From the NCBI GenBank assembly GCA_023898565.1, contig CP060228.1, positions 25,448 to 89,447 of the forward strand: a stretch of DNA of 64,000 bases, read 5' to 3'. This DNA is from Candidatus Nomurabacteria bacterium (GTDB taxonomy: Bacteria > Patescibacteriota > Minisyncoccia > Phycocordibacterales > UBA918). This document shows positions 1 to 64,000 of the stretch, piece after piece; within the stretch, counting starts at the first letter, position 1; each line of letters opens with the position of its first letter. The translations under genes and the position numbers were made by a program. Under the pieces are notes generated by a model. The model did no database searches and was not told where the DNA came from. It saw only the letters and a program-made list of their open reading frames with translations.

Positions 1-248
1 GTCTTGAGTCCCGCTGCATATCTCCCCAGAGTTGATGGAGCGTAGCGAACACTTCTTCGCCAGCAACGCCAGACAGTGCCAGTCGCACATATTTGTCTGC
101 TCGCGCGGTGGTTTCAAACTGTCGCGCAACTTGATACACCTCGCGCACAGACAGCAAAAAAGCTTGCAATCCCGCTGGTTGAGACAAATCAATCGTGTCT
201 TGTTTGTTGGCGCTTATCACAGTGACTTCAGTGGACATAGTTATTACC

Positions 249-3020
249 TTAGAGTCCAAATCCTGGCGGTGGCGGCACGGGTGGCACCGGTTTCTTATAG
301 CGCGCCTGGATTTCCGCCTCAATCTCTGCCCGTGGCCGGCCCCAGCGCTCGTAGCTTTCTGCAATCATGCGAGCCACTTTGGTTTGGTCAGCTTCATGTG
401 GTGGCATGGTCGCGATACTAAATGGCTTCGCTGGCGTACCATTTGCCAAGACGCGCATAAAGGCATTGCGATTAGGCACGTTCATCAAATCATTCGCCGA
501 GAAGACCGAACCAAACTGCGGCTCAAGCACCTGCGCATCTTCGTTGCCGACGCGAAACGCAGCCATTGAACCCACGTTTCCAAACACCGCATCTTTAATA
601 ACTGGGTCGAGCTGCGCAATAAACTGGTGCGCAACCGTAAGTCCCAACTTGTACTTACGCGCCTCTGAGAGAATTGAGGCAATGGCAGGAGTGGAGATAT
701 TTTGGAATTCGTCGATATGTAGATAGAACGGCGGAAATGACATGGTCGGGTCGTCTACACGAGAGAGTGCCGCCATCAAAATCTTACCAACAAAAATCAT
801 ACCGATAAGGTTGGCGTTGATTTCGCCCAAGCGACCTTTTGATAGGTTTACCAAAAGAATCTTGCGCTCATCCATGAGCTGGCGGAAATTAAATGAGCTG
901 GTCTGCTGACCAATAATTGGTCGAATGTAGTCGTTGGCGGTAAGCGGATCAATCTTTGAGACAATGTACGGCACAATATTTTCAAGCGATGCTTCACCGC
1001 CAGCTTTACCGGCAATCTCACGCCAGAATTGAATCACGACTGGATTAGTCGCTTTCTCAAGCTTCTTCCGACGAAACTGCGCATCAGCCATCACCCGACC
1101 AATATCCATGAGCGTATTGCCGCTCTCTGGATCTTCCATTACGAGCATAGTTGCATTACGGAAGTACTGCTCGAACATTGGCCCCATCGACTCGGGATTG
1201 GCCCCATACAACTTCTGGAAAATAGACAAAAGCTCGTTCACGATAAACGTCTTCTGTTCAGGCTTCGTCACATCGTACTCGAGCATATTAAGCCCAATTA
1301 CCCGATCCATATATGACGGATCGAAGTAAATAACATCTTTCTCACGCTCTGGCGGCACCGCTCCTAACACGTCCACAATGTCCGTACCATGCGGATCAAT
1401 CATACACACACCAGCACCAGACTGGATGTCTTGGTTGATGAGATTTTTAAGGAACACCGACTTACCAGTACCCGTCTGCCCAATCACATAGAAGTGACGC
1501 ATGCGGTCGAGCTCGGCCATGTATGCTGGCTTTTCAGCTCCCTGATGTTTATTGATACCAAGCAGTGTACCCTCGCTCGGCATTTCTGTCTGCATTGGTG
1601 CAGTCTTAGCATATGACTGTTTAAACTGCGACGCAGCCACCACGCCGTCGGCCGGAAAATGCAGCATGGTTGAAAGCTCCTCTACCGATAAAGGCACGAT
1701 AGTTTTGGCGGACAACTGACGGAATGAAAACGCTCGCTGTGCATGCCGTAGATGCACTCCTTTTTGTGGAATGAATGAAAATTGATTGCTATCTTCTCGA
1801 TCGAATTGATTAAAAGAAGCCTGTAATTCACGCATAATTTGCTCGGCTCGCGAAAATTCTGAGGCTGATACTGCCATTCGTATATTTGCCTCAACAACTG
1901 GCGTCTCCAACTTCTTCTTAAACTTCTCAAGTTCGACCGTGTCAATTTCCTTCGGCTGCTCAGGTTCATTTGGATTTTTCTTTGACGCAAAAAACATGTC
2001 ACTCACCGATGCCAGCAAATCCCCTGCTACCGTACTGCGCGCAATTGCCTCTTTTGGCTTCGTCCCTTTTTCGACTGCTCGCACTATCCCATCAAACTGT
2101 TTACGATAATCCTTACTTGGGTACCGCAAGACAAACTGCAGTGCAGCACCACCACCTTCACGTTCAATTTTTGAAAACGCATTCATTACAACCTCAAGTG
2201 GATCTGTCGCAAAGACGTCGTGCGTTTTTAGTGGATAGATTGGATGCTTCTTCAGCACCACATCTGAAATCAGCGTATGCCCACCGTCAACGTAGATATT
2301 GTAATCATGCGGCTGTTCAGTAAGCACGGCTTGCGGAAACAGGGACAGCGTTTGTTTTTCGAACAAGGTCTTAAATTCATTTGGAACTGACACGTAGAAA
2401 ATAATGTCATCGCTCTTATCAGCCACTGCAATTTCAATCACAAAGTGATTACCTTCCTTCGCTGAGCCAATCGTACGGAGCCCGGCAAATAGCTGCTGCA
2501 TCTTTCCGACCAGCTCATTGAGATGAGATGCTTGACCATCGGTACTTTTTTGCGGCGGCATGGTCACTTCGTACAGAGTCATGTGGAGCACGTGCCACGG
2601 CGGTACACCTTCCTTAAGATCAGCCAGCTGCACACCACTCTTAATCTGCTCTATCAGCTGTCGATGCACTTCATCAATAACATACGCATTGGAAACTTTT
2701 TCGAGCACCGTAAGCGCATTACGGACCCCTCGCTCTGCCGCCAACTGCATGATTTCTGTGACCGGATCATGAGCAGTGTCAACCGTACTAACTGACTGTG
2801 CCAGCTCTTCACCCTTGAGCTCGTAGGCTGGATCAAGAATAACTTTTGGCGTAAAGCTCACATATTCTCGCAACTGCTCGCGGCCGATTGTTTCAACGTC
2901 AGCATCGTCAACCTCAGGCGTACGCTCCAAAAGCACACGCTCACGCTCGGCAATCTGTTGACGCAAAAAGGCAATCTCCTCTTCTGGAGACGAAAACTGC
3001 TGCGGAATCCCTTCCTTCAT
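249..3020 (-). CDS. VirD4/TraG-TraD-family type IV secretion coupling protein-like P-loop ATPase. Start moved to the ATG at 3020, because a hairpin terminator lies inside the longer ORF.
   Basis: Walker A VIGQTGTGKSVFLKNL, Walker B-like FYLHIDEFQN, and a long C-terminal region typical of T4SS coupling proteins (TraG-D_C-like). The 3071-3104 hairpin plus U-run sits inside the annotated 5' extension. Confidence 0.55.
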   Translation of the reverse strand: MKEGIPQQFSSPEEEIAFLRQQIAERERVLLERTPEVDDADVETIGREQLREYVSFTPKVILDPAYELKGEELAQSVSTVDTAHDPVTEIMQLAAERGVRNALTVLEKVSNAYVIDEVHRQLIEQIKSGVQLADLKEGVPPWHVLHMTLYEVTMPPQKSTDGQASHLNELVGKMQQLFAGLRTIGSAKEGNHFVIEIAVADKSDDIIFYVSVPNEFKTLFEKQTLSLFPQAVLTEQPHDYNIYVDGGHTLISDVVLKKHPIYPLKTHDVFATDPLEVVMNAFSKIEREGGGAALQFVLRYPSKDYRKQFDGIVRAVEKGTKPKEAIARSTVAGDLLASVSDMFFASKKNPNEPEQPKEIDTVELEKFKKKLETPVVEANIRMAVSASEFSRAEQIMRELQASFNQFDREDSNQFSFIPQKGVHLRHAQRAFSFRQLSAKTIVPLSVEELSTMLHFPADGVVAASQFKQSYAKTAPMQTEMPSEGTLLGINKHQGAEKPAYMAELDRMRHFYVIGQTGTGKSVFLKNLINQDIQSGAGVCMIDPHGTDIVDVLGAVPPEREKDVIYFDPSYMDRVIGLNMLEYDVTKPEQKTFIVNELLSIFQKLYGANPESMGPMFEQYFRNATMLVMEDPESGNTLMDIGRVMADAQFRRKKLEKATNPVVIQFWREIAGKAGGEASLENIVPYIVSKIDPLTANDYIRPIIGQQTSSFNFRQLMDERKILLVNLSKGRLGEINANLIGMIFVGKILMAALSRVDDPTMSFPPFYLHIDEFQNISTPAIASILSEARKYKLGLTVAHQFIAQLDPVIKDAVFGNVGSMAAFRVGNEDAQVLEPQFGSVFSANDLMNVPNRNAFMRVLANGTPAKPFSIATMPPHEADQTKVARMIAESYERWGRPRAEIEAEIQARYKKPVPPVPPPPGFGL

Positions 3021-3070
3021 ATCTCTATATAGTAACGCACTTATGCAGATAAGTAGTCCACTTAATCCCC

Positions 3071-3104
3071 GCAATGAAAATAGCCGGACCCTGAAAGGGT
3101 CCGG
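3071..3104 (-). terminator. rho-independent terminator downstream of mreB
   Basis: Stem ccggaccc / gggtccgg with loop tgaaa, followed on the minus strand by TATTTTCATT. Confidence 0.5.
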
Positions 3105-3153
3105 CATAAAGACACTTTTCAAAAATTTAATGCGTTGCCTCCATGATAGTACG

Positions 3154-3189
3154 CCAGTACTTTTCTCTAGAAAATGAGAAAAGTACTGG
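3154..3189. promoter_or_regulatory. Perfect 14-bp inverted repeat (ccagtacttttctc, 8-nt loop, gagaaaagtactgg) between mreB and the TraG-like gene
   Basis: Seen directly in the sequence. No flanking T-run. Candidate operator or RNA structure. Confidence 0.4.
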
Positions 3190-3274
3190 CGGAGCTATGC
3201 ATACAGAAAATATGTTCGCTAGCTCACGATTTTCCAGCAAAGTTCACAATATGTCCTGTGGGCATTTGTTCACT

Positions 3275-4288
3275 TTATTTTTTCGCCAAGACTGCACGCT
3301 TGTAGACATCGAGATGCTCCAGCGCCACTCCTGTTCCCTTAGCAACACAAAAGAGTGCTTGGTCCGCCACTTGCGCCTTTACACCAGTACGCCGGCGAAT
3401 CAATTCTGGAAAGTTACGCAGCTGCGAAGTGCCCCCAGTCATGATAATGCCGCCATCGATAATATCAGCAGCGAGTTCCGGTGGCGTATTTTGAAACACA
3501 TCCTTAATTGCCTTAATCATTTCCCGCAGTTCCTTGCCAATCGCTTTTACAATCTCATTACTACGCACTTCAGTAGTGCGCGGCAAGCCAGACACCATGT
3601 CACGCCCTTTAATCTCCATCGTGAGCTCTTCTTCAAGCGGCAAAGCTGAACCAACCGTAATTTTAATCTCTTCAGCCGTCTTTTCACCGATAGAGAGATT
3701 GCGACTTTTTTTGACATAATCAATAATCGCCGCATCAATGCGATTCCCAGCACATTTCACTGAGTTGGCTGCTACGATACCACCAAGCGAAATCACTGCC
3801 GCATCAATCGTCCCGCCACCAATGTCGACAATCATGTGTCCTTGCGGCTCATAAATTGGCACACCAGCACCAATCGCAGCCAAAATTGGCTCCTTCACCA
3901 CAAACGCATTACGCGCACCGGCTTTCATCGCCGCTTCCACCACTGCTCGGCGCTCGGTCGAAGTTACCCCGGCCGGCACCGACACCATCACGTCAGGACG
4001 AAGCAGATTGTACTTACTCATTGACTTACGCAAGAAATAGCGAAGCATTGCCTCAGTCACGCGATAATCAGCAATCACACCGTCTTTCATCGGTCGATAG
4101 GCTTTAATACTCTCCGGCGTTCGTCCGATCATAAGCTTAGCTTCGGTGCCAACCGCCAATACTTTATTATCGTCCGACACTGCTACCACCGATGGTTCGT
4201 TGAGCACAATCCCCTGACCAGGCACAAACACCAAAATGCTCGTGGTACCAAGATCAATGCCAATCTTTGGGGTAAGGCTGCCAAACAT
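3275..4288 (-). CDS. mreB: Rod shape-determining actin homologue MreB
   Basis: N-terminus GIDLGTTSILVF, DIGGGT motif, 337 aa, full-length actin fold. Confidence 0.9.
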   Translation of the reverse strand: MFGSLTPKIGIDLGTTSILVFVPGQGIVLNEPSVVAVSDDNKVLAVGTEAKLMIGRTPESIKAYRPMKDGVIADYRVTEAMLRYFLRKSMSKYNLLRPDVMVSVPAGVTSTERRAVVEAAMKAGARNAFVVKEPILAAIGAGVPIYEPQGHMIVDIGGGTIDAAVISLGGIVAANSVKCAGNRIDAAIIDYVKKSRNLSIGEKTAEEIKITVGSALPLEEELTMEIKGRDMVSGLPRTTEVRSNEIVKAIGKELREMIKAIKDVFQNTPPELAADIIDGGIIMTGGTSQLRNFPELIRRRTGVKAQVADQALFCVAKGTGVALEHLDVYKRAVLAKK

Positions 4289-4320
4289 AGTGGGTCAATA
4301 GTACCAGTCTTATGTAAAAA

Positions 4321-4352
4321 GAAAAGGCGCGCCGCGAAGCGGCGCGCCTTTT
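4321..4352. other. GC-rich hairpin (ggcgcgccgc gaa gcggcgcgcc) flanked by an A-run and a T-run, located in the divergent mreB / yciB-like intergenic region and within the mreB leader
   Basis: Palindrome seen in the sequence. Terminator-like, but placed between divergent gene starts. Confidence 0.4.
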
Positions 4353-4406
4353 CTTTTTACCTGCTAATCTAAATCTAGCATTCGTAGTACACTAGTAGTA
4401 TTCTAC

Positions 4407-5069
4407 TTGCTCATGTTGCGTCACGCCCGATTATTCAAACTTCTCATTCTGGACATGCTCATTATTGAGTTTGGGCCTCTGCTGGTTTTTTTTGCGCTAT
4501 ACCATTTCCTCTGTAGCTTTGGCAAAGCTGCTCTCGGTCTGGCCGGCACCACCTTAGTTACCCTCTACATTTCAAAACTAGTAAATCAACGCATTCCGTG
4601 GTTTGTAGTCATTTCAGGAGGCATCACTGCCGGCAGTGCAATCTTAAGCTACTGGTTTAAAACGCCCGATATTCTTATATTTACGGACACTGTTTTTTAT
4701 TTCCTATTTGCCGGGCTACTCGCCAGCGGCGTATTTCACAAGCGACAAGTATTTGCGACCTTTTTTGGCCACGTATTTTGCATCAGTGAAGCTGGCTGGA
4801 AGATTCTCGAACGACGTTTTTTAGGGATTTTTATCGCAGCTGGTATTGCCAATGAACTCGTCCGACATCTTGGAAGCGTACACGACTGGGTTGTTTTTAA
4901 ACAGTGGCTCGTTGTTGTTTTCTTACTTTTTGGCTTCTATCAACTGCGCGTTACTAGCTCACACCGTACTGAGGAAGCAGACCGTTTTGGATTACGTAGC
5001 CAAGAGTTCCGCGAACGCATTGTGATTGAAGTAGACGACAAAACACATCCACACTCTAAGTGTGATTAA
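4407..5069 (+). CDS. Intracellular septation protein A family (YciB/IspZ-like) polytopic membrane protein
   Basis: Pattern matches E. coli YciB (FLPLVVFFAFY vs FGPLLVFFALY; ALFAGALL vs FLFAGLLA; conserved C-terminal TM pair). Confidence 0.6.
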   Translation: MLMLRHARLFKLLILDMLIIEFGPLLVFFALYHFLCSFGKAALGLAGTTLVTLYISKLVNQRIPWFVVISGGITAGSAILSYWFKTPDILIFTDTVFYFLFAGLLASGVFHKRQVFATFFGHVFCISEAGWKILERRFLGIFIAAGIANELVRHLGSVHDWVVFKQWLVVVFLLFGFYQLRVTSSHRTEEADRFGLRSQEFRERIVIEVDDKTHPHSKCD

Positions 5070-5097
5070 TATAGCATATATGCTATATTAGCTTCAT

Positions 5098-6597
5098 ATG
5101 CAACATATCGGAACCCGTATCGCAGACCTGCGCGAAACTTTAGGACTTACCCAGACAGACTTAGCCAAAAAGCTCAAAACCACCCAAAGCGCCATCGCCC
5201 GTATTGAAAGCGGCAAGCAAAATGTGAGTGCCGATATGCTGAAGCGCATCAGCGCAGCCCTAGGGAAAAACCTCATTACCCTCTCCCCTGGCACGATGAA
5301 TATTAAAATCAACGGCGGCAAAAAGCTCACCGGCACCATCGAAACCAACACTTCAAAAAACGGCGCCGTCGGGCTTTTGTGTGCTTCTTTGCTCAACAAA
5401 GGCACCACCACCCTACACCGCATGCCGCGCATTGAAGAAGTACACCGTCTGATTGAAGTGCTTGAGAGTATCGGAGTTAAAGTTGACTGGAGCGGCAGCA
5501 CCGTCACTATTACCCCACCGAAGAAAATCGACCTCAAGAAAATCGACCGTGTTGCCGCCGAGCGCACCCGCAGTATTGTAATGTTCATCGGCCCCCTCAT
5601 TCACCAACTTCAATCATTCTCGCTACCACAATCTGGCGGCTGCAAGCTTGGCAGTCGTACCGTAAAACCTCACTTTTTTGCCCTTGAACACTTTGGTGTC
5701 AATATCGACACTACTGCCACCAGCTTTGACGTGACTGTAAAACCGAAGCAACCAAAAGAAATTATTCTCTATGAATCGGGCGACACCGTGACCGAAAACG
5801 CCCTCTTTGCCGCCGCCGGGAAAACGGGCACCACTACCATTAAGTACGCCACCGCCAACTACATGGTACAGGAAGTGTGCACCTTCCTTCGCTTGCTTGG
5901 CGTGCAGATTGAAGGTCACGGCACCACCACCCTGACGGTTACTGGCGTTGCAGATATCAACCAGAATATTGAATACACCCTCTCAGAAGACCCGACCGAT
6001 AGTATGTTTTTCTTGGCGGCAGCTATTACCACCAATTCCTCCATCACTATCACTCGCTGTCCGATTGAATTTCTTGAACTCGAACTTTTGAAGCTTGAAA
6101 AAATGGGCTTTAAGTACACCAAGTCAAAGCCATACCTCAGCCACAACGGCAGCACCAAGCTGGTCGACATTACGACCAAACCATCTAAACTCGTGGCTCT
6201 GCATGAAAAGATTCACCCAGCAGTGTATCCTGGCCTAAATATCGACAACCTCCCTTTCTTTGCCGTGATTGCTACGCAGGCGGCTGGCCAGACACTGATT
6301 CATGACTGGGTGTATGAGAAACGAGCTATTTACTTCACTGAACTCGACAAACTCGGCGCCGATACCGTACTGGCTGATCCACACCGCATCTTTATTACCG
6401 GACCAACCAAACTCCGCGCTACTGAGCTCGTGTGCCCACCAGCACTTCGCCCAGCCACTATTCTCCTCATTGCCATGCTTGGCGCTGAAGGTGAATCTGT
6501 CCTCAGAAATATCTACAGCATCAATCGTGGCTACGAAAAATTAGTTGACCGCCTCGCTTCGCTCGGCGCCGATGTTTCGTATCTCGATGAATTTTAG
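5098..6597 (+). CDS. murA: UDP-N-acetylglucosamine 1-carboxyvinyltransferase (MurA) with an N-terminal XRE-type helix-turn-helix domain fused in frame
   Basis: N-terminal 60 aa LGLTQTDLAKKLKTTQSAIARIESGK (HTH_3). It is followed by the MurA/EPSP-synthase fold, with the active-site loop QSGGCKLGSRTVKPHF (Cys present) and C-terminal INRGYEKLVDRL. Confidence 0.8.
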   Translation: MQHIGTRIADLRETLGLTQTDLAKKLKTTQSAIARIESGKQNVSADMLKRISAALGKNLITLSPGTMNIKINGGKKLTGTIETNTSKNGAVGLLCASLLNKGTTTLHRMPRIEEVHRLIEVLESIGVKVDWSGSTVTITPPKKIDLKKIDRVAAERTRSIVMFIGPLIHQLQSFSLPQSGGCKLGSRTVKPHFFALEHFGVNIDTTATSFDVTVKPKQPKEIILYESGDTVTENALFAAAGKTGTTTIKYATANYMVQEVCTFLRLLGVQIEGHGTTTLTVTGVADINQNIEYTLSEDPTDSMFFLAAAITTNSSITITRCPIEFLELELLKLEKMGFKYTKSKPYLSHNGSTKLVDITTKPSKLVALHEKIHPAVYPGLNIDNLPFFAVIATQAAGQTLIHDWVYEKRAIYFTELDKLGADTVLADPHRIFITGPTKLRATELVCPPALRPATILLIAMLGAEGESVLRNIYSINRGYEKLVDRLASLGADVSYLDEF

Positions 6598-6618
6598 GAG
6601 AAATCTATAACGAGCCAC

Positions 6619-6658
6619 AACGGCGGATTTTTGGCAAGCCTGCCAAAAATCCGCCGTT
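6619..6658 (+). terminator. Long perfect hairpin (18-bp stem) after murA. A TATAAT box at 6662-6667 follows, 11 nt before the priA ATG.
   Basis: aacggcggatttttggca / tgccaaaaatccgccgtt inverted repeat. Confidence 0.5.
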
Positions 6659-6678
6659 TGCTATAATGGCCAGCACGT

Positions 6679-8571
6679 ATGTTTGTAGTTCAAGTTACTC
6701 CCTTAATTCGCGGCACCCAGCTTGAATCACTCTCTTATTTCTCAAAAATCGACTATCCAGCCGGTGCCTTTCTCCAAGTCCCCATCCGCGGCAAAAATCA
6801 AACCGCCATCGTTACGGAATCAAAGCCCGTCAGTAGCACCAAGACCGCCCTCAAGGCGGCGACGTTTTCTCTTCGCAAACTTCCCAACCAACCAGACCCA
6901 GTCGTGATTCCTGACAGCATCCGGAACACTTGCGAAGCACTCAGTACTCGATATCCGGCGTCTGCTGGCGCGTTGTTATTTTCACTTCTACCACCAGATG
7001 TACGTAATGGCAGTCGCTTGTATCCCAAAACTGACCACATCAAACACAACGAAGAGACCACCCCACAGCTCCTCACCGCCCGCACTGACGACCGCTTCTT
7101 AGCCTACCAAGGCTTTATTCGTAGCACCTTCGCACACAAAGGTTCGATTATGTTTGTCGTGCCTACCGCTGTAGATGTGGAAGTTGCTAAAGACCTACTT
7201 TCAAACGGCATCAAAGACCGACTGGTCGTTTTCTCACCCAGCCAAACCAAGCGTCAGAGAGATGCGTCATACGACAAGCTAGCTGACACCACCTGCGCCA
7301 AGCTCATTATTACCACCCCATCACATGCATACCTGGAGCGAGCCGACCTCCTAACCATCATTGTTGAACAATCTGCCAGCGGGCACTATGTCAGCCGCCA
7401 GCGGCCATACCTCGATCATCGTGATGCGCTCATCGCCTACGCCAAAGTCTCAGGACGTTCGATACTCCTTGGCGACACTGTCCCACGCACCGAAGACGAG
7501 GCACGTCGTCGTGACGAAATCTATCTAACCTACGGTGAAGAAGCGAAGCGGATTGCCTTTTCTGCCCCACTAACCATCGTGTCACAACATGATAAACCAA
7601 AGCCCGAACAAGCCTTCAAACTCTTCTCTAAGGAGCTTGAGATTAGCGTGACGCGTGCGCTTGAAGCGCGAGGCCACGTCTTTTTCTATGCCGCGCGGCG
7701 TGGCCTCGCGCCGGTAGTCGCCTGCATCGACTGTGGCCACATCTTCCGCTGCCCAGACTCAAACACTCCCTACTCACTCATGCGCACTGAGAAAAACGGC
7801 GAGGAACAACGCTGGTTTGTATCAAGCACCTCTGGTCGCCGCGTTCGCGCGGCGGACGTCTGCGAGCAATGCGGCTCCTGGCGCCTGCGCGAACGCGGCA
7901 TCGGCATCCAACACGTCTATGACGAATGGAAAGAGCTCATGCCTGACTGCGACGTCACCATCATGGACAACAACACCGCTCCCAATGCCAAGGCCGCGAG
8001 CAAGATTGCTAAAGAATTTTTTGAAAAGAAGTCTGGCGTGCTTATTGGCACACAAGTAGCCCTGCCGTTTATTACCGCCGGCGTGGACGTTAGCGCGATT
8101 ATTTCGCTTGATGCTGCGCGCACCATTCCGACCTGGCGCGCTGACGAAGCACTCTTTCGCCTACTCCTTCGGCTGCGTGAATGCACCAGCAAAGAAGTAC
8201 TGATTCAAACCCGTACCGAACCAGACCACCTCCTCATGTACGCCACCCGCGGCGCTGTCGAGCGTTTTTATGATGACGAGATTGCACTCCGGCAGATGCT
8301 TCAGTACCCGCCGTACAGTACGTTTATTTTGCTCACCTGGATTGTAAACAACACTTCACTAGAAAGCATGAGCCAGCCGATTGTCGAGCAACTCGCTGCC
8401 TTTGACGTGCAGTACTACAACAACCCAACCACCACCGCCCAAAAAATCGAACGGCACGGCCTCATTCGCATTCCTAAATCCGATACCAAAACCTACGCCG
8501 AGCTACTCCCGAAACTACGCGCTTTGCCACCATACGTAAAAGTAGAAATCAATCCAGAACGTATTGTCTAG
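6679..8571 (+). CDS. priA: Primosomal protein N' (PriA)-like, with degenerate helicase ATPase motifs
   Basis: PriA-type Cys cluster CIDCGHIFRCP...CEQCGS. C-terminal LIGTQ...LDAARTIPTWRADEALFRLLLRL. Walker A GSGKT is absent (region reads FAHKGSIMFVVPT) and the DEAH box is replaced by IIVEQS. Confidence 0.65.
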   Translation: MFVVQVTPLIRGTQLESLSYFSKIDYPAGAFLQVPIRGKNQTAIVTESKPVSSTKTALKAATFSLRKLPNQPDPVVIPDSIRNTCEALSTRYPASAGALLFSLLPPDVRNGSRLYPKTDHIKHNEETTPQLLTARTDDRFLAYQGFIRSTFAHKGSIMFVVPTAVDVEVAKDLLSNGIKDRLVVFSPSQTKRQRDASYDKLADTTCAKLIITTPSHAYLERADLLTIIVEQSASGHYVSRQRPYLDHRDALIAYAKVSGRSILLGDTVPRTEDEARRRDEIYLTYGEEAKRIAFSAPLTIVSQHDKPKPEQAFKLFSKELEISVTRALEARGHVFFYAARRGLAPVVACIDCGHIFRCPDSNTPYSLMRTEKNGEEQRWFVSSTSGRRVRAADVCEQCGSWRLRERGIGIQHVYDEWKELMPDCDVTIMDNNTAPNAKAASKIAKEFFEKKSGVLIGTQVALPFITAGVDVSAIISLDAARTIPTWRADEALFRLLLRLRECTSKEVLIQTRTEPDHLLMYATRGAVERFYDDEIALRQMLQYPPYSTFILLTWIVNNTSLESMSQPIVEQLAAFDVQYYNNPTTTAQKIERHGLIRIPKSDTKTYAELLPKLRALPPYVKVEINPERIV

Positions 8572-8642
8572 CTTGCTTTTACAGCGCAGCGTGCTTAAAT
8601 ACCGCCCAGCAAGTCACTTGTACCATTCTCAAGGAGCCACTA

Positions 8643-9036
8643 ATGTCTACCAGCATTAATGCCAGCATGATAGAAGATGCGATTGCAACTTTTGTCCACC
8701 TGTTTAACAGAGGAGAGTATGAAAAAGCTTCATGGATATACGCCGAAGATGCCGTACTCATCGAAGACGGGTTGCTGAACCGCGGCAGAGCGCAAGTACT
8801 GGGGGGGGGCGGCACAGGAGCAAAACAATTTCATAAAAACGCACGAGGTACGCCTATGCCAAATCAATGAAGCTGGCAATCTTGCACTGGTTTGGTGCGA
8901 TTATGAGATCATTCACCAAACTGGTGACGGACCTTGTGTAACCTACAGTGGATGCTCGACTCTCAATTTTTCAATGACGGAAACAGGTCTCTTGATTATA
9001 GCTGATACCGGGATGATCCACGGTCAAAGCAGCTGA
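8643..9036 (+). pseudogene. NTF2-like (SnoaL/DUF4440-like) protein gene interrupted by a +1 frameshift at a G9 homopolymer (8801-8809)
   Basis: Frame 0 reads MSTSINASMIEDAIATFVHLFNRGEYEKASWIYAEDAVLIEDG...VLGGG. The +1 frame continues AQEQNNF...ALVWCDYEIIHQTGDGPCVTYSGCSTLNFSMTETGLLIIADTGMIHGQSS* to 9036. Deleting one G restores a single ~130-aa ORF. Confidence 0.55.
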
Positions 9037-9098
9037 TGAGCGCGGCGCCCAAAGGGCGCCGCTTTCCTTTTTCTTCGTATATTTGTATAGTACAAACC

Positions 9099-9638
9099 AT
9101 GAATAAGTTAGTCGCCCAAAACCACCCAGCTCTCCATAGTATTGCTGAGGAAATCACTCCCGAAGAATTTGCTGACGGCTCAGTCGCCAAGATTCTCGCT
9201 GGCATGCGCAAAGCTATCAAAACCTACGATGTAGACGGCTACGCAGCTGTTGCAATTGCAGCACCACAAGTCGGTGTCGCCAAGCGGATGTTTTTGGTAG
9301 AAGATCAAAACCAAGACCGTGATGAAGCCTTACCTACCGTCATCGCAATTAACCCGCGGATTGTAAAATACTCTAAGAAAGTCCATGAAGTGGGTGAAGG
9401 TTGTCTCTCCGTACCGAATAAATACGGCGTGGTTGAGCGCCACAAAAATGTCGTACTAGAAGCGCTCGACGAGCATGGTCAGCCATTTTCTCGCGGGGCC
9501 GGCGGCCTCTTGGCACAAATTTTCCAACACGAATGCGATCATCTCGACGGCACACTCTTTATCGACCGCGCTGTAGAGACCTGGCATAAAGACGACCGCC
9601 CAGCTGGTATAACCGAAGCCGAAGATGAACAAAATTAA
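9099..9638 (+). CDS. def: Peptide deformylase
   Basis: Motifs GVAIAAPQ, EGCLSVP, QHECDHLDG. Start chosen at MNKLVAQ. Confidence 0.9.
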   Translation: MNKLVAQNHPALHSIAEEITPEEFADGSVAKILAGMRKAIKTYDVDGYAAVAIAAPQVGVAKRMFLVEDQNQDRDEALPTVIAINPRIVKYSKKVHEVGEGCLSVPNKYGVVERHKNVVLEALDEHGQPFSRGAGGLLAQIFQHECDHLDGTLFIDRAVETWHKDDRPAGITEAEDEQN

Positions 9639-10497
9639 ATTTGCCTATTTTGGTGGTGAACCACTTGGCGTGCCAGTCCTTGAAGCGCTTAAGGCGGCCG
9701 ATTTACTCCCATCACTCATTGTTTGCAACCCCGATCGGCCGAGCGGTCGCGGTCACATGCTCACACCGCCCCCAGTCAAAGTCTGGGCGGAAGAAAATGG
9801 GATCGAAGTCTTTCAACCAACCAACTACAAGGATGACGTCGCGAAATCACGCCTAGAAGCAGAAGACTGGGATGTCTTTGTGGTGGTAGCCTATAATTTC
9901 ATTTTGCCGGAATGGTTTTTGCACCTCCCAAAGCACCAAACTCTCAATGTACACCCCTCACTTTTACCAAAGCTGCGTGGCGCCAGTCCGATTCGCACGG
10001 CAATTTTAAAAGATTTGCGTGAAGATATTGGTGTGACAGTAATGTTGCTCGACAGTGAGATGGATCATGGGCCAATTCTCGACCAGGAGCAGGTCTATAT
10101 AGAGGACGAGAATTGGCCCCTCTCAGGACCTAACCTCGACCAACTTCTGGCCACCACTGGCGGCGAACTCTTGGCCGAAATTATTCCTGCCTGGGTAGCT
10201 GGCGAACTCTCTCCACAAGAACAAGACCACGAACTCGCCACCTACTGCTCACGCTTTGAAAAAGGTCAGAATGAACTTACTATAGACCCGACGCGACTGC
10301 CTGCTGGAGATAAAGCTTGGAACATGTGGCTAAAAATCAACGCCTTTACCGGTATCGGCGACACTTTCTTCATGCACGAAGGCAAGCGCATCAAAATCAA
10401 AGCAGCCCGCTTCGAGAACAATTCCCTCCAGATTCTTCGAGTCATTCCTGAAGGCAAGAAAGAAATAGATTTTAGTGAGTATTTGAAACAAATATAA
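9625..10497 (+). CDS. fmt: Methionyl-tRNA formyltransferase
   Basis: N-terminal Rossmann region IKFAYFGGEPLGVPVLEAL, NVHPSLLPKLRGASPI. Overlaps the end of def by 14 nt in the classic def-fmt arrangement. Confidence 0.9.
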   Translation: MNKIKFAYFGGEPLGVPVLEALKAADLLPSLIVCNPDRPSGRGHMLTPPPVKVWAEENGIEVFQPTNYKDDVAKSRLEAEDWDVFVVVAYNFILPEWFLHLPKHQTLNVHPSLLPKLRGASPIRTAILKDLREDIGVTVMLLDSEMDHGPILDQEQVYIEDENWPLSGPNLDQLLATTGGELLAEIIPAWVAGELSPQEQDHELATYCSRFEKGQNELTIDPTRLPAGDKAWNMWLKINAFTGIGDTFFMHEGKRIKIKAARFENNSLQILRVIPEGKKEIDFSEYLKQI

Positions 10498-10500
10498 CAA

Positions 10501-10536
10501 AAAGCGGCGGGCCCTTCGGGCCCGCCGCTTTTTGTT
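10501..10536. terminator. Bidirectional rho-independent terminator between fmt (+) and hpf (-)
   Basis: aaagcggcgggccc ttcg ggcccgccgcttttt. Confidence 0.8.
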
Positions 10537-10546
10537 ATTACACTCC

Positions 10547-10915
10547 TTACACTTCAGCCGACATCATTTGCTCCTTCGCTTCTCGGCCACCTTGTTTTAC
10601 CAAAGTTTCCTGCTTATCTTTTGCGCGGCGCAATTCCTTATCTAGCTCATCTCGTACTTCGTCGATTGCCTTCTCAAAACTTTCTTCAGTTGCCTCAGCT
10701 CGATAAAGCGTACCCTCAAGCTGCAGATTCACCTCCACCCGGTACACCGCACCATTCTGCTGCGGAGCAACTTTCTGAAATTCAACATCACACGAAGCTG
10801 ACCCAACGCCATGCATGTATTTTTCTAGCGAAGCGCACTTTTGCTCAACAATTGTCGTGAGCTCCTGCGCTTCATGCAGATCATTAAATTTATAGTTGAT
10901 AGTTGGGAATGCCAT
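10547..10915 (-). CDS. hpf: Ribosome hibernation promoting factor / RaiA family (short form)
   Basis: MAFPTINYKFNDLHEAQELTTIVEQKCASLEKY...VYRVEVNLQLEG matches the HPF beta-alpha-beta-beta-beta-alpha fold. Start at MAFP avoids overlap with the upstream gene. Confidence 0.75.
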   Translation of the reverse strand: MAFPTINYKFNDLHEAQELTTIVEQKCASLEKYMHGVGSASCDVEFQKVAPQQNGAVYRVEVNLQLEGTLYRAEATEESFEKAIDEVRDELDKELRRAKDKQETLVKQGGREAKEQMMSAEV

Positions 10916-10937
10916 ATGCAGTATATGTCTTAGACTA

Positions 10938-11252
10938 TTAACCCTCGCATGATTCGCAGGTAGATCCACCCACGTGTACACGCGGCTTAGTTACCGCAGC
11001 TTCACTTGCTCCAGAACCAACATAATTTTCTCGCAAGTAATCAATGATGTCACTTGATTCCAACATCGACACGCTCTTTTCACTATCCACCAAAAATGGC
11101 ACCTGTGTCCCTCCAGATTTTTCCTCAAGCTCAGCCAGTGCCGTTCCGTCTTCTGTAATATCTTTCAGCTCGAGGGTAACGCCCAGATTCTCAGCCATTT
11201 GCATAACGCGCTGACAAAATGGACAAGTTGACTTCATGTACAGTGTTAACAT
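10938..11252 (-). CDS. Glutaredoxin / NrdH-like thiol-disulfide oxidoreductase
   Basis: LYMKSTCPFCQRV CPFC active site and the thioredoxin-fold order. Confidence 0.75.
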   Translation of the reverse strand: MLTLYMKSTCPFCQRVMQMAENLGVTLELKDITEDGTALAELEEKSGGTQVPFLVDSEKSVSMLESSDIIDYLRENYVGSGASEAAVTKPRVHVGGSTCESCEG

Positions 11253-11356
11253 GTTCTCATTGATTGATTAATTGGTAACCTCACACAGTATACTACGCGC
11301 TAAGCCATCCTCCCATTTCAAAGCCAAATCAGAAACATATACCGCTCGTGTCAAAT

Positions 11357-11385
11357 GAAAAACCGTTCCCAAGGGAACGGTTTTA
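11357..11385. terminator. Bidirectional hairpin terminator
   Basis: aaaaaccgttccc aa gggaacggtttt. Confidence 0.7.
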
Positions 11386-11400
11386 TTGAAAGAGCATCTC

Positions 11401-11568
11401 TCAATCGTCGCGAAGCGGCACTTTACCTTGCCGATTCAGCCAGTGTAGCACAACAGCCACCACGATGATAAGAACGAGAAGGCTGAGCAGTACATCGGGC
11501 ATGGCAGAGGAATCCGCAGCTTGCGTAACGGCATGCGCTACGACGCTGTCATGAGTCATATGATACAT
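11401..11568 (-). CDS. Small single-TM membrane protein (55 aa), not in the ORF track
   Basis: RBS aaaggagaggtg then ATG. MYHMTHDSVVAHAVTQAADSSAMPDVLLSLLVLIIVVAVVLHWLNRQGKVPLRDD. The terminator lies immediately downstream. Confidence 0.4.
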   Translation of the reverse strand: MYHMTHDSVVAHAVTQAADSSAMPDVLLSLLVLIIVVAVVLHWLNRQGKVPLRDD

Positions 11569-11624
11569 TCCACACCTCTCCTTTGTGAACGAACGGTTAA
11601 ATTATGCATTGTTTAACAAATGTG

Positions 11625-12110
11625 TCAATAGTACTCGTCAGAATCGTCGGTTGTGCGCTTTGCGGCACATTGCGCTTGATACATACGCTCGTATGCAGCG
11701 TTACTTCCCTTGCCCCAGTAGTCGTGCAAGATTCCACAATCCGGGCAACACTCCACTGAGACCGTCTGGAAATACCGAGGTCCATGGCAGTTTGGACAGC
11801 GCTGATTACCTGAATTTTCAAGGACAGAACCCGTATCAGTGTAGCCATTTTGTTTGCGAGGGAACCGCGGCATACCATCCACAGTCACAGTCAGATCTCC
11901 ATACCTAACCGACGCAATGACGACCCCATGTGCAGCAGGACAATCAAGTACTGCTTGCCCAAAAGCTTGCACGTCAGACACGTCGCGCGCGGCTAACAAT
12001 CGTCCGATTGCAATCGCTTTGCTGGAACCATGCACGTATCTTGCGTGATTACCGGCAAAATATGCACAGTATCCAAATGACCGCTGCAACCAAAAAATTT
12101 TTTGCGCCAT
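11625..12110 (-). CDS. Hypothetical cysteine-rich (zinc-ribbon-like) protein
   Basis: Strong RBS aaaggagg before MAQKIFW. Cys cluster CPNCHGP...CCPDCG. No family recognised. Confidence 0.5.
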   Translation of the reverse strand: MAQKIFWLQRSFGYCAYFAGNHARYVHGSSKAIAIGRLLAARDVSDVQAFGQAVLDCPAAHGVVIASVRYGDLTVTVDGMPRFPRKQNGYTDTGSVLENSGNQRCPNCHGPRYFQTVSVECCPDCGILHDYWGKGSNAAYERMYQAQCAAKRTTDDSDEYY

Positions 12111-12255
12111 CTGATAACCTCCTTTCCAAGTTTCTGTCTTCAGCTTGTCCCCTCTAACGCAAAATGTCAATGCACTTTGCTAGACGCGATGGCGATGCAC
12201 TTACACAAACTCAAATTAACATTTAACGGTGAGCCAATTACCCGAGCCGCTGCAC

Positions 12256-12287
12256 TCAAAAAAAAAGAACGGTTGGAACCGTTCTTT
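12256..12287 (-). terminator. rho-independent terminator of the 12292-12621 gene
   Basis: aaagaacggtt gg aaccgttcttt preceded by an A-run (a U-run on the minus strand). Confidence 0.7.
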
Positions 12288-12291
12288 GAAT

Positions 12292-12621
12292 TTAACGCAG
12301 CCTGCCAGCCACCTTTTTAACAGCAGCGGTACGGGCCAAGCGACGGCGTGACTGGTGATACAGATTGTACAAACGTATCTGCCCCGCCCCTTCCTGCACA
12401 TACACACGAAACCGCGTACGATACTCAGATTTCTTCAACCGCGTGACAATCGTATGATCAGACACCTGATACGCCCCAACCACTTCGCACCCCGTGTCGG
12501 TCACAAAGGCACGCTGCTCAAGCGTATAGCTCGACATCCCGAGATCATTCAGAAATTGTGCGATCAGCTCATTTGCCCCATCATCACACGGCTCAATAAA
12601 ATACCGATACTCACTAGCCAT
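12292..12621 (-). CDS. Hypothetical protein
   Basis: RBS ggagag before MASEYRYF. Basic C-terminal tail. Confidence 0.45.
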   Translation of the reverse strand: MASEYRYFIEPCDDGANELIAQFLNDLGMSSYTLEQRAFVTDTGCEVVGAYQVSDHTIVTRLKKSEYRTRFRVYVQEGAGQIRLYNLYHQSRRRLARTAAVKKVAGRLR

Positions 12622-12735
12622 TTGTCTCTCCAGCAAGAACAATGCAAATTATACTATGTAATAATACGAAAAATTAGTCAAACAAAACCTGTCTCGTTAA
12701 TACTTGTTATACTGGGGACATTACATAATTTTCCT

Positions 12736-13899
12736 ATGAAATTTTCATCTACTGAAATTGAAGCAATTCGAAGCACTCCCACCGCAGAAGTAATTGCGCG
12801 TCAGGGTGATTATGAAACCATCCTGACGCGCCTTAAAGAGCACAACCATCTCACTGAACTCGTAACAAAGGCAAAAGAAGAATTTGGTGAACGTATTTCT
12901 GAACCATGGCTCACAGAAGCAGACTGGGAAATGCTGGCCGTACTGGGTGCTTTTGACCGCACTACACTCCTGCACTCAATCGGTGTCTACGAGATTGCTG
13001 CGCGAAAAGTGCGTGAAAATCTCATCGGACCTGACGGTACAGTGCGAAACATAGAACAACTAATTGCTGCTGAGGGTGTTTCTATGCCTGTGTTTTTGCA
13101 TGCTTGTCTCTTTCACGATATTGGCAAAATTGAGGTGCCATACGAAGTGCTCATGAACCAGCTTACTGAATCAGAGTGGGAGACTTGCTTAGAACGTGCA
13201 CTCGATTCAACTGACCGAAACTCGATACTTCGCAAACTCAACCTCAACCCTGAGGAGGCTCACACGACAGAGACCGTCACCACCACACTCAAAGAGCAGT
13301 GGCTCCGACCAATTTCAGTCGTACCGGCGCGTATCGCTATAACTGAAGCTGAGTTGGCAGCCCTTATTGAACGCGGCTACACCGGCGAAGAAACACTAGC
13401 TGAAATTATCGCTAGTCATGAAACATACTCCGCTCATATCCTGAGCGCTCAGGGCTATCACATTGAAGCTGAGCTAGCCGGACACCATCACAACCTACAT
13501 CGTGAGAAGCTGCGGTACCCACAAAGTACTGAGGCTTTGCGCATTAGTGCGGTTACTTTGGGCGAAAATGCTATCGGTCTCTTGCATGCCGCTGATGTGG
13601 AGGAGGCTCTCACCAGCGCGCATCGCTCCTACAAACAATCACTCTCGCTATTGCACTCACTCGACATTTTAGTTGATCACGCCAGACACCATCAGCTCGA
13701 CACCCACCTAGCCTATTCATGGATTCGTAGCGAACTCCACGGCACCAGCGACACCACCACCGAAACTGTTGGGCTTATCGACAGCTTTTCTGGTAGCAGC
13801 GAAGATGATCCAGAAGCGCTCCAGGAGCTAACGTATCTCAATGACATAAACGCGTTCTTGGCGGAGGTGGAACATGAGCTCCTCGCCAATCGTACATAA
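12736..13899 (+). CDS. HD-domain metal-dependent phosphohydrolase family protein
   Basis: HACLFHDIGK HD motif. Start at MKFSSTEIE, because the longer ORF prefix overlaps the divergent gene. Confidence 0.6.
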   Translation: MKFSSTEIEAIRSTPTAEVIARQGDYETILTRLKEHNHLTELVTKAKEEFGERISEPWLTEADWEMLAVLGAFDRTTLLHSIGVYEIAARKVRENLIGPDGTVRNIEQLIAAEGVSMPVFLHACLFHDIGKIEVPYEVLMNQLTESEWETCLERALDSTDRNSILRKLNLNPEEAHTTETVTTTLKEQWLRPISVVPARIAITEAELAALIERGYTGEETLAEIIASHETYSAHILSAQGYHIEAELAGHHHNLHREKLRYPQSTEALRISAVTLGENAIGLLHAADVEEALTSAHRSYKQSLSLLHSLDILVDHARHHQLDTHLAYSWIRSELHGTSDTTTETVGLIDSFSGSSEDDPEALQELTYLNDINAFLAEVEHELLANRT

Positions 13900-13977
13900 C
13901 CACACGGCGGCTACCACTCTGCTGCAAAGCAGCCTATTTACAGAACAAACAATAGGAATATACTGATAGACAAGAGT

Positions 13978-14271
13978 GTGTCGCATGACATTCCCTCTCT
14001 ATCGTGTCTGCTTACCAGCAAATTGCAGCGATGCACTGGTCGACATTTATCAGCCCTTAACCAAACGTGGCTTATGTGGCAACAATGGATGAACTTCGTT
14101 CTCGGCCTCGTCATACTTACAGTATCCCTCTTCACTGACATGAGCAACCAGGCAACCTGGACACTCGCAGCACTAGGAGCAGCGGTGGCGGTGTTTAGTA
14201 TTTGGGGTGCGCAGGAAACAGCCGATGAGCGAGAAGAAGGTCGCATGATGCGGCATCACCGTCATGCATAA
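13978..14271 (+). CDS. Small membrane protein, hypothetical
   Basis: Two predicted TM helices. A terminator lies at 14305-14343. Confidence 0.4.
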   Translation: MSHDIPSLSCLLTSKLQRCTGRHLSALNQTWLMWQQWMNFVLGLVILTVSLFTDMSNQATWTLAALGAAVAVFSIWGAQETADEREEGRMMRHHRHA

Positions 14272-14304
14272 TGATTCTGGGTATGGATAATGTAGAGCAT
14301 TAAG

Positions 14305-14343
14305 CCGCCGCCAGCATAGCTGGCGGCGGCTTCATTCGTTTTT
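14305..14343 (+). terminator. rho-independent terminator
   Basis: gccgccgccagc atagc tggcggcggc then ttcattcgttttt. Confidence 0.75.
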
Positions 14344-14349
14344 CCCTAC

Positions 14350-14383
14350 CAAAAATAAAGACGCCTTTCTCTGAAAGGCGTCT
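14350..14383 (-). terminator. rho-independent terminator of the BI-1 family gene
   Basis: agacgcctttc tc tgaaaggcgtct followed by a U-run on the minus strand. Confidence 0.7.
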
Positions 14384-14398
14384 TAGCTTAGTCGGACA

Positions 14399-15139
14399 TT
14401 ACTTTCTCTGTCCAAACAGGCGCAATAGATGAATGAGCATGTTGATGAAGTCGAGGTACAGCGTCAGCGCACCGTAGACCGCCAATCCCGGCGACCAACC
14501 CTCTTCGTCATACATCGCACGAAGCTTCTGCATGTCAAAAGCGGTCAAGCCAATGAAGAGCAGGACCGCTGCTCCGCTCACCAGCATGTCCATCATCGGA
14601 GATGAAAAGAACATGTTGACGACCAACACAATCAATAACCCGATAAGGGCCTGCATGAAAAATCCTTGCAGCGACAGAAGACTGCGTTTCGTAACATGCC
14701 CCCAATACGCAGAACAGCCGAATGTGCCAGCAGTGATGAAGAAGACCTTTGCCACGCTCGCTTCGGTGTACATGTACAAGACCGGTGCCAAGGTGAAGCC
14801 ATTGAGTGCAGCATATACCGCAAACAAGAACACCGCCATGCCGAAACCAATTCTTTTGGAAGCACCGAATGTTGCCAAAACAACAACCAGCACCAACTCG
14901 AGAATCGCCGCAGTCCACCACAGCCCTGAAGCGCCGAACTTCTGCACGGTTTCACCATCATCATTGACGACCTCCGTGAGATGTGTGAGCGAGGCAAATA
15001 GCACTTCGTTGCCCTGAACATAGTTTGCGACCAGAGCGGTCACAAGCAATCCAGCGGCCATGATCCAGAACGTGTAAAGAAAGAACAGCCGAAGACCATC
15101 TTCATGGCTTCTTGCTTGCACACCAGAAATGTCGTTCAT
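14399..15139 (-). CDS. Bax inhibitor-1/YccA (TMBIM) family membrane protein
   Basis: Seven-TM pattern with C-terminal LTAFDMQKLRAMYDEEG...YLDFINMLIHLLRLFG typical of BI-1/YccA. Start at MNDISGV. Confidence 0.7.
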   Translation of the reverse strand: MNDISGVQARSHEDGLRLFFLYTFWIMAAGLLVTALVANYVQGNEVLFASLTHLTEVVNDDGETVQKFGASGLWWTAAILELVLVVVLATFGASKRIGFGMAVFLFAVYAALNGFTLAPVLYMYTEASVAKVFFITAGTFGCSAYWGHVTKRSLLSLQGFFMQALIGLLIVLVVNMFFSSPMMDMLVSGAAVLLFIGLTAFDMQKLRAMYDEEGWSPGLAVYGALTLYLDFINMLIHLLRLFGQRK

Positions 15140-15473
15140 CTGTAACTCCTTTTGTAACGATGAGTAATACCCCGATGTTGGGCTATCTGTTTTTATGATA
15201 CAATTATTTTTCGGTAAGTCAATATTATCTATCACACTCGTCACCACGCCTCTCTGCACAGTATCGATTGTTGCCACATAGATTTTCTACATCGTCATCC
15301 TCGCAGTAAACGCCCGCTCGGCTTTCGCAAAGGGAACCTCCGTATCTGCGACATTTCTAATTGGCAGATTAATATACGTGTTTTTCATATACAAAGCATA
15401 CCGGACACACCAACCAAAGCTATGCTCTAAAAAAAGAAAACCGCTTCCGTAGAATTGGTTTTCTAGAAAGCGG

Positions 15474-16088
15474 TTAGTACCACTCATTGAGCGGAATCTT
15501 TTCATTAATCCTTCGCCACACCAAAGGCGCAGCGACCGACCAAGAGCCGATGAACATGTACCCTGGCAAAGCCCAATTGACCACCGTATGATCAGAAATG
15601 GCAAAACCGGTTACTCCATACCCGAGACCGAAGACGAGCCACGCCCCGGGCTTGTCTGACATTGGCTTCTTAAATGCCTGCTCTAGAGTAGGCCAAAGCG
15701 CAAGAACATCCACCCCAATCATCCAGTACAAAGACCACTGAGCCAGCTCGGGCTGATCCTTAAGAGCAAACCAGAGCACGTAACCAACAATCGCAAACAC
15801 CAGGCAAGCTTTTTCTCGGCGCGTGAGCGTGTAGACGCGATTAGTTTCTCGAAGCAAAACAATCACAAAAATGATGACCGGCGCTACTGCACTGACCAAT
15901 GCTGCGTAGTAGACCTCTTTTGCCTCTGAAGCTTCAGCGGTCAGGAAAAGGGCCACCCCTACCACCGCCCACACAAAGAAACTCACCGGATTGGGATACA
16001 CCTCCCGTTTCCAAGCCAGCACTGCGTAGCGAATACCCCAGACCGCCAAGACGAGAGCGGAAACCACCGTCCAATTAATAGCGTTCAC
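15474..16088 (-). CDS. Polytopic membrane protein, hypothetical (GTG start after RBS aggag)
   Basis: Six predicted TM segments. Promoter and repeat A lie upstream. Confidence 0.5.
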   Translation of the reverse strand: MNAINWTVVSALVLAVWGIRYAVLAWKREVYPNPVSFFVWAVVGVALFLTAEASEAKEVYYAALVSAVAPVIIFVIVLLRETNRVYTLTRREKACLVFAIVGYVLWFALKDQPELAQWSLYWMIGVDVLALWPTLEQAFKKPMSDKPGAWLVFGLGYGVTGFAISDHTVVNWALPGYMFIGSWSVAAPLVWRRINEKIPLNEWY

Positions 16089-16125
16089 TTAGTTCTCCTT
16101 CAGGTTCAATAACAAACTAAATAAA

Positions 16126-16153
16126 ATAATACAATTATATTTAGTAATGTCAA
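16126..16153 (-). promoter_or_regulatory. sigma70-like promoter (TTGACA, 16-nt spacer, TATTAT) for the 15474-16088 gene
   Basis: Minus-sense sequence ttgacattactaaatataattgtattat. Confidence 0.45.
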
Positions 16154-16265
16154 TTACTTTGAAGCATTACAAAGCTTGGCTACCTCAATCGAGTATCATT
16201 AAAATAATACAAAAGTCCGTACGAAATGCTCGCACGGACCCCTGTAAATGCTTCTTTTTCTGATT

Positions 16266-16360
16266 TGCTCCGCGTACTGGACGAGTTTCGAACATTAGAC
16301 TGGTTGGGTATTGAAAAAGATTTGCGGTTCGTTGAGTTTGCAAAATGAAAAAGCCGCCCC
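16266..16360 (-). repeat. Repeat copy A of a ~90-nt intergenic element related to the tRNA-Asn 3' end
   Basis: Shares tttgctccgcg...tttcgaac...caaaatgaaaa with copy B. There is an 11-nt identity with the tRNA-Asn 3' end plus its flank. Confidence 0.6.
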
Positions 16361-16407
16361 TTCGTTCGAGACGAAAGATTGGCTTCCCCGTCCCGCCAAA
16401 GTGGCGA

Positions 16408-16731
16408 CTAGCCGATAGCTATACCGACTGCAAGACCTGTAGCGAAGTTTGAGCCGTCATCCTCTGCAGCTTCCTGGATTGATTCGAGTTCCTCGTGATC
16501 CAGCCAGACGCCACTGCACTTTGGACAGCGATCGATAATGATGACTCCATCAAGGATGGGTTCCTTTTTCATCGCCATACCATCGACAGGGCAGTTCCTC
16601 ACTTCTTCGCCCTGCATTCGCAACTCGATTTCACAATCCGAGCAGATTGGATTTCCAGACTCATCCTTGCGACGAGTTCTATTCTCGCCACAGTTTTGAC
16701 AGGTTTCCTTCGATTTGAATAGACCGAACAT
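16408..16731 (-). CDS. Zinc-ribbon protein (zf-TFIIB-like) with a hydrophobic C-terminal tail
   Basis: CQNCG...CSDC and CPVDGMAMKKEPILDGVIIIDRCPKCSGVWLDHEEL match the zf-TFIIB (PF13453-like) pattern. Confidence 0.55.
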   Translation of the reverse strand: MFGLFKSKETCQNCGENRTRRKDESGNPICSDCEIELRMQGEEVRNCPVDGMAMKKEPILDGVIIIDRCPKCSGVWLDHEELESIQEAAEDDGSNFATGLAVGIAIG

Positions 16732-16762
16732 TTGCGCCTCCTAAGACGTTGAATTCAAATCG

Positions 16763-16791
16763 AATGATAGCACGTATAACTTGCTATGTCA
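16763..16791 (-). promoter_or_regulatory. sigma70-like promoter (TTGACA, 17-nt spacer, TATCAT) for the 16408-16731 gene
   Basis: Minus-sense sequence ttgacatagcaagttatacgtgctatcat, immediately downstream of repeat B. Confidence 0.45.
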
Positions 16792-16795
16792 AGTA

Positions 16796-16887
16796 ATGCT
16801 CCGCCTGTTGGATGAGTTTCGAACATTGGACTGGATAAGTATAGAAAAGGATTTGCTGTATTGTGATCTGACAAAATGAAAACCGCC
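16796..16887 (-). repeat. Repeat copy B
   Basis: tgctccgcctgttggatgagtttcgaacattggactgg...caaaatgaaaaccgccc, closely similar to copy A. Confidence 0.6.
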
Positions 16888-16911
16888 CTCCAACGGTTCT
16901 CGTTGTGGGCG
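16868..16911 (-). terminator. rho-independent terminator of the 16914-17417 gene
   Basis: ccgccc..caacg..cgttg..gggcgg nested stem followed by TTTTCATTTTG on the minus strand. Confidence 0.6.
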
Positions 16912-16913
16912 GT

Positions 16914-17417
16914 TCAGAGCAGTGGCGTTTTTGAATATTCACCACCATCTCCGATACGTCCTCGTGAAATTTCTTGAAGCTTGAGTTGATCACCTTCGGA
17001 ATTGACTCCGAAGAATGAAACATCTCCTGGGCCAAGTAGAAGCCGCACGGGTCCACGAACCTTGATTCGTGATACACCTGCCACATCGTGAGCGAGCCAA
17101 CCAATGTGCCATTCCTGGTCAACATGGGTGGGTTGCAGAACGACGTAATCCTTCCATCCTCCAAGAAGAGGGATATGAAAGAATGGCATCTTAAGCCAAA
17201 AGCGTGCTCCAGCAGATTTGTTCCCTTCGCAGAACACTTGCATATCATCCTTCAGGTGTGCAACCTGACCAGATTTCAACTTAGTGTTGTTCCAGCGATG
17301 GGTTTGCTGAGGAGTTTCTCTGAAAGTTCCTGAGATGATGTACATAATGGGAAGCATTAGCACATCAGCAATACGTTCCAACCATCCAAGAGGTTGGACG
17401 TGGATTTTGTTCAACAC
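16914..17417 (-). CDS. Hypothetical protein (GTG start after RBS aggagg)
   Basis: 167-aa ORF with host-like GC content. No family recognised. Confidence 0.45.
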   Translation of the reverse strand: MLNKIHVQPLGWLERIADVLMLPIMYIISGTFRETPQQTHRWNNTKLKSGQVAHLKDDMQVFCEGNKSAGARFWLKMPFFHIPLLGGWKDYVVLQPTHVDQEWHIGWLAHDVAGVSRIKVRGPVRLLLGPGDVSFFGVNSEGDQLKLQEISRGRIGDGGEYSKTPLL

Positions 17418-17451
17418 GACATACCTCCTGAAGGTTGTTTAGACTGGTTGT

Positions 17452-17480
17452 ATAATAAAACAGTATTTATACTGTGTCAA
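17452..17480 (-). promoter_or_regulatory. sigma70-like promoter (TTGACA, 17-nt spacer, TATTAT) for the 16914-17417 gene
   Basis: Minus-sense sequence ttgacacagtataaatactgttttattat. Confidence 0.45.
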
Positions 17481-17484
17481 GTGA

Positions 17485-17555
17485 TGCTCGCCTGGCGGGA
17501 TGCTTTCCGAAGCTATGATTGGCACAATTGCTTTGTTTCTGTTGAAAGTGACATT
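17485..17555 (-). repeat. Repeat copy C (more diverged), at the left boundary of the AT-rich island
   Basis: tgctcgcctggcgggatgctttccgaagc...ttgctttgtttctgttgaaagtgaca aligns with copies A and B. Confidence 0.45.
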
Positions 17556-17758
17556 AGAGAGATCAATAGATTAGTCGCATTGGTCTAGACCGTTTCCCTT
17601 CTCAACAATTTCAACTAAACGCAGTAATTTAGACGCTTTTTCATACGCCACATCTCGCTCTAAAGTTTCACCGTAATGCTTTTGATAGAGCTCAATAAAT
17701 TGATCTAAGTGCTCGTTAGATATTTTTGCCAAAACTATTTGATACAAAAACTCATGCT

Positions 17759-17947
17759 TTACGCATGAATTTTTTCTGCTTTATTTGATATAGTCTCCTG
17801 ATCTTCCTGCGCTCTTTTTAAAGCGCTGTTGTAGACTCGTTTGCGTTCTCGTGACTTCGTTTCAATAAAAAACTTGTACACAGGGTCAGCTGACGTCTCT
17901 GGACGCTTATAGAATAACCCTTTTATAGTTGCGACTAGGTGTGTCAT
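17759..17947 (-). CDS. Small protein (62 aa) translationally coupled downstream of the zeta-toxin-like kinase
   Basis: 4-nt ATGA overlap with the upstream gene. Basic and charged composition. Confidence 0.4.
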   Translation of the reverse strand: MTHLVATIKGLFYKRPETSADPVYKFFIETKSRERKRVYNSALKRAQEDQETISNKAEKIHA

Positions 17948-18648
17948 ATCAAACTCTCAATCTCATCTTTACTGTACTTTTTTGGCAGGTATGTGTCAAG
18001 ATTATCGATGTTGAATGTAATTTTATACTGTTTGGTCTTAAGGTTTCTTTCAATAAGATCAACCCGAACACGATTACCGTACTCCCGCTTAATCGTAGCC
18101 ACATTGTCTCGCGCGGCAATAAATTGCTCAATGAAGTCTTCTCTTTGAATATTTCTACCGTCCACCTTTTCCCTGTCTTGAGTAAACTTCCAAGCAATCT
18201 CTGGAGGCTGAAGTACATACTCAATGAATATAGGTCTATCTTTACTGAGCGATAGATCAATATTGTTTCTGGCTTGATCAATTTTTGAAAAAGTACCATC
18301 TAACAAAAAACTATACGATTTACTCTTTACATAGTCATGTAATTTATTAACCCCAAGCGCAACAGCACCTTGGAACAAATGAGCTTTCCCCGGTTCATAC
18401 TGAGGGAGCCAAAGGCGAATTGCATCTGGATCAATCTGAACAATCTTATCTTCTGCTCCCATAATCTCATTGATCAGCCGAGTCGAGAACTCAGTCTTTC
18501 CTGCACCCGGAGATCCAGCCATGAAAATTGATACTGGTCTTCCAACAGGAGTAACCTTACCCACAAAATGATCAACAAGCTCCTTTTGATGCTTCTTGAC
18601 GTGTTCTATTGCTTCAGCAGAAAGATTGTTCTCCTCTGGGCTAGTCAT
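17944..18648 (-). CDS. Zeta-toxin family P-loop kinase (PezT/zeta-like, AAA_33)
   Basis: Walker A FMAGSPGAGKTEFS in the zeta-toxin G(S/Q)PG(A/S)GKT form, LLDGTF, size about 230 aa. Confidence 0.65.
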   Translation of the reverse strand: MTSPEENNLSAEAIEHVKKHQKELVDHFVGKVTPVGRPVSIFMAGSPGAGKTEFSTRLINEIMGAEDKIVQIDPDAIRLWLPQYEPGKAHLFQGAVALGVNKLHDYVKSKSYSFLLDGTFSKIDQARNNIDLSLSKDRPIFIEYVLQPPEIAWKFTQDREKVDGRNIQREDFIEQFIAARDNVATIKREYGNRVRVDLIERNLKTKQYKITFNIDNLDTYLPKKYSKDEIESLI

Positions 18649-21600
18649 GAGTTCTCAATAGTAGCAATCTCCTCGGGGGTCAGGTCATAGAGCTTGTAAA
18701 CTAACTCGTCAGCTTCATTCAAATACTTTTCTGCCGGAATGTTTTGCGTAGTTGCTTTAACTATCTCTTCATAACACACTTTTAGCTTATCAATGCTCAC
18801 GGGATCATGATCTAAACTTGGTAATGGCATATCTCTCAAGTGTCTTGGGTAAAAATGCAATCCATTTGACAACAGTTCACTGAAAAACCAGCTAAGTAAT
18901 TTTGAGTTCAGAATTACAGTTACCGCTTTCATATCATACTTTTGTGACAACTTGATCCGTTCCTGACTTAATTTTCCTTTGACTTGGGAGTAGGTTAAGT
19001 GTTCTAACAAGTGATATGGCACAGCATTAATAAGAGCGTCGTTATTGTAATAACCAACATCGTCATACACCGCTTGGATACCAGTCCTTCCAACAACGTT
19101 TTTCACAACGATCTTGTGACTTTCAAACAACTCCGGGAAACAGGGGGCTTTATGTTTGCTTGGTTGATAGTCTAGATACAGCTTTTTCTTTACCACATAC
19201 CTCTCGAAGTTCTTCCCCTCCAAGTACTGCTTATATCCGTCTGCATAAACATCGTGTATAAAGTCACCCTTACCAATTTTGAGTTTTGTGTTATGTATCT
19301 CTGCCCCCTTTGATACATAAAATGCATTTTCAAACTTGATCGTTGATTTAATGATCTTTTGGATTATCTGGACCTTGCCGTCATCTAAATCAAGTTTGAA
19401 ATTGTAATCTGGATGTATTTTAAAAACCTCCTTGCTAACAGTACTGAATGGTAACGAGTATAGATTGGGTAATTTTTTCGTCTTGTGGACATACGCTTCA
19501 AACTCACCTCCTCCTTCAGCATCATCGTCAGCATTAGATATAATACTTATCTGTGTGTCCACTGTAGCAGAGTCAAACACTTGATGGGCTGAGAAGTCTA
19601 GTAATCTTAATATTCTCTTTCCAAGCAAAAGTGCCCTTAATTGCTTACCGTACGATTGCGCAAGCCACTTGTTACTTGTTATATACGATATGATGCCATT
19701 TACTGCCAAAAGGCCAAAAGCTCGCTCATAGAAAAGAACGTATAGGTCATAATGACCTTTCGCTGTAGTGTATATATTTTGATATTTATCTTTCTGTTCT
19801 GGCTTTATTTTCCAAATACTAACGTATGGTGGGTTCCCTATAACTACATCAAACTTAGCTTCCACATCATGCATAAGCAACTGGTCATAGAAGCTGGCAG
19901 GATGCTCATTACTGAACGGATCATAAGTATGAAGCTGGTCGTTAAGCTGTGAGCCAAACATAGTCCCTTGTTTACGAAGAGTTGAGTATTTTGTCTCAAG
20001 CTTTTCACGTTGCTTAGGAGTTGCCTTAAAATACTCTTTCTTGATCTCTAACAAGGTCTCATATTTACCACCATCATCCAAAGCCGCTTCTTCACTCAGA
20101 GGTAAAAGTGTATTGGCACAGACGAATTTAAACTCTAGGTTTGGCAAGGTGTCCACACCACCATTTGGTTTCTTTTCAACATACTCTTGATCAACCACAA
20201 GAGCAAGAAAACTTCGAAGTCGAGCGATCTCAATAGCAAGTGGCTCGATGTCTACTCCGTAAATGTTACGCTCCATAATACCAAGCTTGGTCCGATACGG
20301 ATCAAAACGAGCATCGAGTCGTTCGTATATCTGGACCAGAAGATGCAGCATACCAATTGGAAAAGCCCCAGACCCACAAGCAGGATCAAGCACTTTCATA
20401 CCATCCAGCGCCTTTACAATCTTCTCTCGCAGCACAGGCTCTACCACGTCCCGCTTACTGTTTGTTCCTGACTTTGCCCAATCACTATCAGGAGTATCAA
20501 GCAATCTATCTATAGAGTTTTTAGCCTTATCTCCAGCCTCTAGTGCAGTACACAAGTATGCCCTGACACTCTCTCGACACATATAAGCCACAATCTCTCT
20601 TGGTGTATAGAAGGCACCTTTCGCTTTTCGAGCCTGCTCTCCTGTTTCTTCATTAATCTCAGCTAACAAGTTTTCAAAGATACGTCCGAGCATTTCAGGA
20701 TCAATCGCAATTTGCTCATAGTCAGGAGTTGACTCATCTGTTGTGAAATTAAACTCGCTGAAATGTTCATAGAGATTAACAAAAAAACCCTTTGGGAAAG
20801 GAATGTCACTTCCCCTCCAATCATCTGGGCGATCTTCAAAGAGTCCTCCGTTTAAGTACGGTGTCTTAAGGTCAGGATGCGGACGCTCACGATCATTCTG
20901 TGGAGTATTTAAAACACCAAAGAAGAGCAGCTCGAGTTTTTCCTTATAGTACGAACTGGCATCCGTGTGTGTAGTATCAAAATAATTGACGTCTCTCGAG
21001 ATAAAACCTTTTTTGTCTAGAAACCAACAAAAGAGCAAACGACCGTGTAGACGATTAGCAAAATGGCGAGCTTCGTCAGAACTTTTACCACCCTCCTCTA
21101 GATGAGAGACCAGATGTTTAAAACTGTTGGCAATACCCTTATAAAAAGCTTCGTTAATGCTTTTTAGCTTGAAACTATCCCAAATAGTTAGATGGAGGGC
21201 TTCACGACCCAAATTGGCTACTCCTTCCCATTTGGAGAAGATGTCTTTTTGCGTATTTGAGAGCTGATCTTTCAGTTCAACAATACGAAGAGACTTATTG
21301 TTAGACAATACTATCAGCAACGCATCATTTTCTGGAGTTAAGAAAAAGTCCACTCCTATCTTCGAAGCAGGGTCCTGTCTTGTAAATAAGGCGTCTTCAT
21401 AGTTTGGCGTAAAATGCACCGCGCCAGACACGTAGAGCTTTGACTTCTTCTTAAGTGCATACAACTTTGCTTCGAGAGGACCTTCTTTTGTGTCATTAAG
21501 GGCAAAGCATGCACGATTACTCTTGAACTTAGGATGAGCCTGAAACCAATGATCATAACGCTCGGCATTGGGCAATTTAAGTGCTGTAAGTAGTACATAA

Positions 21601-21749
21601 TCACTACTTGAGGGGTCATCTGTCTTAACTCCATTCACGTCAGCCAACATCAATACCTCACGAGCGACTCCCAATCCAGCCTCTATGGTTCTTTCGCTAC
21701 TTAATTTACTTAGCGCAGCATCAATTTTTTCAAAAGTATTATTTTGCAT
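18645..21749 (-). CDS. gamma-class N6-adenine DNA methyltransferase of Type IIG / MmeI- or PglX-like architecture (1034 aa)
   Basis: Motif X GAFYTPREIV, motif I VLDPACGSGAFPIGML, YGVDIEPLAIEIARL, motif IV VIGNPPYVSIWK. Includes an N-terminal ~350-aa region with a possible D...ExK nuclease-like segment (VDFFL...IVELK) and a C-terminal ~400-aa TRD-like region. Confidence 0.8.
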   Translation of the reverse strand: MQNNTFEKIDAALSKLSSERTIEAGLGVAREVLMLADVNGVKTDDPSSSDYVLLTALKLPNAERYDHWFQAHPKFKSNRACFALNDTKEGPLEAKLYALKKKSKLYVSGAVHFTPNYEDALFTRQDPASKIGVDFFLTPENDALLIVLSNNKSLRIVELKDQLSNTQKDIFSKWEGVANLGREALHLTIWDSFKLKSINEAFYKGIANSFKHLVSHLEEGGKSSDEARHFANRLHGRLLFCWFLDKKGFISRDVNYFDTTHTDASSYYKEKLELLFFGVLNTPQNDRERPHPDLKTPYLNGGLFEDRPDDWRGSDIPFPKGFFVNLYEHFSEFNFTTDESTPDYEQIAIDPEMLGRIFENLLAEINEETGEQARKAKGAFYTPREIVAYMCRESVRAYLCTALEAGDKAKNSIDRLLDTPDSDWAKSGTNSKRDVVEPVLREKIVKALDGMKVLDPACGSGAFPIGMLHLLVQIYERLDARFDPYRTKLGIMERNIYGVDIEPLAIEIARLRSFLALVVDQEYVEKKPNGGVDTLPNLEFKFVCANTLLPLSEEAALDDGGKYETLLEIKKEYFKATPKQREKLETKYSTLRKQGTMFGSQLNDQLHTYDPFSNEHPASFYDQLLMHDVEAKFDVVIGNPPYVSIWKIKPEQKDKYQNIYTTAKGHYDLYVLFYERAFGLLAVNGIISYITSNKWLAQSYGKQLRALLLGKRILRLLDFSAHQVFDSATVDTQISIISNADDDAEGGGEFEAYVHKTKKLPNLYSLPFSTVSKEVFKIHPDYNFKLDLDDGKVQIIQKIIKSTIKFENAFYVSKGAEIHNTKLKIGKGDFIHDVYADGYKQYLEGKNFERYVVKKKLYLDYQPSKHKAPCFPELFESHKIVVKNVVGRTGIQAVYDDVGYYNNDALINAVPYHLLEHLTYSQVKGKLSQERIKLSQKYDMKAVTVILNSKLLSWFFSELLSNGLHFYPRHLRDMPLPSLDHDPVSIDKLKVCYEEIVKATTQNIPAEKYLNEADELVYKLYDLTPEEIATIENS

Positions 21750-24700
21750 AAAATAATAATGCTTCAGAAGACTCTACCGTTAGGTCTTCAGGTGTATGAG
21801 CAGCAGATGACTGTTCTTCATACGCCTCCTTCAAAGCGTTAATTGTTTGAGGCAGCAGCTGACCACTTTCCTTAATGTCTCGATTTGCAGCTGTAAACAA
21901 CTTATTCCATTTTGTCTTAGATTGGATCGTCATAATGTTCTGAACAACTGACTGGAACTGCAAACCAGGCAAAACACGAGCCAGCTCATCAAGCACCTTA
22001 ACTTGGGATGGTTTGAGCTTACCTGGGGTTGATACTGAAACAGCTTCATTTGAAGCCTGTGCTTCTACCAGCCGACGTACAGCTCCCCTGTCTGCAGTAA
22101 TAGTATCTATCTGACGGCTGTTTTCTTCACTAGTTGTACGCAGATATGTAAGGGCCTCTAGCGTCTCAACCGGATCTGACACGTCACCATCTGATGCCAC
22201 AAAAATGTTTGCACGCAGCTCGTCAGTACCATTTTGCGTGTATACTTCGGTAAGAGAAAGTACTGTCGGGCAATCATGATCATTTCGTGCATGGCTAGGA
22301 AAATAACCCCATTTACCTCGAGGTATACGTTCCATTTGTCGGAAGGCTTCTTCTGTTGCGTTTTTACTAAACGCCCTCAAGTCATTTACATACTCATCTT
22401 CAGACAAAAAGTCATCATCATCCTCCAAAGTTTCAGCATACTCAGTGGCTTTTTCAGAGTATAAGTTCTCGACGTACTCAATTGGGTTTTCTTTCTCCCC
22501 CAAGACGGACTGGTCAGTTCCTATGGAACGACGAATACGTTCGACTTTTCCTTCAAGACGTTTTACTAGTTTCAAATAAGCTTCTAGCTGTGCGGCAGGA
22601 TTTAGATTGTAGATCCAAACCTTTTCATGCGGAGAACCCAAACGATTAATACGGCCGTTACGCTGGATCATGCGGACCGGGTTCCAGTGGAGATCAAAGT
22701 TTATGATAATACCAGAGTCCTGCAAGTTTTGACCCTCAGAAAGTACATCTGTAGCAAATAGGTATTGCAACTCATCCTCCGGGGAGACTTCCGCTTTCTT
22801 TGCTCTAGGCGCAAACCTCTTAGTAAGATCTTCAATTTCTTTTATGTTAGCTCCTGAGATAAATGCCGCCTTCTTAGCAAAGTCCTCACCTAGAATAGTT
22901 GGCAATTTGTCCTGAAGATACGCAATCGTGTCTGCATAAAAACTAAAAACAAGCACCTTACCACCATTTAATTTTTCTTCCCGTAAACCATTTATCAAAG
23001 AAACAAATGCCTGGAGTTTATCGTCTTGTTCCTCAAGTAGTTTACAAACAGAGATGAGGGCTTCGATTATCTTTCGATCGCGATTAAGGTCTGTGCGGAT
23101 TGCTGGGATATTGAATACATTATCGTCTGCTTCAACATGATCAGTATCCAGCTCTACTGCTGCATCGGCCTCAACATCATCACCCTGATCCTTCACAATG
23201 TCATAAATTTGCTTGAAGGTAAGAATGTACCCCTTGGTGAGCCACTCTTCGAAGAGATCAATCTTACCGATGTATGCCTCTAGCGAACGACGTAATGCAT
23301 ACGGAGAAGACTCTAACCTCTTTAGGAGACTCACCCGCAGCATATTGTGGATACTAAGTGCACTCATTAACTTAAAACTCTCTCGCTCATTGAGGTCGTA
23401 TGACTTCACCACCTCAATGTCTTTAGCATAAAACTGATGCTTGTATGTCTCTGATCGATACGGAGTGAAGCCAAGAGTAAGAAGAGAGCGGAAGAGTGAC
23501 ACAAATGTGTCAGGAACTCCTTCTCCCTCTACTATTAGTGATTGGTCTCCTTTCACAATATCTAATGGATGCTGTGTTCTTTGGGTCACTTCCAGAAAAC
23601 GGTCGTGGTCAAGATTGGTCACCGACACTCCCTCGAAATGTTCTACACACTTTTGCAGAGTCTCATATACCACCCGATCTCGCTCACCACCATACTCGTA
23701 AGGAGAGGGTACAACCTCACTCTTAGGGAATGTTCGAAGCACACCATCGTTTCCTAACAGACCACCGAACTCTTTTTCAATACCCGCTCTAGTTGAACGC
23801 ACCAAAAACTGCCTCAACCCCTGTCTCATCACTCGATGTATCCGGTCCCAATCAGGCTCTTGGCTGTCTTTTTCTGACTTTTTTATCTCAGTTGAAAGTC
23901 GACTAACAGCATCGTAGAAGTCGATCACTTCATTTTTCTTGGTCGTTTTAAATACAACAGGAAATGAAGTCAGTTTCCCTTTTGCTGCAAGCTGGACCTG
24001 GTTAACAAAGTCTTCAAGCTGGTTATTAATTGGCGTAGCCGTCAACAGAAGCACCTTGCTGTCTGGATTGGCAGCCAGCCACTCTAGTATCTGCTGATGC
24101 CGTTTACTGGCGTTATTTCGAAGGTTGTGCGCTTCATCAATCACAAAGAGGTCTACAGGCGCATACTTATCAATCACACGAGCTTTCTCGATCGCATCGG
24201 GATTTTGCATCGATATCAACTCGTAACCGTTCACTAACCCATGATGATCAGCCAACTCTTCCCTCCACTGCGACTCCAGTCTCTTGGGAACGATTACATT
24301 GATACGCCGAAAACCTTGCTCGACATAATGCTTAATCACTGCCCCACCGGTGATAGTTTTACCAAGACCTACTGAGTCTGAAAGCATGGCCAAACCATGC
24401 TTTTCTAGCTTATTTATTAGTAATTGAGCATTTCGCTGTTGAAACGCATAGAGCACTTTTTCTACGTCGGCCGAGAGTTCAACATTATCAGCAATTTCTT
24501 CCGAATATAAAGTCAGTAGGGTTTTAATGTACATCTCGTATGGGCTGGGTGTGAGATCCCCAACCGGAGAAGTGCGGACCAGCTCAATAAATGCACCAGT
24601 CCAATCTTCTGTTTTTTCATCTGACCACATCTCATCAAACCATGATAAATGACCTGTTTCCTGCTCAGGACTATTAGGCTTATATGTGACTACACGGTAA

Positions 24701-25188
24701 TCAGTCTCAAGTGCGTTCAGTTCTGCGTTGTCTGTGAGGCCATTTCTCGTGAAGTTTGATGAGCCAATTATCCCCACCGCTTCTGGCGACTCATATGTAC
24801 CAAAGATATAGCATTTAGCATGCAAAAAACTCTTTCGATAGACACGAACTTGAACCTTCCCTTCATCAATCAAACTCTTCAGATGAAACACCACCTCTCG
24901 TAACTCTGGAGTTGGATCAATGCGTTGTAGATCCTGGAAAAAGTCCTCATCAGGATAATCAAGCTCAGGTTCCTCAATATCCTTTTTATTATCGCGCTTG
25001 AGTAACGGTTCTCTCCCTATGAGAATACGCACCTGTTTATAGTCTTTCAGAGCATCTATCACTAGTTTCATCCCCTCAATATCCCAATAACCAGTCGCAA
25101 TGGAAAGATGATCGTGCTGCTTACTTGCTTCAAGAAAAGCATCTAGCATTACGCGACGATTGTTATCAATGATATTTGGGAGTGACAT
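21739..25188 (-). CDS. Fusion protein: N-terminal single-HKD phospholipase-D-family nuclease domain plus SNF2/SF2 helicase (1149 aa)
   Basis: HKD motif SFLHAKCYIFG...IIGSSNFTRNG. SNF2 ATPase motifs DSVGLGKTITGG, LFVIDEAHNLRN, LLLTATPINNQLEDF. C-terminal helicase domain LFATDVLSEGQNLQD, HWNPVRMIQRNGRINRLGS. Confidence 0.8.
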   Translation of the reverse strand: MSLPNIIDNNRRVMLDAFLEASKQHDHLSIATGYWDIEGMKLVIDALKDYKQVRILIGREPLLKRDNKKDIEEPELDYPDEDFFQDLQRIDPTPELREVVFHLKSLIDEGKVQVRVYRKSFLHAKCYIFGTYESPEAVGIIGSSNFTRNGLTDNAELNALETDYRVVTYKPNSPEQETGHLSWFDEMWSDEKTEDWTGAFIELVRTSPVGDLTPSPYEMYIKTLLTLYSEEIADNVELSADVEKVLYAFQQRNAQLLINKLEKHGLAMLSDSVGLGKTITGGAVIKHYVEQGFRRINVIVPKRLESQWREELADHHGLVNGYELISMQNPDAIEKARVIDKYAPVDLFVIDEAHNLRNNASKRHQQILEWLAANPDSKVLLLTATPINNQLEDFVNQVQLAAKGKLTSFPVVFKTTKKNEVIDFYDAVSRLSTEIKKSEKDSQEPDWDRIHRVMRQGLRQFLVRSTRAGIEKEFGGLLGNDGVLRTFPKSEVVPSPYEYGGERDRVVYETLQKCVEHFEGVSVTNLDHDRFLEVTQRTQHPLDIVKGDQSLIVEGEGVPDTFVSLFRSLLTLGFTPYRSETYKHQFYAKDIEVVKSYDLNERESFKLMSALSIHNMLRVSLLKRLESSPYALRRSLEAYIGKIDLFEEWLTKGYILTFKQIYDIVKDQGDDVEADAAVELDTDHVEADDNVFNIPAIRTDLNRDRKIIEALISVCKLLEEQDDKLQAFVSLINGLREEKLNGGKVLVFSFYADTIAYLQDKLPTILGEDFAKKAAFISGANIKEIEDLTKRFAPRAKKAEVSPEDELQYLFATDVLSEGQNLQDSGIIINFDLHWNPVRMIQRNGRINRLGSPHEKVWIYNLNPAAQLEAYLKLVKRLEGKVERIRRSIGTDQSVLGEKENPIEYVENLYSEKATEYAETLEDDDDFLSEDEYVNDLRAFSKNATEEAFRQMERIPRGKWGYFPSHARNDHDCPTVLSLTEVYTQNGTDELRANIFVASDGDVSDPVETLEALTYLRTTSEENSRQIDTITADRGAVRRLVEAQASNEAVSVSTPGKLKPSQVKVLDELARVLPGLQFQSVVQNIMTIQSKTKWNKLFTAANRDIKESGQLLPQTINALKEAYEEQSSAAHTPEDLTVESSEALLFYAK

Positions 25189-25219
25189 AGCTAAAAGAGT
25201 ACCATTTTAAGGGGTGTTT

Positions 25220-25633
25220 TCAAATTAAAATGTCACGGGTTATCTCGACCAACTGGTTTGGATTGGACCTGAGATCAACTTCTATAAACTGCTGGTCTAA
25301 CTCCACGCTATCAAAACGGGCACGTTCTTCAGGAAAGATTTCATTATCAAACCAAATGAGGTCATAGTCCCAATCTATCCCTTCGGTTTTGTTTACATCC
25401 CAGACTGTGCCTTTAATGTCGTCAATAAGCCGGTGTATGTCAGGCGAAGTAACTCGCTTTACTATCTCCTGCGCTCTTGTCGGATCACCTTCTCTACAGT
25501 GAGTTGTAAGCCAATAAAGCTCATGTGTTTGTAAGGCCAAAATAAAGTCTTCAAGACCAGCTGCTGGTTTACCGTAATTTTCTGTTAAGTCCTCATGTAT
25601 AAGAGTACCGTCGATATCTAAGTAAACCTTCAT
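25220..25633 (-). CDS. Small HAD-superfamily-like hydrolase (137 aa)
   Basis: N-terminal LDIDGTL (DxDGT motif I). Abuts the FtsK-like gene. Confidence 0.4.
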   Translation of the reverse strand: MKVYLDIDGTLIHEDLTENYGKPAAGLEDFILALQTHELYWLTTHCREGDPTRAQEIVKRVTSPDIHRLIDDIKGTVWDVNKTEGIDWDYDLIWFDNEIFPEERARFDSVELDQQFIEVDLRSNPNQLVEITRDILI

Positions 25634-25634
25634 G

Positions 25635-27068
25635 TTATTCAGGGTCCACTAATACATTCCGTGGCTTCGATCCATCCTGTGGACCTATCACCCCACTATC
25701 CTCTAGAAGATCCAGCAATCGAGCCGCTCGGGAGTACCCAATACGTAAACTACGTTGTATATACGACGTAGAAGCTTTACCTGCCTTAATCACTGCCGCT
25801 TTAGCATCTTCATACAGATCATCTTCTTCTCCATCTCCACCCACCATGGCGTTGAATATCGCATCATTTCCGTTGTAATGATCGAAGTCTAAGGTGTCCA
25901 GTTCCCCTTCATCATACTTCTTCCAAACTTTGACCCGGTCGATGATCTCATCCTCTGAAATATAGAGTCCCTGAATGCGTTGTGGTCTGAAGTCTTCGGG
26001 AGATTGTAAGAGCATATCCCCCTCGCCTCGCAACTTCTCTGCTCCACCGACATCTAGAATGGTTCGTGAGTCCACCTGACAAGCCACCATCATAGCGATA
26101 CGAGCTGGGATATTGGCCTTAATAGATCCTGTAATAACACTGGTGGATGGTCGCTGGGTGGTCAAAATAAGGTGAATACCGACTGCTCTACTCATTTGTG
26201 CTAAGCGGACCACACAAGCTTCAAACTCGGCAGGATATGTCTGCATAATGTCATTGAGCTCGTCTACAATGATCAGAATAAATGGGAGGGCTTCAGGCAG
26301 CTCAGCACGATCCGCTTCCTTAGCTCCTGCTTTTTCCCAGCTTTCTTTAGCAGGCTGGTACACATCCTTGTGGTAGACAGAAATGTTCATTACTCCTTCT
26401 GCTTCCAGAATGTCATATCGCCGCTCCATCTCCTTTACCGCCCAGGAAAGCGCCTGGACAGCCTTCTTGGCCTGTGTAACAGGCTTAGTGAGCGAGTGTG
26501 GCAATCCATCATATAAAGTAAGCTCAACCAGCTTAGGATCAATGAACATAAAACGGACCTGCTCGGGTGTGTTCTTCTCAATCAGTGCGTTAATGAGTGA
26601 GTGAAGCAAGACAGACTTACCCGAACCAGTGGTCCCGGCAGCCAGGATGTGTGGCATCCGGGCAATGTTCATTAAGTGTCGATTACCAAACTCATCAATA
26701 CCGAGTGGCACCACTAGAGGGCCACTTTCTCTGAACTCTTCCCACTTGAGTGCATCGCTAAAGGGTATGGCTGGTAAGTCTTCCTTCTTAGGTACCGTTA
26801 TACCAACCAGCTTCTTGTTAGGGACCGGAGCCTGGATCTCTACGCCGTCATTACTTAGTTCATACCTGAGGTCCTCCACAAAGCTAGCGAAGGCTTTCAT
26901 CCGCATCGGCTTCTTTGGTTGAAGGTAGAAATGGTAACTACTAAACCCATCAACCGCCTCCACCACCTCAACTGGCACCTTAAACTCCTTAAACATGCTC
27001 ACAATGGTCTCTGCCATCTTCTTAACCACTTCCCTACTCTGAGCAAGGGGGGTATGCTTTTTTAACAT
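25635..27068 (-). CDS. FtsK/SpoIIIE-family DNA translocase lacking an N-terminal membrane anchor (TraB/Tra-like)
   Basis: Walker A LAAGTTGSGKSVLLHSL, Walker B ILIIVDELNDIM, C-terminal gamma winged-helix domain YEDAKAAVIKAGKASTSYIQRSLRIGYSRAARLLDLLEDSGVIGPQDGSKPRNVL. Confidence 0.8.
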   Translation of the reverse strand: MLKKHTPLAQSREVVKKMAETIVSMFKEFKVPVEVVEAVDGFSSYHFYLQPKKPMRMKAFASFVEDLRYELSNDGVEIQAPVPNKKLVGITVPKKEDLPAIPFSDALKWEEFRESGPLVVPLGIDEFGNRHLMNIARMPHILAAGTTGSGKSVLLHSLINALIEKNTPEQVRFMFIDPKLVELTLYDGLPHSLTKPVTQAKKAVQALSWAVKEMERRYDILEAEGVMNISVYHKDVYQPAKESWEKAGAKEADRAELPEALPFILIIVDELNDIMQTYPAEFEACVVRLAQMSRAVGIHLILTTQRPSTSVITGSIKANIPARIAMMVACQVDSRTILDVGGAEKLRGEGDMLLQSPEDFRPQRIQGLYISEDEIIDRVKVWKKYDEGELDTLDFDHYNGNDAIFNAMVGGDGEEDDLYEDAKAAVIKAGKASTSYIQRSLRIGYSRAARLLDLLEDSGVIGPQDGSKPRNVLVDPE

Positions 27069-27267
27069 ACCTTAACTTTACACCCAAAAGGTCCCTCACG
27101 CACAAAACTTATCCCCTACCAGTCAAACACCTAAAATAGGTTGATAAATAAGCCCAGAATGCTTAAATTAGCACATTTACATTTTTGCCCCTTGTCGTGG
27201 TACTAGACTTTATGCAAGCTGCTTGTACAGACACAACTTACTCACATTTATGTTGTAATTTAAAACA

Positions 27268-27807
27268 CTATTGATAGTGCATATCACCGTCTTCATCGTA
27301 CTCAAAAACACCATTTTCACAAAAAGGACAGGTGTCTCCACTCTCACAAAAGTCCTTATTGCCGCAATGTATGCACGACTCATCTGCTTTATATACAAAT
27401 TTCGGGACCAGATCATCCTTCTTGAACTCATCAGTAAGCAACACCTTGCGATGTTTGAAAAAGTAGTGATGTTGCTCCTCTGGACCAAGTATCCCCCTTT
27501 TTTCTAGATACGGTACAGCGTCATACCAAATGCCGACATCTTCAAGATCCTGCTCGCACACATACTCATAAGCCTTTAAGGCTTGGACCTGCTCCCACAG
27601 CTCGTCAAAGTCTGTTCTGAAGCGATACGTCTTTACATCTGTCTTGCAGTGCTTACAGATCTTTTCGGTAGAGAAAACGCCATCAAAAGGAGCTCTCCTC
27701 TCAAGAGATGCTAACTCCCCCTTCTCATTAAGCGCAATCGGGATGCCTGTCCCGGACCTTAGACAGTGCCCACAATTGTTGCAATAGCTGAATGATATGT
27801 ATCCCAT
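27268..27807 (-). CDS. Cysteine-rich hypothetical protein (multiple CxxC pairs)
   Basis: CNNCGHC...CKHC...CIHCGNKDFC...CPFC. Confidence 0.45.
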   Translation of the reverse strand: MGYISFSYCNNCGHCLRSGTGIPIALNEKGELASLERRAPFDGVFSTEKICKHCKTDVKTYRFRTDFDELWEQVQALKAYEYVCEQDLEDVGIWYDAVPYLEKRGILGPEEQHHYFFKHRKVLLTDEFKKDDLVPKFVYKADESCIHCGNKDFCESGDTCPFCENGVFEYDEDGDMHYQ

Positions 27808-27811
27808 ATCT

Positions 27812-28216
27812 TTACTTTTCTAGACGTAGTTTGAACTCTTCTTTTACCCGACCAGCTATCTCTGACTCCCACCCTTCAGCATTAGATAAAAAATACGCAA
27901 CAATTGACCTTGCGGAGTCAGACCCGTAGCTGTCAGCCATAGTCTCTATCTCCATCATCGCCGTCACATACGGGTAGGCACTTCGAGACACACTATCACC
28001 CCAATCCTCCATAATAATGTCCGCCAGTTGACTCAACGTTAGTTCTGAAAGATCTTGATTGTCGTACCAGTGCTCTGCTTTCCCATCAAAGAAATGTTGG
28101 CACGAGTCACACATCCACTGTTTCTGGACCTCATTGGATATATCCATGAGATCACACATGTCTTCTACACTCGTTGCCTCATTTCCACCACATTTGGGAC
28201 AGATCACTTTTGTCAT
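27812..28216 (-). CDS. Zinc-ribbon hypothetical protein
   Basis: MTKVICPKCGG...CDSC. Confidence 0.45.
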   Translation of the reverse strand: MTKVICPKCGGNEATSVEDMCDLMDISNEVQKQWMCDSCQHFFDGKAEHWYDNQDLSELTLSQLADIIMEDWGDSVSRSAYPYVTAMMEIETMADSYGSDSARSIVAYFLSNAEGWESEIAGRVKEEFKLRLEK

Positions 28217-28226
28217 ATCAAACCTC

Positions 28227-28619
28227 TTAAGTCCCAGAGACAGCGTCAAAGAAACTAATAACTAAACCAATCAACGCCCAAACCCCAATAAATATGAACA
28301 GGTATTTAAAAACTTTACTCTGAGTTCTAGGCTCATCAGATCCATTACCATCAACACTATTGCCTCCGTTTTTTGATTGTCTCTTTGGACCAATGTCTGG
28401 ATTATTACGCTTGATAGCTTCGACAATATCAATCGCAAAAAAGAAGCGTTGTAATAGGAGGGTTCCTATAACATATCCGAGCACCCCTAAAGGAAATATC
28501 TTACCGATAATAAAAATAGTGATCAACGCTACTACAGATGCCTGGAAGTTTCTATGCCGTTTTACCTCTTTGCCTATCTGCTCCTGGGTCTTAACCGGCT
28601 TTTCTTGCTGGTCTTTCAT
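28227..28619 (-). CDS. Small membrane protein, hypothetical
   Basis: Two TM segments with a Gly/Asn-rich loop. Confidence 0.4.
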   Translation of the reverse strand: MKDQQEKPVKTQEQIGKEVKRHRNFQASVVALITIFIIGKIFPLGVLGYVIGTLLLQRFFFAIDIVEAIKRNNPDIGPKRQSKNGGNSVDGNGSDEPRTQSKVFKYLFIFIGVWALIGLVISFFDAVSGT

Positions 28620-28836
28620 ATTAAAAAGTGACTAGTTTACTCTGGCAGCAGGCACAACAAAGCCCGCTACTAAGGAAAGCTCCTTACGGAAACTTCTACC
28701 AGCGTTTCCACTGGTAACGATAGACACGCCCTTAATAACGGGTTCTCTTGTGTCTATCGTTTTTCGACCATGCCGCTATCTCACGACTGCGGGTTAGGTC
28801 ATTGAAATATTTAGTTGTTCGAGTATTGTATCAGAA

Positions 28837-29583
28837 GTGACAAAAAACATCGAAACAGACAAAGTAAAAATAATAAAGGAGGCTGCAGAACTTCATCTGA
28901 ACCCCATTTTACGTGACAAAACATATCTTCTTCTAAAGACACTAAGCAGGGTCAGCAACCCAAGACTTTCACACCACAAAAAAGAGGTATCTGTTACAGA
29001 ACTCACTCATACGGAACTTTCAGAAGAGGACTTAGACAAAATTTTGCAGTTTATTGAAGACTGTTTAACACGAATAAGAACATTGGCCGACATTGGTTGG
29101 TCTGGAAAAAGTGTAATGGAAAGGCCATCATTTGGACCTAAATTTAAAGGACCGTATATCCAAGGCTCAAAAGTCGTACTCAATACTTTTTTCGATTATC
29201 ACCCCTTTATCTCTGCACTGTCTAACAGCACTGAAGAGGACGGCGCAAACAAACTAGCATCGACGCCCACAAACACACTTGTAGCAAGTAGAAGTCTTAA
29301 AGGTATTTACTTCAAGAATGAACCGGGGCTTATTGTGAAATACAAAATGCGCAGACTTAATCTGATCCTTCACTTATTCAAATACGGAGAAACAAAAACA
29401 TCTGATCTTACAAATGATTTGACGCCCGATGGAAGCGATAATGATTATGATGTTGAAGACGCTGTGAGACACATCAACAATAGGTTCATAGAAGAACTCA
29501 AATTGGAAGATAAATTGATTATCGGTGAGTGGGGTTCAGGGTACCGCATCAACGAAAAGTACAATACTGAAATTGCCGACTAA
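28837..29583 (+). CDS. Hypothetical protein (possible DNA-binding or replication/regulatory protein of the element)
   Basis: 248-aa AT-rich ORF. Tandem 11-bp repeats lie just downstream. Confidence 0.4.
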   Translation: MTKNIETDKVKIIKEAAELHLNPILRDKTYLLLKTLSRVSNPRLSHHKKEVSVTELTHTELSEEDLDKILQFIEDCLTRIRTLADIGWSGKSVMERPSFGPKFKGPYIQGSKVVLNTFFDYHPFISALSNSTEEDGANKLASTPTNTLVASRSLKGIYFKNEPGLIVKYKMRRLNLILHLFKYGETKTSDLTNDLTPDGSDNDYDVEDAVRHINNRFIEELKLEDKLIIGEWGSGYRINEKYNTEIAD

Positions 29584-29689
29584 CTACTTTAAAACAGGGT
29601 CAAAACAGGGTCAGTCATCTTAAAAGAAGTGGAAAAGACTACAAAAAAGCCAGGTCATAACAGGACCAGGCTTTTGTTATTTTTGTGAC

Positions 29690-29857
29690 ATGGCTATTAA
29701 ACATGGCACCAAAGAGTCGTTTAGAGACATCGCAGCTAAAGAGTGTGGGCTAGAACTTAGTCCTTCTGAAGCAGCTGTTCTACTAAACGATCTCGTCAAG
29801 TATTATCGCCTACTTCATCAGCTTGACCAGAAGATCAAACAAGCTAGTGAAGGCTAA
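29690..29857 (+). CDS. Possible small protein (55 aa), not in the ORF track
   Basis: ATG at 29690 and TAA at 29855 in frame. MAIKHGTKESFRDIAAKECGLELSPSEAAVLLNDLVKYYRLLHQLDQKIKQASEG. Confidence 0.25.
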   Translation: MAIKHGTKESFRDIAAKECGLELSPSEAAVLLNDLVKYYRLLHQLDQKIKQASEG

Positions 29858-30115
29858 TGCACATTGACCAGAGGTGGTAAGTGGCTCCTCTCTAAAAAAG
29901 TAACTTGGAGGTGGTGTGCAGATGCCAATCCCCCGCTCTGACTTTAGGGTTGTCAACGGGGGACCTCATCTGCACGTCACTAATCTTCCTGCTTCTATCA
30001 AAGTTAGAGGGTAAATAGAAGATAAGGTTGGTCAATAGAACATAAACCTCCCCTTTTACATAGTATGAGGGGAACAAAACCCTAATTTAAAAATGTAACG
30101 TTTTATACAAAAACT

Positions 30116-30349
30116 ATGGTACGATCTCGATTAATAAGGGTTCACGAGGATATACACCAGAAACTAAAGGGCATGGCCATTGAAAAGAAGATAACCTGCG
30201 CTGCCCTCGTCGAACAAATGCTTTTATCATACTTCCGCTGGAACAATATTGACTTCAAGTTTAAACCTAAGAAAAAACTTAGTGCTCAACAGGAAATTAA
30301 TAAACAGACAAAGAAAGACCTAAAAATAATTGATAAACTAAATAAGTAA
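30116..30349 (+). CDS. Ribbon-helix-helix (CopG/Arc-like) DNA-binding protein, possible recombination directionality or regulatory factor
   Basis: SRLIRVHEDIHQKLKGMAIEKKITCAALVEQML beta-alpha-alpha pattern. Ends 2 nt before the recombinase start. Confidence 0.45.
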   Translation: MVRSRLIRVHEDIHQKLKGMAIEKKITCAALVEQMLLSYFRWNNIDFKFKPKKKLSAQQEINKQTKKDLKIIDKLNK

Positions 30350-30351
30350 CT

Positions 30352-31935
30352 ATGGAAAAAGCAGTAATCTACGCACGAGTATCATCAAAAGAACAAGAAG
30401 AAACTGGCTACTCCTTACCAGCCCAGCTGGACCTACTTCGTAAATACGCTGAGAAAAATGGTTTTAAGGTCTGCAAAGAGTTTTCTATTGCTGAGTCTGC
30501 GACGAGTCAAAGCGGTCGTAAGACCTTCCAAGCAATGCTTGCGTACACCAACCAGAAGAAAATACACACGATCATTTGTGAAAAGATCGACCGACTCACT
30601 AGGACCCCTAAAGATGCAGGTGTAATTGACGACTGGGTGCGCTCAACTGAAACCCGGACCGTCCACTTTGCCAAAGAAGGCTTCATTCTCAGTAAGCAAA
30701 CCAAAGCGCACGAGAACCTCGTTTGGAACATGAAAGTAGCTATCGCTAAGTTCTACACCGACAATCTATCTGAGGAGGTTCGTAAAGGTCAGGCTGCCAA
30801 GATTGCTGCCGGCCACCTCCCCACCAAACCACCGCTTGGATACCGAACCGTCGGGGAGCAAGGTAAGAAGGTGCACGTTATTGACGACAACACAGCCCCG
30901 CTGGTTAAGAAAATGTTTGAGATGTATGCCACCGGGAACTTCTCTGTCGTCGAACTAACAAAACGAATTAATCTGATAGGTCTCCGTAATCGAAACGGGA
31001 ACAAGCTGAGCAAGACACGAGTTCATGACTTTCTCTCAGACCCATTCTATTACGGAGACATGCGTTGGAACGACAAGATATTCAAAGGAGCTCATGAACC
31101 ACTGATCACTCTGGAGCTCTTCAACAAGGTTCAGGAGAAGCTAGGTCGAGGTACTGCTAGCCCATACTACCGAACTCATCCACTGCTATACAAAGCGAAG
31201 GTCACTTGTGCCACTTGCGGCTTCTTGGTGAGTTGGGAAAGACAGAAAGGACACGTCTATGGCTCTTGTAAGCATTGTAAGAGCCCTCTAGGAGCATCAT
31301 CCAAGTACTTACGAGAAGAAGAGTTAGACAAGAAGATCATCGAGAAAGTGCTAAAAGTAGCACCTAAGAACCAAAAGGTGCTCGACATCCTCAACCAAGC
31401 GTTAAAAGAGGACGCTGAGGAGGAAATACATGCTTACGAAACCAGTAAACGCCAGCTGGAAGAAAACCTACGCCGTGGCGACCTAAGAGTCGACACAGCT
31501 TACACGGACCGCTTAGATGGACGTATCGGCACAGAACGATATGACGGTATTAAAGCTGAATGGGATGCAGAAAGAAAAGCGATCTTGAACGAACTGACTC
31601 GTCTTAGCAACGATAAGTCAAAGTATTACGACGCTGGTTTCTCAATCCATGTCTTGGCTACAAAAACCCGAGAGATCTACGAGAGTCAACACGTTACAGA
31701 CGATGATCGTCGCCTGCTGTTAAGTTACGCCTTCAACAAAGTCACACTAGAAAGAGGCAACATCGAAGTTGAGTACACTCCAGCGTTCGAATATCTGCAA
31801 AAATGGGTACCTGCAGTAAACCAGAGTTTCGAACTTGCAAATAGTGGCTCTAATGAAAGACAAAAGGTGCCTTTCGGCACCTCTCATCCTACTTTGCTCC
31901 GCGGGCAGGATTCGAACCTGCGACCAATCGGTTAA
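30352..31935 (+). CDS. Large serine recombinase (resolvase/invertase N-terminal catalytic domain plus recombinase and zinc-ribbon domains). The 3' end overlaps tRNA-Asn.
   Basis: AVIYARVSSKEQ catalytic Ser motif. Central recombinase domain. CATCG...CKHC zinc ribbon. Coiled-coil tail. Confidence 0.85.
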   Translation: MEKAVIYARVSSKEQEETGYSLPAQLDLLRKYAEKNGFKVCKEFSIAESATSQSGRKTFQAMLAYTNQKKIHTIICEKIDRLTRTPKDAGVIDDWVRSTETRTVHFAKEGFILSKQTKAHENLVWNMKVAIAKFYTDNLSEEVRKGQAAKIAAGHLPTKPPLGYRTVGEQGKKVHVIDDNTAPLVKKMFEMYATGNFSVVELTKRINLIGLRNRNGNKLSKTRVHDFLSDPFYYGDMRWNDKIFKGAHEPLITLELFNKVQEKLGRGTASPYYRTHPLLYKAKVTCATCGFLVSWERQKGHVYGSCKHCKSPLGASSKYLREEELDKKIIEKVLKVAPKNQKVLDILNQALKEDAEEEIHAYETSKRQLEENLRRGDLRVDTAYTDRLDGRIGTERYDGIKAEWDAERKAILNELTRLSNDKSKYYDAGFSIHVLATKTREIYESQHVTDDDRRLLLSYAFNKVTLERGNIEVEYTPAFEYLQKWVPAVNQSFELANSGSNERQKVPFGTSHPTLLRGQDSNLRPIG

Positions 31936-31968
31936 CAGCCGACTGCTCTACCGCTGAGCTACCGCGGA
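31897..31968 (-). tRNA. tRNA-Asn (anticodon GTT)
   Basis: Minus-sense TCCGCGG TA GCTC AGCGGTA GAGC A GTCGG CTGTTAA CCGAT TGGTC GCAGG TTCGAAT CCTGC CCGCGGA G cloverleaf. CCA is not encoded. Confidence 0.85.
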
Positions 31969-32070
31969 ATATATGTGTAGCTCTACCTGAATCAATCAGG
32001 TATGGGTATTTTACAGATTTTTTAAGAAGATACAACCTCTTTATGAATACAGTGCTACACTATAGAACGT

Positions 32071-32235
32071 ATGGAAAAACGAATGATTTGGCTCATGGCC
32101 GGAATTGGCGGATGGATTGGTGGATATATACCGACACTCTGGGGCGCCGGTGGCTTTAGCATATCGACCATTATTTTTAATGGCCTTGGTGCCCTCTTGG
32201 GGATTTGGGTTGGATTTAAAATGACACACTACTAG
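32071..32235 (+). CDS. Small membrane protein (54 aa) of the GlsB/YeaQ/YmgE transglycosylase-associated type. Not in the ORF track.
   Basis: MEKRMIWLMAGIGGWIGGYIPTLWGAGGFSISTIIFNGLGALLGIWVGFKMTHY, with Gly-zipper TM helices. Confidence 0.5.
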   Translation: MEKRMIWLMAGIGGWIGGYIPTLWGAGGFSISTIIFNGLGALLGIWVGFKMTHY

Positions 32236-32285
32236 GAGCCCGCTTCCCTACTTGCCGAAGCAGTGAATATGGCTACTATGTAGCT

Positions 32286-33143
32286 ATGCCAGAACTACCA
32301 GAAGTAGAGACTGTCCGCCTGCAGCTCTTGCGAAAAGTGCTTGGAAAAACCATTGCCTCAGTGGAGGTATTTCATGCGAAGACAGTGGCGCATGATGAGC
32401 ACGTCGAAGACGCGCTCATTGGGAAGACTATCGCTCACATCGACCGCATCGGTAAGCTGATGATATTTTCGTTTGTTGACGAAGACAATCTCTTTCTCCT
32501 TGCACACCTGAAGATGACCGGGCAATTCTTTTTTGTCGCGGAAGGTGGCGAAGCGGTCGGCGGCGGTCATTCCATGACCGCCGACCGCGACCTAGGTCGC
32601 CACACGCGAGTCGCATTTCACTTTACCGACCATTCCACGCTCTTTTTCAACGACATGCGTCTTTTCGGTTACACTAAACTCGCCACCAAAGCCGAAGTAG
32701 AAAAAGCACGCAGCGGCTTTGGACCCGAACCAATCGACCCAGACTTTGATATAGAATGGTTTACCAAAAAACTGCGCATGAGAAAGACGCCAGTAAAGGC
32801 AGCCTTGCTCGACCAATCATTCGTCGCTGGCCTTGGTAATATTTACGTAGACGAAGCACTCTGGCGCGCCAAAATACGACCCACCAGACGGGCGGACAAA
32901 GTCACTAAAGCTGAAGCAGCTCTCCTCGCCACCGCCGCCGGCGAGGTGATGCGCGAGTCTATAAGAGTCGGCGGCACCACCTTCCAACACTTCGTCGACA
33001 CCGGCGGCGATAACGGCAACTTCACCGACTACCTTAAAGTATTCGGCAAGCAAGGCGCCTCCTGCTCACGTTGTGGCAGCATAATAAAAAAGATTCGTTG
33101 CGCTGGACGTGGCACCCACTACTGTCCTAGCTGTCAAAAATAG
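32286..33143 (+). CDS. mutM: Formamidopyrimidine-DNA glycosylase
   Basis: N-terminal MPELPEVETVR, H2TH region, C-terminal zinc finger CSRCGS...CPSC. Confidence 0.9.
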   Translation: MPELPEVETVRLQLLRKVLGKTIASVEVFHAKTVAHDEHVEDALIGKTIAHIDRIGKLMIFSFVDEDNLFLLAHLKMTGQFFFVAEGGEAVGGGHSMTADRDLGRHTRVAFHFTDHSTLFFNDMRLFGYTKLATKAEVEKARSGFGPEPIDPDFDIEWFTKKLRMRKTPVKAALLDQSFVAGLGNIYVDEALWRAKIRPTRRADKVTKAEAALLATAAGEVMRESIRVGGTTFQHFVDTGGDNGNFTDYLKVFGKQGASCSRCGSIIKKIRCAGRGTHYCPSCQK

Positions 33144-33162
33144 TTGTTATAATGTCTCACGT

Positions 33163-33825
33163 ATGGAAGTCGCTATCGAATCATCTTGGAAACAAATGCT
33201 TGCTGACGAGTTTGAGCAACCATATTTTAAAGATCTGGCAAAGACAGTACGACACTCATACCTTTCACAAACAATCTTCCCTGCTCCCAAGAACATCTTT
33301 AATGCATTTACGCTTTGTCCATTTAATCAGGTTAAAGTGGTTATTCTGGGACAAGATCCCTACCATGGCATTGGACAAGCACACGGGCTTTCTTTTTCGG
33401 TACCTGAAGGTATCAAAACTCCACCGTCACTTCAAAATATATACAAAGAAATTAAAGCAGACCTTGGTATAGAAATACCTGAAAGCGGAAACCTAGAGCG
33501 CTGGGCCACGGAAGGTGTACTGCTACTCAACGCGACCTTAACTGTCGAAGCTGGAAAGGCTGGCTCACACCAAGGCCTGGGGTGGGAACAGTTTACTGAT
33601 GCGGTTATTAAGAAAATCTCTCACGAAAAAGAACATATTGTCTTTCTGCTTTGGGGAAACTTTGCCCGCTCCAAAGCAGCGCTCATTGATACAGAAAAAC
33701 ACCTCGTACTTGAAGCACCCCACCCATCTCCCTTCTCCGCACACAGCGGCTTCTTTGGCTGCAAGCATTTTAGCAAAGCAAACAACTATCTCACCGAACA
33801 CGAAGAAGCTCCGATTAACTGGTAA
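33163..33825 (+). CDS. ung: Uracil-DNA glycosylase (family 1)
   Basis: VVILGQDPYHG, GVLLLNATLTV, HPSPFS motifs. Confidence 0.9.
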   Translation: MEVAIESSWKQMLADEFEQPYFKDLAKTVRHSYLSQTIFPAPKNIFNAFTLCPFNQVKVVILGQDPYHGIGQAHGLSFSVPEGIKTPPSLQNIYKEIKADLGIEIPESGNLERWATEGVLLLNATLTVEAGKAGSHQGLGWEQFTDAVIKKISHEKEHIVFLLWGNFARSKAALIDTEKHLVLEAPHPSPFSAHSGFFGCKHFSKANNYLTEHEEAPINW

Positions 33826-33828
33826 AAG

Positions 33829-33854
33829 AAAAGCGACGCTACCGCGTCGCTTTA
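33829..33854. terminator. Bidirectional hairpin terminator after ung
   Basis: aaagcgacgc taccgcgtcgcttt. Confidence 0.7.
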
Positions 33855-33864
33855 AAACATCTGC

Positions 33865-34224
33865 TCAGACATACCCGAGAAGCACATCGGCTGCGTCAAG
33901 CTGCTGGATGTCTTCATATTTCACTCGTCGGCCGTCGGCCAAGAGCCATTCTCCACCAGGCTCATCAGGAGCCGACTGCACAAGTATTGGCCACGACTCT
34001 TCGTCAAAGAGAATAACCATGGGTGCTCTCTTCGGGCCTTGTTCTTTCAGGTACTTGTAGTGCTCAATCCAGACTTGCTCGCCGCTTGACCAGCAACGAA
34101 ACCGAGCCCACCAAGACCTCCAACCAGTTTTTCTCTGTGCGCCTGACATAACTTCTCCTTGAAAGAACATTTCTGGCGCCAGTGTCTCATAAATTGAAAC
34201 GTTGTCAAAGTGGCACAGATTCAA
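33865..34224 (-). CDS. Hypothetical protein
   Basis: ORF only. Trp/Arg-rich N-terminus. Confidence 0.35.
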   Translation of the reverse strand: MNLCHFDNVSIYETLAPEMFFQGEVMSGAQRKTGWRSWWARFRCWSSGEQVWIEHYKYLKEQGPKRAPMVILFDEESWPILVQSAPDEPGGEWLLADGRRVKYEDIQQLDAADVLLGYV

Positions 34225-34274
34225 AGAAAAAAGCGATGTCCGAAGACATCGCTTTGTGTGTGAACCAGAGCTTA

Positions 34275-34559
34275 TTAGCCCTGGTAATATTCCTTGCTCG
34301 CGATCTCGACGATCTTCGAGCCGGGAACCCGACGTTCTTTGCCACTCGGCAGCATGACCACGAAGGTCGTACCGTCGATACGGACGCCGTGTGCCAGAGG
34401 CACACGCACACCTTTTTCGAGCACCAGCTCGAGACCTTCATCGTAACGCCGCTTGCGCAGCGCCACGAGCAGACCGATGTGATGTGCGAAAGCCTTGATA
34501 GCCTTCACCAGTCCAGCGCCGAACGTCGGAAGAACAAATTGCTTTGCAGTTGCTTGCAT
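34275..34559 (-). CDS. Hypothetical small protein
   Basis: ORF only. Confidence 0.35.
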   Translation of the reverse strand: MQATAKQFVLPTFGAGLVKAIKAFAHHIGLLVALRKRRYDEGLELVLEKGVRVPLAHGVRIDGTTFVVMLPSGKERRVPGSKIVEIASKEYYQG

Positions 34560-34617
34560 GATAATCTCCTTCCTTCCGTGGTTGACTAATTACAGTTTGC
34601 CAGACCCACTTATTTTG

Positions 34618-35985
34618 TCAAGTAGACTTGCGGAACTTTTCAAATGGACGGAACCAAACCTTGCCTTTTTCCAGATCAGCTCCTTTGCGCGAACCCCACA
34701 CGCTGATGCGCCCGGGCGTAAACAACGCTTGGAAACGAATGAATTGCCAGAAGGTCACCAAAACCACAAAGACCGGCAGTAGCAGCAGTCGCGATGGGTA
34801 TCGCAGTAAGTGCCACAACTGACGAACCGTGAACGTGAGCAACACTCCTGCCACCGAGTACGCTAGAAGCATCCACAGCGGCATTGCCAGACCCGCTTCT
34901 CCCCAGATAGCCAGATATCCCATCCTGACTACCAAAAATACCGAGATAAGGGTTAGCAATAGGTCTGTGTAGTACTGATACATCACAAACCCGAGCCGCC
35001 AAAACCAGCTTTTGCCGGTATACCTGAAGGTCAACCACTGACTGGAGGTTGCCCAGCGCCGGAATATGCGGTTTATCTGCCGGAGTTTTTTCGGAAGCGT
35101 TGTTTCCACGGTCGCCCGCGGATTCATCACTGTCCGATACCCCAACTCTTCCACTCGCAGGGTCATTCGCCGATCGTCACCCGCATGCGCTTGCACGCGA
35201 GCGATTGAAACAAATGGCCACTTGAATGAATATGTCGGCACCTTCCAGTACTCTTCGACCAGCTCGTCCATCCAGTCAGCGATGATACAGGAGCGGACCA
35301 TATACAGGCGCCCCGGCAAACACCCGACCTGACCAAACAGACTACCAGCCGCCATTGATCCACCGATGCGAGCATCCTCAAGCCAGTCAAGAATGCGCAG
35401 CAGCCAATGATTGGGGTTGCGAATACGTTGCGCAGTCGTCACCCCACCCACTCTTTCATCGACAAACGGCCGAAGCAGTTCGCCAATGATATTGTGGTCT
35501 GGCGTGGTCGGCACCGTATCAGAGTCATGGAAGGCAGAAAATTCATACAGCACTCCATGCTTCTTGGCCCACTCCACTGCATTGCGCAGATTTTTTCGCT
35601 TACTGCGCGCATTGGTCATGAAGACGTGTGCACCATATTGCTCGGCGATTTCAGCCAAGGCGCCTCCTTCTTTCGGATACACGTCGGCCGCGTCGACAAT
35701 ACATATGATGGCGTACTTGTCTGCCCATTTTTCAAGCGACGCCCGCAAGGCTGCGAGCGCCTCGTGTAAGACTTCAGGATCCTCCAGGTATATTGGTTCG
35801 AAGAGTGTCACGCCAGTAGCTCGAGTGAGCGGATGCTGCATGAACAGCTTTCCGCGTCGAATCTGGTGATGAAAGTACACACCAAGTAGCTGCCGCGGCA
35901 ACATAATCATCGTTGCAATGAAAAATAAGACTACGAACAGCGTTACTTCGTGACGAATATAGAGGTCGATGTATGTTTGACCCAC
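34618..35985 (-). CDS. Membrane-embedded family-2 glycosyltransferase of the processive synthase type (cellulose/chitin/PNAG-synthase-like)
   Basis: Ordered motifs IVDAAD, HDSDTV (DxD), LEDARIGG (TED-like), FRRW (QxxRW-like). N- and C-terminal TM helices. Confidence 0.6.
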   Translation of the reverse strand: MGQTYIDLYIRHEVTLFVVLFFIATMIMLPRQLLGVYFHHQIRRGKLFMQHPLTRATGVTLFEPIYLEDPEVLHEALAALRASLEKWADKYAIICIVDAADVYPKEGGALAEIAEQYGAHVFMTNARSKRKNLRNAVEWAKKHGVLYEFSAFHDSDTVPTTPDHNIIGELLRPFVDERVGGVTTAQRIRNPNHWLLRILDWLEDARIGGSMAAGSLFGQVGCLPGRLYMVRSCIIADWMDELVEEYWKVPTYSFKWPFVSIARVQAHAGDDRRMTLRVEELGYRTVMNPRATVETTLPKKLRQINRIFRRWATSSQWLTFRYTGKSWFWRLGFVMYQYYTDLLLTLISVFLVVRMGYLAIWGEAGLAMPLWMLLAYSVAGVLLTFTVRQLWHLLRYPSRLLLLPVFVVLVTFWQFIRFQALFTPGRISVWGSRKGADLEKGKVWFRPFEKFRKST

Positions 35986-35988
35986 CTT

Positions 35989-37452
35989 TCACCTCCTGTA
36001 GCCCTTGGTCCAGTCACCACCAAATGTGACGCCAACACGAATGCCGGCTCGCGTTTCACTGCGTCCGTCGAAGCGACTCGGCACCGGCACTGTATAGATT
36101 CGGTGCTCGAGATACACTTCAGCAAACTTTCTACCCCACTGCACTCCTGGTTGTAGCTCAGCATACAGACCGTAGCTCGCCGTGAGCGAAATTTGGTTAT
36201 TCCACCACTTTTCGTCATTTGGTGATTCCACGAAACCAATCTGTACACCTGGCCCATGCTTGAATGATCCAGCCGTCGGAAAAAGAATACGCTGGTTTAC
36301 GTACCCACGAAGCACAAAATCATCTTCGCCAAACGGCTGACCCGACACGGGGTTGATGGCTTGATTTGGCACCTCCCCCGCAAAGGACTTACTCAATGTC
36401 ACGAAGACACTCCACGGCGCGTCAAAACTTGTGAGAACGACACCTTCCTTGAGAATATTGTCGACACGATCACGTTGCGGCCAGTACAGCCTCATCGTGC
36501 CCGCGAACGACGCACGATCTTCTGGAGCAATATCCCAGTCAATCGCCACATCATTTGAAACAGTGCCTGGTTTCCGTTTTCCGAAGAAAAAGGTCACCGT
36601 GTCTACCTGGTCAAACTCTGGCGCCTCGAGATCGAGGAACATTTGTTCAAACCATGGCAACTTCGGCGCGCACAATCCTGAGGTGGATGTCTCAGCAACG
36701 TTGATAGGCCGTTTTGTAAATGCGGCCGCCCGATCGTATGCCGGAGCAAATCCTGCAATGAACGGCTGCTCGTACTCCGAGACAGAATCATTACTACCAG
36801 ATTCGGGACGATACTTTGGCGCCGTTCCACAGCGGTTGTAGCTGGAGATTGAGTACTGATCGACAAATTTATCGAGCGCCGACATGTAACGTCCTGCTTC
36901 TCCCAATACCTGCCCTTTACCATCAGCACGATTGAAGTTCACCTCAAAGAGCACACCGCTGTGAGCGTGATCAAAGAGACTGTGAATGTGACGCAATGCT
37001 GCAATTGCCTCTTCGGGCGTGTTGCCTTTTGCGTACATTCCCCACGGATGCCAAGAGGCATCTACCTCATGCAGTGGTCGAAGTACAATCTGCTTGTCCG
37101 CGCGACTGATAGCCGCCGCCAGATTGTTAAGATCAGGATCAAACCTCCCTTGCGCAATCCGACGAAGCAATCCCTCGCCCTGTTTATCGTCGATGATAAG
37201 CACCAAGATGAGATCATATCCTGCATCGAGATACTTTGCTTTTACCCACGACAGCGGTGCTCTCCGATTAACATCTGAGAGCAAGTTGTAGTAGACCGTG
37301 GCACACTTGATACCCAGTTCTTCCATGCGCTTGATATGCTCAGTGGAAGTCCATGCACTATCTTTTGCCAAACACGGCCGCGGCACACTCGCCTCCGCAA
37401 AAAGCGGAAACAAAAGCAGCGCAGCAAAGAGTGCTACCAGTAGCTTTTTCAT
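35989..37452 (-). CDS. Secreted protein with a signal peptide, an N-terminal glycoside-hydrolase-like domain and a C-terminal beta-rich (barrel-like) domain
   Basis: MKKLLVALFAALLLFPLFAEA signal peptide. HPWGMY...FEVNFN segment. Alternating hydrophobic beta pattern at the C-terminus. Confidence 0.45.
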   Translation of the reverse strand: MKKLLVALFAALLLFPLFAEASVPRPCLAKDSAWTSTEHIKRMEELGIKCATVYYNLLSDVNRRAPLSWVKAKYLDAGYDLILVLIIDDKQGEGLLRRIAQGRFDPDLNNLAAAISRADKQIVLRPLHEVDASWHPWGMYAKGNTPEEAIAALRHIHSLFDHAHSGVLFEVNFNRADGKGQVLGEAGRYMSALDKFVDQYSISSYNRCGTAPKYRPESGSNDSVSEYEQPFIAGFAPAYDRAAAFTKRPINVAETSTSGLCAPKLPWFEQMFLDLEAPEFDQVDTVTFFFGKRKPGTVSNDVAIDWDIAPEDRASFAGTMRLYWPQRDRVDNILKEGVVLTSFDAPWSVFVTLSKSFAGEVPNQAINPVSGQPFGEDDFVLRGYVNQRILFPTAGSFKHGPGVQIGFVESPNDEKWWNNQISLTASYGLYAELQPGVQWGRKFAEVYLEHRIYTVPVPSRFDGRSETRAGIRVGVTFGGDWTKGYRR

Positions 37453-37555
37453 GACATTCCTCCATGAAGACAGTCATATAAGTTGTAAAGAACAAACAAA
37501 CAGCTCATTACAAGCTATTTTTACTAGATTACAATACAACTAATTATCGACTTAG

Positions 37556-40500
37556 TCAATTATCTGCTGAAGCTTCGACTTCGGCGGTCTCTACTGGAGG
37601 TTCTGGCTCTACAGTGGCAGATGGGACCGTCTCTTCCATTTGTTCATACGTATCAGCCTTAGCATCAAAAGAATCTTCCTCCCCAAGCATTTCGACAGCA
37701 CCCGCGCCAACTTCTTGCGCCGTCTCCTCGGCTACCGATACCGAACTTGATGCTGATTCAAACACATCATCCAACACTCTTTCAACACTCGTAGTAGCAG
37801 TCACACTCTCTTCCTCAGCATGCTGAGTATCAGTATTAGAAGAAGCACCTATCGACGCTGAATCAGCTTCACTGTCTGAATCATTCGAAGCGTTAATTGC
37901 AGCTTCCAACGACGACACACGCACTTCAAGTTCAGCAATCTTCTGCTGATTGCCAGTCACGGTCTGCCATATTTCTTTCACTGCCTCCACCACAACGGCG
38001 AGTAAGTTGGCAGTATTGAGTGACCAATAGTCACCTCCTTTACGTACCACTTCAGGCACCACTTCATCTACCTCTTGTGCAATAAATCCGATTTCTTCTT
38101 GATCACCAAATCGTTCGTGATCTTTCCACTCATAGCGTACGCCACGAAGCTGAAGTAGTTTCTCTAAAGCTCCATCGAGGCTCTCAATATTTTGCTTTAA
38201 TCGACGATCAGACGGATTGCGAATAATATTACCGTTTGCATCAGTAGCCAGCGTAGTTGCACCACCGAGCAACACGGAAGATTGCACTGTGCCAATCACA
38301 TCGAGTGCCTGGTCAGGAGAAGTCGTTCCAATTCCCACATAACCATTGGTATCGATGGTGAGTCGCGAAGTGTTATTGGTCTGGAAACGAAGTTGATGAT
38401 TTGAAAAGGTACCAAAAAATCCTTGGTAGTCCTCTGCGCGCATATCGAAAATAACATTGTTGGTAGTATCACGGAACCGTGCACCAGCTCCTGACGGCGC
38501 CACAATGTTAAGCAGTCGGCTATCAGTGCTACTGCCGATACTGATCCGCCCATCGTAACGTAGGCCGCCAACCGTACTTGACGCAATCCACTTGTCATTA
38601 AAGAGAGGGGCGATACTTTCTGTAACACCGTCGTTGCCAACCTTGATAATGGAATCTTCTTCGATAATGAAGTGATCGTTACCACCATCATCGCGATACG
38701 CTTCATTTACTCCCCATAGTTGCCCATCTACTTTTACGTATGAAGCATTTGTCACGCGCACACCTGTCAGCGGTGCAAGCGGCGGGTTGCCACTATCATC
38801 CACACCAATAATCTGCGAGAGGCCATTAATAAAGACGGGCGCCACCTTCTCTGATGTCGTACCAATAATTGCCACACCAGCATATGGAGTCTCGGTGCCG
38901 CCACTGAGATTGGCGCCGTCACGACGGGTCAAAAGACCATTAAAGGTTACAGTAGTAGTACCAGTAAGCGAGATGCGTACTCCATGACGGTCGTTGCGGT
39001 CGGTTGAAAAGTCAGTAAACATGAGTCCCCCATTGGCAGATGAGCCATCAATGTACAAGCCAGTCAGACCATTAAACACTGCACGAGAGTTGTTGATCTT
39101 TGTTTCACCCATTGATGAAAGATAGATACCGCGTAGCGCATTACCGACAGAAAGCAAGTCTTCAATGTATGAGTCATTGAGTGCAGTAGCACGAAAACCA
39201 TGCCCATCAGCACTGTAGATAGAAAGTCCGCGAATCGTAAATCCGCGTGGATTACCGCTACCGGCACCCACCGCTGATTCAAAACCATTACCGGTCACTT
39301 GAGAAATATCGACATCAGTCAGTTTCCAATCACGCACCAAGCCTTCAAAGTAAACACCATCCACGTCCGTACTGGCCGACCCACCATCGAGACTCAGATA
39401 CTCTAAGCGCCCACCGTTGTTATTGTTGACTTCGCCGGAAATTGCTTTATCGCGCACATGAATCATGGCCACTCCTGAGAAGCTGCCGAAATCTGCACGA
39501 ATTGAGCTGCGCGGGGTACTTGAGTATGACCAACGCGGCGAATATGCACCGCGGAGCGTCACTGGCCGATCAAGTATGATTGGACTTGAAATACGATATT
39601 GCCCCATCGGAAAAAACACGGTGCCACCGTCGCCACAGGCGGCGATTGCGGCAGCAATCGCCGCGTCATTGATAGTGGAATTATCTCCGACAGCGCCATA
39701 TGCCTCCACGTTACACACCTCACCACCAAGATCAACAATGCGTGCAGTCGTGGTACCTGCCAAAATAGTACCAGCTACGGTCAAAGTAGCTGACGGAGTG
39801 GTTGTGCCAATCCCAACGCTACCAGTTGACCGAAATACATCAGTGCCATTGCCTTGCCAAGTGCTTGCAGTAGAGCTAGAGAGGGCTTGCCCATTCCAAT
39901 ATAAATCGCCGTTTACGTTGTACAATCGATTAGCCACGCTTGTTGGTGCAGTCGCTCCTAAATAAAGCGCACCTGCCACAGCCAGTACGTCAGACGGGCT
40001 AGAGGTGCCAACTCCGAGCCAGCCAGTTGTATACGTTGTTCCCCCTAAAATTGCATCAGTGAGCTGTGGACTTGAAAAATCTCCGTCAGACAAAACCGAA
40101 TCAAATCGATTACCAACAGTATCGTAGATTTTATCTACTGATTTAATAACATAATCTCGATCAGCACCTCCGGCAGAGCCTTTCACAGATAACGGAACAG
40201 CTGCTTGGTGCGGCAAAGAGTTAATATACATCAACACCTGTGTGATTCTCTCATTGAGACGCGCTTCTGTAACACCAGCGTACGACACTACCAGCTGCTG
40301 GCTCTCGAGAGTTTCATTCACCACGGGATACGACGATGTTGCTGCGGGTAATTCATCTGAAACTGGGCTAGTGACTACCGGCGGACGCACTACTACATCA
40401 AGCACTTCTGCATCACTAGTTACCACCTCAACTCGAACAGTAGTCTGGCAAAAACCAAGTGGACGCACTACCCACCCGAAAGCCGTACAAAAAAGACTGT

Positions 40501-40588
40501 CAGTTGATTCATCAGCATCAGCAAAAACTGGCGACACCAGTCCCACAAACACAACAACCAACGCAAGAAGCGAGTTAACAACCTTCAT
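37556..40588 (-). CDS. Large secreted right-handed beta-helix (pectate-lyase/tailspike-like) protein with a C-terminal intramolecular chaperone (peptidase S74 / endosialidase-chaperone) domain and an acidic tail
   Basis: Signal peptide. GDGGTVFFPMGQYRISSPIIL pectate_lyase_3-like. SDRRLKQNIESLDGALEKLLQLRGVRYEWKD...IGFIAQEVDEVVPEVV chaperone-of-endosialidase signature. Confidence 0.7.
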   Translation of the reverse strand: MKVVNSLLALVVVFVGLVSPVFADADESTDSLFCTAFGWVVRPLGFCQTTVRVEVVTSDAEVLDVVVRPPVVTSPVSDELPAATSSYPVVNETLESQQLVVSYAGVTEARLNERITQVLMYINSLPHQAAVPLSVKGSAGGADRDYVIKSVDKIYDTVGNRFDSVLSDGDFSSPQLTDAILGGTTYTTGWLGVGTSSPSDVLAVAGALYLGATAPTSVANRLYNVNGDLYWNGQALSSSTASTWQGNGTDVFRSTGSVGIGTTTPSATLTVAGTILAGTTTARIVDLGGEVCNVEAYGAVGDNSTINDAAIAAAIAACGDGGTVFFPMGQYRISSPIILDRPVTLRGAYSPRWSYSSTPRSSIRADFGSFSGVAMIHVRDKAISGEVNNNNGGRLEYLSLDGGSASTDVDGVYFEGLVRDWKLTDVDISQVTGNGFESAVGAGSGNPRGFTIRGLSIYSADGHGFRATALNDSYIEDLLSVGNALRGIYLSSMGETKINNSRAVFNGLTGLYIDGSSANGGLMFTDFSTDRNDRHGVRISLTGTTTVTFNGLLTRRDGANLSGGTETPYAGVAIIGTTSEKVAPVFINGLSQIIGVDDSGNPPLAPLTGVRVTNASYVKVDGQLWGVNEAYRDDGGNDHFIIEEDSIIKVGNDGVTESIAPLFNDKWIASSTVGGLRYDGRISIGSSTDSRLLNIVAPSGAGARFRDTTNNVIFDMRAEDYQGFFGTFSNHQLRFQTNNTSRLTIDTNGYVGIGTTSPDQALDVIGTVQSSVLLGGATTLATDANGNIIRNPSDRRLKQNIESLDGALEKLLQLRGVRYEWKDHERFGDQEEIGFIAQEVDEVVPEVVRKGGDYWSLNTANLLAVVVEAVKEIWQTVTGNQQKIAELEVRVSSLEAAINASNDSDSEADSASIGASSNTDTQHAEEESVTATTSVERVLDDVFESASSSVSVAEETAQEVGAGAVEMLGEEDSFDAKADTYEQMEETVPSATVEPEPPVETAEVEASADN

Positions 40589-40641
40589 CTCTCCTATTGT
40601 ACCAAGTACAGTAAATCGTGCCGAAGAAAGTGGGTACAGCG

Positions 40642-42162
40642 CTAGGCCACACCAGGGAAAAAATCACGAACAATTCGGCTTTTTGCCACACCCATACCAC
40701 GCAAAAGCTTTGTGTAAGCATCTACCATACCTGGAGGACCAGAGAGATACCACGTGCGTTCAAGATAATCAGGCGTACGACGCTTTACCATTTCCTCCGT
40801 TAGATACCCAGATTCGTATGGCTGAGAGACCTCTTCTTTCGCCACCACAGGGATAAGCTCGAGCTGTACCGTACGCATCACACGTCCAAACACCTGTGAA
40901 TACGCCAGTTCATTCATCATATTTACGCAATAGTACAGCGCCACATCACGGGGTTGATCAGCGTCTGCCAAGTATTGTAAATGACTACGAAATGGGGTCA
41001 CGCCAATACCACCAGCGACAAACGCTAATTTTTCCGTTGAATCTTTCGGTAATAAAAAATCTCCTGCTAATTGACTGGCAATGATTTTTTCACCAACGTC
41101 CAGCTTGAGCAGCTCACGTTTATACGAACTGCCGTTTTCCGTTATTTTGAAAGCCATGCGCACTTTGCTTTCTGTCGGAGCAGCTGCAATTGTAAAGTAA
41201 CGGCGAATACCCTTACTGTCTGATTTTTCATGGGGAAACATCCACTCTAGATACTGACCGGCTTTAAACGTAAAACCAGCTGGTTTCTTGAATACAAATT
41301 CATATGTGTTGGCGGCGATACGTTCTTTTGATTCAAACTCAAGATAGAGCTTACGACGCAACCTGGCTGGCAGCATAAAAATGTTGCCGATAATGAGCGC
41401 CAACTCTGGCGAAAAACTAACCAATGAGCTGTTTGAAAGAAAACCAACAAGACCTCCGTAGAGCGTCTGTGGCCCCTTTGTCGCCGGCATCGTAAACGGC
41501 TCAGTAAGCATGTAAAAGGCCAGGAAAAGCGTCGGCCATGACAAGAAAAAAGTACGTAGTGCATCTGGAATCAGCAAACCATAGCTGTACCCCTCAGCCA
41601 CATAAATGACTACACTCACTAACACAAACGCTATTACCGGCACCCACTTACGCACCTTCATCACCACCAAAACACCAGTAATTATGAGCGGAACAAACAG
41701 CGCCGGATTAGCTACCCACCAACTAAACGTGTACACGCCTGTCACACTAAGTGCTGCAGCGCCAACGGCCGCTGGATTCATAAAGTGTTGCCGCCGGTAT
41801 ACAAAAATGAACTTTGACAGAATCGCAATCGTCACTGCTGCCACCAGCGGCCAATTTGAAAGAACATCTTCCTCAGGGATGGTAAGGAAGAAAAGTATAA
41901 AGGCTGTAATCACCGCAGATTCATGATTGACGGGAATGTTGGTGACAAGAGCAATAATCCAGTTAAGTGACAGTGCCACCAGCAATGCCAGCAATAATGC
42001 AAACAGTTGACCGAGTCCACTGTACGCTAAAAAGCCACTGAACCCAGCTACAATGGAACAAAACGCCAACGCAACCAATGAACCGAGCACCAAGCGGTAC
42101 ATACCAATTCCATCAACGAAGTGCTGTAGTGAGCGATATGGCTTTGTAATAATGTGCATCAT
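40642..42162 (-). CDS. Polytopic membrane domain fused to a ferredoxin-NADP-reductase-like FAD/NAD(P)-binding oxidoreductase domain
   Basis: About 270 aa of TM helices, then FTFKAGQYLEW...RRYFTIAAAP (FAD binding), GGIGVTPFRS, YLSGPPGMVDA (NAD binding). Confidence 0.6.
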   Translation of the reverse strand: MMHIITKPYRSLQHFVDGIGMYRLVLGSLVALAFCSIVAGFSGFLAYSGLGQLFALLLALLVALSLNWIIALVTNIPVNHESAVITAFILFFLTIPEEDVLSNWPLVAAVTIAILSKFIFVYRRQHFMNPAAVGAAALSVTGVYTFSWWVANPALFVPLIITGVLVVMKVRKWVPVIAFVLVSVVIYVAEGYSYGLLIPDALRTFFLSWPTLFLAFYMLTEPFTMPATKGPQTLYGGLVGFLSNSSLVSFSPELALIIGNIFMLPARLRRKLYLEFESKERIAANTYEFVFKKPAGFTFKAGQYLEWMFPHEKSDSKGIRRYFTIAAAPTESKVRMAFKITENGSSYKRELLKLDVGEKIIASQLAGDFLLPKDSTEKLAFVAGGIGVTPFRSHLQYLADADQPRDVALYYCVNMMNELAYSQVFGRVMRTVQLELIPVVAKEEVSQPYESGYLTEEMVKRRTPDYLERTWYLSGPPGMVDAYTKLLRGMGVAKSRIVRDFFPGVA

Positions 42163-42236
42163 GCAGTGTAGTACTTAACGGTGATAATAGTTTCAGTATA
42201 CTACTACACCGTTTTACTGATTTAATTTCATTTACA

Positions 42237-42884
42237 ATGCCGTACATAATTGCCGTATTAGCCCTAGCAGTTGTTGGTGTAGGTTTTGCTCTTTCACACA
42301 ATCAGACTGACATAGCTGTCACTCAAAACACGGAAGCGACGGTAGCTGCTACCGAAGAAACTATTCCAAACCTCGTCTCAATTGATGATGAGTTAACTGA
42401 AGCACCAGAAACACCGATTGAAACCGAGGTTGTTATCGAAACAGAAAATACTGCCACCGTAGTAGCCAAGACTGAAATAACTTCTACACAAACGACACCC
42501 CAAACCAACACCATAGAACCAAACACTGCGACCACACCGAGTACGCCGGCCCCTGCAGCACCCACCCCAAGTACACCAGCTATTACGTATACATATGCAA
42601 ACGGTACCTACAATGCTACCCGCAGTTATCGCACACCAGATGGAAACTACAGCATGGATGTGAGCCTGACAGTCAGCAACGATACAGTTACCGCTGTAGA
42701 CATTTCCTTTAGTGGCAAAGCAGCTCGCGATAGCTACACCAAGCGCTTTTTAAAGAGTTATGAAGGTGGCGTTGTTGGGAAAGACCTTGAAAACGTTGAC
42801 CTCGCTCGAGTTGGTGGCGCTTCACTAACAACAAACGCCTTTAACGTAGCAATCGACAGTATCAGGGCACAAGCTATCCTCTAG
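42237..42884 (+). CDS. Extracytoplasmic FMN-binding-domain protein (N-terminal anchor/signal, Thr/Pro-rich linker)
   Basis: C-terminal VDLARVGGASLTTNAFNVAI resembles the FMN_bind D..SGAT(I/L)(S/T) flavinylation motif. Confidence 0.5.
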   Translation: MPYIIAVLALAVVGVGFALSHNQTDIAVTQNTEATVAATEETIPNLVSIDDELTEAPETPIETEVVIETENTATVVAKTEITSTQTTPQTNTIEPNTATTPSTPAPAAPTPSTPAITYTYANGTYNATRSYRTPDGNYSMDVSLTVSNDTVTAVDISFSGKAARDSYTKRFLKSYEGGVVGKDLENVDLARVGGASLTTNAFNVAIDSIRAQAIL

Positions 42885-42959
42885 GTACAGATTTGGTTTT
42901 TCTTACGAATGTATTACTATACTAGTGTTGTTAGTTTAATTTTTAAACCATTACCACGT

Positions 42960-43394
42960 ATGTCGTACATTATTGGTATTATCGTCATAGCTGTTGTCGC
43001 GATTGGATTCACCCTTACGAGGAACGGTGATATACCACCGAGTCAAACAGAGGTTGCTACCTCCGAAACGGTCACCAGAGAAACGTCTGGCGATGCTGTT
43101 GCCACGATTACAGACGGCACACACAGCACATCAGTTACCTATTTCACACCAGCACGCAACGAGTATTTGCTGGACGTAACACTCATCACCGAAAACGGGA
43201 TAATCACTGACGCGAACGTGGCATATAGCCAAGGAGCAGAAAAGGACCCGAATGCACAACGCTTTGAAGCGGCATACAAAGAGGTTGTTATTGGCCAATC
43301 AATTTCTGACCTTGAAGTATCACGCGTTGGCGGAGCCTCACTCACTAGCGCAGCCTTCAACGAAGCGCTTGCCAAGATTCGATCTGAAGCATAA
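42960..43394 (+). CDS. Extracytoplasmic FMN-binding-domain protein (paralogue)
   Basis: LEVSRVGGASLTSAAFNEAL. N-terminal MSYIIGIIVIAVVAIGF anchor parallels the upstream gene. Confidence 0.5.
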   Translation: MSYIIGIIVIAVVAIGFTLTRNGDIPPSQTEVATSETVTRETSGDAVATITDGTHSTSVTYFTPARNEYLLDVTLITENGIITDANVAYSQGAEKDPNAQRFEAAYKEVVIGQSISDLEVSRVGGASLTSAAFNEALAKIRSEA

Positions 43395-43403
43395 AGTTAG
43401 CAC

Positions 43404-44273
43404 ATGACTCATGAATTCGAGGCGCTCGGCACCAAGTGGTGGATTACCATCTTTGGCGACGCTTCGAAGGAAACGCTCGAGGCGGCCTTTGGCCGCCTCG
43501 AGCGTTTTACACGTGAATACGAAATGCGCTACTCACGATTTCGTACTGACTCACTCATCAGCAAACTTAATACCCAACGGAAATTTGAAGCGCCAGATGA
43601 GGCATTCCGCACCCTTCTTGAGTTCGGCAAAGGCCTTTACCTACGCACAAACACCAACTTCAATCTTTTGACCGGAAACATTCTTGAAGCCCGCGGCTAT
43701 AACGCTGACTACACATTCACACCATCCAACCCTGAACGAGAAACAGCCGGAAACCCTATAACCGACTTACAAATTACATTAGAAAAAATCACTCTCGCTC
43801 ATGGGAAGGTTGACATTGGCGGATACGGCAAAGGATACTTGATTGATGAACTGGCAAGAATTCTTCAAGAAGAATTCTTGCTGCCCTACTTTTTAATCAA
43901 TGGCGGCGGTGACATGTTCGTGAGTAGTAACTGTAATAAGCCAGTTGAAATCTATCTCGAACACCCGACTGCTCCAAAAAAGTATATCCACACCACCCTA
44001 CTACACAACCAAGGCTTCGCAGCATCTAGTCCCTTTAAACGTATCTGGAAATCAGCCGACCAAACCTTCACACACATCATCACCAATCACACCGCACCAA
44101 AAGTTGCCTCGTTTGTGAAAGCTTCTTCAGCACGAGATGCCGACGCCTTTGCCACCACAGCTCTTCTCTTGCATGAAACTGAATTAGTAAAGCTTGCCCA
44201 CGAGGAACACTTCAGTATTGCACGCTTCAATCCAGAAACAAGTCAGCTCTGGCAAACAACAAACTTTACGTAA
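43404..44273 (+). CDS. apbE: ApbE-family FAD:protein FMN transferase
   Basis: DIGGYGKGYLIDE ApbE signature. Size 289 aa. Confidence 0.7.
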   Translation: MTHEFEALGTKWWITIFGDASKETLEAAFGRLERFTREYEMRYSRFRTDSLISKLNTQRKFEAPDEAFRTLLEFGKGLYLRTNTNFNLLTGNILEARGYNADYTFTPSNPERETAGNPITDLQITLEKITLAHGKVDIGGYGKGYLIDELARILQEEFLLPYFLINGGGDMFVSSNCNKPVEIYLEHPTAPKKYIHTTLLHNQGFAASSPFKRIWKSADQTFTHIITNHTAPKVASFVKASSARDADAFATTALLLHETELVKLAHEEHFSIARFNPETSQLWQTTNFT

Positions 44274-44310
44274 AAAAAACTCAGGCTTTCGCCTGAGTTT
44301 TATTGAATGT

Positions 44311-44955
44311 TTATTTCATATCGGGAAGATGAATGGCTGCCCAAACATGATCACCGTCGGGTATCACCTCAGTACTGTGAAGCTGCAGCGACAAATTTTG
44401 CCCAGTACGCGTAACACCGAGCACAAATCGCCGGCCGTGTACAAGCACCGGCTTCATGAAAAAGATTACTTCTCGACCCAGCGGAAGCTTATCTCCATAG
44501 TGCAACACAACCGTGAACACGATGTCGAGAGAACACTCTGAAAGCTGATGCGACTGCAGACCGTTTCGAACCAGCGGAATCGTCGCAACCCCACCACACA
44601 GGTCTACCGTTTCCATTAAATACAACTGGGAGAAACATGCGGTACCATTCACCTCCCCCAGTTCAATGAGTTTAAATACTAAAGGGTCGAGAGGGGTGAC
44701 ACACCCTTCTGCAACCGCTCTCCTGAAAGCTGCCAAGTACTGCGCTGCAGCACTATAGACACCCGTAACTTCAACATCGAATCCGGTCATGTGATCATAT
44801 CTGCCAACCACAGACTCTGCATGTCCGCTCATCGCTCTCGGATCTGCGATGGCGTAGCTGAGACCACGCAGCTGTGCAGGGGTTAGCACCAGTGTTCGAA
44901 GCATTGATTCAAACCCTCGAACAAATTGTGCGACAACATCATCATTTTTCAACAT
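44311..44955 (-). CDS. Hypothetical protein
   Basis: ORF only. Start chosen at MLKNDD. Confidence 0.35.
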   Translation of the reverse strand: MLKNDDVVAQFVRGFESMLRTLVLTPAQLRGLSYAIADPRAMSGHAESVVGRYDHMTGFDVEVTGVYSAAAQYLAAFRRAVAEGCVTPLDPLVFKLIELGEVNGTACFSQLYLMETVDLCGGVATIPLVRNGLQSHQLSECSLDIVFTVVLHYGDKLPLGREVIFFMKPVLVHGRRFVLGVTRTGQNLSLQLHSTEVIPDGDHVWAAIHLPDMK

Positions 44956-45100
44956 GACAATCTCCTTGTGACAAAAGTAGAAAGAACAATTTTTCGGCGA
45001 TTCAATCGCACCAATCGCTACTATGTCATAGATTAGCAATATTGCAAAAGCGGCGCGGACCGAAGGTCCGCGCCGCTGTTTCTTTTGTAAAAATAGTTAC

Positions 45101-45739
45101 CTATTCACCACTTTCCTCTTTCGCCATAATCATCGCTTTTACGCGCATGGTTGATACCACCGCGTCGCGATTGCGTTCATCGAGCTGCATCGTGATGAAC
45201 TTAATCGTGTCATTGAGATTTGGAATACGCACGTTCTCGAGCGCTGACACGCGACGGCGCGTCTTTTCGATTTCCTGCGCTAGGTTTTCCGCTGTCTTCT
45301 CAAGCTCAGCGAGCTTCAGGATATCGACAATCACCGCATCAAATTTCACCATGGCATTGTCGAGATCACCAGTGGTTTCGAGCATGCCGTAGGCAAATGC
45401 AGAGCCGTGCTTCTCGATGGTAAACTCAGGAATCTTCACTGACATCACGCTGTTTACCCTCACGCCAAGATCAATCTTGGCGTTTGGCACCATGAAGGCA
45501 GTGTTGAGCGCAGCTGCAGAAGTCATACCACTCGCCCGAGCGTATGAATCAAACGCTGAGCCAAGACGCGCCTCAACCGACTCACGCTTCGCCTTTGCCT
45601 CATAGATAATCGCCATGAATTTCTTCACGAGACCATCGCGCTTATCTTTGAGTAGCTTATGTCCCTTCTTCGCAGTCTTGAGTTCCTTCTTGAGTGAAAG
45701 GAGCGCAATGCGAGTGGGGTTAACTTTTAATATAGCCAT
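45101..45739 (-). CDS. atpD: V/A-type ATPase subunit D
   Basis: Coiled-coil 212 aa at the last position of the operon. Confidence 0.8.
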   Translation of the reverse strand: MAILKVNPTRIALLSLKKELKTAKKGHKLLKDKRDGLVKKFMAIIYEAKAKRESVEARLGSAFDSYARASGMTSAAALNTAFMVPNAKIDLGVRVNSVMSVKIPEFTIEKHGSAFAYGMLETTGDLDNAMVKFDAVIVDILKLAELEKTAENLAQEIEKTRRRVSALENVRIPNLNDTIKFITMQLDERNRDAVVSTMRVKAMIMAKEESGE

Positions 45740-45752
45740 AATTCAGAAGAAA

Positions 45753-47135
45753 TTATGCAGCTACCGTTGGCATCCATTTATCGATTTCAGCTGGCTTAAC
45801 ACGCTTCAGTGATGTGCGCGGCAGCATAGCAAGCAACTTCCAACCAATATCAAGTGATTCTTCTACCGAACGGTTTTCAAATTCTCCCTGACCAACGAAC
45901 TCTCGTTCGAACGCATCAGCGAAGCGAAGGTGTGCCTTGTCGGTATCGTCGAGTGATGCTTCACCAAGCACCACCGCGAGCTCACGCACTTCACGACCTG
46001 TCGCATATGATGCGAAGAGCTGATCCTTGAGATTCTTGTGATCCTCACGAGTCTTCCCTTCACCTACACCAGCTGACCAGAGTCGAGACAGTGAACCTTG
46101 TACGTCCACCGGTGGAAATACACCCTTGCGGTAAAGTTCACGAGAAATCACGAACTGACCTTCAGTAATGTACCCCGTAAGGTCTGGCACTGGGTGAGTC
46201 TTGTCGTCGTCTGGCATCGTGAGAATTGGAATCTGGGTAATCGTACCCTTCTTGCCTTTTACGCGACCAGCGCGTTCATAAATAGTTGAGAGGTCAGTGT
46301 AGAGATATCCTGGATACCCACGACGTCCCGGCACTTCCTTACGCGCTGAAGACACTTCGCGAAGCGCTTCACAGTAGTTGGTAAGGTCAGTGAGAATTAC
46401 AAGTACGTGCATTCCCTTTTCAAACGCCAAGTACTCAGCGGTAGTGAGGGCCATGCGCGGAGTTGATACACGCTCTACCACTGGGTCAGCCGCTGTGTTG
46501 ATGAAGAGTACAGAACGCTCAAGCGCACCTGCCTCTTCGAATTCACGACGGAAGTATTCTGCTTCTTCAAATGACACACCGAGTGTCGCAAAAACAATCG
46601 CGAAGTCACTACCGTCCTTTACCGATGCTTGACGCGCAATCTGTGCTGCGAGGCGTGAGTGTGGAAGACCAGCACCCGAGAAAATCGGCAGCTTCTGTCC
46701 GCGCACGAGTGTGTTCATTACGTCGATTGAACCAATACCAGTCTGAATGAAGTCGTTTGGGAATTCACGTGAGAATGGATTGATTGGCTCGCCGGCAATG
46801 TCGCGACGTTGTTCTGGCACGAGTTCCGGACCACCATCAGCTACCTGACCAGCACCATTGAACACACGACCAAGCATGTCTTCTGACACACCAAGCTTGA
46901 GCGTTTCGCCACGGAAACGCGCACGCGTACCGTCGGCAGTCATACCACTCGTCGCATCAAACATCTGCACCACTGCCTTGTCCTTAGACACATCAAGCAC
47001 CTTACCAAAGCGCGGCTTTGACTCTCCTGGTACGTTTACCTCAACAAGTTCTTCGTACTTAGCACCTTCAACTCCTTCTACCACCATTAGTGGTCCAGCA
47101 ATTGAAGCAATGTCTGTATATTCTTTTTGACTCAT
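45753..47135 (-). CDS. atpB: V/A-type ATPase subunit B
   Basis: 460-aa non-catalytic nucleotide-binding subunit. [18 protein letters not shown]. Confidence 0.85.
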
Positions 47136-47145
47136 GATACGAAAC

Positions 47146-48945
47146 TTAGTTAGCTGCCAAGGCGCTCACTTCAGCGCGAACGGTATCCTGGAACTTCTGA
47201 TAATCCTCCTTCTTCCACGTAAGCTGATCCTTAAGGGTAGCTACCTGTGCGTATGACGGAATGGCTGTGAAAGCTGCAAATTCAAACTCTGGCTGATTCA
47301 CCACTTCCTGACCAGCGTCGAAGAATGTAATAATTGACTTAAGCATACCGTACTGACGTTCGAGTGGTGTGTAGGCATCATCCTTTGAGAAGGCATCCTG
47401 GAAGAGGAAGTCTTCACGAATCATGCGAGCCACTTCGAGGATAAGTCGGTCTCCGTTTGAAAGTGATTCCATACCTACGAGACGAACAATTTCGAGCAAC
47501 TTTGATTCCTTTTCAAGAAGGGTCATGGCTGTCTTTCGCACATCCACAAAGTCTTCTGCCACTTCTTCCTTCCAGAACTTTTCGAAGTTTGGTGCGTAGA
47601 GTGAGTATGATACGAGCCAGTTGATTGATGGGAAGTGCTTCTTGTACGCCAAGTCTGAGTCGAGTGACCAGAACGTCTTGGTTACACGAAGTGTTGCCTG
47701 TGATACCGGCTCTGAAAGGTCTCCACCTGGAGGCGACACCGCACCAATCACCGTAAGTGACCCAGTACGTCCTTCGCTACCAAGCGTCTTTACGATACCG
47801 GCTCGTTCGTAGAACTCAGCAGTACGTGATGAAAGATACGCAGGATATCCTTCTTCACCTGGCATTTCTTCAAGACGACCAGAAATTTCACGCATCGCTT
47901 CTGCCCAACGTGAGGTTGAGTCTGCCATGAGCGCTACGTTGTAGCCCATGTCACGGTAGTACTCAGCAATGGTGATACCGGTATAGACCGACGCTTCACG
48001 CGCGGCTACTGGCATGTTTGACGTGTTCGCAATGAGAATGGTTCGCTTCATGAGCGGCTCGCCAGTATTTGGGTCGATGAGGTGCGGGAATTCTGAAAGC
48101 ACTTCAGTCATCTCGTTACCACGCTCACCACAACCGATGTACACGATGATTTCCGCGTCACAGTACTTTGCAATACCCTGCTGCGTTACCGTCTTACCAG
48201 CACCAAATGGGCCAGGAATACACCCAGCTCCTCCCTTGGCAATTGGGAAGAAGGTGTCGATGGAACGTCCACCGGTACGAAGTGGCTGCGTTGGGAAGAT
48301 CTTTGATGCCTTTGGGCGAGCCTGACGAATTGGCCAGTGCTGAAGCATTGCAATGCTTGCTATTGTTCCATCAGCGCGAGTGAGTGTAGCTACTTCTTCA
48401 GTCACGGTAAATTCACCGCTCTTGATAGACGCTACTACTCCACCCTCTCCTGGTGGCACCATGACTTTATGCACGATAAGTGAAGTCTCTTGCACTTCAC
48501 CAAGCACATCACCTTCTACAACCGTCGCACCCTCCTTAACTACTGGAGTGAACTTCCACTTCTTACTGGTGTCGATTGCTTCCGCTTCGATACCTCGCTT
48601 AATGAAACAGTTTCCTGCTGCCGCTTCAATCTTGTGGAGCGGTCGCTGCACACCGTCATAAATAGATTCAAGAAGTCCTGGAGCAAGCGCTACTGACATC
48701 GTGCGACCAGTACGGTACACCACGTCACCTGGGCCAACACCCGCTGTTTCTTCATACACCTGAATCGCTGCCACGTCGCCATGGAGCTCGATGATTTCGC
48801 CGAGGAGCTTTTCCTCAGACACCTTTACCACCTCGTAGAGCTTCGCCTCCTTCATACCGTTGGCGCGCACGAGTGGTCCAGTCACACGGAGAATAACACC
48901 AGCCTTGATGTCACCTTGTGTGGTTGTTTCCTGTGATTTCGTCAT
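47146..48945 (-). CDS. atpA: V/A-type ATPase catalytic subunit A
   Basis: GPFGAGKT Walker A. 599 aa with the non-homologous insert typical of A subunits. Confidence 0.9.
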
Positions 48946-48985
48946 GATGATTTTAATAAATACTAATAGTGAATGAATAAATGAT

Positions 48986-49336
48986 TTAAATGATTGCTGA
49001 TCCTACTGCCTGTTCGGCCAATCGACGGAGTCGCTCGATGGCGAAGCCGCTGCTTCCCTCTGGACCTGGTAACAACACTACTGCTGGCAATGCCCCCTCT
49101 ACTACCTTGGCGTATTCGGCTTGATCAACCATAGTGACCAAATCTTCGATAATACACACAATGGCGTACTTCTTTTCTGATACCGGGTCGAGTGTTTGCT
49201 GTCTAATCTGCCGGAGCTGCTCAAGCGCTTCATCTGCAGTATTGGCTGCAAATGGTTCAACTCCCAAAGCTTTGAACCCAGACACCGTGTCGGCTGGGCC
49301 AACAATGGCAATTTTGTATTCGTTAGTTGTTGACAT
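48986..49336 (-). CDS. atpF: V/A-type ATPase subunit F
   Basis: YKIAIVGPADTVSGFKALGVE. Start at MSTTNEYK. Confidence 0.7.
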   Translation of the reverse strand: MSTTNEYKIAIVGPADTVSGFKALGVEPFAANTADEALEQLRQIRQQTLDPVSEKKYAIVCIIEDLVTMVDQAEYAKVVEGALPAVVLLPGPEGSSGFAIERLRRLAEQAVGSAII

Positions 49337-50306
49337 AAGCCATGCGGAGATTAGCGCGGATATCTTCAAGTGCAAGTCCGTTGTTTCGTCCAACCACAAT
49401 TGCACGAACATTGGCCGCAGCCTGACGACACTTTAAGTAATAGAAGACGAGTGAAGCTGATGAGAACATGTCTGTACTCCCCTCCTTAGCGACTCGAAGC
49501 AGATAGTCGGCCGATGCCGCATCAATGCGTGTGAAGTTTCCTTCTTCAGCAAAGTAGGTAAGCGCATCCTTCCAGAAAGCCTCACCACCAAAGCGCGCGA
49601 AGATTGCCTCAACATCGGCCATGGTTTCGATTTGGTGCGCTCCAAACGTACCACCAGATACAAATGCTGGTTCGAGCTCAACCGACTCATTCTTGAGGCG
49701 ACGGAGTCGACTCTTGAGATTATAGAGATCAATCAAGACACCGAGGTACTGCTTCATAAAAGCATCACCCGCATCTACAATCCGTGTACTCGTCTTAAAG
49801 TAGAGCTCGTCAAAAACAGCGTCCACTTTACTTAGTTCACCGGCTTCTACGAGCGCCGCTGCCGCAGCGAAGGCTTCTTGCCATCCTGCCTGCAATGATG
49901 AGAGCGAACGTTCGGCCACATGCTTATGCAGCTGCTCAGGCTCGTAGATACCGCGGCCTGAAAGGAACGGTGTACACTCCTCATACGAGAGCCCGGTCGC
50001 CAAACCTTTAGCAAAAGCACGAAGATTATGAATGTCATACTGCACCCACAACACGCGAAGCATATCGCCGTCAGGCGCAATACTGTGAATGAGCTTTTTT
50101 GCATCAATCAAAGTCTGCTCGATTGCGAGACCAAGGTCTTCGTTTGGTACACGAAGTACGTATGGCGCAAGGTACGTTTCCTTAAGCGCTGACTGCAAGT
50201 CGGCACCAGGCTCAGCCACCAGCAAACGCTCGATGTCTGTCTTTGAAAGGAGAAACTGCGCTAAGGCATTAACTCGACTGACACTGTAAATATAAGCGGT
50301 TTGCAT
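49323..50306 (-). CDS. atpC: V/A-type ATPase subunit C (d)
   Basis: 327-aa helical protein at the expected operon position. Confidence 0.7.
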   Translation of the reverse strand: MQTAYIYSVSRVNALAQFLLSKTDIERLLVAEPGADLQSALKETYLAPYVLRVPNEDLGLAIEQTLIDAKKLIHSIAPDGDMLRVLWVQYDIHNLRAFAKGLATGLSYEECTPFLSGRGIYEPEQLHKHVAERSLSSLQAGWQEAFAAAAALVEAGELSKVDAVFDELYFKTSTRIVDAGDAFMKQYLGVLIDLYNLKSRLRRLKNESVELEPAFVSGGTFGAHQIETMADVEAIFARFGGEAFWKDALTYFAEEGNFTRIDAASADYLLRVAKEGSTDMFSSASLVFYYLKCRQAAANVRAIVVGRNNGLALEDIRANLRMAYVNN

Positions 50307-50314
50307 GATTATAA

Positions 50315-50884
50315 TTACGCCATTACTTTGCGAGTAATTTCCATCTCGACTTCAGCACGAACATCACTCATAAGACGTCCGAGTGTTACGTCGTACACGC
50401 CATCCTTAGCCATCACCACAAGTCCAGCTTGCAGTTTTGCATTTTCTACAATATCGCCAGCAAGTCCGGCCTCTTTAAGAATAGCTTCGGTTTCTGCTAC
50501 GCGAGTAGCCGGCGCCTCAACTGACACTACCTCGACATCTTTACCAACAATCGCTGCAACTTGCTTAGCAAAGAATGCTGTATATGCAGCCGCGTCAAGA
50601 GCGAGAATTTCTGCTGTAACTTCAGCAAAGACCGCATCAACTTGCGTACGCTTTGCTTCCTGCACAGCAATCTTCCCAGCTTGTTTCGCTTTAGCGAGTG
50701 TCACCAACTCAAGATGCGCCTTGCGCTTGGCAAGTTCCGCTTCTTTAGTAGTAGTAAGCGCTGTTACCGCAGCGTCGGTCTCACGCTTGATCGCTTCAAC
50801 CTTCGCTTCGCCAGCAGCTTGAATATCAGCTACTGTCGCAGCCGCTTCTTGTTTGATTTTTTCAACCAGCGTGTTTTCCGACAT
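50315..50884 (-). CDS. atpE: V/A-type ATPase subunit E
   Basis: 189-aa coiled-coil N-terminus plus globular C-terminus. Confidence 0.7.
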   Translation of the reverse strand: MSENTLVEKIKQEAAATVADIQAAGEAKVEAIKRETDAAVTALTTTKEAELAKRKAHLELVTLAKAKQAGKIAVQEAKRTQVDAVFAEVTAEILALDAAAYTAFFAKQVAAIVGKDVEVVSVEAPATRVAETEAILKEAGLAGDIVENAKLQAGLVVMAKDGVYDVTLGRLMSDVRAEVEMEITRKVMA

Positions 50885-50904
50885 AGTGGATTTGTTACGA
50901 ATAA

Positions 50905-51402
<498 letters not shown>

Positions 51403-51440
51403 TTAATTGTTGCTAATAAATAATCATTTATTCATTACGA

Positions 51441-53402
51441 TCAATCATCATTAATCGTAACGTAATCTTCTGATCGAGCGAGAGGAGAGAAATCTTTACC
51501 AGTGCCGGCAATAAATTTACCGAAGAATTCCACAAATTGGAGACGAGCACTATGTACGAAGGCACCAAGTGTATTGATGGCGAGGGTAAACATATGCCCT
51601 ACAAAGAGAATAATGGCTGAAAGGATGAATCCGATATACGGCACATCAATGAGCATGCTCGCGATAAGATTTACCGCAAACGCGAGCGCTGAAGTCGCTA
51701 GTCCAAGCGCAAGGAGACGTGAGTATGAAAGCACGTCTGAGAAATAACCAACGCCAGCGTAGAGACCAGCCGCCGCTGAGATAATTTTCCCGACAATACC
51801 ATTTCCGTTACGGCCGCTTGAGAGCACAATCAGTGCGGCACCGAGGTAGCCAAGTTTTCCAATTACATCAACCGAAACCACATCTACCCAGCCAATTGCC
51901 GTAAGCACATAGAGAATACCGACACCAAAAGTAAAGAGCCACGGCCCCTGATCAAGCACACCATTCATCAACTGACCATTGCGTGCGTCGCTGTAGATCT
52001 TAAGAATCATACCTACCATCACCTGGAACACACCAAGAGAAAGCGCTAAGTAGAACACTGGAAGCGGGTTGCCAATCGGGTCAAATTTTTGCATCGCTTG
52101 CAGAGGTGCGGGAAGCTGATCAACCGCAATTCCAAAGTATCCACCAAAGAGTGCGCCCACAAGCACTGTCGCAAAACCAATATACAAAAGCAGCTTAGCA
52201 AATGAGCGAGTAGCTGCCTTTACCTTACAGAACAGCAAAATAAATGAAGACGCGATTACTAACGCCAGACCGTACCCTACGTCAGTCAGACACAAACCAA
52301 AGTACAGGAAGAAGAATCCTGCGAGGTAGGCGGTTGGATCTAGGTCTTTGTACCCAGGCATACCATAGAGACGAGTCACTGCTTCAAATGGCTGTACAAA
52401 CTTGGAGTTAACCACATCAACTGGCGGCTCTTCACCTTCCTCAAGCGGTGCTTCTGCAATAACTGCGGCAAGCCCCTTCTCTTTGAAGGAAGCTTCAATC
52501 GTCGGACGACTTTCAGCCTTAAGCCAACCATCAAATACCACTGAGTATTTAGTCGCTACCGCCGAAGCGGTCACTGCAAAACGATCTCGCTGCCATGACA
52601 AAATTTCAGAAGCGATCTGCAGCTTCTTGTAGTGCGTAATCGCAAAGTGTTCTGCTTGGTCGTGCAAAAGTGCTAGTTCGCTCTTAACGGCCGCAAGCTG
52701 CTCAGCCACTGCGACCACTTCAATATCAGCTGTTTCTGTGCCGATTGGCAATGAGACCACTTCACCATCAACTGATTCAATCAGCTTCTTAGCTTCATTA
52801 ATACTTACTTCGTCATTAGCTACCGTAAGCGCAGCGGTCTGCACTGACACTACCGTAACAACTGCAGACAAGCCAGACTCACTAAGCGCAGTAAGGAGCT
52901 CAGCTTCAATAGTATGCGCGTCGGTTGCCTGATGTCCTTTTATTAAAAAAGTCTGTGTTCGCTTAGTACTGAGCTCACTAAGCTTGATTGGAAGCGCGCT
53001 CCATTCCACCAACAAATCATGTTTAGCCTGCAACTCTTCAGACTTTTCAGTCACTTCAGCAAATTCCACCTGTAGCTTTTCTAGGTCATCTACCACAGAA
53101 GAAACTACATCAGTATCTTTAAGCTGCTTTGCTACATCAGCCTCGGTAAGCGAGGTTAGAGATCCTTCACGAAGCGTCTTCCAAAGACCGACTTCAGGCG
53201 CATATGGCGCAAGCCACTGAATAGCGTGCTGTACACGAGGCAAGAGTGCTGCATGCGGGAATGATAAATCAGCTGCAGCGGCATTCTCCAGCTTAGTTTC
53301 ACGAAATTCCAGTGCACCAGCACGCTGCACTACATCAAGTGCGGCATCCACGTCATGTTCGTGGACCATCAAACGCACCTTTTGCATTGGAATAACTGCC
53401 AT
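51441..53402 (-). CDS. atpI: V/A-type ATPase subunit I (a)
   Basis: 653 aa, with an N-terminal soluble coiled-coil and a C-terminal 8-TM domain. Confidence 0.8.
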   Translation of the reverse strand: MAVIPMQKVRLMVHEHDVDAALDVVQRAGALEFRETKLENAAAADLSFPHAALLPRVQHAIQWLAPYAPEVGLWKTLREGSLTSLTEADVAKQLKDTDVVSSVVDDLEKLQVEFAEVTEKSEELQAKHDLLVEWSALPIKLSELSTKRTQTFLIKGHQATDAHTIEAELLTALSESGLSAVVTVVSVQTAALTVANDEVSINEAKKLIESVDGEVVSLPIGTETADIEVVAVAEQLAAVKSELALLHDQAEHFAITHYKKLQIASEILSWQRDRFAVTASAVATKYSVVFDGWLKAESRPTIEASFKEKGLAAVIAEAPLEEGEEPPVDVVNSKFVQPFEAVTRLYGMPGYKDLDPTAYLAGFFFLYFGLCLTDVGYGLALVIASSFILLFCKVKAATRSFAKLLLYIGFATVLVGALFGGYFGIAVDQLPAPLQAMQKFDPIGNPLPVFYLALSLGVFQVMVGMILKIYSDARNGQLMNGVLDQGPWLFTFGVGILYVLTAIGWVDVVSVDVIGKLGYLGAALIVLSSGRNGNGIVGKIISAAAGLYAGVGYFSDVLSYSRLLALGLATSALAFAVNLIASMLIDVPYIGFILSAIILFVGHMFTLAINTLGAFVHSARLQFVEFFGKFIAGTGKDFSPLARSEDYVTINDD

Positions 53403-53419
53403 ATCGAAATATTAAGAAA

Positions 53420-53719
53420 TTAAAAACGTTCTTTTAGAATCTTCACAGCCTCTGCTTTTTTTGATGCAAACTGCTTTTCTACTGCAGCCACTTCGGTCGT
53501 AGCCGCTGCAGCAATCTTTTCTGCCGCCGCTTCAAGACTCTTTTGATGCGCCGCCATTTCGGCTTCAGCCTTAGCGGTAAGTGCAGCTTCAGCTTCTGCT
53601 ACCGCAGTTTTGCGTGCAGCTTCAGCTTCTGCTACCGCAGCCGCTACGGTCTCTTTTGCTGTCTGGATTGCTTGCTCAGCTTCCTGCTCAGCAGTCATAA
53701 CTTCATTAAACGCAGTCAT
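53420..53719 (-). CDS. V/A-type ATPase subunit G/H-like (Ala-rich coiled coil)
   Basis: About 99 aa with AEAEAA repeats at the first operon position. Start at MTAFNEV. Confidence 0.55.
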   Translation of the reverse strand: MTAFNEVMTAEQEAEQAIQTAKETVAAAVAEAEAARKTAVAEAEAALTAKAEAEMAAHQKSLEAAAEKIAAAATTEVAAVEKQFASKKAEAVKILKERF

Positions 53720-54005
53720 AAAATAAAAAGCGATAAAACTTATATAAAGCAAACAGAGCACCTGTTTGCGAGGCTGCAAAACGTCTACCAAGGAGGTGGT
53801 CGAAACTCCGACCGGTCTTGCGACTGCATACTACTACTTTGTTTTATGCAGTCAAGCAAACGACCTTGATAACACGAGAAAAGTGACAGCTGTCAAACGT
53901 GACTCTGCTATACTAAAAGACATGCAATACGTTATCATGGCGATTCTAGGTTTTATCCTACTTGCAATCATCAACTCATACTTCGGCGGCAATCCGCTTG
54001 GCTAA

Positions 54006-54362
54006 TCATGGGAGCCAAATGCGACTGCGGTTTCGAGCAATCAGACGATAAAACCATTCACCAAAGCGCTGCATAAACCTTGGGCGCGCTAACGGCACCA
54101 GTATCCATAGTATCGATGAGTGCCGTGCCACCTCTACCCCAGCTTGAAATGTCGTAAATGTTTCGCCTTTTTCATTTACCACCACCCACGAATCATACTT
54201 TTGCATAATTGCGTACATTCCACTGTCTGCTTGTGCTGGACCAGTGTGTGAAGTGTGCACTAAGAAATACCGCACTATGAGTTCTACACCTCGACGACAG
54301 AAGCCACAATTACCATCATAGTAAATGGCGACTTTTGGTTTTTGTGGTACTTTTTGAGACAT
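54006..54362 (-). CDS. Thiol-disulfide oxidoreductase DCC family (DUF393) protein
   Basis: AIYYDGNCGFCRRGVE matches the YDGxCxxC motif. The start codon overlaps the divergent truB start. Confidence 0.65.
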   Translation of the reverse strand: MSQKVPQKPKVAIYYDGNCGFCRRGVELIVRYFLVHTSHTGPAQADSGMYAIMQKYDSWVVVNEKGETFTTFQAGVEVARHSSILWILVPLARPRFMQRFGEWFYRLIARNRSRIWLP

Positions 54363-55248
54363 GAAGATACCTAAGTATATCATTCTTGATAAAGCCGTTG
54401 GCGAAACGCCACTTTCTTGTACCGAAGCGTACCGTGCGACACGCCCTGAGCTTATTGGTGTGCCAATGGCATACGCCGGTCGCCTAGACCCGATGGCTTC
54501 GGGTAAGCTACTTGTACTCCTTGGTGACGAATGTAAAAACCAAACAAACTACCACGGACTCGATAAAGAGTATGAGTTTTCGGTGCTGTTTGGTATTGCG
54601 TCAGATACGCAGGATGTGTTGGGGCGACTCTCAACTTGTACCTTCGACAGCACTGACAATCAATCATCGGACTGTGTAGGACTCGGGCTAGCGCCCCGGA
54701 GCGCACAGGATGAGGATTCGATTGTCAGTGCACTACAAAAAGAAATTGCAACTCTGATTGGCCCCATCGAACTCCCCTACCCACACTTCTCAGCCAAAAC
54801 CGTCCAAGGCAAACCACTGCATATGTGGACCTTAGAAGGCCGACTTAATGAAATCACTATTCCAACCCAAGCTTCTGAAATCTACGAACTGGAACTGGTC
54901 GGCACCGAAACCAAAACGCGCGAAGTGGTGGCTGCGGAAGCGCGAGCAAAAATCGATACCATCCCCCCAGTGACCGACCTACGCAAAGCACTTGGCAATG
55001 ATTTTAGGCGCGTTGATGTACGAAAGGACTGGGCCGAAATTGCCTCTGGCAATTTCGGCCCAGTCCCCCTCCCTGATTCATACCTTATCGCCCATTTACG
55101 CTGCATTGCGTCTTCGGGCACCTACATGCGTTCACTCGCCGAGCTCATCGGAGAAAAACTCGGCAGCTGCAGTCTCGCCTGGCGCATTCACCGTACCAAA
55201 ATCGGCACGTTTGATACCACCACTAAAAACTGGACCACGCAGCACTAA
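54361..55248 (+). CDS. truB: tRNA pseudouridine(55) synthase TruB-like
   Basis: AYAGRLDPMASGKLLVLLG catalytic Asp motif. Confidence 0.75.
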   Translation: MKIPKYIILDKAVGETPLSCTEAYRATRPELIGVPMAYAGRLDPMASGKLLVLLGDECKNQTNYHGLDKEYEFSVLFGIASDTQDVLGRLSTCTFDSTDNQSSDCVGLGLAPRSAQDEDSIVSALQKEIATLIGPIELPYPHFSAKTVQGKPLHMWTLEGRLNEITIPTQASEIYELELVGTETKTREVVAAEARAKIDTIPPVTDLRKALGNDFRRVDVRKDWAEIASGNFGPVPLPDSYLIAHLRCIASSGTYMRSLAELIGEKLGSCSLAWRIHRTKIGTFDTTTKNWTTQH

Positions 55249-55280
55249 AGCGGGCGGACCCAAAGGGTCCGCCGCTTTTA
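55247..55280. terminator. Bidirectional terminator between truB and the GH15 gene
   Basis: aaagcgggcggaccc aaa gggtccgccgctttt. Confidence 0.8.
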
Positions 55281-55284
55281 GTAC

Positions 55285-57258
55285 CTACTTCTCTTTCAGC
55301 TCCCCGGCTTTTTCCAAGTACGCCTGAACCGCCAATACAAACTCCGCATGACTCCACACCAAAGGCGCAGTTGAGAGTTGCTCACGCGTATCCGGATGCA
55401 TCTGCTCAGCCAACACTCCGCCAGCTGTTGCATGTGAAGCAGTCCACTCCAAGAGCTCCAAGACTGGCTTCAAATCCTTTAATTTTTCCGCTTTCAAAAT
55501 ATGATACCGTGCCACCCACAGGGTCGTAATTACCCACGGGTTTGGTGATGCTGCCTCACGCATGCGATAGTACTGATCACCTTCGTAGCGCACATACCCC
55601 TTACTGTTTCCCGACACTGCCAAACAAGACTCTACCGCCTGCATCATACGCGTAATCTTCTCGTCCTCAACATCAAACACTCGAAACACCAATAAGCCGT
55701 ACAGACTACTTGTGTCGACTGTTTTATCAAAAACAAGCTCGCTATCCGCAGTGTGCACCACATGCTTCACAAAAATTCCTCGCTCTTCATCAAACAACAC
55801 TTTTTCAATCGCGCTACGCATACGCTGTGCTACTGCTTGATATGTGCGTGACGGCTCGTCTTTCCCGAGTAAGTTGGCAAACTTTGCCGCCGCCATCAGA
55901 CCACCATAAACTGACGCCGCAGTGTAGGTTGATGTTCCGTACTTTTCTTCCCACAAATCAAAAGATGCTTGCGGCAAACCAGTCAAGGACTCGGTGTACT
56001 GACACATGAATTCAGCCGCTGGCTCGATAAAGCGATTGTACATTGATTCTACAAACTCGATATCTCGGTATCGCTCGTAGTGTTCCCACAGCGTAAACAC
56101 GATTGTTGCCGTCTCGTCTTCCTGAATCGGTAAGCGAGGCTCACCATTTATAATCCATGGATGCCACGAACTACCAAGCACCCCATCAGATCGATACTTG
56201 TGCATCAGATAACCGCTCGGATCAAGTCGATCGGCCACAAACTCAAAGAAACGAGTCGACACATCACGATACCCTGCTTTCCCCAACGCCTCGGCGATAA
56301 ACGCAGCATCACGCGGCCATACGTAACTGTAGGTATCGCGACCATGATGCAACATATCAGTATCACTCGACGCAATAATGCCACCACGATTATCCGTATG
56401 CACACGCATGACCATGAGCGAACGTTTGTATAGAGTTTGCAGTTCTTCGGAAAGCAGCGAAAGATCGGTCCTCTCCTTCTCAAGCCAGGCGTGCCAATAC
56501 GCGTCAGTCGACGCGATGAGTCGGTCAGCACCCTCGCTTAATACCAGCTCATCCAGCACATGTGCCTCAGCAATTGATGGCGCGCACACAATCCAGTAAT
56601 ACGCATCATTTGAAGCATGCCCCGCCACTGAAAAAGCAAGACCAATCACCGAATCAACCGAGCCGTGCTCAATCGGATTTCGCTCCAACACTCCATCGAC
56701 GGCATCAAAGTAGGTACCTTCCTTGCCCTCAATGCCAAATAAGCCAATGTTGTACTCTTGGAACGGCTGACCACCACTCATAGCATTTACCAAAATAGTC
56801 GTGTCTCCCTTGTAGTGGACAATGGCATTCACCCGCGGATCAAAAAAGCCAGTGTCGCCGCGCCGCGATTCAAAGATACGAAATTGCTGCGAAATAAACA
56901 GCTTGATAGTGCGCGTTTCTTTCCGGTGGTTATGAATGGTGAAGTGACGCAGAAAAACATCGTGCTCATTATGCACCGCATCACGACTTGATATTGAAAT
57001 ACCGAGAGATTCATTTTCAGCAAAGAGCGAACCAATGCAAGTCTCGGCCTCAAAGCCAGCCGTCACTTTCCAATCGGAGTCATCAAGCCAGGAAATTCGA
57101 TCATCGACATACACGCCAATGCGGTGCACATAATTACCGCTCGCACCACTAACATGATTGGCTTCACCAACATATGGGTAGTACAAATCACGCACCTGAC
57201 CTTTCGTATCAAGTCCGACCAACACTTTTCCATTACCAATAGTGACCGCGCGAGCCAT
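55285..57258 (-). CDS. Glycoside hydrolase family 15 (glucoamylase/glucodextranase/trehalase-like)
   Basis: (alpha/alpha)6 barrel signatures. SFDLWEEKYG catalytic-region motif. 657 aa with an N-terminal beta-sandwich. Confidence 0.7.
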   Translation of the reverse strand: MARAVTIGNGKVLVGLDTKGQVRDLYYPYVGEANHVSGASGNYVHRIGVYVDDRISWLDDSDWKVTAGFEAETCIGSLFAENESLGISISSRDAVHNEHDVFLRHFTIHNHRKETRTIKLFISQQFRIFESRRGDTGFFDPRVNAIVHYKGDTTILVNAMSGGQPFQEYNIGLFGIEGKEGTYFDAVDGVLERNPIEHGSVDSVIGLAFSVAGHASNDAYYWIVCAPSIAEAHVLDELVLSEGADRLIASTDAYWHAWLEKERTDLSLLSEELQTLYKRSLMVMRVHTDNRGGIIASSDTDMLHHGRDTYSYVWPRDAAFIAEALGKAGYRDVSTRFFEFVADRLDPSGYLMHKYRSDGVLGSSWHPWIINGEPRLPIQEDETATIVFTLWEHYERYRDIEFVESMYNRFIEPAAEFMCQYTESLTGLPQASFDLWEEKYGTSTYTAASVYGGLMAAAKFANLLGKDEPSRTYQAVAQRMRSAIEKVLFDEERGIFVKHVVHTADSELVFDKTVDTSSLYGLLVFRVFDVEDEKITRMMQAVESCLAVSGNSKGYVRYEGDQYYRMREAASPNPWVITTLWVARYHILKAEKLKDLKPVLELLEWTASHATAGGVLAEQMHPDTREQLSTAPLVWSHAEFVLAVQAYLEKAGELKEK

Positions 57259-57263
57259 ACTAA

Positions 57264-57668
57264 TTACACAGCGTAGAATTTAAGATGCTTCACCACTGCA
57301 GTCTTGGCAGACTTTTTTGTCTTTGCCTTGCCGAGGTCCTTGGCACAATCAGCATCACAGAGCACTTGCTCAACCCAAATTGCAAAGTCGTTTTGCACTG
57401 GGCCAGCATGAAAACCGTAGACCTCCTTTTCCATTGCATCAAGCGCATCACGGAGTGCAATGAGACTATTTAAAACTTGACCGTCACTAACCCAGAATGA
57501 GCGCTCATTATCGGCATATACTAATTCTTTCTTAGACTGTTTTGCAGTCTTTTTGGGCACAGTCTTTTTTGCTGCCACCTTTTTCTTTGGCGCCGACTTA
57601 GTGACTGACTTCTTCACAGCCTCTTTTTTTGACGCTGCTTTAGTTGTCTTTTTTGTTGTCATGTACAT
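57264..57668 (-). CDS. Protein with a Lys/Ala-rich histone-H1-like N-terminal tail and a conserved C-terminal domain of unknown function
   Basis: KKTTKAASKKEAVKKSVTKSAPKKKVAAKKTVPKKTAK low-complexity tail. Confidence 0.45.
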   Translation of the reverse strand: MYMTTKKTTKAASKKEAVKKSVTKSAPKKKVAAKKTVPKKTAKQSKKELVYADNERSFWVSDGQVLNSLIALRDALDAMEKEVYGFHAGPVQNDFAIWVEQVLCDADCAKDLGKAKTKKSAKTAVVKHLKFYAV

Positions 57669-57686
57669 TAAGAACTTATCTCCAAA

Positions 57687-59084
57687 CTAGGAGAGATTAT
57701 TAAGAAACGGAAGTTTGCTGCGAAGTTTGCTCCACCAGTGTCCAAGGAGTGAACCAAGTGTAGGCTCACTAACCTCACGCACCGCTATTGGAGCTGACTC
57801 TTCAACAAGTAGCTCTGGCCGTAAAGTTACCTCTTCCCGTTCGACAGATACCGCTTGTTTTAGCTTCTCCTTTGCTTCACGTTTCGCCACCACATGGCTT
57901 ACCCTTAATTGTAAATCACTGAGCGCGTTCATAAAAGCAATATACGCATCATATGGGGATTTGTACGGACTGAAGTACGCATGCACGTCGCCGTCATTCG
58001 CCCACTTGGTGCACATATAATAAAAGTGATCTGACGTTTGGAGTTTGCGCCAGGTTTCAATGATTTTTTTATCCTTGGTCCTCATCACTGCATCTTCCAT
58101 GCCATAGGTGGCAGCAATTGCATCTCGTTGGATATCATTACCGTTCCACGCAGTAAGGTCGCGATCAGTGTCTGCCCAAGTCAACACATCTGGTACATCA
58201 TATTCACCGGCTGCATCATATGCTTCGACCGTCTCAGTTGCCGTTTTGAAGCTTGTATCAGGGTGCCGCATGACCATTTCTGGCATGGCACGTAAGAAAT
58301 CAAATATACCCGTATCTTCCCATTGATGTTCACCGAAGCTTTCGTAGTCCATGAACAGATTGACGGTTTGCCCGTCACCATGGTGCGCATGAATCCAGTT
58401 AGCGTACGTATCGGCTGAAAGCGGCCAGCTTTCCCAAGCCTTATTTCCAAATCGAAACGCAATATCATCGGAGAGTTTATAATTCTTAAGAAGCACCTTA
58501 ATCTTGGAACAACCCGCTGGACGGTAGAGATAATTCGGACTACGCCACCCGAGGTACTTATCCCATCCCTCAGCCATAATGCCCAAGTAGCCATTGTCTT
58601 CGCACCACTTTGCTAAATCGTTGCGGTACGACAATTCAGTGTTGCGAAACACGCGTGGTTTTACACCAAAGAGCTGCTTGATGCGCTTCTCATGCTGTTT
58701 CACTTGTCGTTCAAACTCTGGCACTGAATAGAAAAATGCCAGTGAGTGATGATAGGTGTCAGCCAAAATTTCCACTCGGCCAGTTGCCACCAGCTCTTGG
58801 AAAGACTCCAGCACGTCTGGTGCATACGCTTCAAATTGATCTAGAGCCGTACCTGAAAAAGAGAGATTAAAACGAAACTCAGGATGTCGATCTAAAAGCT
58901 CTTTAAGCACTTTATTGGTCGGTCGATACGACTTGTTTGCTACCTTTTCAACAATGAAGCGATTGTCGAGGTCGGTGCCGCTTTCGTCATTAAAATATTC
59001 GGCGTCATTACCGATGTCAAAAACACGATATTTCTTTACTCGAAATGGTTGATGAACGTGAAAATAGGGACAAACAGTAAGCAT
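57687..59084 (-). CDS. Glycoside hydrolase family 57 (alpha-glucan-active enzyme)
   Basis: N-terminal CPYFHVHQPFR GH57 hallmark. 465 aa. Confidence 0.75.
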   Translation of the reverse strand: MLTVCPYFHVHQPFRVKKYRVFDIGNDAEYFNDESGTDLDNRFIVEKVANKSYRPTNKVLKELLDRHPEFRFNLSFSGTALDQFEAYAPDVLESFQELVATGRVEILADTYHHSLAFFYSVPEFERQVKQHEKRIKQLFGVKPRVFRNTELSYRNDLAKWCEDNGYLGIMAEGWDKYLGWRSPNYLYRPAGCSKIKVLLKNYKLSDDIAFRFGNKAWESWPLSADTYANWIHAHHGDGQTVNLFMDYESFGEHQWEDTGIFDFLRAMPEMVMRHPDTSFKTATETVEAYDAAGEYDVPDVLTWADTDRDLTAWNGNDIQRDAIAATYGMEDAVMRTKDKKIIETWRKLQTSDHFYYMCTKWANDGDVHAYFSPYKSPYDAYIAFMNALSDLQLRVSHVVAKREAKEKLKQAVSVEREEVTLRPELLVEESAPIAVREVSEPTLGSLLGHWWSKLRSKLPFLNNLS

Positions 59085-59087
59085 AGA

Positions 59088-60311
59088 CTATGGTGTTACG
59101 TATTGTACCAGATGGCGATACATGTCTCGAATTTTATCTGCCGCCTTCTTCCATGAGATATCGCGCAACTGCCACTTACCTTCTTTAACCAACTGCTGAC
59201 GCATCACTGGATATCGCAAGCCAGCTAATATCTTATTCGCAAGCTCATCGATATCCCAAAAATCCACCTTAAGCGCATGCGTAAGCACCTCAGCCACGCC
59301 AGACTGCTTGGAAATAATAGCAGGCGTACCGTGCTGAATAGCTTCAAGTGGCACCAGACCAAACGGCTCTGAAACAGACGGCATCACGATAAGGTCGGCA
59401 CTTTGGTACATACGGTCACGTTCTTCATCCCAGAGCGGCCCGGCAAAGCGAACGTGTTTAGAAAGACCAAGTGCGCCGACCTGATTGATAATTTGATTGG
59501 TCATGTCACCCCAACCAGAAATCACAAAGATGACGTTCGGATCAACATCTACTACGCGTCTTGCCGCTTCCACAAACTTGTCGACGCCTTTTTGAATACT
59601 AATGCGCCCGTGATACAAAACCACTTTCTTGCCCTGTGCTTTAAGCTCTTTGAGTGTTGGCTCGAGCCGAGGGGGCTCATGTGAATCACAGCCATTATGC
59701 ACCACCTCTACCTTAGCGGCAGGTACGTGATGTTTCTTGACCACAATCTCCTTAGTGTAGCCACTCACGGTCACTACTTTATCCGCCGCTGCAAATGCTT
59801 CGTATTCAATTTGGTAAATCGATGGATCAACATTGTTGCCAGCTGCTTGATCAAACGATGTTGCATGTACGTGGAGTACGAGTGGCTTCCCGCTTGCTTT
59901 CTTGGCAGCCACGCCGGCTAAATACGAGGTCCAGTCATGAGCATGGATCACATCAAACTCCTCTTCGCGTGCAATGATTGAGGCTTGGTGTGCAAATCGA
60001 TGCGCTTCCTCAAGAATAGTGCGCGACTTGTAGATTGGCTTACCATGCTTATCATAGCCAACAATCACTTGTACCATGCTGTCGGCTTGGTGATACGGAA
60101 GCAGCGAGACATCAGCATGACGTACTTTCACCAGACGTTCCTGATCAGCAAATAAAAAACGCGCGTCACCACGCGTGTCTTGTGTCTTAGGGAGCACGAA
60201 AATAACTTCTACACCGCTTTGTAGAAGTTCTCGAGTTAGACCGTAACAGGCGACTCCGAGGCCCCCGTTCTTGGCCGGCGGAAATTCCCAACCAAAGGTA
60301 AGTACTCTCAT
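59088..60311 (-). CDS. GT-B glycosyltransferase (GT4/GT5 type), likely alpha-glucan/glycogen synthase
   Basis: N-terminal FPPAKNGGLGVA. C-terminal E-x7-E-like region PSVSEPFGLVPLEAIQHGTP. Confidence 0.65.
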   Translation of the reverse strand: MRVLTFGWEFPPAKNGGLGVACYGLTRELLQSGVEVIFVLPKTQDTRGDARFLFADQERLVKVRHADVSLLPYHQADSMVQVIVGYDKHGKPIYKSRTILEEAHRFAHQASIIAREEEFDVIHAHDWTSYLAGVAAKKASGKPLVLHVHATSFDQAAGNNVDPSIYQIEYEAFAAADKVVTVSGYTKEIVVKKHHVPAAKVEVVHNGCDSHEPPRLEPTLKELKAQGKKVVLYHGRISIQKGVDKFVEAARRVVDVDPNVIFVISGWGDMTNQIINQVGALGLSKHVRFAGPLWDEERDRMYQSADLIVMPSVSEPFGLVPLEAIQHGTPAIISKQSGVAEVLTHALKVDFWDIDELANKILAGLRYPVMRQQLVKEGKWQLRDISWKKAADKIRDMYRHLVQYVTP

Positions 60312-60475
60312 GGCTAATGCACGCTATGCCTACTGCACCACTTAGCTATAGCTGACCCCATAGTACCACGCCCGCTTTTTAATCGCCGACTTTGGGAGGT
60401 GTATAAACTGTTGACTAGCAACTGTTTGTTTAACAGATTGACCTTTTTCGACTCTTCTGCTAAAATCTCGCCACT

Positions 60476-60655
60476 ATGTCACAGGATTTGTTAGTAAAAC
60501 TCGTATCTCAAGGCGACGAAAAAGGCGTTGGGAAAGGTCACGTGTACTACACTCGCTTCAATAATAAAAACAAGAAGGACCCGAGCAAGAAGTACGAAAC
60601 AGTAAAGTTCAACCCGGTTGCCAAAAAGCACACCGTCTACAAGCAGAAGAAGTAA
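60476..60655 (+). CDS. rpmG: 50S ribosomal protein bL33 (zinc-less type), 59 aa, missing from the ORF track
   Basis: KLVSQGDEKGVGKGHVYYTRFNNKNK...KFNPVAKKHTVYKQKK aligns with E. coli L33 ([20 protein letters not shown]...KFDPVVRQHVIYKEAK). A terminator follows. Confidence 0.75.
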   Translation: MSQDLLVKLVSQGDEKGVGKGHVYYTRFNNKNKKDPSKKYETVKFNPVAKKHTVYKQKK

Positions 60656-60660
60656 ACATG

Positions 60661-60682
60661 AGCCCGCAAGGGCTTTTTGTTT
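60661..60682 (+). terminator. rho-independent terminator of rpmG
   Basis: agcccgc aa gggct then ttttgttt. Confidence 0.75.
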
Positions 60683-60752
60683 ACCTTGTTCTACATCAAC
60701 CACGTAATCCTGCGGCCAATTCCAGATTAAGCACTTGTAGTAACTGATAAAA

Positions 60753-60782
60753 AGGGCCAGCACCTTTCAGGTGCTGGCCCTT
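60753..60782. terminator. Hairpin terminator downstream of fba
   Basis: gggccagcacc tttc aggtgctggccc with T-runs on both sides. Confidence 0.65.
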
Positions 60783-60787
60783 TTCTC

Positions 60788-61789
60788 CTACAATCTACCT
60801 AAACTTGCTTCGCTATTTCGCTTACACACATCTCGTAAAACATCCATCGCTTTCTGTTCATTTTCCCGCTTTCCATCCCAGGCGCGAAGCATCGGCTCTT
60901 CGATTGCGCGAGAGAATGAAAACGTAATTGGCCATGGCTGCTCACCAAGCTTAGCGATAGCATTGAGATTATCAGTCGAACGCTCCGGCGACTGACCGCC
61001 TGAAAGAAACACAATACCAGCAACATCATGTGGCACACTCATATGAAAAGTGCGAAGTGTCGCAGTAGCTACTTCTTCGGGGCTAGTCTGCTCAGAATAT
61101 GCATCTCCCGCCAGAACCATAGATGACTTAAGAATAAGCCCAGCCATATCCACTTTATATTCCATAAGTGTCTGGAAGAGGATTTGCAGCGTGCGCGTTG
61201 TAACCATTTCTGCCTTTTCGAGCGAATGATCACCAGCATGGATCACCTCAGGTTCTACAATTGGTACAATTCCCGCCTCCTGCGCCATTTGTGCATAGCG
61301 TGCGAGCATGACGGCATTCATTTTAATTGATGCGTCAGTAGGAGTTTCATCTTCATCGATCGAAATCACCGCTCGCCATTTTGCAAAGCGCGCACCCATA
61401 TCGTAGTACTCAGCAAAACGCTGGTCGAGGTCATCCAGCCCTTGAGTAACCACCTCGCCTTTAAAGCCTTGTAAATCCTTCACCCCAAGATCTACCTTAA
61501 TACCAGGAATAATACCACGGGCGGTGAGCACATCGGCAAACGGAATACCATCACGCGTGGAGTTACGTAATGATGAGTCGTACATAATGACACCTGAGAG
61601 ATACTTCTCGATGTCTGGCGCGGTGAATAATAATTCGCGGAAAATTTGTCGGTTTTCTGGTTCGTTCGGCAAGTGCACCATATCTAGACGCTTGCCCGCT
61701 GTTCCATCGCTTTCATCAGCTGCCAAAATCCCCTTACCTGGCTCCATGAGCGCTGCTGCAATCTCATATAATTTAGTGTTCTTTTTCAT
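60788..61789 (-). CDS. fba: Fructose-bisphosphate aldolase class I
   Basis: GKGILAADESDGTAGKRL class-I FBA signature. 333 aa. Confidence 0.85.
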   Translation of the reverse strand: MKKNTKLYEIAAALMEPGKGILAADESDGTAGKRLDMVHLPNEPENRQIFRELLFTAPDIEKYLSGVIMYDSSLRNSTRDGIPFADVLTARGIIPGIKVDLGVKDLQGFKGEVVTQGLDDLDQRFAEYYDMGARFAKWRAVISIDEDETPTDASIKMNAVMLARYAQMAQEAGIVPIVEPEVIHAGDHSLEKAEMVTTRTLQILFQTLMEYKVDMAGLILKSSMVLAGDAYSEQTSPEEVATATLRTFHMSVPHDVAGIVFLSGGQSPERSTDNLNAIAKLGEQPWPITFSFSRAIEEPMLRAWDGKRENEQKAMDVLRDVCKRNSEASLGRL

Positions 61790-61807
61790 ACTATATAAAG
61801 TGTAACA

Positions 61808-61835
61808 AAGGGCGGCCCCAAAGGGGCCGCCCTTC
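61808..61835. terminator. Hairpin terminator between the ABC transporter operon and fba
   Basis: aaagggcggcccc aaa ggggccgccctt. Confidence 0.75.
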
Positions 61836-61846
61836 TGTGGGCAACT

Positions 61847-62611
61847 CTACGACCGAATCTTCCAACCGTTTTTAAAGAGAGTCACAACCAGAATAGCCAG
61901 CGCCACCACCAACCCGATAATCACGACCAAACCTGTTCCTGTATCCGCTTCGCTGTACCCTATCATGCTGCTTCTAATGCCGTCTGCGAAATAGAAGAAT
62001 GGATTAAAATGCGTAATCGTTGCAGCCAAAGGCGGCAAAAAAGTCACCGAGTAAAAGATGCCACCTAAGTACGTTAGCGGTGTAATGACAAAAGTATTTA
62101 GAATTTGCAACTGCTCAAAACTCTCCGCCCAGAGTGCAACCAAAATACCCAGCATCGCAAAAATTGCCGCAATCATGACCACATACAAAACAAAACCGAG
62201 CGGATTAACGAGCGAAACTGCTCCGTAGATTACTCCAACTGCCAAAATAAGGAACGCCACCATAATAGACCGAACTACCGCACTACCGACCAAGCCAATG
62301 AGCATTTCCAAATATGAAAAGGGTGCAATCAACATTTCCTCAATGCCACGCGTAAAGCGCATAAAGTAGAGGGACGATGACGCACTCGCAAACGACGCAT
62401 TGATGAGTGAAAGCATTAGCACACCCGGAAACACGAAGCTGATATACGGCACACCAGCAAAATCTTCAATCTTTGTTCCGATTACGGTACCAAAAATAAA
62501 AAGATACAACGCAGCTGACACCACCGGCGCAATCAGTGTCTGCGTCACCACCCGGAAGGTACGACGCACCTCCCGCTCAAACATTGTACATAGACCAATC
62601 CAGTTCACCAT
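61847..62611 (-). CDS. ABC-2 family transporter permease
   Basis: Six-TM ABC-2 topology, directly downstream of the ATPase gene. Confidence 0.7.
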   Translation of the reverse strand: MVNWIGLCTMFEREVRRTFRVVTQTLIAPVVSAALYLFIFGTVIGTKIEDFAGVPYISFVFPGVLMLSLINASFASASSSLYFMRFTRGIEEMLIAPFSYLEMLIGLVGSAVVRSIMVAFLILAVGVIYGAVSLVNPLGFVLYVVMIAAIFAMLGILVALWAESFEQLQILNTFVITPLTYLGGIFYSVTFLPPLAATITHFNPFFYFADGIRSSMIGYSEADTGTGLVVIIGLVVALAILVVTLFKNGWKIRS

Positions 62612-62613
62612 AC

Positions 62614-63360
62614 TTACACTTTTTTAGTTTCGCGAGTAATTTCTAAGTACCGCTCTTCGATACTCTTGCCGTCTTTCATAAATTCCTCCTTTGTCCCTTC
62701 AGCCACAATCTTGCCGTGATTAATAATCGCAATTTCATTGCAAAGATACTGGATCTCTTCCAAATAGTGGGAGGTGAGAATGATTGTCTTTCCAGCCTCA
62801 TTTAGTTCTTTGAGATACCGCCACAGGTCGTGCCGCTGCTCGACATCTACACCAGCAGTTGGCTCATCGAGAATGAGTAAATCTGGCGTATGCACCAAGG
62901 CGCGCCCAAGCATGGCACGACGCTTAAGTCCACCTGACAGTTTCTGGAACTTCATATTTTGGTGTTTTTCCAAGTCGAATTGCGTAATGAGTTCGTCAAT
63001 ACGAGCACTGCGCACCTCTCGCGGGATGCCATAGTATCCCCCCATATAACTCATGAGCTGGCGCGGCGTCGCGAAAATATCAACATTAAACTCCTGTGGC
63101 GAAAGACCAACCTTGGTGCGTGCCTTCTTGTAGTCTTCGACCACATCGATGCCGTCAATCAATATTTGCCCGGAAGTCGGCTGTGCAATCCCAGTGATAC
63201 AATGAATTGTTGTACTCTTACCTGCACCGTTTGGCCCAAGCAAACCAAAAAAGCTTCCTTTCTTGATCGACAGCGAAATATGCTCGACCGCGCAAGTAGC
63301 GTCTTTCCCTCTACCGTAAATCTTTACTAAATTCTTAATTTCCAACATTGGTGTATTCAT
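62614..63360 (-). CDS. ABC transporter ATP-binding protein
   Basis: Walker A GLLGPNGAGKSTT, signature LSGGLKRR, Walker B LLILDEPTAGVD. Confidence 0.85.
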   Translation of the reverse strand: MNTPMLEIKNLVKIYGRGKDATCAVEHISLSIKKGSFFGLLGPNGAGKSTTIHCITGIAQPTSGQILIDGIDVVEDYKKARTKVGLSPQEFNVDIFATPRQLMSYMGGYYGIPREVRSARIDELITQFDLEKHQNMKFQKLSGGLKRRAMLGRALVHTPDLLILDEPTAGVDVEQRHDLWRYLKELNEAGKTIILTSHYLEEIQYLCNEIAIINHGKIVAEGTKEEFMKDGKSIEERYLEITRETKKV

Positions 63361-63387
63361 AAGTTTCCTTAGTATACCAAAGACAAA

Positions 63388-63420
63388 GAAAAAAGCCGGC
63401 GCGCTAGCGCGCCGGCTTTT
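63388..63420. terminator. Bidirectional hairpin terminator
   Basis: aaaaaagccggcgcgc ta gcgcgccggctttt. Confidence 0.8.
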
Positions 63421-63434
63421 GGCCACTCAAGGAA

Positions 63435-63875
63435 TCAAGCTCCTGGCGACACCTCGATGTCCGGGTCAAAATTGTCAGTCGCCGTAAGACACGCCTGCAA
63501 CTGACTCTTATCTGCTTCACATTCGGCGGACTCATCCTGCAACTGACTCATGAGCTCCATCACAAGACAAAGCAAGATGTGCTTACCTGGTTTTTCTGCC
63601 GGTATAGCCTCACCTTTCAGCCACATCTTGATTGCACCAGGCATGCCAATACACTCTTCAAGATCTTCGATTCGATCGTCTGACACCGTGACTACCTGTG
63701 ACAGCTGATCTCTGAAAACCCACGAATCAATTGAAGATTGTTCGCAAAGCCACCGACTGACCGCATCGAGAAACTTCACCCGCAGAGCGAGCGAGTTAAT
63801 ACGATATTCAAGAAATAACAACTTCTGAACTCGAAAGCTTCCTGTTTGAAAATCAGACTCAGAGACGGTATCCAT
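63435..63875 (-). CDS. Hypothetical acidic protein
   Basis: ORF only. Confidence 0.35.
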   Translation of the reverse strand: MDTVSESDFQTGSFRVQKLLFLEYRINSLALRVKFLDAVSRWLCEQSSIDSWVFRDQLSQVVTVSDDRIEDLEECIGMPGAIKMWLKGEAIPAEKPGKHILLCLVMELMSQLQDESAECEADKSQLQACLTATDNFDPDIEVSPGA

Positions 63876-64000
63876 CTCGCTCTCCTAAAATAGTTGACTT
63901 TAAATACTCCGTATTGGATAGTACTGATATATGGCTCAAAGTCAAGAAATTGAATGGTTGCTGAGGGAGAAATATAGCGGCGAAAAAAGCGAAGCTTTTT

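Follow-up and report, generated by a model that had tools for sequence, protein, structure and literature searches.

The whole stretch of DNA analysed here, 64 kb in length and referred to as the window, carries a gene in which a helix-turn-helix (HTH) domain of the XRE type is joined to the peptidoglycan enzyme MurA. From N- to C-terminus, the encoded protein (HTH-MurA) consists of an XRE/HTH_3 domain, a flexible linker and a full MurA. Its features, and those of the short region before its start codon, are collected in Table 1. The neighbours of the gene are IspA/YciB (4407-5069) and PriA (6679-8571); ispA, on the upstream side, is co-directional with HTH-murA, and mreB is located two genes upstream on the minus strand (3275-4288). 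No second murA or HTH paralogue was found in the 64-kb window, and no RNA family was returned by a search of Rfam at the locus.

Table 1. Features of the HTH-murA locus (positions are those of the window; res, residues)
Feature	Position	Strand	Remarks
Perfect 24-bp palindrome TAATATAGCATATATGCTATATTA (proposed operator)	5067-5090	.	arms 5067-5078 / 5079-5090, 100% complementary, no gap
Conserved 16-bp core ATAGCATATATGCTAT	5071-5086		half-sites ATAGC / GCTAT, 11 bp centre to centre
Extended -10-like element TGcTATATT	5081-5089	+	right arm of palindrome
HTH-MurA gene	5098-6597	+	499 aa plus stop, ATG start, no internal stop
XRE/Cro-C1 type HTH_3 domain	5119-5274	+	res 8-59
Recognition helix	5185-5208	+	res 30-37, QSAIARIE
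Linker	5275-5298	+	res 60-67, ITLSPGTM, including non-conserved Met67
MurA (UDP-N-acetylglucosamine 1-carboxyvinyltransferase) domain	5299-6582	+	res 68-495, NCBIfam NF006873
Catalytic residues			K87, N88, R158, C182 (codon 5641-5643), R187, D383, R409, R451

An earlier note on this DNA had described a canonical HTH_3 domain in frame with a full-length MurA bearing the catalytic Cys loop, and had proposed that both domains be looked for on the same polypeptide. This description was borne out. One reading frame of 499 aa runs through both parts without a stop between them, the N-terminal segment LGLTQTDLAKKLKTTQSAIARIESGK and the loop GGCKLGSRTVKPH with Cys182 are present, and two Pfam domains are matched on the single polypeptide, HTH_3 at residues 8-59 and EPSP_synthase at residues 72-486 (E 1.4e-44). 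On the full protein HTH_3 scored 55.6 bits (E 5.5e-15, cut-off 23), and on residues 1-66 alone 59.3 bits. The HTH also matched the N-terminal domain of the 434 repressor (1per, E 6.9e-5) and the NCBIfam Y4mF/HipB-coupled antitoxin model TIGR03070 (2e-11). According to the AF2 model (mean pLDDT 87, pTM 0.82), the HTH is folded separately and attached by a low-confidence linker, with pLDDT below 50 at residues 60-64. Its helices cover residues 2-14, 19-25, 30-37 and 45-55, the second and third forming the helix-turn-helix. Over 62 diverse fusions T18, Q19, T28, Q30, S31, A32, R35, E37, G39, Q41 and N42 are invariant; HTH residues of the DNA-contact type are among them, and Q30, S31, R35, Q41 and N42 sit in or just after the recognition helix.

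The remainder of the protein is assigned to MurA by the NCBIfam subfamily model NF006873 (310.6 bits against a cut-off of 297). The stricter equivalog TIGR01072 was not reached (292.8 against 392.7), as expected from how far the Patescibacteria clade has diverged. None of the eight catalytic residues has been lost; from mapping by motif, we take them to be the counterparts of E. coli K22, N23, R91, C115, R120, D305, R371 and R397, and the KN, GGC.lGsR, D and LR motifs align with those of solved MurAs. Identity to the solved enzymes is about 24-28%, and the best PDB sequence match is a MurA (5u4h, E 6e-48). The two-domain EPSP-synthase/MurA fold was found in the AF2 model and by Foldseek, whose top 45 PDB matches comprise only MurA and a related enolpyruvyl transferase, NikO (E down to 8e-38); the top matches are MurA, and the MurA matches have TM values of 0.88-0.91. 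The catalytic signature KNRCRDRR is common to 237 HTH-fused and 42 unfused relatives. The best reading of the intact catalytic residues and the fold is that HTH-MurA is predicted to be an active MurA enzyme.

The same architecture can be found in hundreds of Patescibacteria relatives at 56-92% identity and in more distant ones, the fusions reaching down to about 32% identity. Among the closest protein clusters listed (at least 120, with 82-100% identity), all have 499-536 aa and both Pfam domains, and the comparison of orthologues that had been suggested as a check therefore came out in favour of a conserved HTH extension. About 70 of 80 genome loci at 56-85% identity align from query residue 1-4, the rest being HTH-less or HTH-decayed loci (L065, L073, L074 and L075) and a few truncated where the contig stops. 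The MurA domains of close relatives share 82-92% identity, and the consensus fraction averages 0.70 over the HTH and 0.76 over MurA. As judged from these alignments, both domains of the fusion are under purifying selection across Patescibacteria, and the HTH fusion appears to be the standard MurA arrangement in a large part of Patescibacteria/CPR. The architecture had been called unusual; this holds outside Patescibacteria, and does not hold within the sampled group, where the fusion is the common form of MurA.

The palindrome before the gene ends 8 nt 5' of the ATG and is unique within the window. Each of the 79 HTH-murA loci having upstream DNA carries its core, 0-145 nt 5' of the start, and in 46 of them the ATG lies 9-13 nt 3' of the 16-mer. 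Core positions 1, 2, 5, 11, 12, 15 and 16 are invariant over the 79 loci, and the symmetry of the arms is preserved through change, with positions 4/13 pairing as G:C at 54 loci and as T:A at 16. The left arm is as invariant as the right arm, regardless of the orientation of the neighbouring gene. Off-target matches in 604 kb of relatives' DNA number about 10 and are weak, with 3 mismatches. Two other assignments of the palindrome were rejected: a terminator of the upstream gene, because there is no T-tract, many relatives have a divergent gene on the upstream side, and a terminator scan found nothing on the + strand; and a general promoter motif, because a single site occurs per locus of about 7.5 kb, always at murA.

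Over the 79 loci, the position matrix reads T11 G12 n T14 A15 T16 A17 n T19 at 89-100%. The promoter of HTH-murA is called from this extended -10 consensus pattern and its conservation; a strict sigma-70 scan, which requires a -35 box, gave no promoter at the gene, and there is no good -35 box. A Shine-Dalgarno sequence was looked for at the 79 HTH-murA loci and was absent from 78. The RBS-like sequence that the earlier note had reported before the upstream ATG is not there, the preceding 16 nt being GCTATATTAGCTTCAT, which is not purine-rich. The position of the -10-like box, 8 nt from the ATG, implies that the mRNA would be leaderless or nearly so, with a predicted transcription start at or near the ATG. 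The palindrome overlaps this box, and so lies on the consensus-derived promoter of its own gene. Part of the conservation of the right arm is accounted for by the -10 promoter function alone; the left arm is without a promoter role. We propose the 24-bp palindrome as an operator to which the HTH of the protein encoded 3' of it would bind.

The HTH has been lost independently in three lineages (L065, L074 and the pair L073/L075), the nearest relatives of which carry the HTH at 71-80% identity, and the palindrome is absent from all of these HTH-less loci. Comparison of sites and proteins also indicates that the palindrome varies in step with the recognition helix: residue 29 is T with ATAGC sites and S with ATATC/ATCTC sites (53/7/1/18, Fisher 3e-11), an association in which common descent within the MurA family is a confounder. 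Beyond this family, 80 metagenome loci with the exact 18-mer were sampled, and the gene reading away within 900 nt was checked for the recognition-helix motif [TSK][TKS]QS.[IVL][AS]R[ILMV]E.G. An adjacent gene with the motif was present at 33 loci, comprising 4 HTH-murA genes (L114, L118, L135 and L143) and 29 small antitoxin-like HTH genes, which often follow a Gp49 toxin. At the position of residue 29, T or K is found in each of the 33 and S in none; background sequence of the same metagenome loci, 783 kb in total, gave 0 occurrences of the motif. The surroundings of the other 47 loci hold no such motif; some of these contigs are short, and with a very large database and an AT-rich word some of the matches may be due to chance. 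The palindrome is not restricted to HTH genes of this type.

Compared to the XRE antitoxins of Gp49/HigB-type modules (HigA-like), the HTH of HTH-MurA is of the same subtype, with up to 58% identity over residues 12-59 and the same recognition-helix motif, T[T/K]QS.I[A/S]R.E.G. The 18-bp palindrome is identical, and in both settings it stands at the same distance from the start codon, about 7-11 nt. Unlike these antitoxins, HTH-MurA has no toxin partner in the window, its neighbours being ispA and priA, and its HTH is joined to a housekeeping enzyme and not to a toxin-neutralising tail. Assignment to the type II antitoxins (HigA/XRE type) was rejected, as no cognate toxin is adjacent. The best explanation would be that HTH, operator and leaderless promoter form one module, also driving Gp49/HigB-type toxin/XRE-antitoxin operons, and the module was most likely co-opted from an antitoxin-type autoregulator.

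From these comparisons, HTH-MurA is probably both an enzyme and an autorepressor, a trigger enzyme in the manner of BirA or PutA, which would have taken over its HTH and operator from a regulator of the antitoxin type. The HTH would bind the ATAGC-N6-GCTAT palindrome, presumably as a dimer, at an operator overlapping the extended -10 of the putative leaderless promoter of HTH-murA itself. When abundant, HTH-MurA would fill this operator and RNA polymerase would be blocked, and the result would be negative autoregulation of the committed peptidoglycan step by the enzyme itself. We infer from sequence the DNA binding, the dimerisation, the repression and the transcription start, as well as any modulation of the DNA binding by the MurA ligands UDP-GlcNAc, UDP-MurNAc and PEP. 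Of the two functional guesses made previously, autoregulation is the one backed by comparative data, namely the conserved palindrome as a candidate operator on the gene's own promoter. Binding to a palindrome requires a dimer; MurA enzymes are generally regarded as monomers, and the HTH in the AF2 model has four helices only, with no obvious dimerisation helix. Both points count against the operator model.

A more tentative extension, which we consider possible but rather doubtful, is a feedback circuit within one protein, in which the MurA domain would act as a ligand sensor setting the operator affinity of the fused HTH. MurA is known to pass from an open to a closed form, a large change, when UDP-GlcNAc binds, and to hold UDP-MurNAc tightly. 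In such a circuit the transcription of the committed wall step would track the precursor pool directly, and in some lineages mreB or a murA-murB / ddl-mur cluster would be under this operator as well. This might be a main transcriptional control of wall synthesis in the regulator-poor Patescibacteria, and catalytically dead paralogues would be its evolutionary end-point, as dedicated sensor-regulators.

Among alternatives to autorepression, it is unlikely that the palindrome serves merely as a promoter, with a symmetric extended -10 that might work in both directions, or as a hairpin in RNA or DNA, unrelated to an HTH that regulates other genes or is a passive relic. The right arm does fit TGnTATAnT, and a symmetric -10 could serve both directions in those relatives where mreB or murA is divergent from the same short spacer; however, the left arm is perfect in the window despite the co-directional ispA, is invariant in any neighbour orientation, and the motif is not found at other promoters in the 604 kb of relatives' DNA. 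The 47 of 80 metagenome occurrences without such an HTH nearby would suit a promoter-only role, but the palindrome was lost with the HTH three times and, across unrelated operons, goes with a single type of recognition helix (33 vs 0). A hairpin of -11.5 kcal/mol can form in the palindrome region, but would be untranscribed if the -10 reading is correct.

It is very unlikely that the HTH, like that of RodZ, serves in protein-protein contact or localisation and tethers MurA to the MreB cytoskeleton instead of binding DNA. The cytoplasmic domain of RodZ is an XRE-like HTH that binds MreB, and such a tether would suit the position of mreB, the second gene upstream in the window and an immediate divergent neighbour in relatives. 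An MreB-binding HTH of the RodZ type was nevertheless rejected, as HTH_25 reached 16.4 bits, below its cut-off of 24.6 and against 59.3 bits for HTH_3, and no transmembrane segment follows the HTH, MurA coming directly after it. The match to the 434 repressor and the invariant residues in or just after the recognition helix also speak against a tether, which leaves the operator evidence unexplained.

In a few relatives the active site of MurA is dead, yet the HTH and the operator are retained. The two whose context was read, P0131 (L081) and P0133 (L083), are in cell-wall gene clusters also holding a canonical murA. At L081, the operator is located between the consensus-derived -35 box, TTGACA, and the -10 of a 60-bp divergent region, which separates murA-murB from the pseudo-MurA-ddl-Mur-ligase genes. 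The existence of these degenerate proteins, two of them adjoining canonical murA, and a view limited to 64 kb of the genome would allow HTH-MurA here to be mainly a regulator with a MurA-like sensor, another genomic murA being the catalyst. This is highly improbable, as the eight catalytic residues are intact here and in the 237 fused relatives, the MurA domain is well conserved among close relatives and above the cut-off of the NCBIfam MurA subfamily model, and the window holds no second murA.

The weakest alternative is a start-codon or assembly artefact, already raised in the earlier note, by which translation of MurA would really begin at Met67, the HTH belonging to a gene of its own or not being translated; an in-frame Met does lie at the domain boundary, but the probability is negligible, as this position is M in only 24 of 80 relatives (else V, L or I), a Shine-Dalgarno sequence was found neither before its ATG (CTCTCCCCTGGCACG) nor before the upstream one, the promoter-like element is positioned for the upstream ATG, the same continuous frame is kept in hundreds of independent assemblies, the HTH appears to be under strong purifying selection, and no separate small HTH gene was found in the HTH-less relatives L065, L074 and L075.

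MurA is the target of fosfomycin and the gatekeeper of peptidoglycan synthesis. If true, a MurA with its own repressor domain and operator would represent a new, minimal form of regulation of cell-wall synthesis, in a group (Patescibacteria/CPR) with tiny genomes, few regulators and almost no cultured members. ATAGC-N6-GCTAT is a concrete candidate regulatory site in Patescibacteria, and a promoter-operator-HTH cassette of toxin-antitoxin systems would have been co-opted for the control of a housekeeping gene. The relatives would allow the evolution of trigger enzymes to be followed in natural steps, from enzyme through enzyme-regulator to pseudo-enzyme regulator, and protein and operator are accessible in vitro or in E. 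coli without culture of the host. A full-text literature search, partial in its coverage, found no description of an HTH-MurA fusion.

Compared to canonical MurA (E. coli / E. cloacae, PDB 1uae and 3kqj), the two-domain inside-out alpha/beta barrel (TM 0.88-0.91), the catalytic Cys loop and all key residues are the same; canonical MurA is without the 67-residue N-terminal HTH plus linker. Its known control is post-translational, by ClpCP/ReoM proteolysis in Firmicutes and by UDP-MurNAc feedback (PMC8959180 and general background), and not via a fused DNA-binding domain. As in trigger enzymes, an enzyme domain, predicted to be active, and a DNA-binding domain are found here in one polypeptide. 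The DNA binding of BirA, the biotin-protein ligase and bio operon repressor that is the classic trigger enzyme, depends on ligand-driven dimerisation, which for HTH-MurA is only conjecture. BirA has an N-terminal HTH fused to an active enzyme of the controlled pathway and a palindromic operator overlapping the promoter, a single protein coupling pathway status to transcription, as is proposed for HTH-MurA. It differs in its winged HTH, in place of the XRE HTH here, and in an unrelated enzyme fold, and it represses a biosynthetic operon and not specifically its own gene. PutA and NadR are also bifunctional enzymes with a DNA-binding domain that regulate themselves or their own pathway; however, the DNA-binding domain of PutA is of the ribbon-helix-helix type, the HTH of NadR is combined with other enzyme domains and serves other pathways, and neither takes part in cell-wall synthesis.

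On comparative sequence evidence, the fusion of an N-terminal HTH domain to MurA in HTH-MurA is real. HTH_3 (residues 8-59, E 5.5e-15) and EPSP_synthase (residues 72-486, E 1.4e-44) were matched separately by Pfam on the same polypeptide, and residues 68-495 match the NCBIfam MurA subfamily model NF006873 (310.6, curated cut-off 297), confirming the two-domain reading of the earlier note. The extension is conserved among relatives: the best 120 protein clusters (82-100% identity), named as Candidatus Nomurabacteria, Kaiserbacteria or Parcubacteria, are all 499-536 aa long with both Pfam domains. A search of contigs representing one genome per species gave 80 loci at 56-85% identity, about 70 of them aligning from query residue 1-4; the others are four HTH-less or HTH-decayed loci and a few genes truncated by a contig end. 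Fusions reach down to about 32% identity in an exhaustive search of 50%-identity representatives, and a profile built from these matched 1850 proteins at E < 1e-20, among which the best 120 uniformly combine HTH and EPSP_synthase in about 500-540 aa. Conservation per column averages 0.70 in the HTH and 0.76 in MurA, and T18, Q19, T28, Q30, S31, A32, R35, E37, G39, Q41 and N42 are invariant in 62/62 diverse fusions. Residue 67, the internal Met, is Met in only 24/80 fused relatives and V, L or I in the rest. The start-codon artefact raised in the earlier note is therefore ruled out by the conserved frame, the invariant HTH residues and the unconserved Met67. The RBS-like sequence described there before the upstream ATG was not recovered; purine-rich elements are absent both at that position and before the Met67 ATG.

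The closest solved relatives of HTH-MurA are MurA enzymes (5u4h, E 6e-48), and its HTH matches the DNA-binding domain of 434 repressor (1per, E 6.9e-5). In alignments to solved MurAs the K-N, R, GGC..G.R, D, R and LR motifs are all in register, at K87, N88, R158, C182, R187, D383, R409 and R451, which we take to be equivalent to K22, N23, R91, C115, R120, D305, R371 and R397 in E. coli. All eight catalytic residues are kept in 237 fused proteins, from 337 full-length relatives collected. The score for the strict equivalog TIGR01072 is 292.8, below the cut-off of 392.7. An AlphaFold2 model built from 62 diverse fusions (mean pLDDT 87, pTM 0.82) has a confident MurA body, a linker whose pLDDT falls below 50 at residues 60-64, and MurA as the nearest PDB folds (TM 0.88-0.91). 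Judging from these motifs and folds, the MurA portion of HTH-MurA is complete, though divergent.

Coordinates of features in the window and in two relatives' loci
Feature	Location	Coordinates	Strand	Remark
ORF of 957 aa	window	249-3122	-	adjoins mreB; weak VirD4/TraD-type type IV coupling similarity (E 1e-13, far below cut-offs)
mreB	window	3275-4288	-	
ispA/yciB-like septation protein gene	window	4407-5069		between mreB and HTH-murA; its stop TAA (5067-5069) is the left end of the palindrome
Perfect 24-bp palindrome TAATATAGCATATATGCTATATTA	window	5067-5090		directly upstream of HTH-murA
ORF of 168 aa	window	5094-5600	-	antisense, wholly within HTH-murA; from a mechanical ORF list, most likely spurious
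HTH-murA	window	5098-6597	+	uninterrupted, 499 aa
LOOT RNA (RF03000)	window	28676-28800	-	Rfam 69.9 bits, gathering score 46.4, full model length
tRNA	window	31897-31968	-	
P0131, pseudo-enzyme fusion	L081	6001-7503		
P0133, pseudo-enzyme fusion	L083	3498-5003		

The palindrome occurs once in the 64-kb window. Its 16-bp core, ATA[G/T]CATATATG[C/A]TAT, lies 0-145 nt before the start in 79/79 HTH-murA loci with upstream DNA, including the more distant groups L081 and L083-L086; elsewhere in 604 kb only about ten weak matches with three mismatches were found. Across the 79 loci, A1, T2, C5, T11, G12, A15 and T16 are invariant, and the half-sites stand 11 bp apart, centre to centre. The centre varies more than the arms, with its three central base pairs complementary in 60-69/79 loci. 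After T11-G12 the right arm extends into T14-A15-T16-A17-n-T19, the extended -10 consensus TGnTATAnT, and conservation is far lower at the mirror-image positions on the left side of the core, suggesting a 16-bp symmetric site superimposed on a -10 box. A strict sigma-70 scan, for which a -35 box is obligatory, returned no promoter in the HTH-murA upstream region, so the promoter assignment is one that we infer. In 46/79 loci 9-13 nt separate the core from the ATG, which places the ATG 6-10 nt beyond the -10 hexamer; Shine-Dalgarno sequences are absent in 78/79. Such spacing suggests that the mRNA is leaderless or nearly so, which would explain an upstream ATG without an RBS. Two copies of the palindrome occur at L047 (2835 and 2920, both upstream of HTH-murA), L166 (498 and 531, 33 bp apart) and L164 (959 and 2013); such doubled sites may be cooperative or tandem operators.

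MurA is encoded without a usable HTH in L065, L074 and the pair L073/L075. L065, L074 and L075 begin directly at the MurA domain, and the separate small HTH gene that the earlier note had considered for relatives is found nowhere in these three loci. L073 (about 1850-1975) retains no more of the HTH than an out-of-frame piece of its C-terminal part, where the match begins at query residue 41, and upstream it has just a GCTATA resembling a right half-site; the HTH-operator module seems to be in the course of decay here. Since the nearest relatives of L065, L074 and L073/L075 (MurA-domain identities of 80%, 71% and 75%) bear the HTH, at least three independent losses are indicated, and the palindrome is absent from all of these loci. 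Additionally, both arms change together: the pair formed by operator positions 4 and 13 is G:C in 54/79 loci and T:A in 16/79. The residue that immediately precedes the recognition helix, number 29 (T-[T/S]-Q-S), is associated with the type of site, T occurring with ATAGC and S with ATATC or ATCTC (53/7/1/18; Fisher 3e-11, uncorrected for phylogeny). As comparative evidence, co-loss, arm symmetry, the residue-base association and independent contexts strongly tie the palindrome to the HTH. The explanation of the palindrome as a promoter only, or as a hairpin, is weakened by the invariance of the left arm, by the loss of the palindrome together with the HTH and by its link to one HTH type.

A metagenome scan for the exact 18-mer TATAGCATATATGCTATA gave at least 80 loci. 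Among the 80 listed, only 4 are HTH-murA, and at 29 more a small XRE-HTH gene points away from the palindrome, by itself or downstream of a toxin gene of Gp49/HigB type (Pfam PF05973 and HTH_3). Identity between these small HTHs and that of MurA reaches 58%, and the start codons follow the palindrome by about 7-11 nt, as at HTH-murA. The motif [TSK][TKS]QS.[IVL][AS]R[ILMV]E.G lies within 900 nt in 33/80 listed loci (0 in 783 kb of same-loci background), and all 33 have T or K at the residue-29 position, with no S, in agreement with what ATAGC sites would predict. The 18-mer precedes Gp49/HigB-like toxin and XRE-antitoxin operons, as well as small HTH genes standing alone, by about 7-25 nt (for example around 1928 in L150, 3661 in L133 and 819 in L087), on contigs of 22-68% GC. 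The other 47/80 lack a recognisable cognate HTH; some are on short contigs, and some may have arisen by chance, the word being AT-rich and the database very large. The 18-mer appears to be a widespread promoter-operator cassette of the leaderless kind. Most simply read, the HTH, its operator and the leaderless promoter are a single autoregulatory cassette, of a sort typical for antitoxin-type regulators, and its fusion to murA took place in an ancestor of this group of Patescibacteria.

In about a dozen fused relatives (P0131, P0133, P0139, P0140, P0145, P0228, P0229, P0271-P0273, P0371 and P0389) the Cys loop and other catalytic residues, including the K22, R91, R120 and R397 equivalents, are lost; the HTH is highly conserved and the palindrome present. 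The genomic surroundings of two, P0131 (L081) and P0133 (L083), were read. P0131 is divergent, across 60 bp, from an HTH-less canonical murA (GGC.LG.R loop intact, 22-23% identity to P0131) followed by murB; downstream of P0131 are ddl and then a Mur ligase. The exact palindrome ATATCATATATGATAT lies in the spacer between a TTGACA box and the -10 region. The P0133 cluster also holds a canonical murA and two Mur ligases, and the same palindrome runs into the P0133 ATG. These pseudo-enzymes are probably dedicated regulators derived from the bifunctional form, which supports a regulatory role of the HTH across the family and indicates cell-wall precursor genes as the regulated set. HTH-MurA of the window organism is itself unlikely to be purely a regulator, its active site being intact, as judged on 64 kb of the genome.

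The gene order mreB (divergent), HTH-murA, PriA-like, def, fmt is shared between the window (3275-10497) and L084 (2877-9533), the IspA/YciB-like gene being inserted between mreB and murA in the window. In L084, L085, L118 and L143 mreB is directly divergent across the palindrome, so it may be co-regulated there. A RodZ-like MreB tether fails as an explanation of the HTH, with HTH_25 at 16.4 bits (cut-off 24.6) and no membrane segment in HTH-MurA.

According to the proposed mechanism, HTH-MurA would be an active enzyme, probably dimeric on DNA, that represses its own leaderless transcript by binding to ATAGC-N6-GCTAT at the extended -10 box of its gene. MurA is usually monomeric, and the HTH part of the model has only four helices (2-14, 19-25, 30-37, 45-55), a weak point for dimer binding. 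The autoregulation suggested in the earlier note, acting through this putative operator, is supported by strong comparative evidence from the palindrome, the co-loss and the HTH-type link.

The HTH-MurA architecture is common in Patescibacteria and, as far as could be found, functionally undescribed: a full-text literature search returned no description of the fusion or its operator, and sequence databases name these proteins simply MurA. Known regulation of MurA is post-translational (e.g. PMC8959180), whereas transcriptional autorepression is proposed here. The HTH and operator belong with those of XRE antitoxins of Gp49/HigB-type modules; however, no toxin gene is adjacent, and HTH-MurA is therefore ruled out as an antitoxin. 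Functionally, with binding predicted, it can be likened to the trigger enzymes BirA, PutA and NadR, to which it is not homologous and in which an enzyme is likewise fused to a DNA-binding domain that acts at an operator on a pathway promoter.

What the first reader, a model, noticed from the sequence alone, without database searches (positions are those of the whole stretch)
16266..17555. Three copies of a ~90-nt intergenic repeat that resemble the tRNA-Asn 3' end plus flank, each followed by a sigma70-like promoter: probable decayed att remnants of serial integrations
Copies A (16266-16360) and B (16796-16887) are closely similar. Copy C (17485-17555) is more diverged.

On the plus strand, the tRNA-Asn region reads ctttgctccgcgggcaggattcgaacc. 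Copy A reads atttgctccgcgtactggacgagtttcgaac and copy B reads tgctccgcctgttggatgagtttcgaac. They share the acceptor-stem-complement string tttgctccgcg (11 of 11 in A, including 4 nt of flank beyond the tRNA end) and the T-loop ttcgaac.

Each copy sits between small minus-strand genes. B and C run directly into TTGACA-17-TATCAT/TATTAT promoters, and each is preceded by the terminator of the previous gene.

The simplest interpretation is a tandem array of partial tRNA 3' ends left by successive site-specific integrations at tRNA-Asn, with the current element at 17.6-31.9 kb being the latest. The alternative is a dedicated cis-regulatory module shared by the three small genes.
Basis: seen in the sequence. 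Interest (0 to 1): 0.6.

Follow-up and report, generated by a model that had tools for sequence, protein, structure and literature searches.

The report
Serine-recombinase attachment-site relics beside tRNA-Asn
The three repeats are scars left at a tRNA-Asn gene by mobile islands that insert with a large serine recombinase; each scar is the island-side half of the recombination site plus the last ~30 codons of the recombinase gene, which insertion cuts off from the rest of the gene.

Summary
The repeats are real. A (16265-16348) and B (16796-16879) are 78% identical. C (17484-17588) is recognisable only at peptide level.

They are not decayed tRNA ends. Each is the element-side half (P') of a large-serine-recombinase (LSR) attachment site, plus the last 27-34 codons of an LSR gene, detached by integration.

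The window's LSR gene (30352-31935) runs into tRNA-Asn (31896-31968) and ends in 13 tRNA-encoded codons. In circular relatives (L041, L043) the same ORF continues into a tail homologous to copy C. So C is attL, and the LSR/tRNA junction is attR, of a 14.4-kb island. A and B are older attL-type relics, each keeping one cargo gene.

The tRNA resemblance has two parts: the shared crossover core (TGCTCCGC) and a TTCGAAC motif. That motif lies 13 nt from the core in 58 of 65 copies but 8 nt in the tRNA. This is the 5-bp attP/attB offset described for serine integrases.

More than 60 further copies turned up in other candidate-phyla-radiation genomes. Wherever a tRNA was in reach it lay downstream on the opposite strand, and it was tRNA-Asn in 10 loci.

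How LSR-less cassettes accumulate is unresolved.

The parts
16265..16348 (+). Copy A: attL-type relic of the oldest insertion. It comprises the core TTGCTCCGC (16265-16273), the P' half-site with TTTCGAAC (16286-16293), and a detached recombinase tail ORF, LLRVLDEFRTLDWLGIEKDLRFVEFAK*.
16796..16879 (+). Copy B: second attL-type relic. It comprises the core ATGCTCCGC (16796-16804), TTTCGAAC (16817-16824), and the tail MLRLLDEFRTLDWISIEKDLLYCDLTK*.
17484..17588 (+). Copy C: attL of the present island. It comprises the core ATGCTC (17484-17489), the P' half-site with TTTCCGAAG (17504-17512), and the detached last 33 codons of the recombinase gene, ..LAWRDAFRSYDW...RLVALV*.
17490..31897 (.). The integrated island (~14.4 kb). 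It carries two small ORFs, a zeta toxin (17944-18648), an Eco57I/MmeI-type methylase (18645-21749), an SNF2/PLD protein (21739-25188), an FtsK/SpoIIIE protein (25635-27068), LOOT RNA (28676-28800) and the recombinase.
   Evidence: The left boundary comes from the strain polymorphism that starts right after 17489.
30352..31935 (+). Large serine recombinase gene (527 aa; Resolvase + Recombinase domains). Its last 13 codons after the core (..LLRGQDSNLRPIG*) are specified by the antisense of tRNA-Asn.
31866..31918 (+). attR. It comprises the P arm (palindrome GGTGCCTTTCGGCACC 31866-31881, then CTCATCCTAC), the core TTTGCTCCGC (31893-31902), and the B' half-site in the tRNA with ATTCGAACC (31910-31918).
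31896..31968 (-). tRNA-Asn(GTT), the target gene. It is intact after integration.
16408..16731 (-). Cargo gene between A and B: a 107-aa zinc-ribbon protein, with its own promoter (16792-16764) and terminator (16378-16354).
16914..17417 (-). Cargo gene between B and C: a 167-aa protein of unknown function, with its own promoter (17480-17452) and terminator (16901-16878). Its homologues sit in unrelated contexts in other CPR genomes.
16208..16246 (-). Terminator-like hairpin just left of copy A. It is probably the original terminator that followed tRNA-Asn before the first insertion (the B arm of the first attB). This is an inference.

Best explanation
**Shown**
- The window comes from a Candidatus Nomurabacteria (candidate phyla radiation) genome.
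- It carries a 14.4-kb island inserted at the 3' end of tRNA-Asn by a large serine recombinase (LSR).
- The element's attachment site attP lies inside the 3' end of the LSR's own gene.
- Integration therefore cuts off the last 33 codons of the gene. They stay at the far end of the island as copy C (attL). The rest of the ORF is fused to 13 codons read from the antisense of the tRNA (attR).
- In circular relatives the ORF is unsplit.

**Shown by family comparison, for A and B**
- They are the same kind of object: the core, then a P' half-site, then a detached tail of 27 codons. They come from a different tail subtype.
- They are left over from earlier insertions. Each is still followed by one cargo gene with its own promoter and terminator.

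**What the tRNA resemblance is**
- The crossover core TGCTC(C)GC, which corresponds to the discriminator and the last acceptor-stem bases.
- The motif TTCGAAC, which I take to be the site of the recombinase's zinc-ribbon domain.
- This motif sits 13 nt from the core in the element half-sites and 8 nt in the tRNA. That is the 5-bp shift that distinguishes attP from attB half-sites in the Listeria integrase model.

**Inferred**
- The crossover lies at about the CT/TC of GCTCC.
- The array grew from left (oldest) to right (newest).

**Not resolved**
- Whether the one-gene units are decayed islands or recombinase-less cassettes moved in trans.
- Whether swapping the recombinase tail has a regulatory role.
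For: **The recombinase and the junction**
1. The ORF 30352-31935 has Resolvase and Recombinase domains. It reads ACT TTG CTC CGC GGG CAG GAT TCG AAC into the tRNA. This is the same frame as xTG CTC CGC in A, B and C.
2. Of 120 homologous LSRs, 42 end in tRNA-encoded tails (..LLRGQDSNLRPIG). Another 57 stop at LLR. Twelve carry P'-type tails such as ..LAWQDSFRTFGW...RLLSLV*.
3. Copy C matches the extreme C-termini of P0111, P0072 and P0067, with E 9e-7, 3e-5 and 9e-5. The distance to the stop codon is the same for P0067 and P0072 (P0111 runs on past it). The best hits of A and B are also such tails (E 0.02 and 0.01).

**Circular, unsplit forms**
4. The contigs carrying the unsplit LSRs P0067 and P0072 are the only 2 of about 90 loci with terminal overlaps (127 and 24 nt), which marks them as circular.
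5. Their attP equals the left arm of the window's attR plus the right arm of copy C (alignment A4).
6. A near-identical strain (L005, L008) diverges from the window exactly after ATGCTC (17489) and carries a different island there.

**Half-site geometry**
7. The spacing CTCCGC-N13-TTCGAAC holds in 58 of 65 distinct copies. It is N8 in the four tRNA-Asn genes the scan could score and, read by eye, in the T-loop variants it could not.
8. In the published model, ZD motifs occupy positions 16-24 in attP and 11-19 in attB (PMC3783163).

**Distribution and coding signature**
9. An nhmmer profile finds element copies in 74 loci. Ten of them hold tRNA-Asn, always on the opposite strand and downstream of the element.
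10. Outside the part fixed by my search pattern, pairwise differences fall 3977/2666/5025 on codon positions 1/2/3.
11. Codon 1 is L, W, M or V. The LSRs show the same residues at that position, so it is not a start codon.
Against: - No unsplit LSR with the A/B-type tail (LRVLDEFRTLDW) was found. The profile search of 5.8 billion proteins gave only 2 short ORFs. The element copies hit by the metagenome scan have at most 81 open in-frame codons upstream; the two hits with 207 are unrelated proteins. So the link of A and B to an LSR gene rests on weaker tail homology, the shared core, spacing and frame, and context.
- Canonical serine integrases recombine only attP x attB, and integration destroys attB. 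The textbook mechanism therefore does not explain arrays.
- Most arrays elsewhere have no LSR between the element and the tRNA.
- The right ends of the one-gene units are promoters, not LSR P arms.
- The P arm does not show a TTCGAAC-like motif at the mirror position. Only an inner inverted repeat, CTCATCC/GGATGAG, is visible.
- The tail region of the AlphaFold model has pLDDT below 50, so nothing shows that the tail has a function.
- No read-level or experimental evidence of excision exists for this genome.
Confidence: 0.8

Rival explanations
1. The copies are decayed duplicates of the tRNA-Asn 3' end, the displaced tRNA fragments typical of islands inserted by tyrosine integrases.
For: They share TGCTCCGC(G) and TTCGAAC with the tRNA, have the same orientation, and lie beside the tRNA. 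True tRNA-Asn 3'-end duplicates do occur near the tRNA in other loci: L024 6812-6840 and L081.
Against: - The 5-nt extra spacing is constant in 58 of 65 copies. Random decay would not produce that.
- There is no similarity to the tRNA beyond the T-loop motif.
- The next 50-75 nt are conserved in a codon-like way and are homologous to LSR C-termini.
- Real duplicates (L024, L081) are 20-27 nt of exact tRNA sequence and look different.
- None of the 18 island ORFs scanned has a tyrosine-integrase domain.
Confidence: 0.04
2. The copies are independent genes for a conserved 27-34 residue peptide (LRVLDEFRTLDW...), transcribed divergently from the neighbouring genes. They are leaderless or poorly initiated.
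For: - The frame is open in 16 of 19 full-length copies, while 4 of the other 5 frames are closed in 11-18 (the wobble-sharing antisense frame is closed in only 2).
- The substitution pattern is codon-like.
- The window copies begin with TTG, ATG and ATG.
- The stop codon is conserved, and one length difference between tails is an in-frame 6-nt indel.
Against: - There is no Shine-Dalgarno sequence, although the neighbouring genes have AGGAGG.
- Codon 1 is TGG in 13 of 49 copies, and is TAG, AAG or GCT in others.
- Two of 49 copies have an in-frame stop at codon 7.
- Homologous sequence forms the in-frame C-terminus of a 546-552 aa recombinase in circular elements. That explains the coding signature without separate translation.
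- The only unit called as a gene in 5.8 billion proteins was 2 short ORFs.
Confidence: 0.07
3. The repeat plus one gene is a mobile cassette in its own right. This would be an integron-like system in which a resident serine recombinase captures recombinase-less circles at the tRNA-Asn site, and the repeat plays the part of attC.
For: - Arrays of 2-4 same-orientation copies, each followed by a single unrelated gene with its own promoter and terminator, recur in many CPR genomes.
- Most arrays have no LSR between the element and the tRNA.
- Unit boundaries are tight. The -35 hexamer lies a few nt (0-8) from the core in 11 of 63 copies.
- In L049 the unit is flanked by a 26-nt direct repeat of promoter plus core. 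Insertion there would regenerate the target.
Against: - No circular cassette was seen among about 90 loci.
- The reaction required (a site with a B-type left arm and a P'-type right arm recombining with attB) is not a permitted pairing for known serine integrases (PMC3783163).
- Decay of full islands, or homologous recombination between repeated flanks, could give the same picture.
Confidence: 0.2
4. The repeat is a cis-regulatory module or a structured RNA shared by the small genes, or a MITE/REP-type dispersed repeat.
For: It lies between a terminator and a promoter in B and C. The sequence is strongly conserved.
Against: - There is no Rfam family.
- The consensus fold is only -2.8 kcal/mol on the plus strand and -1.3 on the minus strand.
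- The neighbours are unrelated genes. In about half of the copies a terminator, not a promoter, lies beside the element.
- There are only three copies in 64 kb, all next to the island.
- The orientation relative to a tRNA is fixed.
- The conservation has 3-nt periodicity.
Confidence: 0.02

Closest known systems
Large serine recombinase (serine integrase) attachment sites, as defined for Listeria phage A118/LI integrase, Bxb1 and phiC31 (Rutherford et al. 2013, PMC3783163)
   Same: - An LSR gene lies at one end of the element.
- attL and attR are hybrid sites.
- The common core is short.
- A distal motif lies 5 bp nearer the centre in the host half-site than in the element half-site.
- Free circular forms carry an intact attP.
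   Different: - The target is the 3' end of a tRNA gene. As of 2015-2020 this had not been reported for serine integrases (PMC4383910; PMC7192596: 14 of 297 predicted, unproven).
- attP lies inside the recombinase's own coding sequence.
- Relics form arrays, which strict attP x attB specificity does not predict.
- The symmetry of the P arm is poor.
Integration-dependent immunity of mycobacteriophage BPs and relatives (attP inside the repressor gene; PMC4557955)
   Same: attP lies within an ORF. Integration detaches about 33 C-terminal codons, so the free and integrated forms encode proteins with different C-termini.
   Different: - There the split gene is the repressor, the integrase is a tyrosine recombinase, and the lost tail is a proven degradation tag.
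- Here the split gene is the serine recombinase itself.
- The tail is replaced by tRNA-encoded residues, and no function of the tail is shown.
Tandem accretion of integrative elements and cis-mobilizable relics at tRNA genes (tandem IGE arrays, PMC7192596; CIME/IME accretion, PMC5704250)
   Same: Several att-type repeats lie in one orientation next to a tRNA gene. The newest, intact element is nearest the tRNA, and reduced elements without an integrase lie further out.
   Different: Those arrays are built by tyrosine integrases, whose core is regenerated at both ends. Here the recombinase is a serine integrase, and the relics are the element-side arm plus recombinase codons, not tRNA fragments.
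Integron gene cassettes with attC sites
   Same: One-gene units, each ending in a conserved 60-100 nt recombination element, are stacked in one orientation next to a fixed site.
   Different: - There is no IntI tyrosine recombinase.
- The element has no attC-type imperfect palindrome (consensus fold about -3 kcal/mol).
- The cassettes have their own promoters and terminators.
- The element is homologous to a recombinase C-terminus.

Membership tests
Serine-integrase att sites (attP/attB/attL/attR) | A large serine recombinase (Resolvase + Recombinase domains) is encoded next to one junction. | tested here: met
   ORF 30352-31935 scores PF00239 2.4e-24 and PF07508 1.6e-16.
Serine-integrase att sites (attP/attB/attL/attR) | attL and attR are hybrids of one attP and one attB. 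The free element carries attP = P + P'. | tested here: met
   The attP of circular L041 aligns on its left with the window's attR and on its right with copy C.
Serine-integrase att sites (attP/attB/attL/attR) | The distal (zinc-ribbon-domain) motif is shifted 5 bp toward the centre in attB half-sites relative to attP half-sites. | tested here: met
   The spacing is N13 in 58 of 65 element copies and N8 in tRNA-Asn genes. The published positions are 16-24 against 11-19.
Serine-integrase att sites (attP/attB/attL/attR) | The two arms of each site are imperfect inverted repeats. | tested here: inconclusive
   The inner repeat CTCATCC (31883-31889) / GGATGAG (copy B) is centred on GCTCC. No TTCGAAC-like motif lies at the mirror position of the P arm.
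Serine-integrase att sites (attP/attB/attL/attR) | The recombinase actually recombines the sites. | not testable with these tools
   This needs an in vitro or in vivo recombination assay.
Displaced tRNA fragment of a tyrosine-integrase island (Islander signature) | The repeat is a near-exact copy of the 3' part of the target tRNA. | tested here: not met
   Only 8-11 nt are shared, there is a constant 5-nt insertion, and the alignment is no better than shuffles for B and C.
Displaced tRNA fragment of a tyrosine-integrase island (Islander signature) | A tyrosine integrase is present in the island. | tested here: not met
   None of the 18 island ORFs scanned has a Phage_integrase domain. Small ORFs under 60 aa were not all scanned.
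Integron cassette / attC | An IntI integrase, and an attC that folds as an imperfect hairpin. | tested here: not met
   No tyrosine recombinase was found. The consensus fold energy is -2.8 and -1.3 kcal/mol.
attP-within-ORF gene splitting (BPs-type) | The free and integrated forms encode products that differ at the C-terminus because attP lies in the ORF. | tested here: met
   Unsplit tails occur in circular contigs against tRNA-encoded tails in integrated copies.
attP-within-ORF gene splitting (BPs-type) | The two isoforms differ in stability or activity. | not testable with these tools
   The tail has low confidence in the AlphaFold model (pLDDT below 50 for residues 495-518 and 523-546). 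No functional data exist.
MITE/REP dispersed repeat | Many copies are scattered through the genome, independent of tRNA genes. | tested here: not met
   There are three copies in 64 kb, all at the island. In other genomes the copies cluster, and every tRNA found beside an element in a CPR locus lies downstream on the opposite strand. The whole genome was not available.
Rfam RNA families | A match to a curated covariance model. | tested here: not met
   Only tRNA and LOOT RNA matched in the window, and nothing matched at the repeats.

The most novel reading that the evidence does not exclude
Candidate-phyla-radiation bacteria use the tRNA-Asn 3' end as a gene-capture site served by a large family of serine recombinases, with two unusual properties.

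(a) attP sits inside the recombinase gene. The enzyme therefore exists in a free-form isoform (conserved 27-34 residue tail) and an integrated-form isoform (tRNA-encoded tail). This would act as an integration-dependent switch of recombinase stability or directionality.

(b) One-gene units that carry only the detached tail/P' arm behave as recombinase-less cassettes. They are stacked, and perhaps mobilised in trans, like integron cassettes.
Probability: 0.25. Interest if true: 0.8.

Novelty: new variant of a known kind. Interest (0 to 1): 0.55.

Why it matters
- It explains an odd-looking intergenic repeat as the footprint of a site-specific recombinase. It also gives attP, attB, attL and attR for a large, uncharacterised family of serine integrases: more than 2,300 homologues at E<=1e-20.
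- The family targets a tRNA gene. The two genomic-island surveys I read (2015, 2020) said this had not been reported for serine integrases.
- The constant 5-bp offset between the element and host half-sites is an independent, natural confirmation of the structural model of how these enzymes tell attP from attB.
- These organisms have tiny genomes and few known routes of gene exchange. The tRNA-Asn site appears to be a main place where accessory genes accumulate, including defence systems and toxins.
- If the tail swap or the cassette behaviour proves functional, it would be a new regulatory or gene-capture principle. It would also be a source of compact integrases with defined sites.

Tried and rejected
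- Rfam at gathering threshold found no family at the repeats, either in the window or in 9 related loci.
- Pfam on the three peptide ORFs gave nothing.
- I treated the peptide as a fragment of a long protein family.
- I looked for the element in viral contigs and got 0 hits.
- I considered a minus-strand small RNA gene with a tRNA-like 3' end, because a terminator follows copy A and many other copies. I rejected it for four reasons. There is no room for a promoter between the upstream terminator and the element. There is no T-arm pairing. The consensus fold is negligible. The hairpin is better explained as the original terminator of the tRNA.
- I considered a tmRNA-like or two-piece tmRNA origin. 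ARAGORN finds none, and the coding strand is the wrong one.
- The 12-mer TTAGACTGGTTG, shared by copy A and 17439-17450, is a chance match. It lies in the 5' leader of the 167-aa gene, which is conserved without that string in L009.
- The second 11-mer, GAGTTTCGAAC at 31824-31834, lies in a different frame. It encodes the conserved FE(L/P) of the recombinase and is too far from the crossover to belong to attP.
- I looked for shared cargo between the island and the circular elements. Only the recombinase is shared.
- The small ORF upstream of the LSR is not conserved between the window and L041.
- The Fpg neighbour could not be looked up to find an empty site.
Full report
**1. What is in the sequence**

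The region holds three minus-strand genes, each with a strong Shine-Dalgarno sequence, a near-consensus promoter and a terminator:
- a 204-aa membrane protein, 15474-16088;
- a 107-aa zinc-ribbon protein, 16408-16731;
- a 167-aa protein, 16914-17417.

Between and beside them lie the three copies.

A (16265-16348) and B (16796-16879) are 78% identical over 86 nt. Their alignment score is 86, against 13.9+-2.3 for shuffles.

C (17484-17588) is not significantly similar to A or B as DNA.

The 11-mer that A shares with the tRNA flank is real, but it is one of 14 such 11-mers in the window. Alignment to the tRNA end plus flank beats shuffles only for A (8/1000), not for B (51/1000) or C (252/1000).

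**2. A coding signature on the plus strand**

All three copies are open on the plus strand in one common frame that begins TTG/ATG/ATG CTC CGC. Their translations are:
- A: LLRVLDEFRTLDWLGIEKDLRFVEFAK*
- B: MLRLLDEFRTLDWISIEKDLLYCDLTK*
- C: MLAWRDAFRSYDWHNCFVSVESDIREINRLVALV*

In the first 20 codons, A and B differ at 5, 0 and 6 sites of codon positions 1, 2 and 3.

No Pfam or Rfam family matches. A profile of the peptides searched against 5.8 billion proteins found only two short ORFs. So this is not a piece of a common long protein family.

**3. Relatives**

The organism is a Candidatus Nomurabacteria MAG.

Near-identical metagenome contigs keep A, B and the genes. One strain type (L005, L008, L003, L004) diverges from the window exactly after ATGCTC (17489) and carries other genes to the right. 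The polymorphism therefore starts at the first bases of copy C.

A back-translated pattern found 22 stretches in the reference genomes, about 14 of them in CPR bacteria. It found 50 in metagenomes.

An nhmmer profile then showed several things:
- copies form clusters of 2-4 in one orientation;
- some copies are partial, with only the first ~30 nt;
- there is a second subtype of that first part, GCTCCGCTGGGTGGAGGATGTTCGAACC.

Across 49 distinct copies, outside the part fixed by my pattern, differences fall 3977/2666/5025 on codon positions 1/2/3. Codon 1 is L (17), W (13), M (4), V (4) or K (3), so it is not a start codon.

**4. The link to tRNA-Asn is real**

An nhmmer profile finds element copies in 74 loci. 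Among these, tRNA-Asn is present in 10 besides the window. It is always on the opposite strand and downstream of the element. The few other tRNAs found beside elements in CPR loci (Val/Ile, Phe, Gln) have the same geometry.

**5. The recombinase**

The ORF 30352-31935 is a large serine recombinase. Its reading frame enters the tRNA as ...CAT CCT ACT TTG CTC CGC GGG CAG GAT TCG AAC CTG CGA CCA ATC GGT TAA, which translates as ..HPTLLRGQDSNLRPIG*. This is the same frame as the copies. L036 has the same junction.

The 120 closest of more than 2,300 homologues have these C-termini:

| C-terminus | Number |
|---|---|
| tRNA-encoded tail | 42 |
| Ends at ..LLR | 57 |
| P'-type tail homologous to the copies | 12 |
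| Other | 9 |

Examples of the P'-type tails:
- P0067: ..HPTWLAWQDSFRTFGWGEVMGDLETNNKETTRLLSLV*
- P0072: ..KLAWQDGFRTFGW...QLLALV*
- P0111: ..LLAWLDAFRTYDW...RLLALV..
- P0135: ..LLRIVNDVRTIF..

Copy C hits these extreme C-termini with E 9e-7 to 9e-5. The best hits of A and B are also such tails, at E 0.02 and 0.01.

The contigs carrying P0067 and P0072 have terminal overlaps of 127 and 24 nt. They are the only 2 of about 90 loci that do, so they are circular. A third unsplit copy lies on a 35.9-kb contig with no tRNA within 9 kb on either side.

The attP of L041 aligns on its left with the window's recombinase/tRNA junction and on its right with copy C. Hence:
- copy C is attL;
- 31866-31918 is attR;
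- the island spans about 17490-31897;
- the crossover lies in the shared TGCTC.

**6. Why the copies resemble the tRNA**

The element half-site and the tRNA half-site share the core TGCTCCGC and the motif TTCGAAC. The gap between them is 13 nt in 58 of 65 distinct copies. It is 8 nt in the four tRNA-Asn genes my scan could score and, read by eye, in the T-loop variants it could not.

Rutherford et al. showed that the zinc-ribbon-domain motif occupies positions 16-24 of attP half-sites and 11-19 of attB half-sites, a 5-bp shift (PMC3783163). With the centre placed at the CT/TC of GCTCC, the motifs here fall at about 18-25 and 13-20.

An inner inverted repeat, CTCATCC (31883-31889) against GGATGAG, is centred on the same point. 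The outer part of the P arm is not symmetric, and I leave that open.

**7. A and B**

They have the same core, spacing, frame and stop, and they belong to the commonest subtype (LRVLDEFRTLDW..K*).

Copy A is preceded by a terminator-like hairpin (16246-16208), as are about half of all copies. I read this hairpin as the terminator that originally followed the tRNA.

B and C are preceded by the -35 hexamer of the gene to their left, as are 11 of 63 copies.

The order A, B, C would then run from oldest to newest.

What I cannot explain with the textbook mechanism is how arrays arise:
- serine integrases recombine only attP with attB, and integration destroys attB;
- most arrays elsewhere have no recombinase between the element and the tRNA;
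- the one-gene units end in a promoter, not in a recombinase P arm;
- in L049 a unit is flanked by a 26-nt direct repeat of promoter plus core.

Three possibilities remain open: decay of full islands, homologous exchange between repeated flanks, or true recombinase-less cassettes.

No unsplit recombinase with the A/B-type tail was found. This is the main weakness for A and B.

**8. The tail**

An AlphaFold model of P0067 (mean pLDDT 81) is confident to about residue 491. It gives pLDDT below 50 for residues 495-518 and 523-546. The att site therefore lies in the part of the gene that encodes a probably flexible C-terminal extension. Whether exchanging the tail matters is unknown.

The nearest precedent is the mycobacteriophage BPs repressor, whose gene contains attP and loses a 33-residue degradation tag on integration (PMC4557955).

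**9. Rivals**

- Structured RNA: the consensus fold is -2.8 and -1.3 kcal/mol and there is no Rfam hit.
- Dispersed repeat: only three copies in 64 kb, all at the island.
- Regulatory module: the neighbours are unrelated.
- Separate small gene: there is no ribosome-binding site, codon 1 is variable, and some copies have in-frame stops. It cannot be fully excluded.
- Decayed tRNA fragment: contradicted by the constant 5-nt offset, and by genuine tRNA duplicates that look different (L024, L081).

**10. Comparison with what is known**

This is a serine-integrase system and meets the tested defining features. It is unusual in three ways:
- It targets a tRNA gene. Islander (2015) states that serine recombinases are not known to do so. 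Mageeney et al. (2020) found 14 of 297 predicted cases and called for proof.
- attP lies inside the recombinase ORF.
- It leaves arrays of relics.

I rate it a new variant of a known kind.

Noticed in passing
window 28676-28800 (-): A LOOT RNA (Rfam RF03000, 69.9 bits against a gathering score of 46.4) lies inside the island, between a 130-aa ORF and a 248-aa ORF. No LOOT match was found in 9 other loci with related recombinases or element arrays.
   Followed up: partly
window 31866-31881; L041 ~6605-6620; L094 ~10513-10526: A perfect palindrome sits inside the recombinase 3' coding region, 12-27 nt left of the core. It changes by compensatory substitutions: GGTGCC-TTTC-GGCACC, GAGCAC-TTTC-GTGCTC, GACGT-TTTC-ACGTC. 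It could be an outer recombinase or directionality-factor binding site, or an mRNA hairpin.
   Followed up: partly
L005 866-1030 (= right of window 17483); L040 ~2490-2575: A strain variant has a 52-nt mini-unit between the promoter and the C-like copy: ATGCTCCGCTGGGTAGAGGATGTTCGAACCTGTGTTTGAGTTCCCTACTTTG. It looks like a P' arm fused to a recombinase P-arm end, with TTCGAAC 19 nt from a core on either side. A homologous unit occurs in another Nomurabacteria genome.
   Followed up: partly
window 17459-17476 and 16771-16788; L024 ~6768-6808; L049, L081, L037, L039: The promoters of the cassette genes carry an inverted repeat between the -35 and -10 hexamers. Examples are ACAGTAT-TTA-TACTGT in the window and a perfect 17-bp repeat in L024. 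This may be an operator or a bidirectional promoter.
   Followed up: no
L024 6812-6840 and ~6920; L081 ~3190-3390: Genuine duplicates of the tRNA-Asn 3' end (20-27 nt of exact tRNA sequence) and other tRNA fragments lie between the last cassette and the tRNA. This suggests that a second kind of integrase also uses the site.
   Followed up: no
L058 660-1523; L086 601-1359; L023/L067 2822-3512: Element copies with the same geometry lie next to tRNA-Val/Ile, tRNA-Phe and tRNA-Gln. Subfamilies of the recombinase may target other tRNAs.
   Followed up: no
window 17944-27068: The island cargo looks like a defence and addiction package: a zeta toxin, a 1034-aa Eco57I/MmeI-type methylase, a 1149-aa SNF2-helicase/PLD-nuclease protein, and an FtsK/SpoIIIE translocase that might serve in DNA transfer.
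   Followed up: partly
L037 4182-4859: An IS200-like (Y1 transposase) gene sits inside one of the Saccharibacteria arrays.
   Followed up: no
L024 2000-2034, 5285-5319, 6260-6317; L037 6950-7000: In Saccharibacteria the sequence left of several copies is itself repeated: TCTCCGCCGGAGCA followed by a terminator hairpin. The repeated unit is therefore longer there. The palindrome CTCCGCCGGAG resembles a tRNA acceptor stem.
   Followed up: no

Follow-up and report, generated by a model that had tools for sequence, protein, structure and literature searches.

An integrative element of a patescibacterium that very probably entered the 3' end of a tRNA-Asn gene by means of its own large serine recombinase

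Serine integrases are the main tools for the insertion of large DNA; their natural targets are idiosyncratic genes, and the known sites are protein-coding or intergenic. Islands and prophages that target tRNA genes (P4-type and similar) reportedly use tyrosine integrases, as Williams is said to have set out in 2002. SCCmec-type elements carry the serine recombinases CcrAB and occupy the 3' end of rlmH/orfX. The actinomycete integrative and conjugative elements (AICEs) include pSAM2 and SLP1. The integration-dependent immunity of cluster G and N mycobacteriophages, which Broussard and colleagues reportedly described in 2013, involves a repressor gene, a tyrosine integrase and the removal of a degradation tag. 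The use of t(m)RNA genes by serine integrases was unreported as of Mageeney et al. 2020 (PMC7192596), and our literature searches turned up no account of serine recombinases at patescibacterial tRNA genes.

We analyzed a 64-kb stretch of DNA, referred to as the window. The host genome is that of a member of the Patescibacteria (Paceibacteria/'Nomurabacteria'-type). It is non-actinobacterial, as the genes flanking the element described here match Patescibacteria MAGs, and the exact FtsK protein at NCBI carries the name 'Candidatus Nomurabacteria'. Positions 17490-31894 are very probably a recently active integrative mobile element, whose own large serine recombinase (LSR) recombined two 3'-terminal sites, an attP inside the LSR gene and an attB in tRNA-Asn. 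We observed both presence and absence of the element at this site, the sequences of its junctions, and an attachment-site geometry that is general across the family. The element apparently belongs to a widespread, so far undescribed family of islands. The features at and near its ends are the following.

16266-16796: module A, a 531-bp mini-module
16797-17484: module B, a 688-bp mini-module, with ends structured as in module A
17455-17525, plus strand: attL, core TGCTC at 17485-17489
17490-17588, plus strand: displaced 3' coding end of the recombinase, the continuation of its ORF in the attP form
30352-31935, plus strand: large serine recombinase, 527 aa when integrated; Resolvase, Recombinase and weak Zn_ribbon_recom domains
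31860-31925, plus strand: attR, core TGCTC at 31895-31899
31896-31968, minus strand: host tRNA-Asn(GTT) (Rfam: 31897-31968, 73.6 bits)

The element measures 14,405-14,410 bp (window 17485/17490-31894/31899). Its GC content is 42.7%, versus 48.6% in the rest of the 64-kb window, and all 40 segments of equal size taken outside it were at 47.7% or above. The shift in composition claimed in the preliminary description is abrupt and coincides with the element junctions; it is not gradual. The ends had been placed less precisely: the left end, put at 17580, is really at 17485-17490, ~90 nt away, and the right end, put at 31968, is at 31894-31899, one tRNA length off.

The sole recombinase of the element is of the serine type; no tyrosine recombinase is present. 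ORF and tRNA calls agree with the earlier reading of a recombinase with the motif YARVSSKEQ whose 3' end overlaps a minus-strand tRNA-Asn(GTT), the overlap being 40 nt, or 13 codons and the stop. The resolvase domain (PF00239, E 2.4e-24) spans residues 4-155, and R9, V10 and S11 of YARVSS do not vary among 29 homologues. The Recombinase domain (PF07508, E 1.6e-16) covers residues 180-264. The zinc ribbon scored below the Pfam cut-off (18.2 vs 25.3 bits); the four cysteines are present in the pattern CxxC...CxxC, with C286 and C289 invariant and C306 nearly so. Residues ~340-420 are charged and helical-looking. The ORF is unbroken and retains every invariant catalytic and Cys residue. This domain set of resolvase, recombinase and zinc ribbon is shared with the large serine integrases of phages (Listeria A118/LI integrase, phiC31, Bxb1).

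The attL site reads host GTCAAGTGA / TGCTC / GCCTGGCGGGATGCTTTCCGAAGC, the final part being the P' arm of the element, with a T-loop-like motif at +16/17. The acceptor 3' strand and T arm of tRNA-Asn form the B' half-site at the other end, with TTCGAAC at +12 from the core. The P arm in attR lies inside the recombinase ORF, in which the crossover core falls in codons 515-516 (LL) and antisense tRNA-Asn makes up the final 12 codons. This arm holds a hairpin, GGTGCC-TTTC-GGCACC, which, with a T-run on the minus strand, looks like a terminator for the tRNA. As read from the sequence, a crossover in the last tRNA bases leaves the tRNA intact, and the element provides it with a new trailer and a terminator hairpin. 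In contigs with an empty site (L085, L087, L086) attB reads ..GTCAAGTGA-TGCTC-CGCGGGCAGGATTCGAACC.., and the deduced attP is ..CATCCTACTT TGCTC GCCTGGCGGGATGCTTTCCGAAGC.. (junction k-mers CATCCTACTTTGCTCGCCTGGCGGGATGC for attP and GTCAAGTGATGCTCCGCGGGCAGGATTCG for attB). Only the 5-bp core TGCTC, tRNA positions 71-75, is common to attL, attR and the deduced attP, which indicates that the tRNA is host DNA. The preliminary description had called for a search for a direct repeat of the tRNA 3' segment near 17.5 kb. The 5-bp core and an imperfect tRNA-like arm are there, but a longer repeat is not, and the 41-nt tRNA 3' segment has no second copy within 3 mismatches. An Islander-type tyrosine-integrase island was rejected because the recombinase is of the serine type and the distal tRNA 3'-fragment repeat is absent.

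On the element-side arms the T-loop-like motif TTCGAAC is 5 bp farther from the core than in the tRNA, and this shift is how attP and attB are known to differ in large serine integrases. Crossover would take place within the 5-bp TGCTC, in the very last bases of tRNA-Asn. The B' half-site to be bound would be the acceptor strand with the T arm and, judging from the geometry, the T-loop TTCGAAC may be the motif that the zinc-ribbon domain of the recombinase reads. Both attP arms carry this motif 5 bp farther out, as in characterised serine integrases. From the junctions we infer that this LSR was the catalyst, and likewise the exact 2-bp crossover. The phage large serine integrases likewise have short att sites with few shared central bases and a symmetric attP, and in them, too, the zinc-ribbon-domain motif shifts by 5 bp, attB holding it closer to the centre than attP does (Rutherford et al. 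2013; PMC3783163). The present system differs from them in that it targets a tRNA gene, at the 3' end, and has the T-loop for a putative recognition motif, in that attP lies inside the integrase ORF, and in that it occurs in small islands of Patescibacteria rather than in phages. With the P4-type islands it shares integration at the 3' end of a tRNA that stays functional and an integrase gene adjoining this tRNA. However, enzyme family and chemistry are different, and there is no long repeat that rebuilds the tRNA; only the 5-bp core is repeated and the tRNA body is all host DNA.

Empty sites, the existence of which the preliminary description had asked to be checked, are found in metagenome contigs from other samples. 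Contigs L085, L087 and L086 join window position ..17489 straight to 31895.., and in L085 and L087 the tRNA-Asn is intact. They were found through exact-protein look-ups in metagenome contigs, and the comparison data are all metagenome assemblies, no isolates. The 71 GTDB species genomes retrieved via fpg gave no reference empty site because they do not share the gene order to the left of the tRNA. In at least 12 assemblies, contigs end or branch within 17485-17521. The same element is present in contig L001/L088 with 1 mismatch in 11,543 bp, and the flanks there are 99.53% (right) and 98.9% (left) identical to the window. The element is therefore ~50x less diverged than the flanks between the two strains, which points to a recent acquisition. 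The left junction is different in L001/L088, where the element is joined to window position 16270 and not to 17484.

These comparisons also bear on whether the element is a fixed fossil with an inactive LSR, whose presence and absence would stem from homologous recombination of the flanks or from deletion between short TGCTC repeats. An excised circle was not found, the exact 548-aa protein of the attP form being absent from a 15-billion-protein collection; this would fit a fossil, as do the decayed look of modules A and B and the fact that the L088 strain is without exactly the segment between two TGCTC cores. We regard this reading as very improbable, given an LSR gene that has kept every invariant residue, an element so much less diverged than its flanks, a near-identical LSR at this tRNA in another species, and junctions that are base-exact at the core in every variant. 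The discrete AT-rich island at tRNA-Asn with a serine recombinase, as originally proposed, is hence confirmed and sharpened; a gradual shift in composition and a lack of empty-site variants had been named as tests that might refute it, and both were run and neither did.

Modules A and B lie directly to the left of attL. Module A starts with TGCTC and a tRNA-like arm, with TTCGAAC at +17, and its single gene codes for a Zn-ribbon protein (16408-16731, minus strand). It is probably the remnant of an earlier integration and is missing from the strain of contig L088. The single gene of module B encodes 167 aa (16914-17417, minus strand), and the attB of the window's strain takes its B arm from the right end of this module. 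A loose regular-expression search of the window for further remnant att sites gave background only besides 16266, 16797 and 17485. Serial integrations at one tRNA would have left A and B as tandem remnants. Serial or tandem occupation of one tRNA is also seen with P4-type islands. SCCmec resembles this system in a large serine recombinase that spares the function of the conserved housekeeping gene into whose 3' end it integrates, in tandem composites and recombinase-less remnants (here modules A and B and a pair in contig L182), and in variable cargo; it differs in having a ccrA/ccrB pair instead of one recombinase gene, a protein-coding target instead of a tRNA, and hosts of an unrelated phylum. 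Besides the missing excised circle, a further observation counts against our model: the host-side B arm is wholly different in the two integration contexts, the end of module B and the flank at 16265. Serine integrases usually read both half-sites, so such a change of arm is unusual.

The recombinase has at least 2,448 homologues. An antisense tRNA overlaps the 3' end of the LSR gene at 46 of 90 homologue loci (35 Asn, 7 Gln, 1 Glu, 1 Asp, and 2 scored as tRNA-Met because the script took a neighbouring tRNA-Met, the overlapping tRNA being tRNA-Asp), and 20 further homologue contigs stop at the LSR 3' end. Of 56 distinct junctions, 45 have TGCTC as their core. The motif NGAA(C/G) stands at +14, the tRNA position, in 50 of these 56 junctions and at +19, the P'-arm position, in the other 6, and nowhere else; in the P arm it stands at +19/20 in 42 of the 56. 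These positions match the 5-bp attB/attP rule (PMC3783163). The proposal that a serine recombinase uses a tRNA 3' end as att site hence holds, by junction geometry, for this element and across the family. In contig L073, from another species, a 97% identical LSR lies at tRNA-Asn-fpg with different cargo, and the fpg gene of that host has only ~70% DNA identity to that of the window; this indicates spread between species. The elements of the family are small, roughly 5-15 kb, with mostly defence cargo, and two of them form a tandem pair in L182. Relatives occur on 5 of 2.9 million viral contigs (IMG/VR), all at contig ends.

The position of attP inside the gene changes the end of the recombinase. 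When excised or next to another element, the ORF would run into a 33-residue element-encoded tail in place of the 12 antisense-tRNA codons of the integrated form; the excised-form protein would have 548 aa and end ...LLAWRDAFRSYDWHNCFVSVESDIREINRLVALV. Similar tails occur in homologues without an adjoining tRNA. The cluster G/N mycobacteriophages likewise have attP inside a coding region, so that integration alters the encoded C-terminus; there the altered gene is that of the repressor, whereas here it is that of the recombinase itself. The architecture of these islands has good support; what the tail swap and the LOOT RNA described below mean for function is speculation. Tentatively, and with considerable doubt, we propose a Patescibacteria-wide class of small islands in which the LSR reads the universal tRNA T-loop, attP lies in its own coding end, and the tail swap (~33 conserved residues, LAW.D.FRT..W...LL.LV, to ~12 antisense-tRNA codons) acts as a sensor of the integrated or free state that tunes stability or directionality, with tandem stacking at one tRNA and control by LOOT and a winged-helix protein.

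Between its ends the element contains the following features.

17571-17947, minus strand: two short ORFs of 58 and 62 aa, downstream of the zeta-toxin gene
17944-18648, minus strand: zeta-toxin-family kinase (PF06414, E 7e-32)
18645-21749, minus strand: Type IIG-like (Eco57I/MmeI-type) N6-adenine methyltransferase/specificity protein, 1034 aa
21739-25188, minus strand: HKD(PLD)-nuclease-SNF2 helicase, 1149 aa
25220-25633, minus strand: 137-aa protein, 95% identical in the related element L073
25635-27068, minus strand: soluble FtsK alpha-beta-gamma translocase, 477 aa (FtsK_alpha, FtsK_SpoIIIE, FtsK_gamma)
27268-28619, minus strand: three small genes, for 179, 145 and 130 aa
28676-28800, minus strand: LOOT RNA (Rfam RF03000), at the 5' end of the minus-strand operon and divergent from the putative regulator gene
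28837-29583, plus strand: 248-aa protein with a C-terminal OmpR/ToxR-type winged-helix DNA-binding domain
29690-29857, plus strand: 55-aa ORF, called in the identical element of contig L001
30116-30349, plus strand: RHH/Arc-like protein, 77 aa, ending 2 nt before the recombinase ATG

The cargo is a restriction/defence operon. The start of the zeta-toxin gene overlaps the methylase stop by 4 nt, and the HKD-SNF2 protein is probably the restriction partner of the methylase; this pair recurs in elements L126, L129 and L144. Among the products of the three small genes, the 179-aa protein has 11 Cys, the 145-aa protein is a zinc ribbon and the 130-aa protein has two hydrophobic segments. The element may be viewed as three parts: the LSR, the RHH protein, the winged-helix regulator and the orphan LOOT RNA form its conserved core, to which are joined a soluble FtsK motor operon and swappable defence cargo, here the IIG-type methylase, the HKD-SNF2 protein and the zeta toxin.

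The LOOT RNA scored 69.9 bits with the covariance model, versus a gathering threshold of 46.4, and covers model positions 1-121 of 121. To our knowledge, no organism had been assigned to this RNA previously. The 248-aa protein had no match in Pfam, PHROGs or PDB sequence searches and has only 6 relatives among 1.84 billion representative proteins. The top matches of its structure model (mean pLDDT 74.8) were all OmpR/ToxR winged-helix, albeit with weak E-values, and the protein is a putative regulator of the element. The gene that ends 2 nt upstream of the recombinase start was placed correctly in the preliminary description; its RHH identity comes from weak Arc-like PHROG matches only (E about 1e-3). 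Its product is a candidate regulator or directionality factor, and direct repeats occur upstream of the gene at 30010-30045. No RDF, replication gene, relaxase or capsid gene was identified among the element ORFs with Pfam and PHROGs.

The FtsK-like protein contains no hydrophobic segment and no membrane domain. The preliminary description had called it FtsK/TraB-like, without an anchor and with a gamma domain; the FtsK domains, the gamma domain and the missing anchor stand, but it is 57-59% identical to the host's chromosomal 4TM FtsK, a close paralogue, and hence apparently not of the TraB lineage. The roles of FtsK, the RHH protein, the regulator and LOOT, and the route of transfer from cell to cell, can only be inferred. 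AICEs such as pSAM2 and SLP1 are likewise small elements at a tRNA gene with an FtsK-family translocase and no relaxase. They differ in having a Rep gene, which was not found here (RepSA, RepAM and prim-pol initiators had no Pfam/PHROG match in any element ORF, although distant homologues could escape), a tyrosine instead of a serine integrase, an actinobacterial host, and TraB where this element has a host-FtsK paralogue with a gamma domain.

By analogy with AICEs, the soluble FtsK could be anchored by neighbouring small membrane proteins and, once the element is excised, pump its dsDNA into an adjacent cell, as was first suggested. We consider this transfer possible, though on the doubtful side. 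A complete alpha-beta-gamma motor does share an operon with the 130-aa protein, relaxase and T4SS genes are absent, a HerA/FtsK-superfamily ATPase has a similar place in L124, and relatives from Tara Oceans (L182-L185) retain the FtsK-...-LSR backbone while the defence cargo is swapped. The origin of the translocase and the missing Rep gene speak against it, as does the fact that no clt-like 8-mer array was noticed (28600-30360; with long seeds, 15500-33000). Furthermore, the FtsK-like gene is absent at 85 more distant family loci. FtsK with the small cargo proteins was accordingly rejected as a family-wide backbone, being conserved among the closest relatives only. Since the protein is a host-FtsK paralogue and is not conserved across the wider family, actinomycete-style transfer stays an analogy.

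The same patchy distribution of the FtsK-like gene would suit a phage satellite or defective provirus that is moved by the packaging of a helper phage rather than by its own FtsK. A GP3_package (small-terminase-like) gene occurs, though only in L073, the nearest relative whose cargo differs, PHROGs lists FtsK/SpoIIIE-like proteins as phage morons, and a few homologues are on IMG/VR viral contigs. Yet those contigs are few, the elements are small and dominated by defence cargo, and no capsid, portal, large terminase or tail genes were found in the window element (Pfam, PHROGs), L124 or L160. We think a satellite unlikely.

The recombinase described here stands for a large natural family aimed at the most conserved few dozen bases in biology, the tRNA acceptor stem and T arm. 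Its rules are readable (core TGCTC, motif at +12 vs +17) and lead to many integrase/att pairs, and the family is a natural experiment on how attB and attP are discriminated. To the question of serine integrases at tRNA genes raised by Mageeney et al. 2020 (PMC7192596), the answer is that in Patescibacteria this is routine. The LOOT RNA gains a genomic home and a context, and the islands offer a first anatomy of mobile defence islands in ultra-small, mostly uncultured bacteria.

Empty sites, which a preliminary description had proposed to look for in relatives, were found in metagenome contigs by exact-protein look-ups; the 71 species-level genomes that we retrieved gave none because they show no conserved synteny on the left side of the tRNA. 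Contigs L085, L087 and L086, each from a different sample, join window position 17489 directly to 31895, and ARAGORN detects an intact tRNA-Asn at the empty site of L085 and L087. Numerous further contigs terminate or branch within 17485-17521. The empty site (attB) and the left and right junctions (attL, attR) read as follows.

attB: ..GTCAAGTGA-TGCTC-CGCGGGCAGGATTCGAACC..
attL: ..GTCAAGTGA-TGCTC-GCCTGGCGGGATGCTTTCCGAAGC..
attR: ..CATCCTACTT-TGCTC-CGCGGGCAGGATTCGAACC..

The common core of 5 bp (17485-17489 and 31895-31899) represents tRNA positions 71-75: the two bases that close the acceptor stem, the discriminator base and two bases of the trailer. The element therefore comprises 14,405 bp plus one copy of the core. 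The body of the tRNA belongs to the host, and the final 12 codons of the recombinase are antisense tRNA. The preliminary description was correct on the content of the element and wrong on its exact ends; base-exact junctions with empty sites are an advance beyond it.

The tRNA is the only one in the window (Rfam, 73.6 bits) and shares its 3' part with the recombinase gene.

31896-31968, minus strand: tRNA-Asn(GTT)
30352-31935, plus strand: recombinase ORF, 527 aa, with Resolvase and Recombinase domains and a weak zinc-ribbon match; N-terminus MEKAVIYARVSSKEQ

The overlap covers the final 40 nt of the ORF, in which the antisense tRNA encodes RGQDSNLRPIG plus the stop. The full 527-aa ORF is open in the window, whereas the NCBI protein (USN89249.1) is annotated with 401 aa, starting at Met127 and without the catalytic domain. 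The stop of a 77-aa ORF lies 2 nt ahead of the recombinase ATG; weak Arc-like PHROG matches hint that it is RHH-like. The GC content is 42.7% in the element versus 48.6% in the remaining window, and at least 47.7% in 40 of 40 element-sized windows outside the element. The earlier account of the minus-strand tRNA overlapped by the recombinase 3' end, of the 2-nt spacing and of an AT-rich block is hence borne out; its finding is real and its interpretation holds.

At the left end, the element-side arm (P') resembles the host-side arm formed by the tRNA (B'), with a T-loop-like motif further out. Two modules to the left of the element also carry such an arm.

16266-16796: module A, 531 bp; starts with TGCTC and a P'-type (tRNA-like) arm; one small gene
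16797-17484: module B, 688 bp; starts with TGCTC and a P'-type (tRNA-like) arm; one small gene

Counted from the core, the motif TTCGAAC begins at +12 in the tRNA; its start is at +17 in both modules, in a scar in contig L082 and in the second element of the Tara Oceans contig L183. The P' arm of the window element has the variant TTCCGAA, beginning at +16/17. The right element-side arm (P), within the recombinase ORF, has (T)GCCGAA at the mirror position. Among 56 distinct junctions beside homologous recombinases, the core is TGCTC in 45. NGAA(C/G) occurs at +14, the tRNA position, in 50 and at +19 in 6, and at no other position; +19 is the P'-arm position, as where another element comes next. 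The P-arm motif is located at +19/20 in 42 of the 56. A Listeria integrase has the same geometry, its zinc-ribbon-domain motif being 5 bp closer to the centre in attB than in attP (Rutherford et al. 2013, PMC3783163). We infer that the tRNA T-loop is read by the zinc-ribbon domain of the recombinase. Read on the minus strand, the P arm forms a hairpin followed by a T-run, a terminator-like structure directly 3' of the tRNA; the element therefore replaces the trailer of the tRNA. This att-site logic, which uses the T-loop and sits inside the recombinase gene, goes beyond the preliminary description.

The element is also present in another strain (contig L001/L088), with 1 mismatch to the window copy over 11,543 bp. 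Identity to the window is 99.53% in the right flank (38 mismatches, 3 gaps, ~10 kb) and 98.9% in the left flank; the left junction corresponds to window position 16270, as opposed to 17484 in the window strain. In a different species (L073), with an fpg ~70% identical in DNA to that of the window, the tRNA-Asn-fpg site contains a recombinase with 97% identity (91% in DNA) and different cargo. In contigs from other samples (L082 900-1040, L083 and L084), which have the left flank of the window up to 17489, the site is taken by another element, one with a 201-aa gene; ahead of it lies a 45-nt 'solo' scar composed of a P'-type and a P-type arm alone. The site has thus been occupied repeatedly and independently. 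The host-side B arm is wholly different between the two contexts of the 14.4-kb element, which is unexpected for a serine integrase. The empty-site contigs contain both modules A and B; the L088 strain has neither. The left ends of the two modules agree at 78% over ~90 nt, each gene has its own promoter-like sequence, and the right ends contain no P-arm motif; the modules may be leftovers of earlier integrations or small non-autonomous units. The relatives of the flanking fpg are all Patescibacteria MAGs, labelled Paceibacteria, Kaiserbacteria, Nomurabacteria or 'Saccharibacteria'. One related genome (L040) has two tRNA-Asn copies 3.6 kb apart beside fpg (6038-6112, 9652-9726).

The content of the element is organized as follows.

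Minus strand, operon, first part: 130-aa membrane protein, two Cys-rich small proteins, soluble FtsK, 137-aa protein
Minus strand, operon, rest: HKD-SNF2 protein, Eco57I/MmeI-type methylase, zeta-toxin kinase, two small ORFs
25635-27068, minus strand: FtsK-like ORF, 477 aa; FtsK alpha, motor and gamma domains, no hydrophobic segment
28676-28800, minus strand: LOOT RNA (Rfam RF03000), full-length, 69.9 bits versus a threshold of 46.4
Plus strand, module: 248-aa protein, 55-aa ORF, RHH-like protein, recombinase

The FtsK-like protein is anchor-less and retains a gamma domain, as previously described. It is 57-59% identical to the 730-745-aa FtsK with 4TM of related bacteria and falls in a clade of anchor-less copies of 463-500 aa. 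None of 85 more distantly related family loci has the gene; locus L124 has a HerA-like ATPase at a similar place. Searches of the element's ORFs and of loci L124 and L160 turned up no Rep, relaxase or virion genes. For cell-to-cell movement we keep two rival models, the AICE-like FtsK transfer of the preliminary description and a helper phage. The HKD-SNF2, methylase and zeta-toxin genes (17944-25188, minus strand) overlap end to start, which suggests a single defence unit with translational coupling; three other elements (L126, L129, L144) also have the methylase/SNF2 pair.

The structure model of the 248-aa protein (mean pLDDT 74.8) has a C-terminal domain that could be an OmpR/ToxR-type winged helix, with consistent matches at weak Foldseek E-values. 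Two 16-nt direct repeats, 20 nt apart, upstream of the RHH gene (30010-30045) may be an operator. LOOT occupies the divergent gap that separates the cargo operon from the winged-helix regulator gene; its start lies a few nucleotides past a -10-like TAAATA, and it heads the minus-strand operon. A perfect 12-nt inverted repeat there (28716-28761) is its long hairpin. LOOT also occurs in other loci (L073 4064-4185, L102 2576-2695, L103 6707-6832, L107 8327-8444, L110 2641-2765, L124 8379-8503, L182 8345-8462 and 14089-14203). A covariance model built here found 32 copies, all element-side, in 1.08 Mb of recombinase-centred loci versus 1 in the control loci (1.09 Mb of Patescibacteria sequence centred on fpg). 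With this distribution, LOOT seems to be a hallmark of the element family.

The window recombinase has at least 2,448 homologues (E<=1e-10), nearly all from Patescibacteria where named. Their C-termini form three groups.

Group 1: antisense-tRNA peptide tails (..LLRGQDSNLRPIG and variants)
Group 2: ends just past LLRG
Group 3: element-type tails (LAW.D.FRT..W...LL.LV)

An antisense tRNA overlaps the 3' end of the recombinase gene in 46 of 90 loci examined (35 Asn, 7 Gln, 1 Glu, 1 Asp, and two in which the script logged a neighbouring tRNA-Met in place of the overlapping tRNA-Asp). The contig ends at the gene 3' end in 20 of the remaining loci, and a different neighbour follows in 23. The Tara Oceans contigs L182-L185 (L182 1-16989) contain two abutting recombinase elements in tandem, the first of them closely related to that of the window. 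This first element has the window's FtsK-to-recombinase backbone, with Type I R-M genes (hsdR, hsdS, hsdM) replacing the methylase/SNF2/zeta cargo. Its recombinase ORF continues into the P' arm of the second element, which accounts for the element-type tails found inside chromosomes. In L183 (11500-11620), the sequence just 3' of the recombinase gene matches the acceptor strand and T arm perfectly and then continues with GGTTACAC... instead of the GGTTAACAG of tRNA-Asn. The same type lies at this position in eight other loci (L109, L115, L127, L149, L157, L161, L168, L176); ARAGORN finds no tRNA in any of the nine, which may be interrupted or unusual tRNAs or tRNA remnants. Recombinases only 26% (L024 1410-2985) and 25% (L015 8096-9802) identical to that of the window overlap and adjoin a tRNA-Asn, respectively; tRNA-Asn may be a hotspot for several recombinase lineages.

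In Mageeney et al. 2020 (PMC7192596), 14 of 297 serine-integrase elements were found to use a t(m)RNA gene; the authors noted that this 'has not been reported previously' and required proof. Our literature searches found no account of a tRNA-targeting serine-recombinase family in Patescibacteria. A third point beyond the preliminary description is that targeting of tRNA 3' ends is the normal behaviour of a large Patescibacteria recombinase family that travels with LOOT RNA.
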